NCBI GenBank assembly: GCA_030390025.1
Contig: CM059432.1
Span: 54,624,001-54,688,000, forward strand
Direction: 5' to 3'
Length of the DNA stretch: 64,000 nt
Source of the DNA: Squalus acanthias
Lineage: Eukaryota
Part shown: positions 1 to 64,000 of the stretch, one piece after another
Numbering within the stretch: position 1 is the first letter of the stretch
Layout: every line of letters begins with the position of its first letter
The notes under the pieces: generated by a model
What the model was told of the DNA's origin: nothing
Databases searched by the model: none
What the model saw: only the letters and a program-made list of their open reading frames with translations
Translations under genes and position numbers: made by a program

Positions 1-863
1 TCCAGTGCAGACAGTGGTTGGATGTCAGCTTGTCCCCCGCCTGTGCGCTCCTGCTCCCTCCTGTTGTGAGCCACCTTGGCCTGCAAGAGAAATTAAAGTG
101 TGTGAGTGAGTATGGAGCAATGTGTTTGGGTGATGAGCCTGCCATAGTTGAATAGCTGTCATTGTATGTGAGGAGTGAGATGTGGGTGTGAGTGTTGGTA
201 GGTAGAGATTGTTGGTGGTGCTTTGGGCAGTGTGTGAAGACTGTGGTTCAGATGGTGGTATGTTGCATTTGTTGAAGCATTCACTCAACCTGACCACACA
301 AGCGAGGTCATTAAATTTCTTCCTGCACTGTGTGTGGGCCTTGGGGACCACAGTGCTGCCCTAGATGTGCTGCGCTACCTCCCTCCACATGGTGCGGAAG
401 ACTTGAGGCGAGGGCCTCCTGCCACTTGCCGGGTAGAGCACCACACTCCATCTCTCCACAGCGAACACCAGCTTGATCGCTGAATCTGTGGCTCTCTCCC
501 TGGGGCATGGATCTGCCAGAGTACAGCTGCTTCATTCCTCCGGCTACTTCTCCTTGACCTGCTGTTGCTTGCTGAGGCAGCTGCACAGCCAGCAATGCTG
601 AGAATGAGGTTCTGCAGCATCAATGAACCTCCCCTTTAAGAACTGGAAAAAGCCTGTGGCAATAATGACTTGCGATTAGACTGCACCTGATATTGGTCCA
701 CCTTTTGAGATTGGGCTTAAAGACTTGAATTAGTGCTCCAATCATTTCTTTGAGCAGTGAGAATGAATTTTGCATGCAGTCTAAAGCATTAGCGCCTCGC
801 GCTAATTCTTCAACTTTTCTAATTATACTGCCCATTCCTGGGCTATAATGAATTTCTAGCCCC
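1..863 (-). mobile_element. PIF/Harbinger DNA transposon end with decayed Myb/SANT-like gene (runs off the window edge)
   Basis: Minus-strand peptide 'HTQCRKKFNDL' (Myb/SANT-like helix); terminus gaatttctagcccc at 850-863 matches the GGGCTAGAAATT TIRs elsewhere in the window. Confidence 0.75.
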
Positions 864-1744
864 TTGTTTCTCCTTTCTAATGCTACATCCTGGTGCCCAT
901 GAATGTGACTGATTTTTTTTTAACAGAGTAATTGATGCATAAGGTACCCCCACCATATGTCCCTCTCTCTCTCTCTCTCATCTAAAGCAACAACTACCAA
1001 GGTATTAGCCTATGGAACCTGAACAAAACTCACCAAGTCTCCCTTACCGCAACAAGGGGGCTGCCCCCATTCAAAGTAGTATCCACAACATGGTTAGGAC
1101 TGGAAACCTCCTTTTAGCCAAGGTAAGGCCTGTTTTTTTATATGCAGAGTTAGCAGTAGTGCAAGTGGGTTTAGTTATATTCCCAAAAATTGAATTTTTC
1201 CCTTATGTAGAAATTTAAAAAGAGAACATAGACTCGCTATAAATTACTGCAGTTCTAGAAAATAATGGATTTGGTTATGTGCATATTTTACTTAAATGTC
1301 AGCTGCTAGGTTAAATTTTTATAGCTATGAGGAAGGCCAGTAATGAGAATAGTTCTTGTTTGAAGTAAATAATCTGAAGGTTATTGTTTGCTTTCTTTGA
1401 ATGTCTCCAATTTTAATGCAGCATTGGGATTAATCATGCAAATCAGATCAACCGAATCAAGAATTAGATGCTGTAAATGAACCGATCTCTGATAACGTGT
1501 GTGACTTCTGTTAATTGTTTCTATCTATGTGAAACATCCATGGGGTATTAATATGATGGGTTTTGAAAGATAAACTATGAAACTTTTATGATTTTTTTTA
1601 GTTTATATTATACTATTCACAAACAATTTTTAGGAAGCGTGGGGGGGATATTTTGCTTGTTAATGTGAGGTATGTTAGAGAATAGAACATCTTTGTACTT
1701 TTTCCTCAAAAGTACTACCTAGCTGTATTTGCAAACCCTTTACA

Positions 1745-2157
1745 GGGTCAGCTTGCCTCAGTTGGTAACAGCCTCATCTCTGAGTCATACAGTTATGATT
1801 TAAGCCATACTCCAGGATTTGAGTATATATTCTGGACTAGCATTCCAGTGCAGTACTGAGGAAGTGCTGCATTGTCAGAGGTGCTGTCTTTTGGCAGAGA
1901 CATTAGCTTGTTCAGGTGGACATAAAAAATCCCTCAATGTCCTGATCAACATTGCTTCCTGAACCAACATCACCAAAAGCAGATTAATTGGTTGTTCTCA
2001 TCTCATTTGCTGTTTGTGGTATCTTGCTGTGTGCAAATTGGCTGCATGTCTACCAATGTAACAACAGTGATTATCTTTCAATAGTGATTCATTGGATGTC
2101 AAGTGCTTTGTCATGTACTGAGAACACAATAAGTGCTATATAAATGTCCTTTCTTTA
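1745..2157 (+). mobile_element. tRNA-derived SINE with Deu-like central domain and L2-like tail
   Basis: tRNA-like head (ctcagttggtaacagcctcatctctgagtca), core 'ccagtgcagtactgaggaagtgctgcattgtcagaggtgctgtcttt', tail 'aagtgctatataaatg...ttcttt'. Confidence 0.65.
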
Positions 2158-2469
2158 CTCTGTCCCACAATCATATACTTACAGAGCCTTTCATCTGGTC
2201 AGGGTTCAATCCAGCCTCCAAACTGAATGAGAAGAACTCTAAACCACTGCATTACTCAGTTCTGTAACAACATACTGTTAAATTTAGAAATATAGAATAT
2301 CAGCTAGCTAACAGTTAATTAGAATATTGTAATTACATTGAGGAGCATGTGGTTCAAGCAGTTGATGAACATCAGCAGAACCCACTTTTAACTTATACCA
2401 TTTAACTCGCAGCTCAATATTTGTTACTATAAACTACTATAAGTGTTATGGATAATGACCCAATAATGT

Positions 2470-2630
2470 TTTTGTTTTGGTGGCCTTGGATGAGGGATAA
2501 ATGTTGGCCAATACATGGGAGAACTCCCCTGCTCTTCATTGAATAGCACCCTGGAATCGTTACATGTACCTGAGAGGGTAGACGGGGCCTCAGTTTAACA
2601 TCACATCTGAAAGACAGCACCTCTCCTCTA
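2470..2630 (-). mobile_element. Deu-like SINE core fragment
   Basis: Reverse complement 'gaggtgctgtctttcagatgtgatgttaaactgaggccccgtct' is homologous to the SINEs at 1745 and 46697. Confidence 0.55.
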
Positions 2631-3409
2631 AGTAGGACGCATGCAGCAGGCACACGCTAAACTTCGTTTTTGATTAAAAGAAATCTACCTTCCATATATC
2701 TAACTGCAATGGGTCAGGTATATCTTAGTGTAATCTTTACTTAAATGTAGCTGCTGCAGCAATGACCTGGGGAGGAAATAACTACTTTAATTTTATTGCA
2801 CTGTCTGAGGTCATTACATCTGTAACACACTGATTATATTGTAATACAAAGGCATATAGGGCTAGAAATTGGGCTCCTTTGGGCCTCCTGTTGGTGCCTC
2901 CGGGGGGCGCTAATAGGGTGCAAATGGGTTGGCGACCGGGCGCAGCGATATCAACGCCTCCCGCTAAATTCGGCGGGTGTTTTGCGGCGTTGCGCCCTGA
3001 TCTCCTGCGCCCAGAATCGTGACCTCATTGCCGTCTGCAGCGTCCCGGATGAAAAATTCCCTCTCGCCCCCTGCTTGTGCGCCTGCCGTTAACAACGACA
3101 GGTAGAGGAGGCGGCTTTCAGTCAGATGTCCGCTGGAGGAGCGCTATTTAAAGGCGTCCACATCCGGTTTAGTTTTCATCGGCCAACAATACTGCTTTGT
3201 TAGTTTCACATAGGCAAAGAGGCCTTTTGACCGATTTCAGCGTTTTGCATTTGAACGAGTGTTCTGGCACATAAAGATTCTTCAGTTTCATTGAGGGGAG
3301 ATTTGAAAGTGCAATATTTGTATCCTTTCATGGGGCTATACTGGCACTGGACCTCACCCTCCAGCATCAATGTCTGAGGCAGAGACAGAGATTTGAAAAT
3401 GTGGCCAGA

Positions 3410-4468
3410 GGGAGGAGGGCCAACAGGGCTCTCAACAGGAGGTCTTAACCACCCAGGGTATTCCGGCAGCACTTCTCCGACATAAATTTAACTGAGGAGC
3501 AGTGTCTTAGAAGGCTCCACTTCAACAAGGAGGTGGTCACAGAGCTCTGCCACCTCCTGCAGCCAGACCTCAAGCCTCAGATCAGGACCACCATGGCTCT
3601 CTCAGTGGCAGTCAAGGTCACCGTCGCCCTCAATTTCTATGGCAGTGGATCATTCCAGTGTGCGACAGGCGACATCTCCAACATCTCCCAGTTTGCCGTC
3701 CATTGCTCCACCCGCGAGGTCACAGATGCCATGTACAGAAGGAGAAGGGACTACATTTCCTTCCCCATGACCAGAGAGAAGCAGGACGAACGTGCATGTG
3801 GCTTTGCCAGGATAGTGGGCTTCCCCATGGTGCAGGGGAACAATCCTGAGGTATTCTGTAACCACAAAGGCTACCACTCACTTAATGTGCAGTTAGTGTG
3901 CGACCACACACGGCGAATCCTCACCACCAATGCCCGTTATCCTGGCAGCAGCCACGATGCCTTCATCCTGCGCCAGGCTGGTGTGCCAGATCTATTCCAT
4001 CCACCGCATCAAGCTTGTGGCTGGCTGCTGGGAGACAAGGGCTATCCGCTCTCCACCTGGCTCATGACTCCCCTCCGCAACCCCAACACTCCTGCCCAGC
4101 ATTCATATAATGAGAGCCATGCTGCCACCAGGAACATCATTGAGCAGACCATCGGAGTGCTCAAGCAACGGTTCCGCTGCCTTGACCGCTCGGGAGGAGC
4201 CCTCCAGTACTTGGCTGAGCGGGTGTCACCATTTGTCGTCGTCTGCTGCATGCTGCACAACTTGGCCATTATGAGGGCGCAGCCATTGCCACCAGGCATT
4301 CTGCACCACCTCAGGAGGAGGAGGATGAGGACGAGGACGGAGAGGAGCAGGAGGAATAGGAGGACGAACAGCAGCGATGGAGGAGGCAGCCACTCAATCG
4401 GCGTTCTGCAAGGTTGGTCTGTGACCGCCTCGTTTCCAGTGACTTCGAGTCCTCTTTCCAGTTGCTGA
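3410..4468 (+). pseudogene. Harbinger DDE transposase (HARBI1-like, DDE_Tnp_4) pseudogene
   Basis: Motifs ALNFYGSGSFQ, KGYHSLNVQLVCD, YPGSSHDAFIL, LLGDKGY, IEQTIGVLKQRFRCLD, CCMLHN. The first catalytic 'IDCTH' segment present in other copies is deleted; upstream stop and 3' frameshift. Confidence 0.9.
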
Positions 4469-4599
4469 GCACGTCACCATCATTCCATCACTTTGTGATT
4501 CCACACCACACCCCAGAACTGAAATGAGACACAGCACCAAATCTGCAACATTCCAGTAATAAACATATCAAAAACCATTAGCCACATAAATACAACAAT

Positions 4600-5300
4600 A
4601 TTGACTAATCACCCTTGTGCAAACCCTTACTTCCCCTCTTTACAGTGCCTTTTCCTAATCTACTGCTCCTACGTAGTCTGTCCCCAGTGGCTGCAGCAGG
4701 GCTGGTGGAAGGCTGCTGAGTGTCGGTGCCAGAGACTACAGATGGCCTTGCAGGGCACCCTCGACCAGCTCTGGGTCTGGAAGACCTGACTGTACACTGT
4801 ACCACCTCAGGCTGGGCGGCGGCAGTCTGGGCTGGCTGGATGACAAGGGCAATGGCGGAAAAGCAGTGGTGGGATCAGGAATGCTGTCATCCTGAGAGAG
4901 GACAGAAGGTTCCTGCTCCACTGACCCACTCCCACTCCCCCGGGACAACACCTCAGCATCCCTACCAACCTGCTGGAGCACAGATTGCTGGCCTGGTGCA
5001 ACACCGTGAGACCCCCCGGTGGACTGTGGTGGACCCAGCGATGATGGCAGCAGTCAGAGCTTTTGTGGCATCAAGCTGAGACTGCATGAGAGCAGTCTGA
5101 GACTCGATGGCAGCAACCATTAACTGCATTACAGCACTAAGACTTTGCGTCGCTTCCGCCTGTGCTGCAATGGAAGCTGCCACATCACCCGACACACGTC
5201 ATGAGGTCTGGATCCACACGGTCTCTCTGGGAGTCCACTATCCTCTGCACAGTGGAAATGATGGGCTCCATGGTGTGCGCAGAGCTCTGTGCAATGTTGG
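4600..5300 (-). pseudogene. 3' part of the Harbinger second (Myb/SANT) gene, Ala/Gln-rich coiled-coil-like region
   Basis: ORF 4962-5195 'AIAAQAEATQSLSAVMQ...' is homologous to 42700-43160; convergent with the transposase as expected. Confidence 0.55.
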
Positions 5301-5404
5301 AGGCAGACTCCTTCACCTTCAAAATTTCAAAAGTTAGCGCTCCAAACGGGGCAAAACCCAATTTCATCCCCGAAAACTTTACTGCTGGCTATTTAGTCAG
5401 TGCT

Positions 5405-5810
5405 GATTCTACTACTACTACTATTGCTATTAGTACTACAAGAAGAAGAACAACAACAGCAAGAACAACAACCATTTATATAACACATTTAATGTGGAAA
5501 AATGTCCAAAGGCGCTTCAAGGTTCTGCAATCTGACAAAAATGGATGCCAATCAAAGAAGGAGATATTGGAAGGGCTAACCAAAAGCTTGATCAAAGAAA
5601 TGGGTTTTAAGAAAGGCCTTAAATGAAAAGAGCAAGGTGGAGTAAATGAGAGGTTTAGGGAGGGAATTCCAGAGCATGAAGCCTAGACAGCTGAAGGATC
5701 GGCCACCAATGGCAGGACAAAAGGAGTGGGAGGATGCACAAAAGGCCAGAGTTAGAGGAACACAGAACTATCTGAGGGTTGTGGAGTTGGGGGAAGTTAC
5801 AGAGATAGGA
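5405..5810 (-). mobile_element. L2-like LINE 3' end with microsatellite tail
   Basis: 'catttatataacacatttaatg...aaggcgcttc' resembles an L2-type 3' terminus, next to (act)n/(aca)n repeats. Confidence 0.5.
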
Positions 5811-6940
5811 AATCAAGTACGGGGACTCCTTAGTCCAGAAGTAATACTGAAGACCAGTACACTAAGAGAGATGAGGCATATTGGCCTCCAGATTGGTGGA
5901 CACGGGGGGGCTACTATCAGGGGGCAAGGGGGGGATCCAAATCAAAGAAGTGACCTGGAACCCGAAAGATGACAGAATTTTTTTTTTTTAAGTGGGATCA
6001 GACCCCTTCAACTGAGGGCCAAGGGGATGCTCCATAGGGTCAAGGGAGAGGCCTTGGCAACCCCCCAAGCCAAGGCAGCCAAGTGCCAGATTTCCTGGCT
6101 GAATGGGACAAGTGGGTGTTAAAGACACCCCCCAGTAGTGTGTTTGCCCATTTAGCCCACGCCAATTAGGTGCCCTCCTGCTAACTCTGCAAACTCCGTA
6201 TTTTCAGGGCTATTATTTTCAAAGAAACGGCTTAAACTTCAAAGAAGAAAGTGTCAGCATGGATTTTACAAATTGGCACCCCCAATTTTCTTCTATTAAT
6301 TTGAATGGGCATAGGAATTGCTCGATGAAAAAGGACCACGGTCCATCTAGTTTGCCTTCTACCATTCTGGTATGAATCAATACTACCTGCTTCTACAGTC
6401 TCCCTCGGGAGTCTGGTCCATAGCTTGACATATGGGGTGTGGTGACCTCTATGCCTGAAATCTTGATAAGCACTCCTGTCACGTAAAAATCCATGCTAAT
6501 TCTAAAATATTCTAGATTGTTCAAGAATAATTCGATATTCACCAGTTCTATTATTGTGCAAGAACACAGGTTGAGGGTAACAAGAATCTGTAAGCAACAC
6601 TTAAGTATTAATCACCAATGTGCATCAGTTTCTGGGACATTAGGGAAAGATAAAGAGGCAGATTTGTTTGATATTTAGTGCATACGTTTCCCAAATGGAC
6701 AAAGCTCATTTACCTAAGAGCCCCAAGTATATGCAGTGGTACTGCAACCAGCTAAAACCAGTTTACTAGAGCAGAGCATTGGTAAGGATCCCACTGCTTA
6801 TCTAACTGGGACTACCCTATCTATTAGGTCATTGGCTTTGGGCTAATGAGAAGAATTCTAATGCTTTGTAAAAGATTTTCCCCTCCAGGACCCATCAATA
6901 GGCCAGGCTGGCTAATCAATCATCCATGGCAACCTGGAGT

Positions 6941-7170
6941 ACAAAATTGAGAGGTCGCACAACACCAGGTTATAGTCCAACAGTTTTATTTGAAATCACA
7001 AGCTTTCGGAGCTATCGATCGCCCCTTCCTCAGGTGACTTCACTTGAGGAAGGGGCGATCGATAGCTCCGAAAGCTTGTGATTTCAAATAAAACTGTTGG
7101 ACTATAACCTGGTGTTGTGCGACCTCTCAATTTTGTCCACCCCAGTCCAACACCGGCATCTCCGCATCAT
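6941..7170. mobile_element. Penelope-like element, foldback (inverted pLTR) insertion with ~10-12 bp TSD
   Basis: 97-bp inverted arms (6941-7037 and 7040-7136, one mismatch) plus 34-bp tail; direct repeat aacctggagt(ac) at 6931 and 7171. Confidence 0.75.
6996..7037 (-). ncRNA. Putative minimal type I hammerhead ribozyme
   Basis: Minus strand UCAC-CUGAGGA-A-GGGGC[gaucgaua]GCUCC-GAAA-GCUU-GUGA; the plus-arm copy has C>T in the CUGA box. Confidence 0.55.
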
Positions 7171-7317
7171 AACCTGGAGTACTACAGTCCTGCCTAACTC
7201 AGGTATCAGATTACCAAATCTACCACAGCATATCTACTCAGTTCCAATCTCACAATGCTAGGCATATCATCACAAAATCATTTTAACCCAAGAGACCACA
7301 TTTCCTTTCTCCAAGAT

Positions 7318-8020
7318 GCGGTGGTGGTGGAGGGAGTGAGTGTTTAAGGTGGTGGATGGGGTGCCAATCAAGCGGGCTGCTTTGTCCTGGATGGTGTCGA
7401 GCTTCTTGAGTGTTGTTGGAGCTGCACTCATCCAGGCAAGTGGAGAGTATTCCATCACACTCCAGACTTGTGCCTTGTAGATGGTAGAAAGGCTTTGGGG
7501 AGTCAGGAGGTGAGTCACTCACTGCAGTATACCCAGCCTCTGACCTGCTCTTGTAGCCACAGTATTTATGTGGCTGGTCCAGTTAAGTTTCTGGTCAATG
7601 GTGACCCCCAGGAATTTGATGCTGTGGGATTCAGCAATGGTAATCCCATTGAATGTCAAGGGGAGCTGGCTAGACTCTCTCTTGTTGGAGATGGTCATTC
7701 CCTGGCACTTGTGTGGCGCAAATGTTATCTGCCACTTATCAGCCCAAGCCTGAATGTCATCCAGGTCTTGCTGCATACGGGCATGGACGGCTTCATTAGC
7801 TGAGGAGTTGCAAATGGAACTGAACACTGTGCAATCATCAGTGAACTTCCCCACTTCTGACCTTATGATGGAGGAAAGGTCATTGATGAAGCAGCTGAAG
7901 ATGGTTGGGCCTAGGACACTGCCCTGAGGAACTCCTGCAGCAATGTCCTGGGGCTGAGATGATTGACCTCCAACAACCACAACCATCTTCCTTTGTTCTA
8001 GGTATGACTTCAGCCAGTGG
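7318..8020 (-). mobile_element. Non-LTR retrotransposon RT fragment (CR1/Jockey group, distinct from the main CR1 families)
   Basis: [20 protein letters not shown]...FTDD, WADKWQITFAPHKC, LDTIQDKAARLIG; related fragments near 16165-16690 and 39445-39780. Confidence 0.85.
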
Positions 8021-8021
8021 A

Positions 8022-8982
8022 GTTTCGAAGAGCAATCCAGTTAGTCCCACTCCCCCACTCTTTCCCCATATCCCTGCAATTTTTTCAAGTATTTATCCAA
8101 TACTATTTTGAAGGCTACTATTGAATCTGTATCCACCACCCTATCAGGCAGTGCTTTCCAAATCCTAACCACTCGTAAAATAGTTTTTCCTCATGTCGCC
8201 TCTGGTTCTTTTGTGAATCACTTTAAATCTGTGCCCTCTCGTTATCGACCCTTCAGCCATTGGAAACAGTTTGGGCTGGATTTTGATACTGGGGCGGGTT
8301 GGGGTCGTGTCATCCACTTTTCGTGTTATCCACCCGACTGCAATTGGATGTGGGAGATTGATGCGATTTTCACCTAATTGGGCAATTAGTGTGTGGGAAC
8401 CCATGACCCAATTAGTGTTTTCAGTCTGAAAGTTGCCTCTGATGATGTCATCATTGCTGCTGCATTGAAGGTCTGCAAAGACTGCCTGGCCTTTGCTGTG
8501 AGAGGACCTGGATGCAAAATGAGCATCAGCAGCCCTAAGTCTGCTCCCAGATATTTTTGCACCACTACTCCCAGATATGTCTCCCATCCACTACCACTCC
8601 CAGCCAGTCAGCCAGCCATAGTCAGGTATCCAAATGTGCTCCCGCCAGGTTTCACATTCATGGTTCAGAACAAGCATGCTACACGTAGAAAAAGGGTTAA
8701 AATCACAAAGGCCTTTCAAAATGGCATTATAGAGGCAATTTAGTGCTTGTTAAGGGCCTTAATAGCCTATCCTGCCTCTTAGAGGCGGGACGGAGTCGGG
8801 ACCAGCAGACACGATTTAATGAAAATTGCGTGGAGGTGGGATGGAGGCGGGCTTGTGCCCGCCCACCAGTTTTTCGCAATTTTAACCCCCCACACGCCTC
8901 CAAACCCACCTCACGGGTCAATGAAAATCCAGCCCTTTCTCTTTATTTACTCTATCTAAATCCTTCATGATTTTTAAACACA
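8022..8982 (-). mobile_element. CR1 LINE 3' fragment interrupted by a MITE
   Basis: 'LFPMAEGSITRGHRFKVI...DMRKN' on -; sequence resumes after 8935. Confidence 0.8.
8273..8935. mobile_element. Harbinger-type MITE (same family as 33756-34430, opposite orientation)
   Basis: TIR gggctggatttt / aaaatccagccc; 3-bp TSD TTT. Confidence 0.9.
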
Positions 8983-10331
8983 TCTTCCTCCCCAAAGGTG
9001 GCCAACATGGAAGAGGAAAAGCAACAAAAAGGAAAATAAAACCTGAGTTAACAATTACTGTCCGCTCTTTTCCTCCTCCCCCTCCAAAAAATCGTATTAA
9101 CCAAGCTTCTTTTAGCACTCAACATCTGCAAAAAGGATACTTAACAAAATGTTATATAGATCTGTTGTGCAGATAGATGTAATTTAATCAAAGAAAATAA
9201 CAAAACACACTAACTGTTCAGTTTTCTCCAAAACACTTAAAATAGCTGAGAAGAATGTGGCCTGAGTGCTGTTGGAAAATGTATAAATAGAAATGATACA
9301 TAATTTTTTATTCAAAAATAAATCATTGAGAGTTATGCTACTCACTATCACAAATCATTTATTCTCTTTGCACCATTTTTTAAATCAGGTATTGATGTGT
9401 TTGTTTTTCCTACATATATAAAACATTAAGACAATTAATTGTGACCCATTTCAAGCACATTTGCCAGTGCAGACGTTGTATCCAATTAAGCAGTGTCTGG
9501 TAGTTAGCATCAGGGCCTCATATTTCAAGCAATGGCACACGTTAGCCACAAACTACTGGTCATAAGTCATTGTAGGAACAAGCCAAACACACTGTATAAT
9601 GAGGACTTCCTCACAGCTGAGTGCTGTCATACACAAAGGGAAAACATTCTGAGCTTCCAGCAAATATAGCTGCTTGTCTTAATTACCTGTCAACAGTCCA
9701 GCTTATGCTCCATTAATCCAGGACACTTTTTTAAATATACACATAACACTCCTCCAATATCTAGTGCATAACACTAATTAGGTTTCATGCTTATCAAGGC
9801 AATGGATGTCAGTGCTGAAAAATGGCACTTTTTTAATACTTTTGCAGCCCACATCAGCATTGTGCATTCCTCGGTCAGTCGTACTATGGACTAGATGCAG
9901 AGTTAAGTTTCCTCTATGCTTCCCAGTTATGCATCTTACTCCCAAACACATAAAAGCACGGTATTTTTCCTTTATGGCATGGCAGAAAGTACATCAGAGG
10001 TTTGCTTACACCAACCAACAACAGTAATGTCCTTAGCAAGCCAGTTAATTGAGGCATGAGCTAGAAAGACAGCACTGGATGTACATCAGTTAAAGCAAGG
10101 TCAATAGTGGTTCTACCAGCAGTCAGGGGAGGAAAATGGAGCAAGGATGGAAAAGAATCAGAGGTATTGGTTAACTCAGGCACCAAGTACTGTAATACAT
10201 CCCTACTCAAATGAACATTGCTTTATTTAAAATAAAATTGGAACAAAACTTAATACTATTTCCCAAATAAAGTGTATGGGTGGACGGTTGAAAAATTATG
10301 TAAAACAGTCTAACAAAAAGAAGCTGACATA

Positions 10332-12135
10332 TGTAGGGGGTGGTGTGGTAGGGTCAGCTTCACCTCTGACTCAGTGAGCGGTTCGAATCGCTCCCACGCC
10401 CCTGGTTCTAGACCTTGGACTTATTTCGGGGTTGTGAACAAAGATGCAGTAGACAACAGATTTTGATGAAAGAGTTTTGACTTTTATTAAAGAAAAAGGT
10501 AACATACTTAAAACACACTTAATGCTTAAACACAGGTTGGGGAACACACGGTACAGGCGAGGGAGAATTACAATATACAAAAACCCTTATCCCTCCCAAT
10601 CCCACTGCCTAGCTAGGTTTAATTCCCAGAGGATCAGGGATAATGCTCACCAATTGACAGTTCTTGACAGTTGAGGTATTTCGCGATTTCGGGGTTCACT
10701 GAGGTTTTTGGTTGTTGGGGCCTGCCGTACCCCGGACGTGGTAGAAGACTCCAGCTGCACTCCAGGTCAGTTTGGGTCTGTCCGCAGATGCGGTAAGGTG
10801 CGTATTGGATTCTATCAGGTGAGTACCCGATTTTTCTTCCTTAGAGGTTGGGTTTAGAGTTTTTTAAGGGAAAATCTTACCCAGGGGTAAGTCAGGAATA
10901 GTTTGTAGCGTGGAAACTTGCGTGTCTTCGGGTTTTCCTGGTGTTGGTCTTCCGGTGTCGCCTGGTGGTTGGTTGCTGCGCGGTTTCCGCGGTACTTTCA
11001 AGTGTCGGTCTATCTCGTGGAGCCCTTGGCGGCTCTTGTTGTTGGTTCGTTGCGTTGGAGGCCTGTCGGGGCGCTACCTCCTGGAGCTGGACCGTGGGTT
11101 GAGCGATGCCGACTCGCTCCCAGCTTCCAGTGACCTTTGCTAGTATCTGCTAGAGCTGGACCGTATACTGAGCGATGCCGACTCGCTCCCAGCTCGTGGT
11201 CTCAGTTCTAGCCCTTGCCTGGCCTTGTCTGTCCTTGCCTCCGATCTCGCCTCGGGTCTGCCTGCCTCGTGGCCTAGCTGCTTGTCTCTCCTCCTGCTCG
11301 TGTCGTGTGACTCACCCGTCTGTGCAACTCGCTGCTTCTTGGGGGATTAGGCCATCAATTATACTGTTTAGGCCTATTGTGTTTTTCGCGCCAGAACTGC
11401 TTTACTAAATCGGTTTCTCATTGAAGTGATTTAGGTTTCAGTTGAGGCCTGTTTATTCTATTGTCTTAGGTTTTGGCGGGCTCATTAAGTCTGATGACTT
11501 TAACTTTGTGTTAACTTGTCCTGATGGCTTCCGATGTCTGCCATTTAGACAGGGCCTTTATCTACGCGCCAAATCTCGCTCCTTTTGTCTTAGGTTTTTG
11601 GTGGGCTCATTAACCTGTTCCTGTAGATACTTGGCTAATCGGTTTTTGATGGGATGATGGGCTATGAAGCTGTGTACTGGAAGTTTTATTGTTAGGGATT
11701 GTTTTCAGACTTCCAGCATTCTGTCTGGACCTGGGGATTTCAAAAGGGTCTTGGTTTATTCATTTTTGAATGTGTTTGTGAGGTTTTGGATGAGGCTCTT
11801 CCTCCTTGGCTGGATTGCAGTGCAAACATCTCCCAGACAGCTTGGCTTGGTCCCAATACCCAAAAGCTGTCCACTGCCTCACCACACCCTTTCCCCGCAG
11901 CCTGTCTTGTTTCTGTGACTGCAGGTTTTCCCAATGGCCCTTTTAAAGGTATAGTATTATCCAAAGTCATTTTCCTCAGGGTTTTTCTTCCCTGATCCTT
12001 AAAAATGTCCAAAACTGAGGTTTTGACCTCAAATTCCTTCATTTAGGTCCCATCATTCCAAATTCGTGTTAAGATCCAAAACTCACCCCTTTTAGGGTTC
12101 TATTCGAGTTTATGGGGGATTTTGCAAAGCCTACA
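10332..12135 (-). mobile_element. Solo LTR (~1.8 kb) of an LTR retrotransposon or ERV (LTR-A)
   Basis: tgtagg...cctaca termini; 4-bp TSD CATA (10328-31, 12136-39); minus-strand TATAAT near 11360 and AATAAA at 10483-88; shares motifs with LTR-B and LTR-C. Confidence 0.85.
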
Positions 12136-13149
12136 CATAGTCTGACAAAAAAGGAGTGGCACAGGAGGAAGACAACCCAACATAAGATCTATCACTTTCA
12201 CAGAGATGGAAGTGACCGGATTCTTCTACATGGAGAACATTAAAGGGCCACAAGGGCAAAATTGGACTGCCCATCCACACCGCAGCACTACTGTCGTATA
12301 AGCATTGAATTATACAGTAATAGCCATACAAAAAATTATATACAATAAGGTGAGCAATGTTAAAGGCCTGATGTGTTCAAACTAGTGGTTTAACAGAAAT
12401 AGCTATTCAAAGTTTAGAGGCTGTACATAATTTTACATTGAATTGGCAGTTCCTCAGCACTACATTGCAATTTCCTGCTGGTAGTAACTGAGAACTGAAT
12501 TACTGCCTGTAGTAATTTGATTTTCCATCGGTGGTAGTGATAAAATGGGGTGACAGCAGGTTTTGTCCTCCTCTGTATTGCCAGCCAGTCCATGGAATAT
12601 GAAGAGGAAAGTGTCTGAAGAAGGCACAGGGAAAGCAAAAGTGATTTGTCACTCAGTATCTCATTAAATGTTGGTGCTACCAGCGACAGAGATACAATGA
12701 AAAGATCAACAATCAAAACAGAACCCCCTGGGTACTGAACCTATGATTATACCTTGGACTTTGGAGAACATGGTTTCACATCTATACATTGGAAATTGTT
12801 TGAAGTTTTTTATAATCTACTCACTATGTGTTTGGTATTACAGTGAACATTCATTTATTCAGACACATTGGCCGCGATTTCCCCAACCTCGGCGGGTCCG
12901 TGGCAGGCGACGTCGGTGGCGGGTCCCAACCCCGCTGCTGTCACCAGCCCGCTGTGTAGAATGATTTTACGTTGATTGGGCTTGTAAAGCCCGCCCAGCG
13001 CGTTTGCCGGTCAATTGAAGGAAGCCGGTCTGATTACGTCATTTGATGAAGCGTCATCAGCCGGTTTCCTTAAAAGGACCATGCGCAAATTGATTTTGAC
13101 AGTTGTGCTGTCAGTGTTCTACAGCATTGAGGTGCTGCAAACACTGACA

Positions 13150-13385
13150 AGCACCACACAAAGGTGCACGGCTGCACCCAGGCTCTCCCATGACACCCTC
13201 CATATGCTTATGGAGAGAGTCTCAGCACGCAGGGAGGTCCTCTTCCCTTCTAATGGGCGGAAGAGACCTCCCCAGGAGACCAACGCAGCCTGGTTGCACA
13301 TTGCACAGGAGGACACAAACAGGGATGTTATCAGGAGGACCAGGCTGCAGTGGCTCCAACCTTTCAATGATCTCAGTAGATCACG
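13150..13385 (+). pseudogene. Myb/SANT-like DNA-binding domain (Harbinger second gene)
   Basis: APRLSHDTLHMLMERVSARREVLFP...AAWLHIAQE...RRTRLQWLQPFNDL. Confidence 0.75.
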
Positions 13386-13790
13386 AAACATTACTGCAAA
13401 GCCACAATCAACCTCATCCTGCTGTTCCACTCATCACATCCCCATCACTCTGCCTTCCCTACCCTACGCCTGCACATCCTTACTCACACCAACTTACCTT
13501 GTACTCCACCCATCCCTCTCTATCTACATTATCACTTCCTCATCTCACTAGCCACCCCTCACACTCACCCTCATCCTAGTGCAATCATACCAACTAACAA
13601 CACACAAGGGTAGGCACTTGGGTATTTTAGCCAATGTTCATGTAAAGTTTCTGTTAATGTGGTGTCAAACATTGAAACCATTATTTTCAACACTTTGCGT
13701 TCTTGGACAGGTTTGTGTGCACCTTTGTAAGTGGCTTGGTGAGTTGCAGTGAATGGTGAGACATAACGGTATTCCCCGCAATGGCGATAC

Positions 13791-15435
13791 TATTGAATTG
13801 GGGACAGGGACTCATTAAAATTAACGCAGGTAAAATAACAGTAATAATTAAAAAAATGACACTAAAGAGTGACAAATCCCCAAGTCCAGATGGTTTCCAT
13901 CCCAGGGTTTTAAAGGAAGTAGGTGAGCACATGGCAGATGCCCTAACTATAATCTTCCAAAGTTCTCTAGATTCAGGAACCGTGCCTTTAGATTGGAAAA
14001 TTGCGCATGTCACTCCGCTATTTAAGAATGGCGACAGAGGGAAATCACAGAATTATAGACCAGTTAGCCTAACATCAGTTGTGGGGAAATTGCTAGAGTC
14101 TATAATTAAGGATAGGGTGTCTGAACACCTCAAAAATTTTCAGTTGATCAGAGAGAGCCAGCATAAATTTGTGAAAGGTAGGTCATGCCTGACAAACCTG
14201 ATTGAATTTTTTGAAGAGGTGACTAAAGTAGGGGACAGGGAATGTCTATGGATGTTATTTATATGGACTTCCAGAAGGCATTTGATAAAGTCCCACATAA
14301 AAGACTGTTACCTAAGGTAGAAGCCCACAGAGTTGAGGGCAAATTATTGACCTGGTTAGGAAATTGGCTGAGCGGCAGGAGACAGAGAGTAGGGATAATG
14401 GGTAGGTAATCAAATTGGCAGGATGTGACTAATGGTGTCCCGCAAGGATCTGTGTTGGGGCCTCAACAATTCACAATATTTATTAACGACTTAGATGATG
14501 GCATAGAAAGTCATATATTCAAATTTGCCGATGACACAAAGATAGGCGGCATTGTAGGCAGTGTAGATGAAAGCATAAACTTGCAAAGAGATATTGATAG
14601 ATTAAGTGAATGGGCAAAACTGGCAAATGGATTTCAATGTATGCAAATGTGAGGTCATCCACTTTGGACCTAAAAAGGATAGAACAGGGTACTTTCTAAA
14701 TGGTAAAAAGCTAAAAACAGTGAATGTCCAAAGAGACTTGGGGGTTCAGGTACATAGATCATTAAAATGTCATGAACAGGTACAGAAAATAATCAAAAAG
14801 GCTATGTAATGCTGGTCTTTATATCTAGAGGACAAGGGGGCAGAAGTTATGCTACAGCTATACAAAACCCTGGTTAAACCACACCTGGAGTACTGTGAGC
14901 AGTTCTGGGCACCACACCTTAGGAAGGATATATTGGCCTTGGAGGGAGTGCAGCGTAGGTTTACCAGAATGATACCCGGACTTCAAGGCTTAAGTTACAA
15001 GGAGAGATTACACAAATTATTGTTATATTCTCTAGAATTTAAAAGGTTAAGTGGTGATCTGATCGAAGTTTTCAGGATATTAACGGGAACAGATAGGGTA
15101 GAAAGAGAGAAACTATTTCCGCTGGTTGGGGAGTCTAGGACTAGGGGGCATAGTCTAAAAATTAGAGGCAGACCTTTCAGGAGTGAAATTAGGAAACACT
15201 TCTACACACAAAGGGTGGTAGAAGTTTGGAACTCTCTTCCGCATACGGCAATTGATGCTAAATCAATTGTTAATTTTAAATCAGAGATTGATAGCTTTTT
15301 GTTAACCAAAGGTATTAAGGGATATGGGCCAAAGGCAGTTATATGGAGTTAGATCACAGATCAGCCATGATCTCATCAAATGGCGGAACAGGCTTGAGCG
15401 GCTGAATGGCCTACTCTTGTTCCTATGTTCCTATG
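13791..15435 (+). mobile_element. 5'-truncated CR1 LINE (RT pseudogene and 3' UTR)
   Basis: [50 protein letters not shown]; tail gttcctatgttcctatg. Confidence 0.95.
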
Positions 15436-16720
15436 TCAAAGGAATGGCTTAGGCATTGTAGGGATGCTTTATGGTGTTGGTGTGGGATGGTGCCAACCTG
15501 GCGCATCATGTGGCAGCCAGGGTGTACAGCATCAAGTGAAGTAAATCTGACCATGGTGAGGCCATCCCTGGCCTCCCGGGCAGCAATGTGCTCGGGTGCT
15601 GATGCCCTCAGTCCTGTGCAGCATCAGTTGATTGCGGAGAAGGTTGGTGTTGTTGTTGGTGCTGCTGGTGTGCCTGATGCTGCTGGTGCTGGGGCTAATC
15701 GTGGTGGGATTCTGAGGACCAAGGTAAGATAATTTCCAGGACACCAATGCTGATGTAATAGATGGCAGATGAACTTGAGATGACAGAAGCGATCTGTCAG
15801 TGGTGAAAGAGGTTGTTCCAATGAGGTGACACTGAATAGAGAGTTTGCTCCAAGCACTTACAAGCTGCATAAAGCTCAATCTGTCTTCCAAATGTAGTAA
15901 GCAACAGCTTCTGAGCTTGGAAAGTGAACAGCTGTGAGATGAGAGCTTTTATAGCACATTTGCAGCTGTCAATAATGAGATAATCCCATGGTGATACAAC
16001 TCCTGACCTCCTTATCTGACGTGATCCCCGAGCAGCGTGGACCCTGTGGGCGACCTCGTAAAATGGTACGGTGAGCTCAAAATACTTTTTAATGGGCTGT
16101 TAACAAGGTCATAATGTACCTGAATTGCCTTCCCCGCCGTTGCATGTCAGGTCTGTTCAGCCCTTATTTATTACCCATTCCTAATTGCCCTTGAGAAGAT
16201 GGTGGCGAGACACCTTCTTGAACTGCTGCAGTCCATGTGGTGAAGGTAATCCCATGGTGTTGTTAGGTAGGGAGTTCCAAGATTTTCACCCAGCAACGAT
16301 GAAGGAATGGCGATACATTTCCAAGTTTTCCCCCTAATTCCCATTGATTTCAAGTTTGCTAGGGCTCATTGGTGCCACATTCAGTCAAATGCTGCCTTGA
16401 TGTCAAGGGCAGTCACTCACACCTCACCTCTGGAATTCAGCTATTTTGTCCATGTTTGGACCAAGGCTGTAATGAGGTCTGGAGCCGAGTGTCCTGGCGA
16501 AACCCAAACTGAACATCAGTGAGCAGGTTATTGGTAATTGCCACTTTATAGCACTGTCGTTAACACCTTCCATCCCTTTGCTGATGATTGAGAGTAGGCA
16601 GATGGGGCGGTAATTTGCCAGAATGGATTGGTCCTGCTTTTCTTGAACAGGAAATACCTGGACAATTTTCCACTTTGTTGGGTAGAAGAAGGCATTATCC
16701 TGCCCACAGCGTGTCCATGC

Positions 16721-18385
16721 TGTAGAATTCGCAATATATCGCGATTTTATTAATAAGGAGAAAACACAGAGTTTCGTTCAAACAGCTTTTATTTCAGCAG
16801 AATGCTGACAGGTTTAAAGTGGACACAAGCAGCCTGTAAAATGGCCGCCGCACCTCGTGACCGAACATTCTAGACTTTTCAACAGGCAGACAAGATGGCG
16901 TTCCAATATACATTTGTGCAAGATCGATTAAGAGTCAGCACAGTGAAGATAATACACGAGACATTATGGGTTTGCAGTATACACATAGATACTGAAATCG
17001 GTCTCCCAGGTACAAAGGAAAGCCATTGTACCGAGTAATCAAGGGCCCATCCAAAAGACATTAATATGTAAAATCCCAACGACTCTACGATGAGAGAGCC
17101 GTTAGCAGGTAGTTATACAGGACACTTGGAAGCCCCAAACCCCTCCAGGGAGATTACCGACCTATTTAACAATGGGAGAAATATTAACAGGTACTCAGAC
17201 ATTTACGAGTAGCCCCGAAACCCATTAAGAACGGAGATCACCCATACAAGACATTTGAGCGCCAGACCCTAAACAAAAGAATGGACATTATAGTTGGGCG
17301 GGAAACGGAAGATTTTGCACTATAATTGCAGGCTCCAAACCGTCCATCTTTCTCTTGCTGCTCTTATCATCGTGGCTGCTCCTGTGCTCTTATCCGGTCG
17401 ATTCGTAACCTCGTGGCTGCTCCTGTGTACTCGTAGTTGGGCTTCTGCTTGCCTGTTGTCTCTTCTGAAAAGACTGTTGAACTTTCTGATCCGTTCGGAT
17501 CTACCTCGTGTCGCGTAACGAAGACCTATGTTGGTAACTGGCAGCGGAACCAAAGGCCCGAGATGAGAAGAGATGAGATGAGATGAGATGAGAAGAGAGG
17601 AAGACCATATCCATCGCCACGGTCAGTAAATCCCGACCGCGCCTGTAGGTCGATTAGCCAAGTTTTCCTTGCCAGGAAGACTTCTTCGAACTTGCAAAGA
17701 AACATATCGTATCGATGATATCGACAACTGTGCTCGAAAAGTACCTGTTAAACCAACCAACACAGGTCTTCATCACAGCAGACGTTCCAGCCTGCTAGCC
17801 GGAGCAGCAGAAGCAAGTAAACAAGTGGGACCAGGAGATCTCCTGACCGACACGTGGGTGCTGCGGTGAAAAACATCCGATCAGCTATTCGGAATTTCTC
17901 CGAGTTATCATGAGTGGTGAGCATGAGTCTCGAAATCCTACGAATCTAGTTTAGGATAGATATTGATAGGGGAGGGTTTAAGGATTAAGGATATTTGTAA
18001 TGTGTGCCCCTATTTACTTTGTGCCGTTCGTTCCTCGTTTCCCTAAGATCGACTATATAACTGCTTGTAAGATTGTACTGTCATTAATCTGTGCTTATGA
18101 CATGTATTTCATAATCTTAAGTATCATGCAATAAAGATTTTCCATTTCGTACCATTCAAACCGAGTCTACATGAGTTTCATCTCCATTACTGCTCTCGCA
18201 TCTAAGTCCAGTGTCTAGAACCGTAAGGGAGAGTGATTCGAACCACTCACAGGTGTGTCTAGTGTTCCCAGACTGGCTGGAGACCAGAACAGGCAACGAG
18301 GCCTAGACCCGCACTGACATACAGGCTGCACAGAGCCGCGTGAATCTCACAGGCTGCGAGACACGCAGGGTCAGAATCCCTTACA
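16721..18385 (+). mobile_element. Solo LTR (1665 bp) (LTR-B)
   Basis: tgtag...cttaca termini; 4-bp TSD ATGC; GC box near 17296, TATA at 17321, AATAAA at 18130; colinear homologue of LTR-C. Confidence 0.9.
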
Positions 18386-18499
18386 ATGCTTAGAGTGAGC
18401 TTCCTGGATTTATCTGAGGAGCAGTGCGTGGGGAGGGGGTGCTTCTCCAGACTGACTGTTGCAGACCTTTGCAGCTTCCTGCAAGAGAGCCTACTGCCT

Positions 18500-19355
18500 G
18501 CTGGGCCAGGTGGTCATGCTTTGCTTGTGGCATGAAAGTCACCACCGCACTTACTTTCTTTGCCTCAGCCTCGTTCCACGATGTTGCAGGGGCCATTTAT
18601 CACATCTCTCAGACTGTAATTCACAAATGCATCAGGCAGGTCACCGATGCCCTCTTTGCCAAGGTCAATGACTACATTACTTTCCCAATGGACACCAGCA
18701 GTCAGAATGAAAGCGCTCTGGGATTTGCTGCAGTTGTTGGTTTCGCTCATGTGCAGGGGGTTATAGACTGTACACATGTAGCCATCAGGGCACCAGGAAA
18801 CCAGCCAGGAGCATTCGTTAACAAAAAAGGATTTACTTCTATCAATGTGCAGTGATCACTGCCACAGAATAATGCATGACTGTGCCAGGTTTGCAAGCAG
18901 CTGTCACAATTCCTCCATTCTGCATCAGTCATCTATCTCCTGCACTTTGCCACCCATCAAAGAACATTGGAGATTGATTGCGTGGGGACACTGGCCCTAC
19001 TCTCCACTCATGGCTTATGATATCCTTTTGTAACGTCAGCCATGGGACCATCATGGTGCTCATCGAGCACACAATTGGGCTCCTGAAGCAATGGTTTAAG
19101 TGCTTGGAATAATCTGGGGGCTCACCCCAGTACATCCCGCAGAGAGGCTGGCACATTGTGTTGGAGTCCTACATGTTGCACAATCTCACAATCCAAAGAG
19201 AATTGCACATGGAGGAGTTGCAGCAAGAGGACCTTCCCTCATCTGATGAGGAAGACTTGGGCGATGGTGAAGAAGGAGCAGAAAAGGGAGGGCCAGTGCA
19301 ACACCTTGCAGCCAAAAATACCAGGGATAAATTCATGGTGCAGCGCTTTGATTGA
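18500..19355 (+). pseudogene. Harbinger DDE transposase pseudogene
   Basis: KVTTALTFFASASF, VQGVIDCTHVAIRAP, NKKGFTSINVQ, IEHTIGLLKQWF, acidic C-terminal patch; several stops. Confidence 0.85.
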
Positions 19356-20389
19356 CCTGCGCATTACCCTCAAAGATTCCACAATCCCCCTTCACATTGA
19401 CAGTCCTCATTACCTCCTTTAGCAGTCTTTCAACCCTGCAATAAAGAACATTGAAACCATTGAACCAATTATCATATATATGACATCTTGACATTGCAGA
19501 CTCATAACCTGCTATGAAACCACACTGAAGATGAAAATGCAAATCAAAAGTGTCTTCAAAATGGATTAGAAAAGATGAATTTTTTAATAGCTGCGACAAT
19601 AATAGCCTTAACACCATTTGTCACTTATGTGGCAACCCATGGTGCCTTTCTTTAATTTGTTTTACTAATCCTACGATTAATATGGGTGGAGCCCCAAGTG
19701 GCTTCAGCATAGCTAGTGGAAGGCTGATGTTGTTGAAACCCTTGAGATGCCCAGGCTCTGTGTCCTCTGGGAGCTCAGTGCCTTAGAGAGCCCAGCTGCA
19801 TACTGCCGCAGGCTGGCCCAGCTGGCTTTCTGGCACCATGGTGCCAATCTTTGTGCTGATGCTTGGGATGGATGGAGCGTGTGACTGTGCTTCTACCAGA
19901 GAATTGTCCTCCTCCGAATCCTCTTCAACAGAGCCCAGGTGCTGAAAGGACCTAGAGAAAGGGGAAAGGGACAAGAGTTAACAGGGCACTGACAGGATAG
20001 ACAATAGCAGATTATAGGCTTCACTATGCAACATTAAGTTGTCATGCAGCTTGAATGTACAATTGCTTGAGGTCACTGGAAAGGTGCAAGTAATAGGCAG
20101 ACACCATGCTAGGTGCTGCCCCCGCACCCCACCCCCACCTCACCGGCTCTGATGTTCTTCTCTCTGGATGGCCCTATTATCTCCAGGGCTGCGTGCTGTA
20201 TCAAGCCTTTACAACAAGCAAGTGAGTGTGTGATTGGGCAGAGGTGGTACAGTGTCCCATGGTGATTGGTGAAGAAGGATCTTGTGCAGGGGAGGTAAGT
20301 GTTTCAGAGTGCTGGGGGAGTGGGGTGAGGGAGAAGTGCTGTTGCCAGGTGTAATGCAGAGGAATAGAGATATGAAGAGCTGTATTCAC

Positions 20390-20620
20390 CCTTGCTTATC
20401 TGATCAGTTCATTGAAGTGTTTCCTGTATTCAATCCAGGTCTTCAGGTGATGCTCAGAGAGTTCACTACCTCTGCTACCTCTGCCAGGCCTGCTGCAAGT
20501 TATTTTTGGCAGTTTCATTGCATCATATGGAAACAGGACATCCTTCTGTGCCCTCACCTCCTCAACAAAGACTTCCACGGATGTGTCTGAGAACCTGAGG
20601 GCCTGCTTCCGACACATGTT
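20390..20620 (-). pseudogene. Myb/SANT-like domain remnant convergent with the 18.5-kb transposase
   Basis: ALRFSDTSVEVFVEEVRAQKDVLFP...TWIEYRKHFNELIR. Confidence 0.75.
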
Positions 20621-22145
20621 CAATATTGAGATGTTTCCATCAATGTAAATGTAACATCTCCTTAAGCGGGGCATTCACATTTGAAATAGCCATCAGGAGG
20701 CCCACAGGAAATCCTAGCCTACAAGTGGGCATCACTGTCTTGATCAGGTGGGCAGCCCGCCAATCAAATGCTACTGAGGCTTAACTTAAAATCATCCAAG
20801 CCTCAGACGAGTGTGCCAACTGCCATGTGATTGTCAATGCAAGCAATGAAAAAGAGTTTATTAATGCATTTGTATGAAAAATTATGTGTGATGCATAAGC
20901 ATAAGAGACAAGACAGCATGAACGTTATGACCAACCTGCAGCTGGCATCTTCCCCCCTACTTCCTTATCTCCTATTCCCTCTCCTGTCTGCCTGCCCAGC
21001 AGTTTGAGAGCTTCCTCCTCATAAGCAGTTAGAGGCTGGATACTGGGGAGTCCACCACCTGTTCCAGTTCTCTGCCTTCCATTATGAGTTATTTTCTCCT
21101 TTAAAAGGAAATCACACAGTATGAATGCCCGCTGGTTACCATGACATGTAATCGTACCCAGCTGACAGAAAGAAAATCACTATGGAGGTGAGAACAGGTG
21201 CATGGAAAAAGCAAGAAAATCTTGTGAGGTTTTTTTGTACATCCATCCAAGTTAGGCTTGAGGGAAGAAAAAGAGAGTTAATGTTTTTTCAGTTCTTCCT
21301 ATACATTGATGGTAAGATACTGAATAACTTTCAAACAATGAGGAGCAGGGTGAATTTAAGTGTTCACCAGTGCATTCTTAGAAAATGCCAAAGCCTCTGA
21401 TCACCTTGGCTGCCCTGCCGAGGTTCTTTTGGTGCTCTGTTGCATTGTAGAGGGGGAGCATGGAGATGCCGCTAACTGCCATCCCTGTACACTTCCTTTC
21501 AATGGGCGTCTGCACTCATTCCCAGATATTTGTACCCTCATTTGTCTAATTTGGATCAGCAATTCTGCCACCAATAAGTCAGAGAAGTTTGGGGCTTGCA
21601 CTGCAAGATATTTTGCTTTCAATAACGAGGCTCGTTTTAACCTAACCCACCCAACAGGAAACTGATGAGCTCGGATCGGCAGCCCGTTTTATACACCACC
21701 CAATTTTAATTTCCATCAACTTCAATGGTTAGGTTAAAATCATCCCCGTACATTCAGGTTTCAGTAACGGTTCACAATTCTGTGCCTTTCCCCTTTAAAC
21801 TGCTGCACCCATTTAAATACTGCCGCAGCTTCTGGTTCCCCACACAAGTGGCAAGCAGGCAGTATTACCGCTGGGAACCTCCCCACAAAACAGAAATATG
21901 GCTAAACCTGAAAAACGATGTTTCTGCCGCACTTCCGGCAAAGTTACAGAACAGGCGCAGCTCTGAGGAAATATCGGTCAATGTTCACCATGGCAGCAAA
22001 AGACAAGGCCTGCTTGACAGACACAAGAACGGTTATTAAAAAGATATATAACTTATTAAATGTAAATGATGTATACAAAATAGCAAGCTCAAGCTGTAAA
22101 GTGCCAAATATTTTGATAGCAGCTTAATGGAATCATTGCCAATTA

Positions 22146-22509
22146 CAGGAAACTTTCGTTTATCCGGCATCGACGGGACCGGCGTGGTGCCGGTTTATCG
22201 AAAGTACCGGATAACGGAGAGTTATATCTATCGAGGCTATTTTTAACAAAGAGACTCCAGGCAGCGCGGGACTGCAGTGTTTCGGACTTCCGACTGACTA
22301 AATCGGCGTTCGCGGACTCGGACTTGGAATCGGGATCGGCAACATTGCCGGTTATTTGAGAGGAGTTTTCGGAGCCCTCGGCGTTCGCGGAGACTCGACT
22401 GCGACTCGGCAACATTGCCGGTTATTTGAGAGGAGTTTTCGGAGGATGATTTTTGCCGGTTAAGCGAGAATTCCGGATATTTGGGTGCCGGATAAACGAA
22501 AGTTTCCTG
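22146..22509. mobile_element. Tc1/mariner (pogo/Tigger-like) MITE
   Basis: Perfect 24-bp TIR caggaaactttcgtttatccggca; TA on both sides; internal ~39-bp direct duplication; CpG-rich, so probably young. Confidence 0.9.
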
Positions 22510-22902
22510 TAGTACCTTTAGAAAGGAGAGAGAGAGAGGAAGCAAAGTGAAAGGGGAATAGATTGAGCTTAAAAGTGTGAAAGCAGCAGATTTTAAAGCT
22601 TGAGAATGTATTTGAATCAGAATGAGAGCTGAGTAGAAAGAACTGAAGAATGAAAATTTACTTGCGTTAACTATTAGTAGATCTATGAGATTGATTGAGA
22701 TTGTAGCCAAATAGGTCAGGAGCTGTACACATTCAATGGACCATTGTCTGGCACTGAATGACCCTGACCCTCTGAAAGTCGATGTTATCAGTGGACAGTA
22801 AGTTACATTTTCGGTGATACACATTACTTCAGTTAATTTTGCAAACACCTTGAGAATTCTATCAGCAAGTTACATATGAATGAAATGAATAATATTTATA
22901 TT

Positions 22903-23277
22903 TAGGGTTGCCAACTCTGGTTGGACATATTTCATGAGGTTTCATCAAATGATGTCCAACCTCCAACCACCCCACCCCCACGCTCCTGCCATTGGTCACC
23001 CAACATGTCCATCTTCACGGTGCACCGCCTTTTAAACCAATCAGAAAACTCTTTATTACCCGATAGGATGAATCTTTGACTGTGAGTCAAACAGCCGTTT
23101 TCCCATCTCTGATGTTATTATAAGTAAAAACTGAAGTGTTGAAAGAAAATGAAAAAGAAACATATTTTTTTTTTTATGTCCCTATGATTTTTCTCTCTGG
23201 TTGCTCACAGCAGTGTCCTGGAGATAATCATTAATTCCTGGATACTCCAGGTTGATTCTAGAGGGTTGGCAACCCTA
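22903..23277. mobile_element. hAT-type MITE
   Basis: TIR tagggttgccaac / gttggcaacccta; 8-bp TSD tttatatt (22895-902, 23278-85). Confidence 0.9.
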
Positions 23278-23343
23278 TTTATATTGCTGTCCTGCTTTCA
23301 CTTACCTGAAAATTTAGGGCCTGAAAATCCATGGGCCAGCATT

Positions 23344-26300
23344 CATAGAAACATAGAAAAATAGGAGCAGGAGTAGGCCATTCAGCCCATTGAGCCTGCT
23401 CCATCATTAAATATGATCATAGCTGATCCTCTATCTCAATACCATATTCCCGCTCTCTCCCCATACCCCTTGATGCCTTTTGTGTCTAGAAATCTATCTA
23501 TCTCCTTCTTAAATATATTCAGTGACTTGGCCTCCACAGCCTTCTGTGGTAGAGAATTCCACAGGTTCACCACCTTCTGAGTGAAGAAATTTCTCCTCAT
23601 CTCAGTCCTAAATGTCCTATCCTGTATCCTGAGACTGTGACCCCTCGTTCTAGACGCCCCAGCCAGGGGAAACATCCTCTCTGCATCCAGTCTGTTTCAA
23701 TGAGATCCCCCTCTCATTCTTCTAAACTCTAGTGAATACAGGCCTAGTCGACCCAATCTCTCCTCATACGACAGACCTGCCATCCCAGGAATCAGTCTGG
23801 TGAACCTTCGCTGCACTCCCTCTATGGCAAGTATATCCTTTCTTAGGTAAGGAGACCAAAACTGCACACAGTACTCCAGGTGTGGTCTCATCAAGGCCCT
23901 GTACAACTGTAATAAGACATCCTTGCTCCTGTACTCAAATCCTCTTGCAATGAAGGCCAACATACCATTTGCCTTCTTAACTGCTTGCTGCACCTGCATG
24001 TTTGCTTTCAGTGACTGGTGTACAAGGACACCCAGGTCCCTTTGTACATCAGCATTTCCCAATCTAGCACCATTTAAATAATACTCTACCATTCTGTTTT
24101 GTAAAGTTTCGCAATTATCGCAATTCAAAATAACAAGATAGAAGCAGGTTCGTTTGATCAGTTTTATTAAACGAAGTGCTGTCATGATATAAAGGACACA
24201 GAAGCCTGTAAAATGGCCACTGCGCATCGTGGCAGAAGCTTCCAGAAGTACAGTGGGCAGACAAGATGGCGTTCGAATAAACATTTCAATATAAGACTGG
24301 ATCATACTCGATAAACACTGATAAAGACAGGATGCAACCTGTTTGCATTTGTGACAATAGCAAAAGATATAAGTGCTGGAATCGTTTTCCATGCACAAGT
24401 AAGGACCATTGTACTGGGCAATCGAAGGCCCATCCAGACACATCAATACACAAATACCCCCACGGCTCTACAATGAGAGAGACATCGACGGGTGATTAAG
24501 CAAGCATTCGGGGGCCCCCAAAACCCAGCCAGGGAGGCTCCTAGCCGGTTCGACAATGGGAAAAACATTAACGGGTAGTTGGCCAGTTTCAGGTGCTACC
24601 GAAACCCGTTAAGGAAAGAATAGCCCCACGCTGGGAGTTTTGAGCGCCAATATTATACAAAGGACAAACATTAAGATTTGGGCGGGAGATAAGGGAACAC
24701 AGCACTATAACTATAGTGAACAAATGTCCATCGCTCTCTTGATTTTCGGCTCTTATTCGCTCGAATCGTCTCTTATTCTCTTATCTCGCTGCTGACTGCT
24801 GAACTCTTATTCGCTTGCCGCTTCATGGACTCGCTTGACTGGTGAGCTTTTGATTGTCTCTCTGGACTTTGTTGACTCTTGACTTTTAACCGTACTGGTC
24901 GGTTATTCGAATGTTGGGTGGAGCTCAATCGGAACGAGCCGCCTCGACAAGGGCAAGTGCACCATCCCGAGAGTCGGTAAACGGTGTCTGGACCCGAAGG
25001 CCCAAAAAGACAAGACGAAATGACAAGAAAAGAAGAAGAATCCACGTGCCGCCACGGTCAGTAAACCCCGACCGCGCCCGAAAATATAGAACTCATTTCT
25101 TGAATTCTACGGGTTATTGCACGAACTGGTTTGGGTCCATCGACTTCTTCATCACAACAGGAAGACTCTTCATTGAATTCTACCGACAACTGGTGTCGGT
25201 ACAGGAAGACTTTTCTTTGAGTTCTACAACCGTGCCCGAGTTCTGTCGAGTTCTTCGTGACAACGGGGAGCCCGGCCTGCTTGTCGCAGCAGTGAAGATA
25301 AACAAGTGGGGTACAGAGACCCCTCCAAACACGTGACAGTCAGGCGCTGCAGCGAACGAGCCGAGTGCCTCACTTTAAAATTCTCCGAAGTATCACGAGT
25401 GGTGAGCATGTTTCCCGATCCTACAAATCTAGATGTAGTGTAGGTATTGATAAGGGAGGGTGGTTTTTATTAAGGATAAAGTATAATGTGTTCCCCTTTT
25501 TACGATGTGCCGTGCGTTCTTCATTACCATAGACCAAGCTTTATGAATGTATGTATACTTGTACTCTCGTTAATTTGCGCCTATGACATGTACTTCATGA
25601 TCTTGGACGCTATGCAATAAAGATTTCCATTTCGTACTATTCAACCGGGTCTATTTGAGTTTTTCTCTGCATTACTGCTCTCGCACCTAAGTCCAGTGTT
25701 AGAACCGTAAGGGCGAGTGGGTCGAACCACTCACAGGTGCTTATTGCAACAAGGCTGGCCGGAGACCAGAGCAAGCAATAGTATTAGGCAACGAAGGCCT
25801 AACCTCGCACCAGCACCATCTGTGATGCAAGCACGACAAAACCCCTTACGGTTTTTCCTACCGAAGTGGATAACTTCACATTTATCCACATTATACTGCA
25901 TCTGCCATGTATTTGCCCACTCACTCAACTTGTCTAAATTGCCTTGAACCCTCTTTGCATCCTCCTCACAACTCACAATCCCACCTAGTTTTGTGTCATC
26001 AGCAAACTTGGAAATATTACATTTGGTTCCCTCATCCAAATCATTGATATATATTGTGAATAGCTGGGGCCCAAGCACTGATCCCTACGGTACCCCACTA
26101 GTCACCGCCTGCCACCCCGAAAAAGACTCATTTATTCCTACTCTCTGTTTCCTGTCTGTTAACCAATTTTCAATCCATGCCAGTATATTAACCCCAATCC
26201 CATGTGCTTTAATTTTGCACACTAACCTCTTATGTGGGACTTTATCAAAGGCCTTCTGAAAATCCAAATACACCACATCCACTGGTTCTCCCTTATCTAT

Positions 26301-27226
26301 TCTATCAGTTACATCCTCAAGAAACCCCAGTAGGTTTGTCAAACACGATTTCCCTTTCATAAATCCATGTTGACTTTGTCTAATCTCGTTGATATTTTCT
26401 AAGTGTCCTGTTATCACATCCTTTATAATAGACTCTAGCATTTTCCCTACTACTGATATTAGGCTAACCGGTCTGTAGTTCCCTGTTTTCTCTCTCCCTC
26501 CTTTTATAAATAGTGGGGTTACATTTGCCACCCTCCAATCTGCAGGAACTGTTCCATAATCTATAGAATTTTGGAAGATGACAACCAATGCATCCACTAT
26601 TTCCATGGCTACCTCTTTTAGTACTCTGGGATGCAAATTATCAGGCCCTGGGGATTTATCAGCTTTCAGTCCCATTAATTTCTCCAGCACTATTTTTTTA
26701 CTAATAATAATTTCCTTTAATTCCTCCTTCTCACTAGATCCTTGATTCCCTAGCATTTCTGGGAAGTTATTTGTGTCCTCTTCTGTGAAAACAGAACCAA
26801 AGTATTTGTTTAATTGCACTGCCATTTCCTTGTTCCCCATTATAAATTCTCCCATTTCTGACTGTAGGGGACCTACATTTGTCTTCACTAATCTTTTTCT
26901 TTTTACATACTTCTGGAAGCTTTTACAATCCGCTTTTATGTTCCTTGCAAGTTTACTCTCATACTCTATTTTTCCCCTCTTAATCAATCTCTTGGTCCTT
27001 TTTTGCTGAACTGCTCCCAATCCTCAGGCTTGCTACTTTTTCTGGCAACTTTATATGACTCCTCTTTGGATCTAATACTATCCTTAATTTCTTTTGTTAG
27101 CCATGGTTGGGCCGCTTTTCCTTTTGTGTTTTTGCGCCAGAAAGGAATGTATAACTTTTGCAATTCATGCATTCCTTGCTTAAATGTTAGCCATTGCCTA
27201 TCCACCGTCATGCCTTTTAATGAAGC
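23344..27226 (-). mobile_element. 5'-truncated CR1 LINE interrupted by solo LTR-C
   Basis: RT ORF pieces 26085-27020, 25851-26078, 23436-24099; tail (tttctatg)n. Confidence 0.95.
24100..25850 (+). mobile_element. Solo LTR (1751 bp) (LTR-C) inserted in CR1 RT
   Basis: tgtaa...cttacg termini; TSD GTTT; CR1 sequence rejoins across it; TATA at 24706, AATAAA at 25616. Confidence 0.9.
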
Positions 27227-27514
27227 TCCTGGCATTTACACCAGGATTGTACCCAACAGTTACCTTTGCCACTGACCCTACCAAATTATGCAGGGTATGG
27301 GGAAGGTCGCTTAATCTGGAGGCCATTGGTGGGCACATCTAGCAACCCTTGTGAAGCATGCCACAAACTGTGGTGTAATTGCCCAGAACATGGTGTTGAG
27401 GGGAAGGTGAGTGCAGTGTGTCAGCATTGACTTCAATGGAAATAAAACTCAGGAGAGATGTAAAGCGAGCTGCCGGTTCCCTATCACCCGTTTTACACTA
27501 TCGCACAAAATCAA

Positions 27515-28315
27515 GATCTATACTCAATGGAATACAAGCCTAATCTATGCAACCTGTCCTCATAATTTAACCCCTTTAGCCCCGATATAATTCTGGTGAA
27601 TCTGCGCTGCACCCTCTCCAAGGCCAATGTATCTTTCCTGAGGTGCAGTGCCCAGAACTTAACATAGTACCCCAGATGCGGTTTAACCTGAGCTTTATAC
27701 AAATATAGCATAAACTACACCCCTTTGTATTCCAGCCTCCTTGAGATAAAGGCCAACATTCCATTAGCCTTTTTAATTAATTTTTCTCACCATTTAATAA
27801 TTCTCTGATCTATCTTTCTTAGGTCCAAAGTGGATGACCTCACACTTCCTACATTGAACTCCATCTACCACAGTTTTGCCCACGCACTTTAATCTATCCC
27901 TATGCAACTTTCTAATCCCATCTACACTACTTACTGTGCCACCTAACTTAGTATCATCAGCAAACTTGGATATACTGCTTTTGGTTCTTCATCTAATTCA
28001 TTGCTAAATATAGTGAAAAGCTGAGGCCCCAGTACAGATCCCTGGTTGACACCACTAGTACATATCCATTATCCCTACTCTCTGTCTCCTACCTCCTAAC
28101 CTCTTTTCTACCCATGTCAATAGGTTGCCTCCAATTCCATGTGCTTTTGTTTTTGTCAACAGTCTCGTGTGGAAACTTATCGAATGCCTTCTGAAAGTCC
28201 ATATAAATAACATCCATAAACACTTCCTTATCTACCACATTAGTAATCTCCTCAAACAATTCAATTAGGTTAGTTAGACATGACTTTACAAATTCATGCT
28301 GGCTCTCTCTGATCA
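27515..28315 (-). mobile_element. Degraded CR1 RT fragment
   Basis: ESQHEFVKSCLTNL...[26 protein letters not shown]. Confidence 0.85.
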
Positions 28316-30859
28316 CTGGCAGAAATTAAATAAAATTAAAGCTGTAGGAGATAAACTGTAGGAGATAAACTTGTCTTTACATTGCAGTTATGCAGCATAC
28401 AGCAAACCATGGTTGTTTTGAACACATTTGCTGGATATAGAGGAGCACCCTGCCTGAGCATTCCAAAACAACGGATGATTTCCTTTAGCATCTGAATGAT
28501 GTACTCACAGTAATTGTGTTTGAGGGATGTGACTCATTCTAGTTATGTTACGTTACTGTTCAAGGGTTTTTCAGACAAATCATCCGTCATGGATTATTTT
28601 TTACACAGATGTCTTTTTGTTCAAAATATGTTTGTACTCGAGCACAAACATGAACAAAATCTGTGAGAACCTCAGGGAATTACTTACATGTAGTGAAACT
28701 TGTTCTTCCTTTGTATTTTAAATTGGCAGAGTTATTCGAATTGTAGAATCCTCTAAATAGATATCCGCAGAGTTTATCACTTACAGCTTAAATTTTATTT
28801 CATTTTTGCCAGTGATTCAGCCCAATAGATTGTTTTATGCATGATAAACTAGACTCCCAGCTGTTTTTTTTACTTAAGCGCGCTATGAAAATTCTGCCAG
28901 AATATTTTGAATCACTGCATCAGATTGTCCACAAATTCTGAGTGGACAGAAATCCAGCAGTATAGCTCACTGCCTCAGATTATCCTCACCATTTGATTTG
29001 GTACATCTAGTCTCAAGCTGATAAAGAACCAAAGCAGTGAGCTGAAATGTCTTGCAAAAATTTCAACTCAGCATTGAAGGCAGAAATCATTCAATTTCTC
29101 ATGAATACAATCCATTAAACAAACACTGGGCCCCAATTTAGGATCTCTTTTTGCAGAATCTTTTCTTCTGCCCAGGAAGTGTTTAGGTTGGCCTCTGGCA
29201 GATTGGCACACTGCAACTCCATTTTTCAAGGGCAGATTGGGGCATTTGCCTCTGAAGTGCCCTTGCAGGTGCGAATGTCCTGCTCTGACCCTATCCCCGG
29301 AATTTGGGAACGGGTCTCATCTATGTGCATGAGTAGATGGGGTTCTACTCTGTCACACTTATGCTGGCAGAGCAGGATTCCAAGAATGTGTCTATGAGAC
29401 TCCTAGTTGTCCAGTGGGAGATATTAGATGGTCATTCAGTGGTGATCCAATCCTACCCAAGCTCCGAAAAGAGCAATGTTACCTATGTTAAGGAGTAAGT
29501 GAAAAATTATAATAGTTCTTACCCTTTCTTCTTGATGTAAATCAAATCATTCGATGTTACAGAGCAATTCCACCAGTGCTCCAAAACATGGATAAGAACT
29601 TTTTCCATTTTGACCTGCACATCTTTAAATTCATACTTAGAATTCATACTTAGAATTCAAAGGAGCCCACAGAAGCTAAATCTGATCCCAAAAAACTGAA
29701 TTAACCTGAATGATCCAGTAACTAGTGTCCAAACTGTCCAGTGTTTTTTTTAGACATTAGAGTGACTTTATTATACGAGTCACTTTGCATAGTCTGAGGA
29801 TAGTTGTGTGTGATTCTTTGTGATACATAGTTTTGATTTTGTTTATTTTGGAACAGATGTTTACTCCACTACAGGAAGTAGCTCAATGCATATGTTTAAA
29901 TACATTACATTTAAAAATGGAGTCACTCAGATTACTATAAAACCCATGCTTGTAGGTCCCAATGTTCCTGCACCCAACATGAGCTTCATCTGTCCAAGCA
30001 TCAGATCGCACAATTTTGTTGGGCCTAGTCATTATTATGGCCCAGGGAAGGCTGCCCCCTGGCAGAGCCTTGCACCAGGAATTGGCAGTGGGAAGCAGAT
30101 ATTCAGAAAATTACTCCTCATTAGTCACCATCTTCAAGAGAGGAGAGAAAAAAGGGAAATGGAAACAAAAATAATGTTATTCAAGTACGCTTCAAAGTTT
30201 CAAAAGAAAATATTAGAAAGAGCTCTAATTGCTCCAGTATTTAGAAGAATATTGAAGGTGGCACTGAATAATGGGCTTGTCAACTTCAATGGAGGAGCTG
30301 GCTAAAAGAATTGATAGTTGCGGATATTCCATTTTCTGAATTTGATACAAATGTCAGTGGAGACTGGCCTCCTGAGTATCTACAGACTTTGTCATTTTTG
30401 AAAGGTCAACAGATGCTGGATCTATTCTTCTCAGTGGTAGCAGCTCAACATCTCAAGGTCAAATCTTTTTGTCCATAGACAGCAAATAAGAAGCAATGTT
30501 GTCCATGTCTTTCTTAGGCTTTTTGTCATAGTATTTTGAAAATAACATTTCTGTGCATGTTAGGTAAAACCTTCTGACTTTTTTAATTTGGAGAGATGGG
30601 GGTAGGTTTTTGTCTTCACCACCTGGGTCGCAATCTGGAAGACCTGCCCAAATTTCATTCCATTGAAATCAGTGAGACCGGGCAAACCAAGCAGCCGAAG
30701 GGTGGATGTGGGCGCCAGCTGGGGTTCTAGTCCTGGACTCCCCAAGAGGAGGCAAATTTTGAAGATGTATTTTGGCTCCGTTACAAAAGGGGGGCGAGGA
30801 GCCACCCACCTCTTCCTTCATTCTTCAGGGGAAAACCCTGCAACTCCCCAGAACTGGTA

Positions 30860-31119
30860 ATTTGAGATTTCCACTACACTTTGTGTGAAAAAGTGCTTCC
30901 TGATTTCACTACTGAATGGCCTAGCTCTAATTTTAAGATTGTACCTTATTATTCTGGATTTTCCCACCAGAGGAAAGAGCTTCTCTGTATCTACCCTATC
31001 AAATCCTTTTATCATTTTAAACACCTCATTTAGATCACCCCTCACCCTTTTAAACTCAAGAGAATACAAGCCAAGTTTATGCAACCTGGTTCATAATTTA
31101 ACCCTTTAAGCCCTGATAT
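30860..31119 (-). mobile_element. CR1 3' fragment
   Basis: LGLYSLEFKRVRGDL...KHFFTQSVV. Confidence 0.8.
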
Positions 31120-31591
31120 TGTGAAGGAATAAGCTATATTCAGAAAAATACACCATTCTATGAAATAATTCTGGCCTTTGTAACATGACAAACTGGGCTT
31201 GAAAATCTAAAAACCTAACAATGGAGAAGCTGTGAACAGCATTCAGGCTATTGAGATAAGATAAGTTGTTGACACTGAATCAATAGCCTTATTGAAACAG
31301 GAGGTTGGAGGTTGCTGAAAGTCTGAAGCTTTGGAAAGAACACAATGGTACACCCAGTTAAGGTGTTTTAAAGTACATTTCATAAACAGGCACATAAAAG
31401 AAGAAGAAACATATGCCTTCGTAAAAATGACATCAAGTAAAAGAAACACCTGCCGTCAAATCGTTTTTATGTTAAACTTAGAACACCTACGGACAGGAGA
31501 CATAAGTCTGTGTTACAACCAGCTGAGGTGACATAAGAATTGCATAGATCACCCTAGTTGAGGTTGTTTTAATTTACACGTCGTAAAAAGA
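31120..31591 (+). mobile_element. Truncated LTR (5' part) of the LTR-D family
   Basis: Starts tgtgaaggaataagc and matches the reverse complement of ~56730-57201. Confidence 0.85.
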
Positions 31592-32949
31592 ATTTTCTGG
31601 GGTGACAGCAGGCCGGGTGGGAAAGTGTTTTTTTTTGACAGCAGGTCAGGACCCCGCTGTCAACCCACTGCCACATGCCTTTCCCAATGTTTGTCAGCAC
31701 TGAGCAGACCCGACCAGCAGCGGTGGGGGATCCAATCAATCTCATTATTGCCTTGCTGACAGATCATAAACAGGATTTTTTAACTTACCTTTTGACTTTA
31801 ACTTCATGGCCATGGGAACCACACTATTTGGGGACCACGGCTGTCAACCTGAGGCAGGAGTTCAGTGGTCATTGCTCCAGCTGATTCTTGACAGCTTCAA
31901 ATGTACAGTAAAAGCATCCACCTAACATATCTTCACTTGCCTCAGCCACAAGCTGTTTCTCAGTCCATTTCCAGTACAGATTCTGCAGGCTTTCCACTTT
32001 CCACTCTCCATCTAGTATCACCTCTTTGGAAGAACTCTCTCACCATTGACAGAATGCTTCTGCCATCTCTCCTTCACCTGTCATCTATTCCATCAACATG
32101 GGTGCACTTTATACTGTCTCACCTTGGTCCTCAGAATCCCACCATGATAAGCCCCAACACCAGCAGCACCAGGCACACCAGCAGCGCCAACAACAACACC
32201 AACCTTCTCCACAATCACCTGATGCTGCACAGGATAGAGGACATCAGCACCCGAGCACATTGCTGCCCAGGAGGCCAGGGATGGCCTCACCATGGCCAGA
32301 TTTACTTCACTTGACGCTGTACACCCTGGCTGCCACATGATGCGCCAGGTTGGCACCACCCCACACCAACACCATATAGCATCCCTACAATGTCCAAGCC
32401 ATTCCTTTCACACCCACCACCATTGCGGGGGGTACTGTTATGTCTCACTATTCACTGGAACTCAATAAGCCACTTACAAAGGTGCACACAAATCTACCCA
32501 AAAACGCAAAGTGTTGAAAATAAAGGTTTCAATGTTTGACACCGCATTAACAGAAACTTCACATGAACATTGGAAAAAACACCCAAGTGGCTACCCTTGT
32601 GTGTTGTTAGTTGGTATGATTGCACTAGGATGAGGGTCAGAGGTAGCTAGTGAGATGGGGATGTGATAATGTAGATAGAGAGAGAGGGATGGAAGGAGGT
32701 GCAAGATAAGTTGGTGTGAATAAGGATGTTCAGGGGTAGGGTATGGAAGGCAGAGTGATGGGGATGTGATGAGAAGCACAGCAGGATGAAGGTGAGTGTG
32801 GTTTTGTATTAACATAGAAACATAGAAGATAGGAGCACGAGTAGGCCATTCGGCCCCTCGAGCCTGCTCCACCATTCAATGTGATCATGGCTGATCATCC
32901 AAATTCAGTACCCTGTCCCTGCTTTCTACCCATATCCCTTGATCCCTTA

Positions 32950-35900
32950 GCCTTAAGAAATATATCTAACTCCTTCTTGAATATATTTAATGAATTGGAC
33001 TCAACTGCCTTCTGTGGTAGAGAATTCCACAGGTTCACCACTCTCTGGGTGAAGAAATTCCTCCTCATCTCAGTCCTAAATGGCTTACCCCATATCCTTA
33101 GACTGTGACCCCTGGTTCTGGACTCCCCCGCCATCGGGAACATCCTTCCTGCATCTAGTCTATCTAGTCCTGTTAGAATTTTATAAGTTTCAATGAGATC
33201 CTCTCTCATTCTTCTAAACTCTAGTGAATACAAGCCCAATCGACCCAATCTCTCTTCATACGTCATTCCTGCCATCCCAGGTATCAGTCTGGTGAATCTT
33301 CGCTGCACTCCCTCCATGGCAAAAACATCCTTCCTCAGATAAGGCGACCAAAACTGCACACAATACTCAAGGTGTGGTCTCACCAAAGCCCTGTACAACT
33401 GCAGCAAGACATCCTTGCTCCTGTACTCGAATCCTCTCACTATGAAGGCCAACATACCATTTGCCTTCTTAACCGCCTGCTGCACCTGCATGCTTACCAT
33501 CAGCGACTGGTGCACAAGGACACCCAGGTCTCATTGCACTTCCCCTTTTCCCAATCTATTGACATTCAGATAATAATCTGCCTTCCTGTTTTTGCCACCA
33601 AAGTAGACAACCTCGCATTTATCCACATTATACTGCATCTGCCATGCATCTGCCCAATCACCCAACCTGTCCAAATCATACTGGAGTTTCTCTGCATCCT
33701 CCTCACAGCACACACTCCCACCCAGCTTTGTGTCGTCCGCAAACTTGGAGATATTGGGCTGGATTTTGAATGACCCGTGGAGTCGGGTTTGGAGGCGTGT
33801 GGGGGGTTAAAGTAGCAGATTCGGGGGTCCAGACCCCATCCTGACTCCAACACGCCTCCACGCAATTTAGACAAAATGGGTCGTGGGGTTCCCGACTCCG
33901 TCCCGCCTCCAAGAGGCGCGAGAGGCCATTAACGCTCTTAACTATCCCTAAATTGGCTCTGTAATGCCATTTTGAAACGTTTTAGCTAGTTTAACCCTTT
34001 TCCGACATGAAGTACGCCTGATGTGAAACACTCCAGTGAAACCTGGTGGGAGCACAAGTGGATAGCTGACTAGCAGCTGCAGGTCCACTATTACAACGGA
34101 GATGTGATGATGGTAGTAGTAGTATCTCTCTCACTCTCTCTCTCTCTCTCTCTTTAGAGATGCTGCTCATTTTGCATCCAAGTCCTCTCACACCAAAAGC
34201 CAGGCAGTCTCTGAGACCAGGCAGGCAGTCTCTGACCTGCAATGATGACATCATCAGAGGCGACTTTCAGACTGAAACCACTAATTGGTTCATGGGTTCC
34301 CACATGCTGGAACTCAATTACCCAATTAAGTGAAAATTGCATCACTCATCCACATTAATCTGGAGTCGGGGGGGCAACACGAAATGTGGGTAACACGACC
34401 CCAACCCGACCCCAAGACAAAATCCAGCCCATTACATCTAGTTCCCTCGTCTAGATCATTGATATATATTGTGAATAACTGGGGTCCTAGCACCGATCCC
34501 TGCGGTACCCCACTAGTCACTGCCTGCCACTCGGAAAAAGACCCGTTTATTCCAAGTCTTTGCTTCCTGTCTGCCAACCAGTTTTCTATCCAAGTCAGTA
34601 CCTTACCCCCAATCCCATGTGCTTTAACTTTGCACGCTAATCTCTTATGCGGGACCTTGTCGAAAGCCTTCTGAAAGTCCAAATACACCACATCCACTGG
34701 TTCTCCCTTATCTATTCTACCAGTTACATCCTCAAAAAATTCCAGTAGATTAGTCAAGCATGATTTACCTTTTGTAAATCCATGTTGACTTTGTCCGATC
34801 CTGTCACTGTTTTCCAAGTGCTCTGCTATTACATCTTTTACAATGGACTCTAGCATTTTCCCCACTACCGATGTCAGGCTTACCAGTCTATAATTCCCCA
34901 TTTTCTCTCGACCACCTTTTTAAATGGTGGGGTTACATTAGCTACACTCCAATCCATGGGAACTGTTCCAGAGTCTATAGAATTCTGGAAGATGACCAGC
35001 AATGCATCTATTATTTCTAGGGCCACTTCCTTAAGTACCCTAGGATGTAGATTATCAGGCCCTGGGGATTTATCGGCCTTCAATCCCGTCAATTTCCCTA
35101 ACACCACTTCCCTACAAATACTGATTTCATTCAGTTCCTCCCTCTCATTAGACCCTATGTTCCCCGACATCTCTGGGAGGTTATTTGTGTCCTCCTTTGT
35201 GAAGACAGAACCAAAGTATGTATTTAATTGGTCTGCCATTTCTTTGTTCCCCATTATAAATTCCCCTGATTCTGACTGCAAGGGACCTACGCTTGACTTC
35301 ACCAATCTTTTTCTCTTCACATATCTATAGAAGCTTTTACAGTCAGTTTTTATGTTCCCTGCAAGCTTACTCTCATATTCTATTTTCCCCCTCTTAATTA
35401 ATCCCTTTGTCCTCCTTTGCTGAATCCTAAACTGCTCCCAATCTTCAGGTTTGCTGCTTTTTCTGGCCAATTTATATGTCCTCTCCTTGGATCTTATGCT
35501 ATCCCTAATTTCCCTTGTTAGCCATGGTTGAGTCACCATTTTTGTTTTATTTTTATGCCAAACAGGGATGAACAAATTCTGTAGTTCATCCATGCGATCT
35601 TTAAATGTTTGCCATTGCCTATCCACCATCAACCCTTTAAGTAACATTCCCCAATCCATCCTAGCCTACTCGCGCCTCATCCCATCGTAGTTTCCTTTAT
35701 TTAAATTCAAGACCCTAGTCTCTGAGTCAACTACTTCACTCTCCATCTTAATGAAGAATTCTATCATATTATGATCGCTCCTCCCCAAGGGGCCTCGCAC
35801 AACAAGATTGCTAATTAATCCTTTATCATTACACAATACCCAGTCTAAGATGGCCTGATCTCTAGCTGGTTCCTCGACATATTGGTCCAGGAAACCATCC

Positions 35901-36574
35901 CGTATACACTCTAGGAATTCCTGCTCCACAGTATTGTTACTAATTTGGTTAGTTCAATCTATATGTAGATTGAAGTCACCCATGATAACTGCTCTGCCCT
36001 TATTGCACGCATCTCTAATTTCCCATTTAATGCCATCCCCAACCTCAGCATTACTGTTTGGGGGTCTGTATACAACTCCCACTAACATTTTCTGCCCCTT
36101 GGTATTTCTCAGCTCTACCCATACAGATTCCACATCATCAGAGCTAATATCCTTCCTTACTATTGTGTTAATCTCCTCTTTAACCAGCAATGCTACCCCA
36201 CCTCCTTTTCCTTTTTGCCTGTTCTTCCTGAATATTGAATACCCCTGGATGTTGAATTCCAAGCCCTGGTCACCCTGGAGCCATGTCTCCGTAATCCCAA
36301 TTATATCATATCCATTTACATCTATTTGCACAGCTAATTCATCCACCTTATTACGAATGCTCCTTGCATTAAGACACAAAGCCTTCAGGCTTGTTTTTTT
36401 AACACTCTTAGACCATTTAGAATGATTGTTTACTGTGGCCATGTTTGATTTATGCCCTTGATTTCTCTGACTTCCACTTTTGCTTTTCTCCTTCCTGTCT
36501 TTTGTTTCTATCCTTGCTTCCCTTTCCTCTGTCTCCCTGCACAGGTTCACAACCCCCTGCCATTTTAGTTTAAA
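32950..36574 (-). pseudogene. CR1 ORF2: APE endonuclease and reverse transcriptase
   Basis: [53 protein letters not shown]; stops, frameshifts and a MITE insertion. Confidence 0.92.
33756..34430. mobile_element. Harbinger-type MITE in CR1 RT
   Basis: TIR gggctggattttg / caaaatccagccc; TSD ATT (33753-55, 34431-33). Confidence 0.92.
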
Positions 36575-37515
36575 CCCTCCCCAACAGCACTAGCAAACAC
36601 TCCCCCTAGGACATGGGTCCCAGCCCTGCCCAGGTGCAAACCGTCCAGTTTGTACTGGTCCCACCTCCCCCAGAGCTGGTTCCAATGTCCCAGGAATTTG
36701 AATCCCTCCCCCTTGCACCATTCTTCTAGCCACATATTCATCTGAAATATCCTTCTATTTCTACTCTGACTAGTACGTGGCACTGGTAGCAGTCCTGAGA
36801 TTACTACCTTTGAGGTCCTATTTTTTAATTTACCTCCTAACTCCCTATATTCAGCTTTTAGGACCTCATCCTGGTTTTTACCTATATCGTTGGTACCTAT
36901 ATGCACCACGACAACCGGCTGTTCACCCTCCCCCTCCAGAATGCCCTGCAGCCACTCCGAGACATCCTTGACCCTTGCACCAGGGAGGCAACATACCATC
37001 CTGGAGTCTCGTTTGTGGTCGCAGAAACGCCTATCTATTCCCCTTACAATAGAATCCCCTATCACTATAGCTATCCCGCTCTTTTTCCTCCCCTCCTGTG
37101 CAGCAGAACCACCCATGGTGCCAGGAAGTTGGTTGCTGCTGCCTTCCCCCGATAAGCCATCCCCCTCAACAATATCCAAAGTGGTCTATCTGTTTGAGAG
37201 GGGGATGGCCACAGGGGACCCCTGCACTACCTGCCTGTGCCTACTACTCTGCCTGGCGGTCACCCATTCCCTTCCTGCCTGTGCAGCCTTTACCTGCGGT
37301 GTGACCAACTCATTAAACGTGATATCCACGACGTCCTCAGCATCGCGAATGCTCCAGTATGCATCCATTCGCAGCTCCAGCGCCGCAATGCGGTCTGCCA
37401 GTAGCTGCAGCTGGATACACTTCCTGCACACATGGTCATCAGGGACACAGGAAGTGTCCCTGATTTCCCACATAGCGCAGGAGGAGCATGCCACGGGGCC
37501 AAGCTGTGCTGCCAT
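36565..37515 (-). pseudogene. CR1 ORF1: CxxC zinc finger, coiled coil and SGNH esterase (one in-frame TAG at 37186-37188)
   Basis: CSSC...CRKC; VIGDSIVR, VHIGTND, DGLHL; ORFs 37186-37515 and 36565-37179 are in the same frame. Confidence 0.9.
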
Positions 37516-37828
37516 GACTTACCCTTTAATTAATTTAAATTAAATTAAATCAAATCAATACCACCAATTACACTACAATTAAATGTTATACTCAAGGGCC
37601 CTTGTTTACTAGCAATCCCCGCTACACAACAGAGACCTTAGAAACTATAACCACAAAATTAAGACCTTCTAAACTTTATAAATTACTAACCTCAACTGTC
37701 AAACTATAGAGTAGTATAAATACTCACCTGGCCGTAATCACCCAATCAGCTGCTTCCTCTTGCCCGCGTCACTTTTTGAATCGTGATGTGGCTCTGGAAC
37801 GCTGCCGCTGGTCTGTGAGATTGGTAAG

Positions 37829-37975
37829 CCTCTGCAAAAAAGCCCGCGAAAGTGAGTTTAAGTACTCACTGAACCGCTGCTCTCTGCTCCTCCCGACTCC
37901 GACCTCTGCAAAAAAGCCCGCGAAAGTGAGTTTAAGTACTCACTGAACCGCCGGTCTCTGCTCTTCCCGACTCCG
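37829..37975. repeat. Two copies of a 74-bp tandem repeat in the CR1 5' UTR
   Basis: cctctgcaaaaaagcccgcgaaagtgagtttaagtactcactgaaccg at 37829 and 37903. Confidence 0.9.
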
Positions 37976-38304
37976 GCCCATAAGCATACAGAGCGAGTCA
38001 TGGGAGAGCCTTGGTGCAGCCCTGTGCCTTTGTGCAGTCATTGTCAGTGTTTGCAGCACCTCAATGCTGTAGAACACTGACAGTTGGCCACGGTCCCTTT
38101 AAGGAAACCGGCTGATGACGCATCATGAAATGATGTCACCAGACCCGCTTCCTCTAATTGGCCCAGGAAATGCGCTGGGAGGGCTTAACAAGCCCCATCA
38201 ACGTAAAGTAATTTCACAGAGCGGGGTGGAGCCAGCAGCGGGGTCGGGACCGGCCACCAACATCGCCCACACCGGAACCGCCGAGGTAAGTAAAATCGTG
38301 GCCT

Positions 38305-38531
38305 TCATCACACAAAGGGTAGTAGAAGTATGGAACGCTCTCCCACAAAAAGCAGTAGGTGCTAGCTCAATTAATAATATTAAAACTGAGATCGATAGAT
38401 TTTTGCTAGCCAAGGTTATTAAGGGATATAGAGCCATGGTGGTTAAATGGAATTAGGATACAGATCAGCCATGATCTCATTGAATGGCGGAACAGGCTCG
38501 AGGTGAAGAATTGCCTATTTCTCTTCCTATG
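38305..38531 (+). mobile_element. CR1 3' end fragment
   Basis: TQRVVEVWNALPQKAV...EIDRFL; 3' UTR like 15350-15435. Confidence 0.8.
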
Positions 38532-41271
38532 AGACTGATACACAGACTAAACTTTATCATTTTCTTGCTAAAGAATCAAAAATGTCTCCAAAAGCTCTGT
38601 ACAGCGTTACGTGAGAGCAGCTGTGAATCCCTTTCAATAGCATTTCAATTGGGCACCTCAGGATTGTACTGTCCATGGTTGATGGGAGGGAGCAGAAAGT
38701 TACAGCAGTTAGAGGGTGAGGTTGGGAAATAACATTGGCGTCATTATGATGGCACTTGACCCCGATTTGAATTTATTCATGCAGCTTCCACCTGCTTCAG
38801 ACAGGATTAATGTCTATTGGAAAATCTGACCAGCTGTAAAAACAGCAGCAAGTGGGCAGGGCAAACAGCAGTTTTATTTTCCATCCAGTATCATCCTGTT
38901 TTTGATTGTCAATGTGGTGGTAAAGAGATAAAGATTGCCCCCAATATTTAGACTTATGATAGTACCCAAATTTTCCTTCCCTCTTTTGATTTAATATTCA
39001 TATCAGAAACCTTAATTGCCTCTGAGTCAGAAGATTGTATTTCAAGCCCCATTCCAGAACCTGAGCCTGTCGGGATCAATAATGCTTTTGGGTCCAGGTC
39101 TGCATTTACTGGCTGATGCCTGAGGCATCCCAAAGGGCAGTGGCACTGAAGGCTAGAGCACCAGGCATGTGCTAGCCTTATTCACACCTCAAAAATAAGG
39201 TCTATGCAGCCCTTGCTCCGTGACATGTTCACGTTGCCTGAACAGCATTGTTGGAGCTCGTGCCAATATAAAATGCACACTGGATGGTTGGCCCATTTAG
39301 CCACGTTGCTTCTTGGTCCTTAAATGAGAAGTCCGCTTGTTAATTGGATTAATAAATGATGAAATCATTGGGTGATTATATACAGCAAGGTTCCACAATC
39401 AAGTTGAATGGTTATTTTTCACTGATTTTCGTTGGGCTTTCTGAAGTGGGTGGCCCACCTCCTGACTCCCCAAAGCCTCTCCACCACCTACAAGGCACAA
39501 GTGTGATGGAAGGACAAGGGCAGTAAGTGCCTGGGAACACCATCACCTCCAAGTTCCCCTCCAAGTCACACATTATCCTGACTTGAACATGTATTGCTGT
39601 TCCTTCATTGTCGCCGGGTCAAAATCCTGGAACTCCCTACATAACAGCCTTATGGGAGCACGTTCAACATATGGACTGTAGCAGTTCAAGAAGAAGGCCC
39701 AGCACCATCTTCTCAAGGGCAATTAGGGATGGGCAATTAATGCCAGCCTTGTCATCGATGCCCACATTCCGAAGAACGATAAAAATGATGAGAAAAATAT
39801 ACAGCACAATTCACTTATTATTTAACCAATTATAACAAAGACAAGGAGGCATTGATTAGAAATGAAGTAGCAAACAACTTAACATAGAAGTGAGACCCTA
39901 AAAAATACAGTTATTCATATGCAGTTGATTAATGATTCCCAATGGTACAAGTTTGGTTAGAATAATTTGACAAAATTCCATAATCCATTTATACTGCTAA
40001 TAATTGATTTTTTTCCAAGACTATCCAGCATGTCAAATTAAACCAGTTTAAAAATATCTGCTATACGTGTACCTAATTTAAGTAGGATTTTTAATGAGAT
40101 AATGCAATAAGGTTAACTCCATGTGGAGTGATGGATTAGGTGATGTTAATACTGCATGTTCATGTAAATAAGGTCCCACATCACATTCTCTGTGAGGTAA
40201 GAGTTCACATTATTCATTATGACTCTTGTCAGTTGACTGTCATCAAAAATGTTTGTCTTTGACATGAAATGATATGTGTGTATGTGTTTACTAAAGAGAT
40301 AACCACCGTCCAAAATCCCTTCTATTATAAAAAGGTTGAAATCTAATTAGCTCCCAAATGAATATAATTCAGTATTTCATGCATTGAAGCAAAAAGTGCA
40401 TGAGGCATCTGTAAAAGCAGGATTAAAAGGTCACATCAGAAAATCTCTTAAAATTAGTTCGATTATCATTTGCTTAAAAAGTAACAGAAATTCATGCTGT
40501 TGAATAGTTATGAAGTACTTGGGGAAGAATGTCTCTGGTTGCCATTTGTAATTAAATCATAAACACATTCTTTTTGAATGCCTTTCTAAAGTCACTGCAT
40601 GTAGTGACCGGAGGCATTCTTCTCCCAGTTATCTAACTTAGGTATATTAGCCTAAATTATATCATTTTAAAATACCTTACACAGAGAGAATGGGTTCAAA
40701 TAAGTTTCAAAAATGTAATGAAACACATTAGGAGCCATCGTACTCATGTTCAATACTTCCTACATACCCAGTTCTTCTTATATAATAGGAGATCATGGAA
40801 GATTTATTAAAAATTCTATTCAGTCTTAATTTTCCTTGAGTGAATGCAAAGGTCTGGCAGAGATCTTCTTGAAGCTTAAAGGAAGCTGTTCTGAATACCA
40901 TTAAGGTATTCATGATTCTCGTCATTGATTTCTTCATAGACCTGACCATCAGTCATCAAATTGCCTTGCAGCTTTCTTTCCCCATTGGCACAAGATGTGC
41001 CCTGTATTCTTTATTCTACAAGTAGTTGCATGTAGAATATTTAGTTGCTAGCTGATTATTATCATCCCATTTCTTTTGATTCTGATAAATAGAGGAAGAA
41101 TTTCAATTAGATTTACCAAAGAGGTTGCTCAGTTCCTAGGGATGCATGTCTGAAGAATTGAAACCTTACAAAACGTTCTCATGTTGGCTTATTGGGTGAA
41201 TACACTCTATAGTGTGGTACTGAACCACACAGGCCCAAGTTAGATCCTCAGTTTGTGATGATCTCAGCTAC

Positions 41272-42607
41272 CTGTTCAAAAAAGGGTGTAAGGATAAACC
41301 CAGCAACTACAGGCCAGTCAATTTAACCTCAGTAGTGGGGAAGCTTTTAGAAACGATAATCCAGGACAAAATTAACAGTCACTTGGACAAGATGGATTAA
41401 TTAAGGAAAGCCAGCTCAGATTTGTTAAAGGCAAATCGTGTTTAACTAACTTGTTTGAGTGTTTTGATGAGGTAACAGAGAGGGTTGATGAGGGCAATGC
41501 GGTTGATGTGGTGTACATGGACTTCCAAAAGGCGTTTGATAAGGTGCCACATAATAGGCTAGCCAGCAAAGTTGATACGAAATTGGCTAAGTGACAGGAA
41601 ACAGAGAGTAGTGGTGAACGGTTCTTTATCAGACTGGAGGAAGGTATACAGTGGTGTTCCCCAGGGGTCGTTACTAGGACCACTGCTTTTCTTGATAGAT
41701 ATTAGTGACTTGGACTTGGGTGTACAGGGTACATTTTCAAAATTTGCAGATGACACAAAACTTGCAAGTATAGTAAACAGTGAGGAGGATAGTAATAGAC
41801 TTCAAGAGGACATAAATAGGCTGGTGAAATGGGCGGACACGTGGCAGATGAAGTAAACTAATTGTACAATTCTAAAGGGGGTGCATGAACAGAGAGACCT
41901 AGGGGTATATGTACACAAATCATTAAAGGTGGCAGGACAGGTTGAGAAAGCAGTTAAAAAAGCATACGGGATCCTGGGCTTCATAAATAGAGGCATAAAG
42001 TACAAAAGCAAGGAAGTTCTGAGGATCCTTTATAAAACACAGGTTTGGCCTCAACTGGAGTATTGTGTCCAATTCTGGACACTGCACTTTAGGAAGGATG
42101 TGAAGGCCTTGGAGAGGGTGCAGAAAAGATTTACGAGAATGGTTCCAGGGATGAGGGACTTCAGTTATGTGGATAGACTGGAGAAGCTGGGGTTGTTCTC
42201 CTTAGAGCAGAGAAGGTTGAGAGGAGACTTGATAGAGGTGTTCAAAATCATGAGGTGTCTAGACTGAGTAGATAGAGAGAAACTGTTCCCATTGGCGGAA
42301 GGGTCGAGAACCAGAGGACACAGATTTAAGGTGATTGGCAGAAGAACCAAAGGTGATATGAGGAAAAACTTTTTTACACAGCGAGTGGTTAGGATGTGGA
42401 ATACACTGCCTGAAAGGGTGGTGGAGGCAGATTCAATCGTAGCTTTCAAAAGGGAATTGGATAAGTACCTGAAGGAAAAAAAATTGCAGGGCTACAGGGA
42501 AAGGGCGGGGGAGTGGGACTAGCTGAAGTGCTCTTGCAGAGAGCCGGCACGGGCTCAATAGGCCAAATGGCCTACTTTTGTGCAGTAACCATTCTATGAT
42601 TCTATGA
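41272..42607 (+). mobile_element. 5'-truncated CR1 LINE
   Basis: RT motifs GVPQGS, FADD, QLEYCVQFW; tail attctatgattctatga (CR1 ATTCTRTG octamer). Confidence 0.95.
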
Positions 42608-42609
42608 GG

Positions 42610-44365
42610 TTGGAGCCCATCCTTTCCAGCATGGAACTGGTGGCCAACTCCATCAACACACTTGTGGGCCCAACCATGATACAGCATCTGATGGCCGATG
42701 TCTCGGCTTCCATTGCAGCACAAGCAGCTTCCACCAAATATCTGAGTGCTGCAGAGGAAGCTTAGACTGATGTCATGCAAGGTCAGCTTGCTGCCATGCA
42801 AGCTCAAACTTCTGTCATGCAAGCTCAGACTGCTACCATCATGGCCGTGGATACCAGTGTTGAAAGGGGCTTGCAGGGTGTCACAGCAGTCCAGCAATCT
42901 GTCCTCCAACAGATTACTAGGATTGCTGAGGTGACGCCCCGGGGGAGTGGCAGTGGCTCCATGGAGCACGAACCTGATGTCCTCTCTCAGGTTAACAGCA
43001 TTCATGATCCCACTCCGCCATTGCCCTTGCTGTTGCCTGTCAGCCAGCCAGCCCAGACTGCTGTCACCCATACCAAGATGGTGCAGTCTAAAGTCGGGCC
43101 TTCTGGGCCCAGAGTTGCTCGAGGTCGCCCTCCAAGGTCATCTGCAGTCCCCTCCTGAAAGTCAGCAGCCTTCCACCAGCCACTGCGGCAGCACTTCTTG
43201 GAACACTAGGCAAAGGCCCACGGACGACAGGCACTAAGGGAATGCACAAGGGTGATTGGTTTAATTATGCATGCAATATGGCATGATTTCATTTATAAAT
43301 TTGGTTTGGAATGTGTATTTTCTGTTGGCTTTTATTTTTGCATTGCGGCCACGAGGACGATGTGACAGAGGGAAGCTAAGGAGTGTGAGACTGTTGGTTA
43401 ATGGGGAATTGGGGTTGAGGTTACTGGTATCGCACTTCAACTAGTGCTTCACGTACAGCCCGGGCAGAAAGGGGCTGTCTAGGTTGCAGCCTCCCGTCCT
43501 CTTCCGCCTCCTCCTCTTCCTCTTCCTCCTCCTTCTCCTCCTGCTCCTCAGCTTCTCGCCTGATAGGTGATGGCAAGGGCTGTTCCCTCATGATGGCATG
43601 GTTGTGCAGCATGCAGCATACCACCACAAATCTTGAGACCCACTCAGCCAAGTACTGCAGGGCTCCTCCAGAGTGGTCCAGGCAGTGGAATCATTGCTTC
43701 AGTGCACCAATGTTCTGCTGTATCACTTTTTTTGTGGCAGCATGGCTCTCATGGTATGCATGCTGTGTGCATGGGTTTCGAACTGGAGTCATGAGCCATG
43801 TTGTTAGCAGATAGTTCTCTTTGCCCAGTCGCCACCCTTTGGTTTGCCGTGGTGGCTGAAATGCAGCTGGCACAGCGGACTGGCGCAGAATGAAGCCATT
43901 GTGATACCGGGCATTGGCCTACATGATGCGTTGCCTATGGTCACACACCAGCTGCACGGTGAGAGAGTGGAATCCCTTTCAGTTCAGGTACATGGGAGAG
44001 TTGACATGCGGCACCTGCAAAGCAATGTGCGTGCAGTCAATGGCACCCTGCACCATGGGGAAGCCTGCAAACATTGCAAACCTCGTGCTCACTCTGCCTG
44101 CTTCTCTCTGGCAAGAGGGAATGAAATGAAGATATCTCTCTTTGAATAGAGAGGCTCATTGACCTCACTTATGCAACAGGGGACGGCAAACTGGAAGATG
44201 CTGCTTATATCTCCAGCACCAGCCTAGTTGGAGCCAGACGCATAAAAGTTCATCATCACAGTCAGCTTCACAGCCACTGGCACTGCGGTCCTTGCCCTGC
44301 TCTGATGTTGCAGTTGTGGCTGCAGCAGTTGACAGATTTCAATGACGACCTCCTTAGTGAATTTT
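42610..44365 (-). mobile_element. Harbinger relic: transposase on - (43421-44360) and second-gene 3' part on +
   Basis: TTWLMTPVRNP, HAAT...IGALKQ, VVVCCMLHN, acidic tail. Confidence 0.85.
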
Positions 44366-44867
44366 AAATAGAGAAAAATAGTTCAAGTAGACCAAGGAAA
44401 AGAGATAGTGGCCTAAAAACTGGACCCCATTGCATCCATTTTATTGGCACTATTAGATCATTTTTACCTCACCTGCCCAGCAAGAAACGCATAGGATCGG
44501 ATCAGCCGCATATCTCATGCCCCGCCCAATTTTATTTTACATGGGCTTCCATGGAAAGTAAAATCGCATGAGGTATAAAACTCTAATTCCATGAATTTCC
44601 CACTGGGGGGGTTAGGGTAAAATTACCCCCTATGAGTGCAATTGAAGTGAAAATGCTGAAAAATGGGATGTATGATATCACCATATCATTACCACCTTAT
44701 TTGCACGTGCTTGCCCAAAAATGCCAGAAATGTCGGCAGAAAATGTAGCGTACAGAGATCCAGTGTTGCAGATCTCTATCCCACTTCCCACAGCTGCCTG
44801 CCTGATTAGCACCAGAAAATTGGCTGGAGGTCAGTGCAAAACCTAGGCTCTGGAGTCTGAAGACAAA

Positions 44868-45637
44868 GGGCTAGAAATTCTGTAACGGCCCGTTTGGGGC
44901 GATAACTTCTGAAATCTCGGAAAAGTATCGCGAGGCGATAATCATTTTCTGGTCCCGGGAAATTGAGCTTTAGCGCTCCAAGAGGGAAGTGGAGCGCTAA
45001 ATCAAGCACTAATCACCTCTCTTAGGGTGCTAAAGTGAGAGAGCGGGGCGGTAGCAGCAGAGCGCTGAACAATGTGGAGTGCAAAGATACTGGCATCGGA
45101 GGCTGCTTCCCTCGCTTAAAGGGAAGGACGAATGATGGTGCACAACATACTTCTGCTCAGTTCTGTGTTGCCAGGCGACCTGCGCAACTGCCATTACAGC
45201 CCCAAACACTCTCAGAGAGTGGAGGGCTCGGACATCTCGCAGGAATAAAGCCTCGAAAACTTTCAGCAGGCACCAGACTGGTGAAAAGAATAAAGTTTGG
45301 CCTACCTGAAAACCACTGCCTTTAATTAGCGCTCCCCAAGTGGCCAGCCGAGTTGACAACGCCTCCTCTTCCTGCCATTGCTGACACCCGGCGATACAGC
45401 AGGGGGCGGGAGGCAATTTCACATCCAGGGCGGTAACGGGGCGCTGTGCACTTTATGACGTCGCGATCTGCGAGGCGCTAGAGGGCAAGGCGGTAAGTGT
45501 TAGTGTCAGCGCTAAACCGGCAGGGAAGTTCGCAGGCGTCGCTGAATTCGCCGTGCCTGGTCGCTAACCCCTTAGCGCCCCATTACCATCCCCCCCCGGC
45601 GCTAACGGGAGGCACAAAGCAGCCGAATTTCTCCCCC
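44868..45637. mobile_element. Harbinger-type MITE (GC-rich)
   Basis: gggctagaaattc / gaatttctccccc; TSD AAA; subterminal region homologous to 2859 and 63770. Confidence 0.85.
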
Positions 45638-46696
45638 AAATTATACATGTGGGCTGGCCATCAACATTCAAATTTTCAGACTCAATATGCCTGAAGCTGA
45701 TCTTAATAAAGCAATTGATTTGTTTGTGAAGAGTCACATAGAAATTAAACTGTAAAGCCATAATTATGGATGCCCTCAAAGACAAAATAATATTCAGAAT
45801 GATTCTTGTCAGTCAAAATTTAAATATGAAGGGTGAAGCTATGATTAATATTTATAAATAGCGTATAATTTAAAGTCGCAGACCCAAATTAATCACACTT
45901 ATTTGTATGTAAGGATTCATCTTTGAATAGATTAGGCCACAATTTTCCATAGATCTAATTAAGCACATTCACATAATTATTTTGAAGAGATAGGCTCACC
46001 CTTCTCTTGTAAAAATCAAACTGATATAAAAAATTATATGTAACTTATGTCCATGGCTTTTTTTAGAACATAATTGTTTTTAACAGTGATGTTCAATATT
46101 ACCCATGGTGTTCTAACTTGACTGATTTCAGTTGTATAATTGAGCTGCATTAATATCAAACCAGCATGCTTCAGTTACATTTGACAGTTCAGTTGCCTCA
46201 TGCCACTTGGCTCTGTAATCCTCCAAGTCATTCACTCACTATCAAAACTAAATCAATCAACAGAATTCACAGAAAAATAATCAAAGTAATTTTTTTTTAA
46301 TTATATTTACAAAGGTCTTGATGGTGAGACATCTTCAAGCAAAAGTGTCATTATTTTCCTTTTCTCAGCAAGCTAATTTGTTTCTTTTCTAGTTTGATTT
46401 GCATTCAGCTAATTTTATGACTTAAGCTAACAATATTTTTTGTACTGTTGGAGTGCTGATATTTTTTGCGTGCTCGTCAGCTGTTGCTTCTAATAAATGA
46501 AATATGTATATGAAATTTCAACAACAAAAAAGTTGTCTCCATCTAACATGCTCTGTTCTTATAAGTCCTCTGTCATAACAACTATTTCCCTGCTCCGAAC
46601 TTAAGCTTTAGTATACTTCCTACTCCATCCCCAAAAGGGACTGATACCTCAACAAAATTATTTCTTTGTTCTTTTATGTTGGGCATCATAAAGTGA

Positions 46697-46992
46697 AAGA
46701 AAGACTTGCATTTATATAGCACCTTTCATGTCCACTGGACATCTCAAAGCGCTTTACAGCTAATGAAGTACTTTTGGACTGTAGTCACTGTTGTAATGTA
46801 GGAAACGTGGCAGCCAATTTGCGCACAGTAAGCTCCCGCAAACAGCAATGTGATAATGACCAGATAATCTGTTTTTGTCATGTTGATTGAGGGATAAATA
46901 TTAGCCAGGACACCAGGGATAACTCACCTGCTTCGAAATAGTGCCATGGGATCTTTTACGTCCATCTGAGAGAGCAGACGGGGCCTCGGTCT
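46697..46992 (-). mobile_element. Deu-like SINE 3' part
   Basis: Tail aaagaaagacttgcatttatatagcacc; core ends at gcagacggggcctcgg. Confidence 0.7.
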
Positions 46993-49134
46993 CAGTACAG
47001 TGATGCTGAGGGTACACAAAGACTTGAAGAATTTGCACTGGGGTGCTGACAGGTGACTGCCCAGAGGAGCAGAAATGCTCCTCTGGGTCTCACAAGGAGG
47101 TTAGGGTCTCCCCTGCCCAGTCCCCCGCCCCCTCAGAACCCCCTTTCCTCCACTTACCTGAGTGCCAGCGGGCTGCCCGATTTTCCAGAGGACAGCAGCC
47201 ACTCACAGCTAACTTCCCGCCCATGCAATGTTCATGAGGCCTGGGTGTTAAAATACCCCAGGCTTGTTTTCTCCTACAGTGGGTGAGTTTTTAACTCACT
47301 CCACCAGCCACCCACCCAAAGTTAAACTAAGGCCCCATGGCTTATACATGAAGAATGCTTCTTGATTAGGTGCCAACAGGCTGCAAGCACTGTGTGGAAT
47401 CGTATCCAGAAATAATTAATGGGGTCAATTTCTGAAGGACTTAATGGAGCTAATTTTTGTCTTCGAGTGTAATCAGTTCTAAATGGTTTAGCATTACTCT
47501 TGCACCCACCTGAAATTCAAGTACAAATAGCAATCAATTCTCAGGTCTAGGCTCATTTACATAATTATTCTCAACTCCAGGGTACAAACTCAGATGGGTT
47601 TAGGCATGACAGCGTGGTAAGAGAGGAAAATTGTGTGTAAGTGTAAATTAGATTGAAAGGGATGGGACAATTAAAGGTAGTATCACAATGAGGGGGTCAA
47701 AAATTCAGAAAGTTTTTGGAGAGCCTCAACCCATCAGCAGTCTTTGCCAAAGATAAATGGGCAGGGATTATGAAGTAGCAGGCCAGACTGAAGGGTAAAA
47801 GGAATCCCAGGTGGAAGCATGAGTCTGCAGACAAGCGAAGGCCAGCCTTGCAGCTAACTCGCTGCTTGATGGTGCTACTGCAGGAGTTTCTTGTGAGGAG
47901 CATTGCCCTCTATGCCACTCCATGGTACCATTCCATAGGTCAGTGTTGCAGCATGCTTGCAAGGAGGTGCCACCAAGTTTTCAGGCCACAGGTTACCACA
48001 ACTGCCCCTGCATGTACAAACCTTCTGCTGCATGGTATCTGCAGATGGCACAGCTTGGCATCTGCCTTGCTACTGACTCTGAGAAGACAGGCTGTCACAT
48101 CATACTCAGATAGATTTGTCAGAGCCTGCAGAATGGATGGTGGCATCTTGTGAGTGTGGCCAATCAAGGTAGACTGGTTGTTGACCACACTGTCATGCCT
48201 TCTTTCAGATCGTCCCACTGAAAGCAGACTGTGATTGAGATACCTGTGGAGAAGCATCCAACATTAGTCAGTCAGGCATTGACATAGGTTAGTGCTGCCA
48301 TTGCCTCTGCTGGCCCAGTTTCTTTTCGAAGAGGAGCCAATGCAGGCCCAAATTGCCAAAGCACCTGGAGTGCTCCTCCAGTGTCTCAGCTGGTTAATCT
48401 AGTGATTAGCTGAGCCATACAGACAAGTACGTTTTCCTGGTCTGTGTCACACAATCTGATTTCAGCTGATGACAGAATTTAGGATGCTACAATTGGCCTC
48501 AGAATATTAATACTCTGTCGATTGTAACCCTATTGCCTGATGCTTAGCATTTGTTCATCTGGTGGAATAAGACTCAGACCAAAATAATTGCGATACCAAG
48601 GTGTGAAACCAGTGACTGCTTATTTCAAGGAAGTAATTTACACTGAATTCAGTTCTTAAATTAAGCTTTCTTGGTGAATTAGTCTTAAACCAATGTAACT
48701 GGTGACAGCAATTAAAATTTTGTCTTGTGATGGTTCTTTATATTTTCAAAATCTTATGCAATCAGTCTGTCCTTTTTTTCACTTTAAGATGGTCAATATG
48801 CTACGAACTGTCTAACTCATCCTTTATATTGAAGCTGATGATTACTGTTGACAATAATAGTGGATGAAAGCTTAATGGGCTGAATTCTCGTTCGTTGTCG
48901 GATTAGCGGCAGGGCATGTCTTCCACCTGCCCATGTGTCTCTGCTGCTAATCTGCTGAACTTTCCTCCCGGTGCCCTTAATATCTATGTAGGGCTCGTTA
49001 GGATCAGTAATATCGCTCCTCATTTGGGTTACCTCTGCTGGAAGCAAGGAAAATATAGTGGGTTTCAGCCTTTAAAAGGCTGCAGCTAATTAAGGGGGAC
49101 TTGACTCTTTGAACAGTAAGAACCACAAGTGTAA

Positions 49135-49395
49135 GAATGCCTGACGGAGCAGCAGTCTCGGAGGGGCCAGTAGCAGGAAGAGCTCCTCTGATACATCTAT
49201 GGAGGTTTTGCTAACTGAGTTAAAGGCTCGAAGAGAACAACTCCTGGGAACTGAGGGCAGGAAGCCCGATAAGAGGGTGGCTCAGGCTGTATGAAGGGAG
49301 GTTACTGAAGCTGCCAGTGCAACCTCCACCACCGCAAGAACTGTCATACAGTGCAGGAAGAGGTTTAATGATCTCACAAGGGTGACCAAGGAGAT
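49135..49395 (+). pseudogene. Myb/SANT-like domain remnant (Harbinger)
   Basis: MEVLLTELKARREQLLGTEGRKP...AV*REVTEA...RTVIQCRKRFNDLTRV. Confidence 0.75.
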
Positions 49396-49799
49396 TCAGG
49401 CACTGTTCTCATTCCATATTCTGTACCATGGATAGAGACTTAATTCATCTCTTACTTCTCATTCTCTTTCTGTGTCATCACCTGGGTATTTGGAAAACGC
49501 ATTTATGCAAAAGGGAACTTCTGCAAACACTGAAGCACCAGCTTAATTCACAAACACTTGATCAACTTGCATAGCAAGCCACAAGGGTTTCTGTTGGTCT
49601 CGAAGGACAGTTCACTTAAAGGGTCAATGCAACTGCACCTCTTATCATTATGGGATGCATACAATCACATGGGGGAAAAGAAGTGCCTGTGCCACTAACA
49701 TACCTTTAACTTTGTGTTCTCTCCCTGCAAAAGGAAAGGTTACACACAACCACCAAGAGAACAGTGACTGGGGGGAAGAACACCAGTACTGAAAACCCT

Positions 49800-52273
49800 G
49801 GGGGTAATTTTAACCCCAAAAAATGGGTGGGTTTGGGTCGGGTGGAGGTTAAAGTGTTAGAAATCTGAATCCCACCTCCAACCTGCCCATTCCAGCTTTA
49901 ACGAAGGGGGACGGGGGGGCAGGCGGCCAACCCACTCCAAGCAGGCGGGTTTGCACTTTAAATATTATAATGAGGTTGCTTGCCTCATTTTGAAGTACTA
50001 TTTTAAATATAACTCTGGGCGGCCGGGTTTCCCGGGCTTTGCAGACACCAGCTCAGAATATGGCTCTGTGCGGAATTTAGAGGGGCGTGTAAAGGCGGGA
50101 TCTGCACATGGTGAGGCACCGGGCATGAGTGGACTGCACCAAGGCCAGGAGGAAAGGATAGCTCGGGGGCCAGCTCCCCAGAGGGCAAGTTCACGCATGG
50201 GTTCTGTTGCACACGACTCAGATGATGGCCTCGATGGGGCAGCCTTCAGAAGAAGGGTGATGGACATGTGCACGGAAATGCTAGGTTCAATGGCAAGCCT
50301 GCCAGCGAGCCTCTTGTCACTGTCAAGGAGCACGGAGGAGTCCGGCTCCAACATTGGACAGGGCTTTGTGCAGAGCTTGGAGCCCATGATTTCCAGGGGG
50401 AGCACTGCATAGGAGCACTAGAGTAGGTAAAGGCACACGAACGACAGGTACTAAGGGAATGCACAAGGGTGATTAGTTGATATTGTAATGTTGATTGGAT
50501 TCTGATAAATTTATGATTTTTGTTTGGAATGTGTGTTTTGTGGTGGCTCTCACTTCAGCTTTGTGCCCAGGAGGACACTGTGATATACGATGACAGAGGG
50601 ATGGTATGATGGGGATGTGGTTGATGGGGAAGTGGTGAGCAACAGGGATCTGGGGTTTCATTCACTGGAATTGGAGTCTGATGAGGCGCTCACGGACAGC
50701 CCGTCCTAACGGGGATTTGTTGCCTGCCTCCTCCCTCGCCCTTGTCCTCGTCCTCCTCTCCCTCCTCCTCCTCCTGAGGTGGCAAGGGCTGCGCCCTCAT
50801 GCTGGCCAAGTCATGAAGCATGCAGCAGACCACCACAAAATGGGACACCCACTCCACCGAGTACTGGAGGGCTCCTCCCGAGCAGTCAGGGGAACGGAAC
50901 CATTGCTTGAGCACCCCGATGGTCTGCTCGATGATGTTCTTGGTGGCAGCGAGGCTCTCATTATATGAATGCTAGGCACGAGTGGTGGGGTTACAGAGGG
51001 GAGTCATCATCCAGGTGCAGAGCAGATAGCCCTTGTCTCCGAGCAGCCACTGTCGGGTTTGACGTGGTGGCTGGAAGATTGCTGGCACACCGGACTGGTG
51101 CAGGATGAAGGCATCATGACTACTGCCAGGATAGCGGGCATTCACCATCATGATGTGCTGGGCATGGTCGCACAACAACTGCACATATAGTGAGTGATCA
51201 GCCTTAGCAGTTACGGAAGATCTCAGGATTGGTAGTTGGTGCCCTCAAAGCCACGTGGGTGCAGTCGATGGTGCCCTGCACCATGGGGAAGCCCGCTATC
51301 CTGGCAGAGCCACATGCGCACTCCTCCTGCTTCTCTCTGTTCAGAGAGAAGACAATGTAATCCCTTCTGGAGTAGAGAGCCTCTGTGACCTCCCAGATGC
51401 AGTGATGGATGGCAAACTTGGAGATGTTAACTACGTCTCCTGCTGCAGACTGGAAGGATCCGCTGGTGAAGAAATTGAAGGGCACAGTGATCTTGAGGGC
51501 CACTGCTCTGAGGCTGCAGGTCTGGTTGCAGGAGGTGGCAGTGTTCTGTGACCACCTCCTTGGTGAAGCGGAGCCTCCTAATACACTGCTCCTCGCTTAA
51601 GTGGAAGTAAGAGAAGTGCTCCAGAAGACTCTAGTTGAGTAAGGCCTCCTGTTGAGAGCTCTCCTGGCCCTCCTCCTCCTCCCTCTGTGTGCATCTTCTC
51701 CTCTTATTCACTGCCTCCCCTCCCTCTCTCGAAGATACTCTAGCGCGAGGGGGACTGGAAGTAGAGCTCCCATGACTGTGAGCAAGTGGTGTGAGCAGAA
51801 GCCTTTAAATGAGAATGAAGGTGTTCTCCACTTGCACCCACACTCCCTGTGACCTCAGGAACTTTGAAAAAGTTTTGAAAGCTGCAAGAGTTGCAGAAAG
51901 TTAGAGTAAGTCAATCTGAGAAACCATGTCAGCTGCAAATTGTTGCCAATGATCCCTTTAAATATCGCTGCTGGAGTCTCCCTCCTGCTGCTGAACATTT
52001 GGTCAGCTGGTCATGATTAAGATAGGGCGGTAAGTGGAGCGACAACAGTGAAAATGGCAGATAGTGCATCAAGTGAGTGTTGCACACTCATTAATTTCAT
52101 GATCTACCGCATTTCCATTTCTGCAGGGAGCGAAGGCAATGGCAGCGCTGCCGACCTGCTGAAAATGGTGGCCGCCACGGGACCCGCCAGAAGAGGGCGG
52201 AAACAAGGCAGCCGCCATTTTTTCTTCAAAATGGGCCTTAACAGCTGGCGCTAAACCCCCAAATTTCTAGGCC
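49800..52273 (-). mobile_element. Harbinger element, probably composite, with transposase pseudogene at ~50680-51775
   Basis: FNFFTSGSFQ, MVQGTIDCTHVALRAP, YPGSSHDAFIL, LLGDKGY, CCMLH; termini ggggtaatttt and aaatttctaggcc, no matching TSD. Confidence 0.8.
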
Positions 52274-53049
52274 ATAGACTTCATCCTTAGTTACCTCAAC
52301 ACCATTCATGGATTATGCATGTTGCCCAGTTTTCCTTCCAATATCTGGTACTTTAAATTGTATCTGTATTATCTTTCATTCCTAACCTCCTACTTCTCAA
52401 TGCTCAGTTGAAGGAGGGTGCAAAATTGCTGGCTGGTGCTTTCATAGAATCATAGAATGGTTACAGCACAGAAGGACGCCATTCAGCCCATCGAGCCCGT
52501 GCCGGCTCTCTGCAAGAGCACTTCAGCTAATCCCACTCCCACGCCCTTTCCCCGTAGCTCTGAATTTTTTTTTCCTTCAGGTACTTATCCAATTCCCTTT
52601 TGAAAGCCACGATTGAGTCTGCCTCCACCACCCTTTCAGGCAGTGCATTCCAGATCCTAACCACTCGCTGCGTTAAAATGTTTTTCCTCATGTCGTTTTG
52701 GTTCTTTTGCCAATAAAATTAAATCTGTGTCCTCTGGATCTTGACCCTCCCGCCAATGGGAACAGTTTCTCTCTATCTACTCTATCTAGCCCCCTCATGA
52801 TCTCGAACACCTCTATCAAATCACCTCTCAACCTTCTCTGCTCTAAGGAGAACAACCCCAGCTTCTCCAGTCTACCACGTAACTGAAGTCCCTCATCCCT
52901 GGAACCATTCTCGTAAATCTTTTCTGCATCCTCTCTAAGGCCTTCACATCCTTCCTAAAGTGCAGTGCCCAGAATTGGACACAATACTCCAGTTGAGGCC
53001 GAACCAGTGTTTTATAAAGGTTCATAACTTCCATGCTTTTGTACTCTAT

Positions 53050-53218
53050 GGGGGTGATTTTGCCAATGGGGGCATGTTGGAAGCGGGACTGCTGCTTGTC
53101 GGGTTTCAGTCCCGCCTCCATCGACTTGTGGCCAACCCACGCTATTTTCCCTTGATTGACCTTGTTAAGCCCGCCCAGTGGGCTTAACAAGTCAAAAAGT
53201 TTTGGCAAATTCCAGCCC
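53050..53218. mobile_element. Small Harbinger-type MITE in CR1
   Basis: Imperfect TIR ggggtgattttgccaa / ttggcaaattccagccc; internal hairpin cttgttaagccc...gggcttaacaag. Confidence 0.7.
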
Positions 53219-55884
53219 TCTATTTATGAAGCCCAGGATCCCGTATGCTTTTTTAACCATATTCTCAACCTACCCTGCCACCTTCAACAATTTGTGCACA
53301 TATATCCCCAGGTCTCTCTGCTCATGCACCTCCTTTAGAATTGTACCTTTTAGTTTATATTGCCTCTCCTCATTCTTCCTACCAAAATGTATCACTTCAC
53401 ACTTTTCTGCGTTAAATTCCATCTGCCACGTGTCCGCCCATTTCACCAGCCTGTCGATGTCTTCTTGAAGTCTATCACTATCCTCCTCACTGTTCACTAT
53501 ACTTCCAAGTTTTGTGTCACCTGCAAATTTTGAAATTGTGCCCAGTACACCCAAGTCCAAGTCATTAATATATATCAAGTAAAGCAGTGGTCCTAGTACT
53601 GACCCCTGGGGAACAGCACTGTATACCTTCCTCCAGTCTGAAAAAAAAATGTTCACCACTATTCTTTGTCCTGTCACTTAGCCAATTTCATATCCATGCT
53701 GCCACTGTCCCTTTTATTCCATGGGCTTCAACTTTGCTGGCAAGCCTATTATGTGGCACTTTATCAAACGCCTTTTGGAAGTCCATGTACACCACGTCAA
53801 CCGCATTGCTCTCATCAACCCTCTCTGTTACCTCATCAAAAAACTCGATCAAGTTAGATAAACACGATTTGCCTTTAACAAATCAGTGCTGGCTTTCCTT
53901 AATTAATCCACACTTGTCCAAGTGACTGTTAATTTTGTCCCTGATTATCGTTTATAAAAGCTTCACCACTACCAAGGTTAAATTGACTGGCCTGTAGTTG
54001 CTGGGTTTATCCTTACACCCTTTTTTGAACAAGGGTGTAACATTTGCAATTCTCCAGTCGTCTGGCACCACCCCTGTATCCAAGGAGGATTGGAAGATTA
54101 TGGCCAGTACCTCTGCGATTTCCTCCCTCAATTCCCTCAGCATCCTAGGATGCATCCCAGAATTGGACACAATACTCCAGTCCTGGTGACTTATCTACTT
54201 TAAGAACAGCCAGCCTTTCTAGTACCTCCTCTTTATCAATTTTTAGCCCATCCAGTATCTCAACTACCTCCTCTTTCAATATGACTTAGGCAGCATCTTC
54301 TTCATTGGTGAAGGCAGACACAAAGTACTCATTTAGTACCTCAGCCATGCCCTCTGCCTCCAAGCGTAGGTCTCCTTTTTGGTCCCTAATCGGCCCCACC
54401 CCTCCTCTTACTATCCGTTTACTATTTATATGCCCATAGAAGACTTTTGGATTCCCTTTTATGTTAGCTGCCAATCTATTGACATACTATCTCTTTGCCC
54501 CTCTTATCTCCTTTTTCACTTCCCCTCTGAACTTTCTATATTCAGCCTGATTCTCACTTGTATTCTCAACCTGAATACGCTCTCTTTTTCTGCTTCATCT
54601 TCCTCTCTATCTCTTTCGTCATCCAGGGAGCTCTGACTTTGGTTGCCCTACCTTTCCCCCTCGTGAGAATGTACTTCGACTGTACCCAAACCATCTCCTC
54701 TTTAAAGGCAGCCCATTATTCGATTACAGTTTTGTCTGCCAATCTTTGATCCCAATTTACCCGGGCTAGATCCATTCTCAACCCACTGAAATTGGCCTTC
54801 CTCCAATTAAGTACTTTTACTCTAGTTTGCTCCCTGTCCTTTTTCATAGCTAATCTAAACCTTATGATACTATGATCACTGTTCCCTAAATGTTCACCTA
54901 CTGACACTTGCTCCACTTGACCCACCTCATTCCCCACACACTTCAGAAATTCTTCCCCCTCTCTGCCCTTTACACTATTACTATTCCAGTGTATATTAGG
55001 ATAGTTGAAGTTCCCCATTATCACTACAATATAGTTCTTGCGCCTCTCTGTACTTTCCGTACATATTTGCTCCTCTATATCCTCCCGACTAGTTGGTGGC
55101 CTATAGAATACACCTAGTAGTGTAATGGCAGCTCTATTGTTTCTTAACTCTAACCAAATAGAGTCTGTCCTTGACCCCTCCAGGACATCCTCTCTCTCCA
55201 GCACTGTAACATTCTCCTTAACCAATACTGCCACCCCACCTCCTTTCTTTCCTTCCCTATACTTCCTGAACACCTTCTATCCAGGAGTATTTAGTATCCA
55301 ATCCTGCCCTTTTTTGAGCCAGGTCTCCATTATCACCACCACATCATATTCCCACGTGTCTATTTGCGCCTGCAGCTCACCAACCTTATTTCCCATGCTT
55401 TGTGCATTTACACACATGCGCTTTAAAACTATCTTAGACCTTCTTGTATTCTCTCTTAGTCTGACCCCACCTAATAACTTACTATTTCTTACTCTAGTGA
55501 TATCTGTCTCTCCCAATACATTGTGCACCTTGTTTCTCCTTTCTAATGCTACATCCTGCTGCCCATCCCCCTGCCAAATGAGTTTAAACCCTCCCCAAAA
55601 GCACGAGCAACCCCCACCCCCCACGAGGATATTGGTTCCAGCTCTGTTGAGGTGAAACCCGTCCAGCCTGTACAGGGACCACCTCCCCAGGAACTGGTCC
55701 CAATGTCCCAGGAATCTAAAGCCCTCCCTCCTGCACCATGTCTCCAGTCACGCATTCATCTTTGCTATCCTCCTATTTCTATAATCACTAGTTCGTGGCA
55801 CCGGGAGTAATCCGGAGATTACTACCTTTGAAGTCCTGCTTTTTAATCTCTTTCCTAGCTCCCTAAAATCTGCCTGCAGGACCT

Positions 55885-57201
55885 TGAAGGGATTATTACT
55901 AGTCCTAGCCCCTTTAGGGCTACCCCAGATCAGGCGTATTCCCCAGACGTTCACTTTCAGCTAAAGTTTGAGGTAGCCGAATCCTAAAGACACTTAATTG
56001 GGTCTAAAGGTCCGGACTATCTCTCCCTAAAGGAAAGGAACAACCTGAAGATGTTACCGTCCTCCAGATAGCACTTTTAATAAGTTTAGCTAGACTGTAA
56101 CATTCCAGATATTATGAGGGTCCGGAAAACTCCCTCAGAATTCTGCAACTCCTCACCAAAGAGCGTACAGAGATTGAGTTTGCAAGTTTGATACAGAAGT
56201 ATTATGTGAGACAATTCTAAAAATATATAGATTTATTAAAGAACCGACATGCAATTACAGTAGGTGTTTCAATCGCAACATTAACAGTTCCAAAAAGAGA
56301 AAGCTTATAATTCTTATTATCAGATCTTAACTTCGCTACAGTTTTACAGTTCTCAGTCTTATTCTAGGATATCCACCAAAATCAAATACAGTACAATACC
56401 TTGATCCCCGAGGTACAAAGAGTTGGAGACTTACAGAGCCTGCCTCTGAAGCCAAGAATCGCTTTGCCCTTTACAGTGAGACTATCCTCCCATTTGAAAG
56501 TTCAATATTTATATCCTTTTTCAGTGGTATTTCCTTTGAAGTTTTCTGCTGATGTAAGCTAATTATCTCTAGTCATTTTTCTGCTGACTTCTGCTATTCT
56601 TACAGTCAGATCAGCTGGTATCAATGCAAAATTATGTCTCTACCTCAGGTGTCCCAAGCCCACCATAAAAAACAGTGTAACAGCAGGTGCATCTATTTGA
56701 TGTCATTTTTACCAAGGCCTTCTGTTTGTGTCTTTTTACAAAGTGTAAATGAAAACGCCTCAACCAGGGTGATCTATGCAATTCTTAGTCACCTCAGCTG
56801 GTTGTAACACAGAATCGTGTCTCTCCTCCCCTCTAGGTATTCCAAGTTCAACACAAAAATGGTTTGACAGCAGGTGTTTCTTTTACTTGATGTCATTTTT
56901 ATGAAGGCATATGTTTCTTAATTTTATGTGCCTGTTTACGAAGTGTAACTTAGAACACCTTAACAGGGTGTACCATTGTCTGCTCCCAAAGATTCAGACC
57001 GTCGGGAGCCTTTAACCTTCTGTTTCAATAAGGTTATTGATTCAGTGTCAACAACTTATCTTATCTCAATAGCCTGAATGCTGTTAACAGTTTTAGATTG
57101 TTAGGCCTTCAGATTTCCAAACCCAGTTTGTTATGTTTTAATAAGGCCAGAATTCTTTCATAGAATGGTGTATTTTTCTGAATATGGCTTATTCCTTCAC
57201 A
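55885..57201 (-). mobile_element. Solo LTR (1317 bp) (LTR-D) inserted in CR1 ORF1
   Basis: tgaagg...ccttcaca termini; TSD ACCT; minus-strand TATAAATA near 56510 and AATAAA near 56235; esterase frame rejoins across it. Confidence 0.88.
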
Positions 57202-58014
57202 ACCTCATCCCTCTTTTTACCTATGTCATAGATACCGATATGGACCACGCCCTCTAGCTGTTCACCCTCCCCCCTCAGAATGTTCTGCAGCTGCTCAGCG
57301 ACATCCTTGACCCTGGCATCAGGGAGGCAACATACCATCGTGGAATCACGTCTGCGGCCACAGAAACGCCTGTCTGTTCCCCTAACTATCGAATCCCCTA
57401 CCACTATTGCTTCCCTGATCTTCCTCCTCCCACCCCTTTCCCCACCCCACCCCCCATATAGCTGAGCCACCTGTGGTGCTGTGGATTTGGCTCTGGCTGT
57501 ACTTCCCAGAGGAACCATTGCCCTCACCAATACCGGTTGGAGAGCAAGATGCAGTCAGGGGACTGCTGCACTACCTGCCTGGTCCTCCTTGTCTGTCTGG
57601 CAGTCACCCATTCCCTCTCTGCCTGCACACTCTTACACTGCGGGGTGACCTGAAACATGCTATCCACGTAGCTCTCAGCCTCATGGATGTACCGCAGTGA
57701 CACCAGCTGCTGCTCAAGCTCTGAAACCTGGAGTTTGAGCTCCTCCAGCCGACGGCACTTCCTGCACACGTGGTTGTCCAGGACGCTGGAAGAGTCCTGG
57801 AGTTCCCACATGGCACAAGATGTGCATTCCACGGGACTGAGGTGTCCTGCAATGCCTCTATTTATTCGACTATTAACTAACTTACAGAAATAAACTTAAG
57901 ACTAAGGGGGAAAAATTCGTGATCGCCAGCAAAGTTGCCGGTGTTACCAGCAACTGCAATTAACGGCCGCTGGAAATGGCTGCAACACTAACCGAGTGAA
58001 ATTGGTCTGGGGGG

Positions 58015-60055
58015 AATAAGAACATAAGAACATAAGAAATAGGAGCAGGAGTAGGTCATTTAGCCCATCGAGCCTGCTCCGTCATTCAATAAGATCATGG
58101 CTGGTCTTCTACCTCAACTCCACTTAACTGCACTATCCCCATATCCCTTGATTCCCTTAATATCCAAAAATCTATCGATCTCTATCTTGAATATACTCAA
58201 CGACTGAGCCTCCACAGCCCTCTGGGGTAAAGAATTCCAAAGATTCACCACCCGATGAGTGAAGAAATTTCTCCTCATCTCAGTCCTAAATGGCCGGCCC
58301 CTTATTCTGAGACTGTGACCCCTGGCTCTAGACTCCCCAGTGAGGGGAAACATCCTTCTTGCATCACCCTGTCAAGCCCTGTAAGAATTTTGTATGTTTC
58401 AATGAGATCACCTTTCATTCTTCTAAACTCCAGAGAATATAGGCCTAGTCTACTCAATCTCTCCTCATCCCAGGAACCAGTCTGGTGAACCTTCGTTGCA
58501 CTCCCTCTATGGCAAGAAAATCCTTCCTTAGGTAAGGAGACCACAACTGTACACAATACTCCAGGTGTGGTCTCACCAGGGCCCTATATAATTGCAGTAA
58601 GACATCTTTACTCTTATACTCAAATCCTCTTGTAATAAAGGCCAACATACCATTTGCTTTCTTAATTGCTTGCTTTACCTGCATGTTAACTTTCAATGAT
58701 TCATGTACAAGGACACCCAGGTTCCTCTGAACATCAACATTTCCCAATCTCTCACCATTTAAAAAATACTCTGCTTTTCTATTTTTCCTACCAAAGTGGA
58801 TAACTTCACATTTCTCCACATTATATTCCATTTGCCATGTTCTTGCCCAATCACTTAGCCTATCTATATCCCCTTGAAGCCTCTTTGCATCCTTTGCATC
58901 CTCCTTAAAACTTACATTCCCGCCCAGCTTTGTATCATCAGCAAACTTGGATATATTGGACCAAACATTCGGGTCTCCACGGGTGAGTACGTGCTGTGTA
59001 CTCACCCGTAGACCCAATGAAAGTGCCGGTTTCGCGCATGCACTGCGCATGTGCTGGAAACCGGAACTTCTGTTCCCTTGAAGGAAGGGGTTCGGAGGTC
59101 AAATGCGTGCGCCGGAGAGGCAGCGCGCACGCAGCGAACTTCGGGGTTTTTTTCAGGTTTCTCCGTGAGGGTACGTATGAAGAAGCTGCGCAGGAAAAAA
59201 GGAGGCGCAAGGCCTGCTTTTAACAAGGTAAGTGATGAATTAAGTACAATTTAAACATTTTTTCAACAGGTTTATCTTCTTTACATACTTTAAAGAAAGG
59301 TAAGTTTATTTTTAGCACCGTTAAAAAGTGTAATTAATTTTTTCAAAAATTTTAATTTTTGTTTAAAGTAGTTAATTTATGTAATTTATAGTTATTTTAA
59401 AAATGGGATTTTTTTTAAATTTATTTGAAGTTTTAGTGAGGTTTTGGGGCCGATCTCTATTCATAGATTTGACAGGCCTTCCTGTCCGATTGGCTCTCCG
59501 TGGCCCACGTGATCCCAGGGGACACTTCGAACTAACTGTGCCCCTGGGATACACAAGCACTGCGTGCCGGCAGCTGCAGGAGGCCCAGGAGCTGAATTTC
59601 ACGCGGGCCCAAAGCACAACGGCAGGCGCGTTAGGTAAGTACACGCGCGGTCCTTGCACCTGCGGGAAGCCGGAGAGCCGAATTTCTGGCCCATTACATT
59701 TAGTCCCCTCATCCAAATCATTGATATAGATTGTGAATAGCTGAGGCCCAAGCACTGATCCTTGCGGTACCCCACTAGTTACAGCCTGCCAACCCAAAAA
59801 TGACTCGTTTATTCCTATCTCTGTTTTCTGTCCGTTAACCAATCCTCAATCCATGCTAGTATATTACCCCCAAACCCATGAGCCCTAATTTTGTTTAATA
59901 ACCTCTTGTGTGGCACCTTATCGAATGCCTTCTGAAAATCCAAATACACCACATCCACTGGTTCCCCCTTATCTAATCTGCAAGTTACAACCTCAAAAAA
60001 CTCTAACAGATTCGTCAAACATGATTTCCCTTTCATAAATCCGTGTTAACTCTGC
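58015..60055 (-). mobile_element. 5'-truncated CR1 LINE with MITE
   Basis: RT motifs; tail (ttcttatg)n. Confidence 0.93.
58958..59692. mobile_element. Harbinger-type MITE in CR1 RT
   Basis: TIR ggaccaaacattcgggtctcc / ggagagccgaatttctggccc; TSD ATT (58955-57, 59693-95). Confidence 0.88.
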
Positions 60056-61795
60056 CAGGAGATAGGTGGCGCAGCACTCATCTTCCATGCAATGCCATCC
60101 TGGAGGGATCATGATGAAGTTCCTGTCCAGGTCCGGCATTGCAGCCTCCCACAGCCTCTGTGAGTGAAGCTGTGGAGCTCGCAAGGAATTGTGGGCAATG
60201 AAGAGGTTTGAGAATTAAAGGGGCCATGCACACTGAAGCAATACAAAATAAAACGCAGTGAATCAATACATTTTTCAGCCCTTTCTGCCTTTTAAGAAAT
60301 ATTCAACATTTAAAAAAAGTTCCAAATGTGAATATTCAGCTATTAAAGCTGAATTACCTTCCTAACCTCAACAAATGGGAAAACTGCCTCAGTACTAACA
60401 CAATGGCTCAGCAAGCCAGGGAAGGGGCACCAAGGATCACAAATACAGCACTCCAGCTTTGTGCAGGGGAACAACACTGCGAGAGCTGCCCTCTACCCAC
60501 AGGGGCCAGGAGGCCCTCCAGAAAGAATGATGTGGGAGTACAACACTAAGGCCGTCACTGCCAGCAGTGTTGCCCCCACCACCTGGTTCCAGTGCCCAAA
60601 GAAGCTTCATGACCTCAGACCACTGGTCAAGGTCAGTGAATGCATCTTCAAAAGCCGTCTCCTACCAACTGCACCACTAGCCTCACACACTGCTCAATGC
60701 ACAACCCCCAATCACTCACCTACCAACAATCTGCACCAATCACGAGGTACATCTCCCATTCCTAGCCTCACCTCACCTCCTTGGAGGAGACGGTGTAGGC
60801 CATTCTTGGCAGGGGCATGGTTGAGCCCTTGGCAAGAGGTGGGGCTGAAAAGATACAAGATGCAGGTATCCTCGTATGTTACCCTCCTTCTGGCATGCAC
60901 CTCTTGCTTTCCCACCCTCAGCACAACTCCACCCTTGTGCCTTCCTCATTTCACACACCCAAGAAATGCAGCCTGCCCAGCCAGTGGGTCAACAAGAAGA
61001 GGCAGCCTGCCCAACCAGTGGGACCGCAGGCAGATGATTCTATCCTGGATATCCCAGCCACAAAGGGCTGTCTGGGATGCATCCTTCCATCTGATTCCTC
61101 CTCTTTGGCTTCCTCCTCTTCTGCATCTTCCTCTTCTGTGTCTTCCTCTTCCCTCTGCAAGCGGATGCTGTAAATGTGAAATGACAGCATAAAATGCTAG
61201 AAATACTCAGTTGGTCAGGCAGCATGTCGACCTGAGACATGAACTCTGTTTTTCTCTCCACGGATGTTGCGTGACCTGCTGAGTACTCGCAGCATGTTCT
61301 GTCTTCTCAAAGGCCTTCATTTACCATCTGAGCCCTTGCAAGCATCCAGCAGCACTCCTTACACACTTAAAAAATCTTTTCACATCTATTGCAGCAAGCC
61401 ACCACTTCAATAAAATCAAAAAAAAAACAGTCCAAACCCTTAAATTCAAACTTACCTGAATGATGTGTGTGTCCCTTTAAGAGCTGCAGACATCGCCATT
61501 GTCAGCCTGCTTGCACGCCAGGTTAACCTGGCGTGCTTAGAACCCAGTGCTGAATTCAGCGCTAGGGTCGAAGTTCACATTGGTGACGTTAAGTCGGTGT
61601 TGCATGCCGATTGACGTCACCACACTGCCATTTTTTTTTCCAGGGCGCTGCGAGTTACTGGCAGCGCAAAGTGGGAGAGGAATATGGCAGCCATCGCAGG
61701 AACCGCCACCAGCTGGCGAAAGAATGACGGCCACCATTTTATCGCCATTTCATGGCACTACAGAGTGGCAGTAAGTAGATGAATTTATAGCCCCC
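60056..61795 (+). mobile_element. Deleted Harbinger element with Myb/SANT remnant
   Basis: MAQQAREGAPRIT..., TWFQCPKKLHDL; homologous to 1-530; right end gaatttatagccccc. Confidence 0.7.
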
Positions 61796-62007
61796 TGAAT
61801 CTTAAAAGTCAGGCCTTCCTTTATCTCCAGCCACTTCTCTTGCTCTCTTACTTAAAGTCTTTATTCAAACGATTATTTATAGTTACATTATCAACTTAAG
61901 TTAGAGAAAAAAAATGTTAATACTCACCCACCAATCACCTACCTGCTGTCCTGTGATGTCACTTCTTGTTTTTTGCTGTTCTTTTGGAATTCGCCAGATT
62001 TGTACCA

Positions 62008-62362
62008 CCTCCGGTGCTGCCGACTCCTTCCGGGTCCGCGCTGTCCTCGGGTCCCGCTCTCTTTATTCTCTACCTCCGGTGCTGCCGACTCCTTCCAGGT
62101 CCGCGCTGTCCTCGGGTCCCGCTCTCTTTATTCTCCACCTCCGGTGCTGCCGACTCCTTCCGGGTCCGCGCTGTCCTCGGGTCCCGCTCTCTTTATTCTC
62201 TGCCTCCGGTGCTGCCGACTCCTTCCAGGTCCGCGCTGTCCTCGGGTCCCGCTCTCTTTATTCTCTGCCTCCGGTGCTGCCGACTCCTTCCAGGTCCGCG
62301 CTGTCCTCGGGTCCCGCTCTCTTTATTCTCTACCTCCGGTGCTGCCGACTCCTTCCGGGTCC
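62008..62362. repeat. 65-bp GC-rich tandem array (~5.5 copies), likely CR1 5' UTR monomers
   Basis: Units start at 62008, 62073, 62138, 62203, 62268, 62333; adjacent 61920-61970 resembles the CR1 5' UTR at 37720-37775. Confidence 0.85.
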
Positions 62363-62564
62363 TTTAGGTGTCTTTGGGGATTAAGGTAGCCCTCACTTCA
62401 GGGCTTTTCATGAAAGCTTGAGGACATTGAAAAGAATTAAGTTATTCTCCAGTTTGATGCACAACTGACAGCAATTATTTTTTTCATTATTTGTCTTTCC
62501 TGCTAAACAAAATATATGTTGCTTCAGATGTTTTTCCTATCTTGAGTAAGATTAACAAATCCCA

Positions 62565-63842
62565 GCTCGTTCCAAGAAAGGAGGGAGACAGAAAGCAGGA
62601 AACTATAGGCCAGTTAGCCTAACATCTGTCATTGGGAAAATGCTGGAATCCATTATTAAGGAAGTAGTAGCAGTACATTTAGAAAATCATACTACAATCA
62701 AGCAGAGTCAGCATGGTTTTATGAAAGGGAAATCGTGTTTGACAAATTTACTAAAGTTCTTTGAGGATGTAACGAGCAGGGTGGATCAAGGGGAACCAGT
62801 AGATGTTGTGCATTTGGATTTCCAGAAGGCATTCGATAAGGTGCCACATAAAAGGTTACTGCACAAGATAAGAGCTCACGGGGTTGGGGGTAATATATTA
62901 GCATGGATAGAGGATTAGCTAACTAACAGAAAACAGAGAGTCAGGATAAATGGGTAATTTTCAGGTTGGCAAACTGTAACTAGTGGGGTGCCACAGGGAT
63001 CAGTGCTGGGGCCTCAACTATTTACAATCTATATTAATGACTTGGATGAAGGGACCAAGGGGTAAAAATTGGGTAGCTACCTTCGGATTAACGCCCCGAA
63101 AAATGTTGGCACCCCCGCGGCCGATTTTCCCAAGTAGCACCCCGAGAGGGAGGAGGGGCACTACTGGAAGCTCCCCGCGTCTCTCTTGGGGCGCTGCGAG
63201 CCAATATCGTGGCGCTACGTGCCGCGGTACTGCAGGCCTTCCTCCCCTTATTAAAGGGGAGGGGCCTGGCGCAGTGCATCCCGGTGCCCAGCTGGGCCAC
63301 CAGGGATTGGAGTGCCGGCAAATGAGCCCGGCACTCAAGAGGAGTGCCGGGCTCACGGAGAGCAACCAGCACCCTGCGGGGGGGCTTCACGGGGGCCGGG
63401 GACAGCAACGGGGGCAGGTGCTGGCAGGCAGCCAGCAACAAATATGGCCACCCATCACCTCCCCTTTAACTAGCACCGCCCCGGCCGCAGGTAGTCCCCC
63501 CTGACCCCGGCGGATATAGCGTCCGGCGGTAAGCCAGGGGTCGCCACCCAATATTACAGTGGGGGCGTGAGTGGGGCGCTGCGCACAGCGATGATGTCAT
63601 CACCAGCAGCGCAGCGCCGCGCGGCGCTAACGGTTAGCGCCGCCACTAACCTCCCGCTGAATTTCGCAGGAGGCGTTAGCGGTGCCGCGCCCAGGCGCTA
63701 GTTGATTTGCGCCCCATTAGCACCCTCTTATGGCGCTAACAGGAGGCGCAAATCAACCGAATTTAGCCCCCAAGTGTACTGTTGCCAAATTTACTGACAA
63801 TACAAAGATAGGTGGGAAAGCAAGTTGTGAGGAGGACACAAA
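62565..63842 (+). mobile_element. CR1 RT fragment with MITE insertion
   Basis: [34 protein letters not shown]; resumes 63771-63842. Confidence 0.9.
63059..63770. mobile_element. Harbinger-type MITE in CR1 RT
   Basis: ggggtaaaaattggg / ccgaatttagcccc; TSD CAA (63056-58, 63771-73). Confidence 0.88.
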
Positions 63843-64000
63843 GGCCGAAATTTTGATTGAGGAGGCGGGTTGACGGTGGGCCCGCTGGTCGGCGTCTTCC
63901 CGACCCACTCCCGGTTGCCGTCGCCCCGCAGATGAGATTTTACGCTGATTGGCCTCGTTACTGCCGATGTGTGGGTCCCTCCAGGTTATTGCTTGCAGAG
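63843..64000. mobile_element. Start of another Harbinger-type element (runs off the window)
   Basis: Abrupt switch from CR1 to ggccgaaatttt, with GC-rich sequence similar to 12870-12990. Confidence 0.6.

Follow-up and report, generated by a model that had tools for sequence, protein, structure and literature searches.

Why should two transposons that have nothing in common inside have entered the same nucleotide of a LINE, in two different copies of it? The question is raised by the window, the whole stretch of 64,000 nucleotides analysed here, in which two MITEs of PIF/Harbinger type interrupt the reverse transcriptase (RT) of CR1 at one homologous base. A preliminary description of this DNA had taken the coincidence as a sequence-specific hot spot of CR1 and as a safe haven for the DNA transposons that also disables the LINE. 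We propose, with a probability of about 0.7, that the site is a passive TE-in-TE hot spot at which a target motif shared by Harbinger elements happens to be spelled by conserved codons of the CR1 RT.

Two unrelated MITEs duplicate the same Asn codon

The elements at the site and their junctions are as follows.

33756..34430, strand not applicable: MITE M1, 675 nt, non-autonomous, PIF/Harbinger type, with a 13-nt perfect TIR, GGGCTGGATTTTG
33753..33755, + strand: left TSD of M1, ATT, which is AAT (the Asn codon) on the CR1 strand
34431..34433, + strand: right TSD of M1, ATT
58958..59692, strand not applicable: MITE M2, 735 nt, interior unrelated to M1, with an imperfect TIR of ~21 nt
58955..58957, + strand: left TSD of M2, ATT
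59693..59695, + strand: right TSD of M2, ATT
26016..26018, + strand: empty homologous site with a single ATT, in the CR1 copy 23344-27217

The preliminary description had reported that both MITEs duplicate the same ATT, and the TSDs, the alignment and the reading of the CR1 strand agree on this: the duplicated triplet is the AAT of E-G-T-(R/K)-C-N-I-S-K-F-A-D-D on the CR1 sense strand. At 26016 the CR1 copy described earlier as empty indeed holds a single ATT in matching context (gcaaacttggaaat-ATT-acatttgg), and this empty paralogous site bears out the 3-nt TSD of M1 and M2. The hosts of M1 and M2 and the empty copy align without a gap as far as the ATT, the two filled copies diverging one base later, and the Pfam RVT_1 match of the M1 host stops at the M1 junction. 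Across each insertion the two halves of the host continue each other exactly, and the events are separate ones at one homologous position, as at a TE-in-TE hot spot.

That the two MITEs are unrelated inside, differ in their TIRs and sit in separate CR1 copies had also been claimed, and the interiors agree with it. The local alignment score of M1 against M2 is 22, no better than that of shuffled sequences (mean 21.7; 46 of 100 shuffles reached the score), whereas M1 against its relative at 8273 scores 480. The TIRs of M1 and M2 are unlike each other and both belong to the GGGC..GA(A/T)TT type common to the transposase-bearing elements of the window; the TIR of M2 is decayed, 17 of its 22 outermost bases being complementary. 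Several GGTAAG/GGTGAG words in the interior of M2 (59020-59640) resemble splice donors, and stretches rich in pyrimidines there resemble acceptors.

The host copies and the independence of the insertions

Four CR1 copies bear on the history of the site.

32813..37978, - strand: near full-length CR1, host of M1, with a GDSL-like ORF1, endonuclease and RT (Pfam RVT_1, Exo_endo_phos, Lipase_GDSL_2)
58021..60054, - strand: 5'-truncated CR1, host of M2, within the Harbinger 57906-61795
23344..27217, - strand: CR1 copy that holds the empty site and is split by an LTR-like element at 24100-25850
62577..63842, + strand: CR1 host of a third MITE, M3

The name CR1 is a provisional one, shared with the label of the preliminary description rather than taken from a repeat library. 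The host LINE carries an APE endonuclease and RT in ORF2, an esterase-type ORF1 and, as its 3' end, a short tandem repeat, copies bearing AACATAAG-type repeats at their 3' ends and some of them being 5'-truncated. In the part that matches, its RT and named RT proteins of skate and chimaera are 87-90% identical. The M1 host, itself nested within a larger Harbinger, carries three stops and one frame change in ORF2 besides M1. The M2 host is without the endonuclease and the N-terminal RT, and its match to the long copy extends only to 34793.

Between the hosts of M1 and M2, identity amounts to 80.5, 76.1 and 78.9% for three separate segments, and each of them is 81-87% identical to the empty copy. 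None of 11 outgroup-polarised comparisons gave most support to a grouping of these two hosts, and nine gave it the least; in trees the M2 host pairs with the M3 host (89/99) and the M1 host with the empty copy (81/87). Since the hosts are not sisters, the insertions of M1 and M2 are independent, at one homologous base in two CR1 copies. A single ancestral insertion, afterwards replaced or converted, or copied along with its host CR1, would explain why TSD and position are identical, and the preliminary description had itself raised conversion or replacement as the reading that would undo its own. We consider it highly improbable, because the hosts of M1 and M2 are different CR1 lineages, placed on different branches. 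Moreover, M1 and M2 share no similarity inside, and copy-specific differences persist in the flanks of the junctions. The unrelated interiors and the non-sister hosts largely refute a single ancestral insertion.

Harbinger-type elements and other repeats of the window

The further Harbinger-type elements to which the argument refers are listed here.

63059..63770, strand not applicable: MITE M3, a third family, 7 nt from the site, TSD CAA
63843..64000, strand not applicable: left end of another Harbinger-type element, which follows ACAC-AAA in the CR1 copy that hosts M3 and extends beyond the window
8273..8935, strand not applicable: second copy of the M1 family, TSD TTT, at another CR1 position (3' part of ORF2), 74% identical to M1
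53050..53218, strand not applicable: MITE M5, short and of Harbinger type, in a CR1 of another lineage, with an imperfect TSD, TAT/TCT
2859..5371, + strand: decayed transposase-bearing Harbinger of the same TIR type, ORF 3449-4468, Pfam DDE_Tnp_4 E 2e-32, taken here as representative of the mobilising families
44868..45637, strand not applicable: Harbinger MITE M4 outside CR1, TSD AAA, which supplies two non-CR1 half-sites
57906..61795, strand not applicable: Harbinger outside CR1, TSD TAA/TGA, which holds the CR1 host of M2

Decayed Harbingers are plentiful here. By hand tally, seven Harbinger-type elements of the window lie in CR1 (at 8273, 33756, 38303, 53050, 58958, 63059 and 63843) and 12 outside it. 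As CR1-homologous DNA makes up 22% of the window, 7 of 19 Harbinger ends in CR1 is no significant excess (p = 0.11). Excluding the cluster at the site, the four remaining Harbinger ends in CR1 are at other CR1 positions. Within the window M1 has one further copy (8273-8935), and no second copy of M2 was found. M3 can also be read in an alternative register, 63060-63771, with TSD AAG and a distance of 6 nt from the site; the 3-nt TSD is exact in either register. Its host reads ACT instead of AAT at the Asn position.

The short TIRs of M1 and M2 start with G/A and match in type those of the transposase-bearing element at 2859-5371, as is typical of PIF/Harbinger MITEs. The interiors of the MITEs (elements of 675 and 735 nt) were covered by the Pfam scan to the extent that they form parts of two junction ORFs. 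Matches to Myb_DNA-bind_5 under the curated cut-off (E 4e-4 and 0.017) occurred in two of four candidate pieces of neighbouring elements; these pieces and the decayed DDE_Tnp_4 gene are at most candidate partners of M1 and M2.

Nesting occurs in both directions, three CR1 copies sitting within Harbingers: CR1 32813-37978 within Harbinger 31700-38303 and itself holding the MITE 33756-34430, CR1 58021-60054 within Harbinger 57906-61795 and holding the MITE 58958-59692, and CR1 13785-15434 within Harbinger 12870-16160. Such nests of Harbinger, CR1 and Harbinger MITE, two of them with three layers, show that the activity of the two classes overlapped. The elements at 12870 and 38303 are of one family (78-87%). 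M5 is 169 nt long, with unlike TIRs, and a few host bases are seemingly missing at its position compared with the paralogous CR1 at ~41993; it could be two adjacent insertions fused by recombination, or a product of plain decay.

Other repeats share the window. Four solo-LTR-like elements of 1.3-1.8 kb (10332-12135, 16721-18385, 24100-25850 and 55885-57201) have TG...CA(G) ends and exact 4-nt TSDs, with a partial relative at 31119-31591. Those at 16721-18385 and 24100-25850 are related; the latter splits the CR1 copy with the empty site, and 55885-57201 splits another CR1. A near-perfect hairpin lies at 6936-7141 (102-nt arms, 97%, 2-nt loop). A MITE of 364 nt at 22146-22509, flanked by TA at either end and bounded by perfect TIRs of 24 nt, we take to be Tc1/mariner-like. 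Further elements with TIRs lie at 22903-23276 (TAGGGTTGCCAAC ends) and at 28312-28816 (505 nt, 46-nt TIRs), the latter at the 5' end of a CR1 fragment, and a tandem array at 62005-62362, of 65-nt units with 97-98% identity, resembles the 5' region of a CR1-like element.

A palindromic target motif and its fit to the CR1 codons

The motif A-N-N-Y[TSD]R-N-N-T, which is palindromic, was tested on element ends that lie outside CR1 in the window. ANNY stands beside the TSD at 12 of 15 non-CR1 half-sites, compared with a background of 0.13 (p 9e-9), these half-sites having been picked by hand with the motif already known and several of them coming from single ends. Among the same 15, A is found at -4 in 14 and A/T at -2 in all, and a purine is found at -6 in 12 and A/T at -7 likewise in 12. 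A scan by TIR score that was blind to the flanks found the motif at 15 of 31 ends with a score of >= 9 and at 4 of 10 with a score of >= 12 (background 0.126); it is diluted by chance matches, of which a shuffled window gives 8-15 at a score of >= 10, and includes CR1-internal look-alikes. The consensus of the non-CR1 ends in the window is roughly W-R-n-A-n-W-Y[3-nt, A/T-rich TSD]R-W-n-T-n-Y-W. A target logo from non-CR1 insertions, which the preliminary description had proposed as a check, was thus obtained within the window, and the extended target preference that it had compared to zebrafish Harbinger3 holds up, since the palindromic motif of the non-CR1 ends fits the Harbinger3_DR target.

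On its sense strand the CR1 site reads A-T-G-T [AAT] A-T-h-T, and the letters of the motif can be assigned to codons, the A belonging to Lys/Arg, TGT being the Cys codon, and Ile and Ser together supplying the right half. The site reaches 3-7 bits in five of the eight CR1 copies that span it, the top two being both filled copies. The fit is imperfect: one half of the CR1 site has G at -2, a position that is A/T in all 15 of the non-CR1 half-sites, and the first target matrix put the site just 17th of 1347 positions in the empty copy. Around the second copy of the M1 family, at 8273, A stands at -4 in each half-site and Y is missing at -1. The M3 host scores from below zero to zero at the Asn position; M3, in this copy without the motif at the Asn codon, went 6-7 nt off to a better-scoring position (5.3, as compared with -2.4 at the Asn position).

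How surprising is the coincidence

The probability of the coincidence was modelled by placing seven insertions on the CR1 DNA of the window, and all values are per window. A pair at the same base has a probability of ~0.006 if insertion is uniform; the bare motif raises this to 0.13, the motif and an A/T-ended TSD to 0.24, and matrices give 0.05-0.09. With five insertions the values are 0.004 (uniform) and 0.10 (motif), only four of the seven sites being placed on the reference by blastn. As the pair has a probability of 0.006 under uniform insertion and of 0.05-0.24 with a motif, uniform insertion is disfavoured, and the models suggest that a general motif would be nearly enough to account for the pair. 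In five motif models the site ranks 4th to 11th of 4050 CR1 positions and receives 1.6-3.9% of the predicted insertions.

What the motif leaves over is the cluster of three MITEs in 7 nt, together with the disfavoured base at -2. Three of the four site-spanning copies of this CR1 clade hold a MITE within 7 nt, and the probability of three MITEs within 7 nt is 0.003-0.022 per window under the motif models. As no fewer than 147 windows of this genome have been looked at, a 1% cluster is expected somewhere in the genome, and one window alone is no proof of a hot spot.

Searches beyond the window

Contigs of four runs (X1, X17, X20 and X7), drawn from 22 runs and representing one run with the same organism code and three others, were aligned to the empty copy (25852-27217). 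Between 44,163 and 81,450 contigs per run aligned to these 1.4 kb, and therefore this group of CR1 is very abundant. Among the best 24 of 5,986 loose ends all tails were CR1 variants; none was TIR-like and none lay at 26015-26019. As the loose ends were ranked by support and CR1 variants are dominant among them, this blank is uninformative either way.

A pattern of the site DNA gave no locus in viral contigs, two in metagenome contigs and one in genome contigs, none of which runs on as CR1 or TIR. In protein searches with junction peptides the MITE part was covered by none of the best 120 of 804 matches, nor by any of 59 out of 59 matches in another search. A TIR-coded junction, N-G[LPVG], is present in 0 of 44 GPQLF-type CR1 proteins that reach past the site, a weak result. 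In one CR1 RT fragment, P0130, homology to CR1 is lost directly behind this Asn, the residues that follow …DEGTKSN being unrelated; the departure has no TIR-coded Gly and may be a frameshift. No Harbinger hot spot in CR1 is described in the titles and abstract openings searched, a set that covers few subscription papers and little of Repbase Reports.

A probable passive hot spot and its alternatives

We propose that related DDE transposases, assisted by Myb/SANT proteins, moved the families of M1 and M2 in trans, and that these transposases would share a palindromic target preference, most of whose motif is spelled by the (K/R)-C-N-I-S codons ahead of FADD. The same base was most likely hit twice because the shared preference met codons that spell the motif. 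Constraint on the protein would preserve the motif in many CR1 copies, such as the five of eight that score 3-7 bits, and as CR1 is presumably very abundant, one good site would be on offer thousands of times. By the model estimate the site would be one of several hot spots in CR1 and would take a few per cent of the CR1 insertions, and neither homing specific to CR1 nor a role in disabling CR1 would be required. In this form the sequence-specific hot spot of the preliminary description stands as to independent reuse and sequence preference; an outstanding genome-wide peak would go beyond the models, which give the site rank 4-11 and ~2-4% of insertions.

The same figures could also be read as a chance draw among ~40-100 effective motif sites in CR1, brought to notice by the screening of many windows, with no real peak at the site, which genome-wide would be used no more than other bases that match the motif. 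Motif-only probabilities of 0.10-0.24 per window for the pair are in keeping with such a draw, as is the lack of a TIR-tailed loose end among the best 24 of 5,986, although these ends, support-ranked and dominated by CR1 variants, say little. We nevertheless think this unlikely, as the site is in the top 11 under all five motif models. Conversely, the site could be far hotter than its motif predicts, a longer sequence, DNA shape or tethering at the RT segment before FADD drawing a large share of insertions. Three of the four copies of the clade being filled within 7 nt, at 0.003-0.022 under the motif models, and the double use of a site whose -2 base is absent from the 15 non-CR1 half-sites, both point that way. 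Against it, the four other Harbinger ends in CR1 are elsewhere in CR1 and 12 elements are outside it, the family of M1 itself also occupies another CR1 position, the 44 GPQLF-type proteins include none with a TIR-coded junction (a weak point), and a 1-in-100 cluster is expected somewhere among at least 147 windows; we therefore regard so strong a peak as improbable too.

A bolder version, to which we give little credence, is that several Harbinger lineages recognise the CR1 RT segment ahead of FADD beyond the generic motif and so home to the catalytic core of a retrotransposon. Homing would place most copies of a family at one site of the repeat, and in this small sample one of the two copies of the M1 family is at the site and 12 of the 19 elements are outside CR1. 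If homing were true, a large share of insertions would break the frame of the dominant LINE at a point where change would alter the active-site strand.

The passive hot spot, our preferred reading, needs no safe haven that disables the LINE, as had been suggested. The M2 host is 5'-truncated, so that a disabling role for M2 is rejected, and Harbingers are found elsewhere in CR1 and outside it as well. This host stops at 60054, inside the RT, and is bordered by Harbinger DNA on either side, so that it was most likely inactive from its own insertion onwards. M1 does interrupt the RT of its host, in which the stops and the frame change of ORF2 may be older or younger than this insertion. We consider the safe haven unsupported: insertions into dead repeats are tolerated generally, and neither selection for CR1 nor targeting of it is seen.

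The locus offers an example of how recurrent insertion at the same base may arise where codons under protein constraint, in an abundant LINE, spell the target motif of a transposase. Harbinger insertions at homologous positions of CR1 are accordingly unsafe as markers of common descent, and the target logo of these transposases can readily be read from insertions nested in CR1. If the site were used genome-wide in excess of what the motif predicts, transposons of one class would be aiming at the active site of those of another.

Comparison with known systems

The TSDs of the window do not follow the groups that Han et al. (2015, PMC4482050) distinguish by TSD among PHIS elements, i.e., PIF/Harbinger with TWA, Pangu with ANT, NuwaI with CWG and NuwaII with C-TNA-G. 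A strict 5'-TWA-3' is departed from by M1 and M2 (ATT) and by others (TTT, AAA, CAA), and the 5'-CWG-3' of NuwaI, the group that resembles Harbinger3_DR, is present in none of the paired elements. The ATT of M1 and M2 would fit the 5'-ANT-3' of Pangu, whose transposases form a clade beside IS5, and the M1-family copy at 8273 has TTT. What is alike, as far as that source describes PHIS elements, is the DDE transposase with a putative Myb/SANT partner, the short TIRs that start with G and the 3-nt TSD; what differs is that the TSD set of the families in the window fits no single group. The elements behave as non-autonomous PHIS elements would, and we leave them outside any one group.

The closest parallel for the motif is zebrafish Harbinger3_DR, whose target is given as AAACACCWGGTCTTT in a review (PMC3016246). 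In both, the 3-nt TSD lies within a longer palindrome, each half of which has a pyrimidine at -1, A/T at -2 and A at -4. The TSDs seen here are variable and A/T-rich (ATT, TTT, AAA, TAA, CAA), unlike those of Harbinger3_DR, and contain no CWG, and the preference is the looser one. Barley Harbingers are described as preferring a short TAA only (PMC5738225), and therefore a longer motif is not universal among Harbingers.

For the reuse of a position, the parallel lies in the human genome, where according to Levy, Schwartz and Ast (2010, PMC2836564) 82% of TE-in-TE insertion types depart from the background, hAT/MER1 DNA transposons reuse fixed positions in MIR3, L1 and L2, and palindromic motifs flanking the TSD can be derived from nested insertions. 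As in the human hot spots reported there, one position of an abundant host repeat has been entered by more than one inserted family. The human data comprise hundreds of events, whereas here there are two, or three within 7 nt; and the present case differs in that PIF/Harbinger MITEs have entered a CR1 of a cartilaginous-fish-like genome, at a base that lies within a protein-constrained motif of the RT.

Follow-up and report, generated by a model that had tools for sequence, protein, structure and literature searches.

How does a CR1 element obtain the enzymes encoded in its second ORF, when the first ORF ends in a stop codon upstream of them? The question is raised by one CR1 LINE copy in the window, as we call the whole stretch of 64,000 nucleotides analysed here. 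The translation of ORF2 from the bicistronic RNA of LINEs has been called unresolved in the portions of the literature covered, where reinitiation, an IRES and 2A skipping are offered as answers. CR1 is described as the dominant retrotransposon in most vertebrates in the available text of a 101-vertebrate survey (PMC13343379), and CR1-group elements are reported to make up 22-34% of shark and ray genomes. Judging from the codon, frame and conservation patterns presented below, we consider it likely that the CR1 ORF1/ORF2 junction is a site of programmed -1 ribosomal frameshifting, which would give rise to a Gag-Pol-like ORF1-ORF2 fusion. The junction itself is a real and deeply conserved feature.

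The ORF1/ORF2 junction of the CR1 copy in the window

The copy belongs to a family designated A and occupies positions 32811 to 37978 on the minus strand, where it is full-length but inactivated. By blastn it shows 95-96% identity to two sister copies (L176 and L177) over 37978-34431 and 33755-32811, and its nearest named homologs are found in sharks, rays and a chimaera, which points to a cartilaginous fish as the probable host. It displays the canonical features of a vertebrate CR1, namely an esterase ORF1 and an ORF2 with an APE endonuclease followed by an RT. Indeed, ORF1 (37515-36565) carries a C-x2-C-x16-C-x2-C motif and an SGNH esterase (Pfam PF13472, E 8e-14) and ends in EGLN; according to the part of the survey covered, the esterase is the sole ORF1 type found in vertebrate CR1 (PMC13343379). 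The ORF2 body (36382-32895; Pfam PF03372 and PF00078) is broken. The copy is dead, since a premature TAG interrupts ORF1 (37185-37183), several stops interrupt ORF2 (e.g. 35956-35954, 35668-35666 and 33533-33531), the frame of ORF2 changes near 34900 and an insertion of ~ 0.7 kb, absent in L176 and L177, lies in the RT region at about 34430-33756. CR1 LINEs end in short repeats without poly(A), and the 3' end of this copy shows a short repeated unit near 32826-32811 and no poly(A). Furthermore, its junction matches rows labelled LINE/CR1 in the portion of the PMC13343379 supplement that was covered. In the 5' UTR (37971-37828) a unit of ~ 65 nt is tandemly duplicated.

The original prediction had read GAG GGT TTA AAC TAA on the minus strand at 36580-36540 and had placed there the heptamer TTTAAAC (36574-36568), phased T_TTA_AAC (X_XXY_YYZ) in the last ORF1 codons and directly adjoining the ORF1 stop TAA (36567-36565). 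Re-reading of the strand confirmed all of this, as it did the transframe peptide EGLN/LKWQG. The -1 frame, claimed to remain open into the APE endonuclease, is indeed open from 36589 to 35954 and reads FKLKWQG... into that domain (PF03372), while the ATG at 36563, said to lie outside the ORF2 frame, sits in the +1 frame. From the heptamer to the first strand of the APE domain the -1 frame forms a stop-free linker of 64 codons (36574-36383), within which the in-frame Met noted ~ 45 codons downstream is found precisely at codon 45 (36442-36440); this Met is family-specific. On the other side, a -1 frame stop stands 5 codons upstream of the heptamer (36592-36590) with no ATG between the two, which excludes an ORF2 start inside ORF1 in this copy.

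TTTAAAC occurs 14 times in the whole window, and a search of the window for the 13-mer with at most 2 mismatches found 2 occurrences against a mean of 1.83 in shuffled sequences, which is not above chance. Taken within the window alone the junction is thus at chance level, and its significance derives only from its conservation across families.

Conservation of the heptamer across copies and families

Genome searches yielded 230 junction loci, from which 12 that were identical over 1 kb were removed. The 218 distinct copies that were left, a non-random sample weighted toward well-preserved copies, were sorted by linker sequence into 12 families and 2 unassigned copies. Exact TTTAAAC was observed at 212 of these 218 junctions, the 6 exceptions being single copies. 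The heptamer was present in 184 of the 189 copies for which a protein profile, with no use of the motif, located the end of ORF1, and in 28 of the 29 which needed a loose motif placement on account of a nearby indel. TTTAAAC is the commonest form in all 12 families and synonymous loss of the heptamer, which had been named beforehand as evidence against frameshifting, occurs in none of them; the families are related to each other and hence do not represent 12 independent tests. The stop directly after the heptamer is TAA, with TAG in families E, I1 and I2 and TGA in a lizard consensus. Within families, 5 of 1316 heptamer bases deviate compared with 262 of 6580 upstream bases, a comparison to which we give no weight, as it is biased by searches that favoured intact ends and by a control that includes indel slippage.

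Codon choice at the end of ORF1

Codon usage was compared in 171 copies with unbroken ORF1 ends, taking the commonest codon per family and column. Between families, fourfold sites differ by 0-0.6. Only 9 of the 53 columns that hold one degenerate amino acid in all families keep a single codon, and the terminal Leu (TTA) and Asn (AAC) are two of these nine, while none of the 10 other conserved Leu columns and neither of the 2 other conserved Asn columns does so. Moreover, a final T is kept in the codon preceding TTA, be the residue Gly, Ala, Asp or His, compared with a third base fixed in 11 of the 57 other columns having at least 3 residues. Multiplying these background rates gives roughly 0.003, an estimate which ignores slippery spelling and the kinship of the families. 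The heptamer, in the zero-frame phase of a frameshift cassette, is conserved beyond the need of the amino acids it encodes.

Junctions and ORF1 ends in other species

The supplement of PMC13343379 provides CR1-group consensus sequences in about 1,000 rows, the first 400 nt of which were covered. The search targeted the motif itself, so that the counts have no denominator, and the consensus sequences are noisy. TTTAAAC followed by TAG or TAA gave 20 matches, of which 17 lie by eye at an ORF1 end and three elsewhere. The 17 come from halosaur, alligator (2), bowfin, bullfrog, chimaera, crocodile (3), stingray, coelacanth, sawfish, catshark (2) and dogfish (3), and one of the 3 matches of TTTAAAC followed by TGA is also a junction, from bearded dragon. 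By eye, a run of at least 4 G stands within 3-13 nt in 14 of these 18 published junctions, and in the two alligator rows the spacing and the G pattern are nearly identical to those of sharks. The C of the heptamer is missing in one eagle row, which reads TTTAAATAG, and one catshark row shows TGT in place of the stop, both in low-quality consensus sequences. Within the first 400 nt, the matches to G_GGA_AAC or to a broken heptamer at CR1 ends were chance matches only. In dogfish, SquAca_CR1-18 and CR1-3 also carry TTTAAAC with a stop in the 5' UTR, possibly by chance.

At the protein level, 164 of 254 ORF1 homologs reach the end of the esterase, and 95 of the 164 end in LN, which follows 12 different residues; LN forms the last two of the 309 columns of the profile used, a small bias. 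The residue before LN can be encoded by a codon ending in U in 94 of the 95, the single incompatible case comparing with 16% expected from the same helix. Named LN-ending proteins include those of snake, swallow, turtles, a varanid and eel. In addition, Q/S-G-N forms the end of 10 homologs, and a further 8 carry x-K-N in the corresponding position (2 ending in S-K-N and 6 with a short tail). As far as protein ends can tell, GN and KN would fit G_GGA_AAC and A_AAA_AAC, which PMC5009743, in the part covered, counts together with U_UUA_AAC among the heptamers on which mammalian ribosomes shift most readily. For the GN- and KN-ending ORF1s no DNA match came from viral or prokaryote collections, and of the 8 loci (23-28% identity) returned by a metagenome scan for distant relatives not one included an ORF1/APE junction.

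Ten catfish esterase ORF1s (from the P0084-P0116 set) end in TI (RTI), an end that is not slippery-compatible. LN is hence not needed by the esterase fold, and the RTI ends suggest that this teleost lineage may use another route to ORF2. Two CR1 ORF1 proteins are labelled Pseudomonas aeruginosa (P0006) and Proteus mirabilis (P0073), likely through host contamination, and P0073 continues through the junction into FKLIWQGDG.

Linker, reading frame and the start of ORF2

The linker between the heptamer and the first APE strand measures 43 codons in families C and F, 48 in D, 50 in E, 53 in I1 and I2, 56 in B and B2, 64 in A and H, and 65 in G1 and G2. At every one of these lengths, and in each of the 12 families, the APE domain most commonly lies in the -1 frame; the variable ORF2 offset that the original prediction had proposed as a counter-argument was not encountered. 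The APE motif was found in 209 copies, in the -1 frame in 188 and in another frame in 21, which are read as carrying post-insertion indels; in 9 copies the motif was not found. Seven linker lengths imply at least six frame-preserving changes, with a chance of about (1/3)^6 = 0.001. Among the 188 copies the linker is free of stops in the -1 frame in 177, and in the 0 and +1 frames in none. The 12 stop variants of the linker are all private to single copies, and no stop occurs among 60 shared variants (p about 0.04). The linker dN/dS of 0.5-1.25, versus 0.1-0.3 for the start of the APE domain in the three cleanest pairs, lends little support to a constraint on individual residues, and such weak amino-acid constraint would fit a flexible tether.

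Upstream of the heptamer the -1 frame is open for 5 codons, the commonest value in 10 of the 12 families, and an ATG occurs in this stretch in only 3 copies. From the heptamer onward a functional ORF2 lies open in the -1 frame and has no start of its own. In 6 of the 12 families (A, B2, D, G1, G2 and H) an in-frame Met does precede the APE domain, but its positions are unrelated, and a conserved ORF2 AUG, also put forward in advance as contrary evidence, was not found. Relative to the APE start, the first in-frame Met lies at +1 in B, +20 to +79 in I1 and I2, +84 or later in E, +123 in F and mostly +135 in C, so that in five or six families there is no AUG before the endonuclease. L1 is thought to reach its ORF2 independently of an AUG, and a missing AUG therefore does not by itself prove slippage.

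The main rival to frameshifting is AUG-independent reinitiation, which we regard as unlikely. Here ribosomes would terminate, the 40S subunit would be retained and translation would restart without an AUG at the -1 codon overlapping the stop, as in L1, or in the manner of SART1 at TAATG, with the conserved bases serving as a termination or retention signal. Mammalian L1, for which an AUG-independent start has been described, and SART1, which uses UAAUG coupling, perform the same task of obtaining ORF2 from a bicistronic LINE RNA. A stop always directly following the heptamer speaks for this reading, under which a stop-free linker would likewise be expected; the -1 codon that overlaps the stop is near-cognate (ATT or ATA) in families B, F, G1, G2 and H but AAA, ACT, GTA, AAT or GCT in the other seven. 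TAATG, with its ATG in the ORF2 frame, is read in 3 of the 18 published junctions; unlike in SART1, however, an overlapping stop-start is not conserved in CR1, being found in 0 of 12 families and 1 of 218 copies. CR1 also has no counterpart of the inter-ORF spacer of L1, as its ORFs overlap at a fixed -1 offset through the slippery heptamer. TURBS are defined by a UGGGA motif upstream of the stop/start site. In CR1 the place of a TURBS-like UGGGA varies between families, with none found in family E, and a calicivirus-type arrangement was not observed, the site having no start codon. Furthermore, reinitiation does not explain why a phased X_XXY_YYZ should be fixed at synonymous sites, nor does it account for the apparent swaps to other slippery heptamers.

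A start of ORF2 at a downstream in-frame AUG (Met45 in the window copy) by ordinary reinitiation or internal entry, with the heptamer as a mere Leu-Asn end of the esterase, appears very improbable. The Mets that precede the APE domain in half of the families could serve such a start, but they share no position, and the first Met of C, E, F and I lies within or beyond the domain. Indeed, natural C and F copies possess full -1 frames of 975 and 968 codons in which the first Met comes after the NARS, ETW and YRPP motifs, so that a start there would lose much of the nuclease. The Leu-Asn codon choice is moreover fixed, unlike that of other conserved Leu and Asn columns, and the TI ends of catfish argue against a requirement of the fold. 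As a general mechanism the downstream AUG is refuted by families C and F; in A, G and H it might still serve as a secondary route.

We give hardly any credence to splicing of an upstream exon to ORF2. The junction carries an ACTAAY, whose likeness to a branch point rests on the branch-point consensus, followed by CAG/G, and in family A a donor-like GGTAAGT stands just before the ORF1 ATG; however, only some 8-10 nt separate the branch-like A from the AG and a pyrimidine tract is lacking, G1, G2 and the crocodilian junctions do not have the CAG, and GT..AG ends were found in 0 of 7 joints from 4 contig sets (over a 650-nt stretch, in contigs presumed to be RNA-derived). No variant was present at 36550-36600 among the 40 contig rows listed, which come from 4 of the 23 listed runs and are likewise only presumed to represent RNA; with 152 further rows beyond this listing, the result carries no weight as support or as a sign of expression. 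The donor-like GGTAAGT lies at 37524-37513 (minus strand), with a G-T that is not kept in families E and H, and another donor-like sequence, CAGGTGAGT, is found near 37731.

Equally negligible in our estimate is slippage of a polymerase or reverse transcriptase in G-runs before the heptamer, supplying ORF2p from in-frame copies or transcripts: copies with one extra base, in which ORF1 is in frame with ORF2, do exist (13 of 216, including L092/L172, L137 and L143, one of the 13 with an open frame of 1,290 codons), but one-base losses are about as common (10 of 216), as neutral decay predicts, the indels are confined to B, C and D, with A, E, F, G, H and I free of them, and in E, G and H the heptamer is not adjoined by a G-run. 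These junction indels look like neutral homopolymer decay.

The downstream G-run and the search for a stimulator

A G-rich element (36562-36548 in the window copy) follows the stop in 12 of 12 families, with G at +6 and at +10 to +13 from the stop in each of them, and the residues encoded there differ (WQGDG, WQGKG, CQGDG, SGGEV). In the window copy the G-run (36557-36553) starts 10 nt past the heptamer. This run, which keeps a fixed distance, is a candidate stimulator of frameshifting.

The original prediction had noted a G-run together with a possible short GCAGG/CCTGT stem, beginning ~ 7 nt downstream. The stem is present in family A (z about -3 in a 60-nt window of a sister copy) but is not conserved across families, folding weakly in E and H and nowhere else, and only family A folds better than shuffled sequences (z -3.1 and -2.4 at 60 nt). 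No shared fold emerged among 14 copies folded singly; the tools used do not predict pseudoknots, yet a common first stem was not seen either. The alignment fold of 12 natural copies was likewise empty at -30..+30 and 0..+60. A conserved 3' stem-loop or pseudoknot 5-9 nt downstream was thus not detected in single-copy or alignment folds. C, D, I1 and I2 are predicted to form a hairpin around the heptamer; this hairpin is broken in E, G and H. A long-range partner of the G-run is unsupported as well, the best duplex sites differing between families; a C-rich stretch of the 3' UTR is among the top six partners in 5 of 14 copies and is never clearly the best. Finally, a two-tier quadruplex is predicted downstream in 6 of the 12 families, those without one being A, E, F, G1, G2 and H.

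The stimulator may hence be weak or absent. In arteriviruses, the stimulator element is a short unstructured C-rich motif; the CR1 element is G-rich and the likeness between the two rests on position only. The distant stimulators in the protein-stimulated frameshifts of arteriviruses (nsp1beta with PCBP) and cardioviruses act from 11-14 nt, compared with 5-9 nt for structural stimulators (PMC5009743); the CR1 spacer measures 10 nt. The covered part of the same source states that high-level frameshifting nearly always needs a stimulator, notes useful low-level shifting with none at all, and reports quadruplexes that stimulate shifting in synthetic constructs, no natural case being known at that time (PMC5009743).

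A putative -1 frameshift and its relation to known systems

Under the frameshift model, most ribosomes would stop at the codon after AAC and release an ORF1p of ~ 315 aa. A minority, we infer, would move back by one base as tRNA-Leu and tRNA-Asn re-pair on UUU/AAA, and these shifted ribosomes would read ...L-N-L-x-W-Q-G... and cross the 43-65-residue tether, giving a zinc finger-esterase-APE-RT protein of ~ 1,300 aa at a low fixed ratio. More speculatively, a pause might be caused by the unstructured G-run, through a bound protein, a weak G-quadruplex or a ribosome contact, and the stop codon entering the A site would perhaps aid this pause. CR1 encodes no protease, and so the fusion may stay whole. 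With more doubt than confidence, we also raise the possibility that -1 frameshifting has given CR1 a reverse transcriptase in the form of a Gag-Pol-like fusion from a time before cartilaginous and bony fishes diverged, that its structure-free G-run (protein-bound or quadruplex) is a stimulator of a kind undescribed for a natural frameshift, and that the heptamer was swapped to G_GGA_AAC or A_AAA_AAC in distant relatives.

The proposed arrangement resembles retroviral gag-pol and pro-pol and coronavirus 1a/1b in heptamer class and phase (U_UUA_AAC in IBV) and in having a structural gene first and the enzyme in the -1 frame. In RSV and BLV a stop directly follows the shift site, as in CR1. Unlike in these viral shifts, a conserved pseudoknot-forming stem or hairpin at 5-9 nt was not found in CR1. 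Among LINEs, the original prediction held that characterised elements reach ORF2 by reinitiation or coupling; this needs correction, since a -1 frameshift is stated to be needed for ORF2 of Dictyostelium TRE5-A and TRE3-A, which are two-ORF APE-type LINEs, in the part of PMC5911963 covered. LINE frameshifting thus has a precedent. The TRE elements differ from CR1 in host kingdom and in their ORF1, which has no esterase and is unrelated to L1 ORF1.

A paper on turtle CR1 reportedly describes overlapping ORFs and may discuss frameshifting. A full-text literature search, outside whose coverage fall key papers of 1997-2005, found no proposal of CR1 frameshifting; it included at least parts of PMC5009743, PMC5911963, PMC5006619, PMC3905857, PMC3708506, PMC4255032, PMC6609765, PMC13517186, PMC3894237 and PMC13343379. 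CR1 occurs 0 times in the first 300,000 characters of PMC5009743, and in the covered text of PMC13343379 'frameshift' occurs 0 times in the supplement and 'translat' 0 times in the main text. Recoding of this kind is known, and CR1 is an element family in which frameshifting appears unreported in the literature searched, a novelty that is provisional.

If frameshifting is correct, the CR1 enzyme would be redefined as a ~ 1,300-aa fusion tethered to ORF1p, and the ratio of ORF1p to RT would be fixed as in Gag-Pol. ORF2 starts annotated at the first Met would then be wrong, with a truncated endonuclease in several families, and the junction would constitute a short conserved cassette whose stimulator resembles no known RNA structure.

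Additional elements in the window

A second CR1 junction, of family B, lies at 55588-55579 on the minus strand and shows the same heptamer, with the stop decayed to TCA and no ATG after it. Identity in ORF1 is 77%, and the linker is unrelated. The copy is older, occupies 55884-53217 and 57921-57194 (minus strand) and is split inside ORF1 by an unrelated stretch of ~ 1.3 kb at about 57190-55890. The window also contains many more 5'-truncated LINE RT fragments, on both strands, at 7276-8272, 13802-15349, 23442-28316, 30860-31243, 41260-42516, 58117-60051 and 62574-63059.
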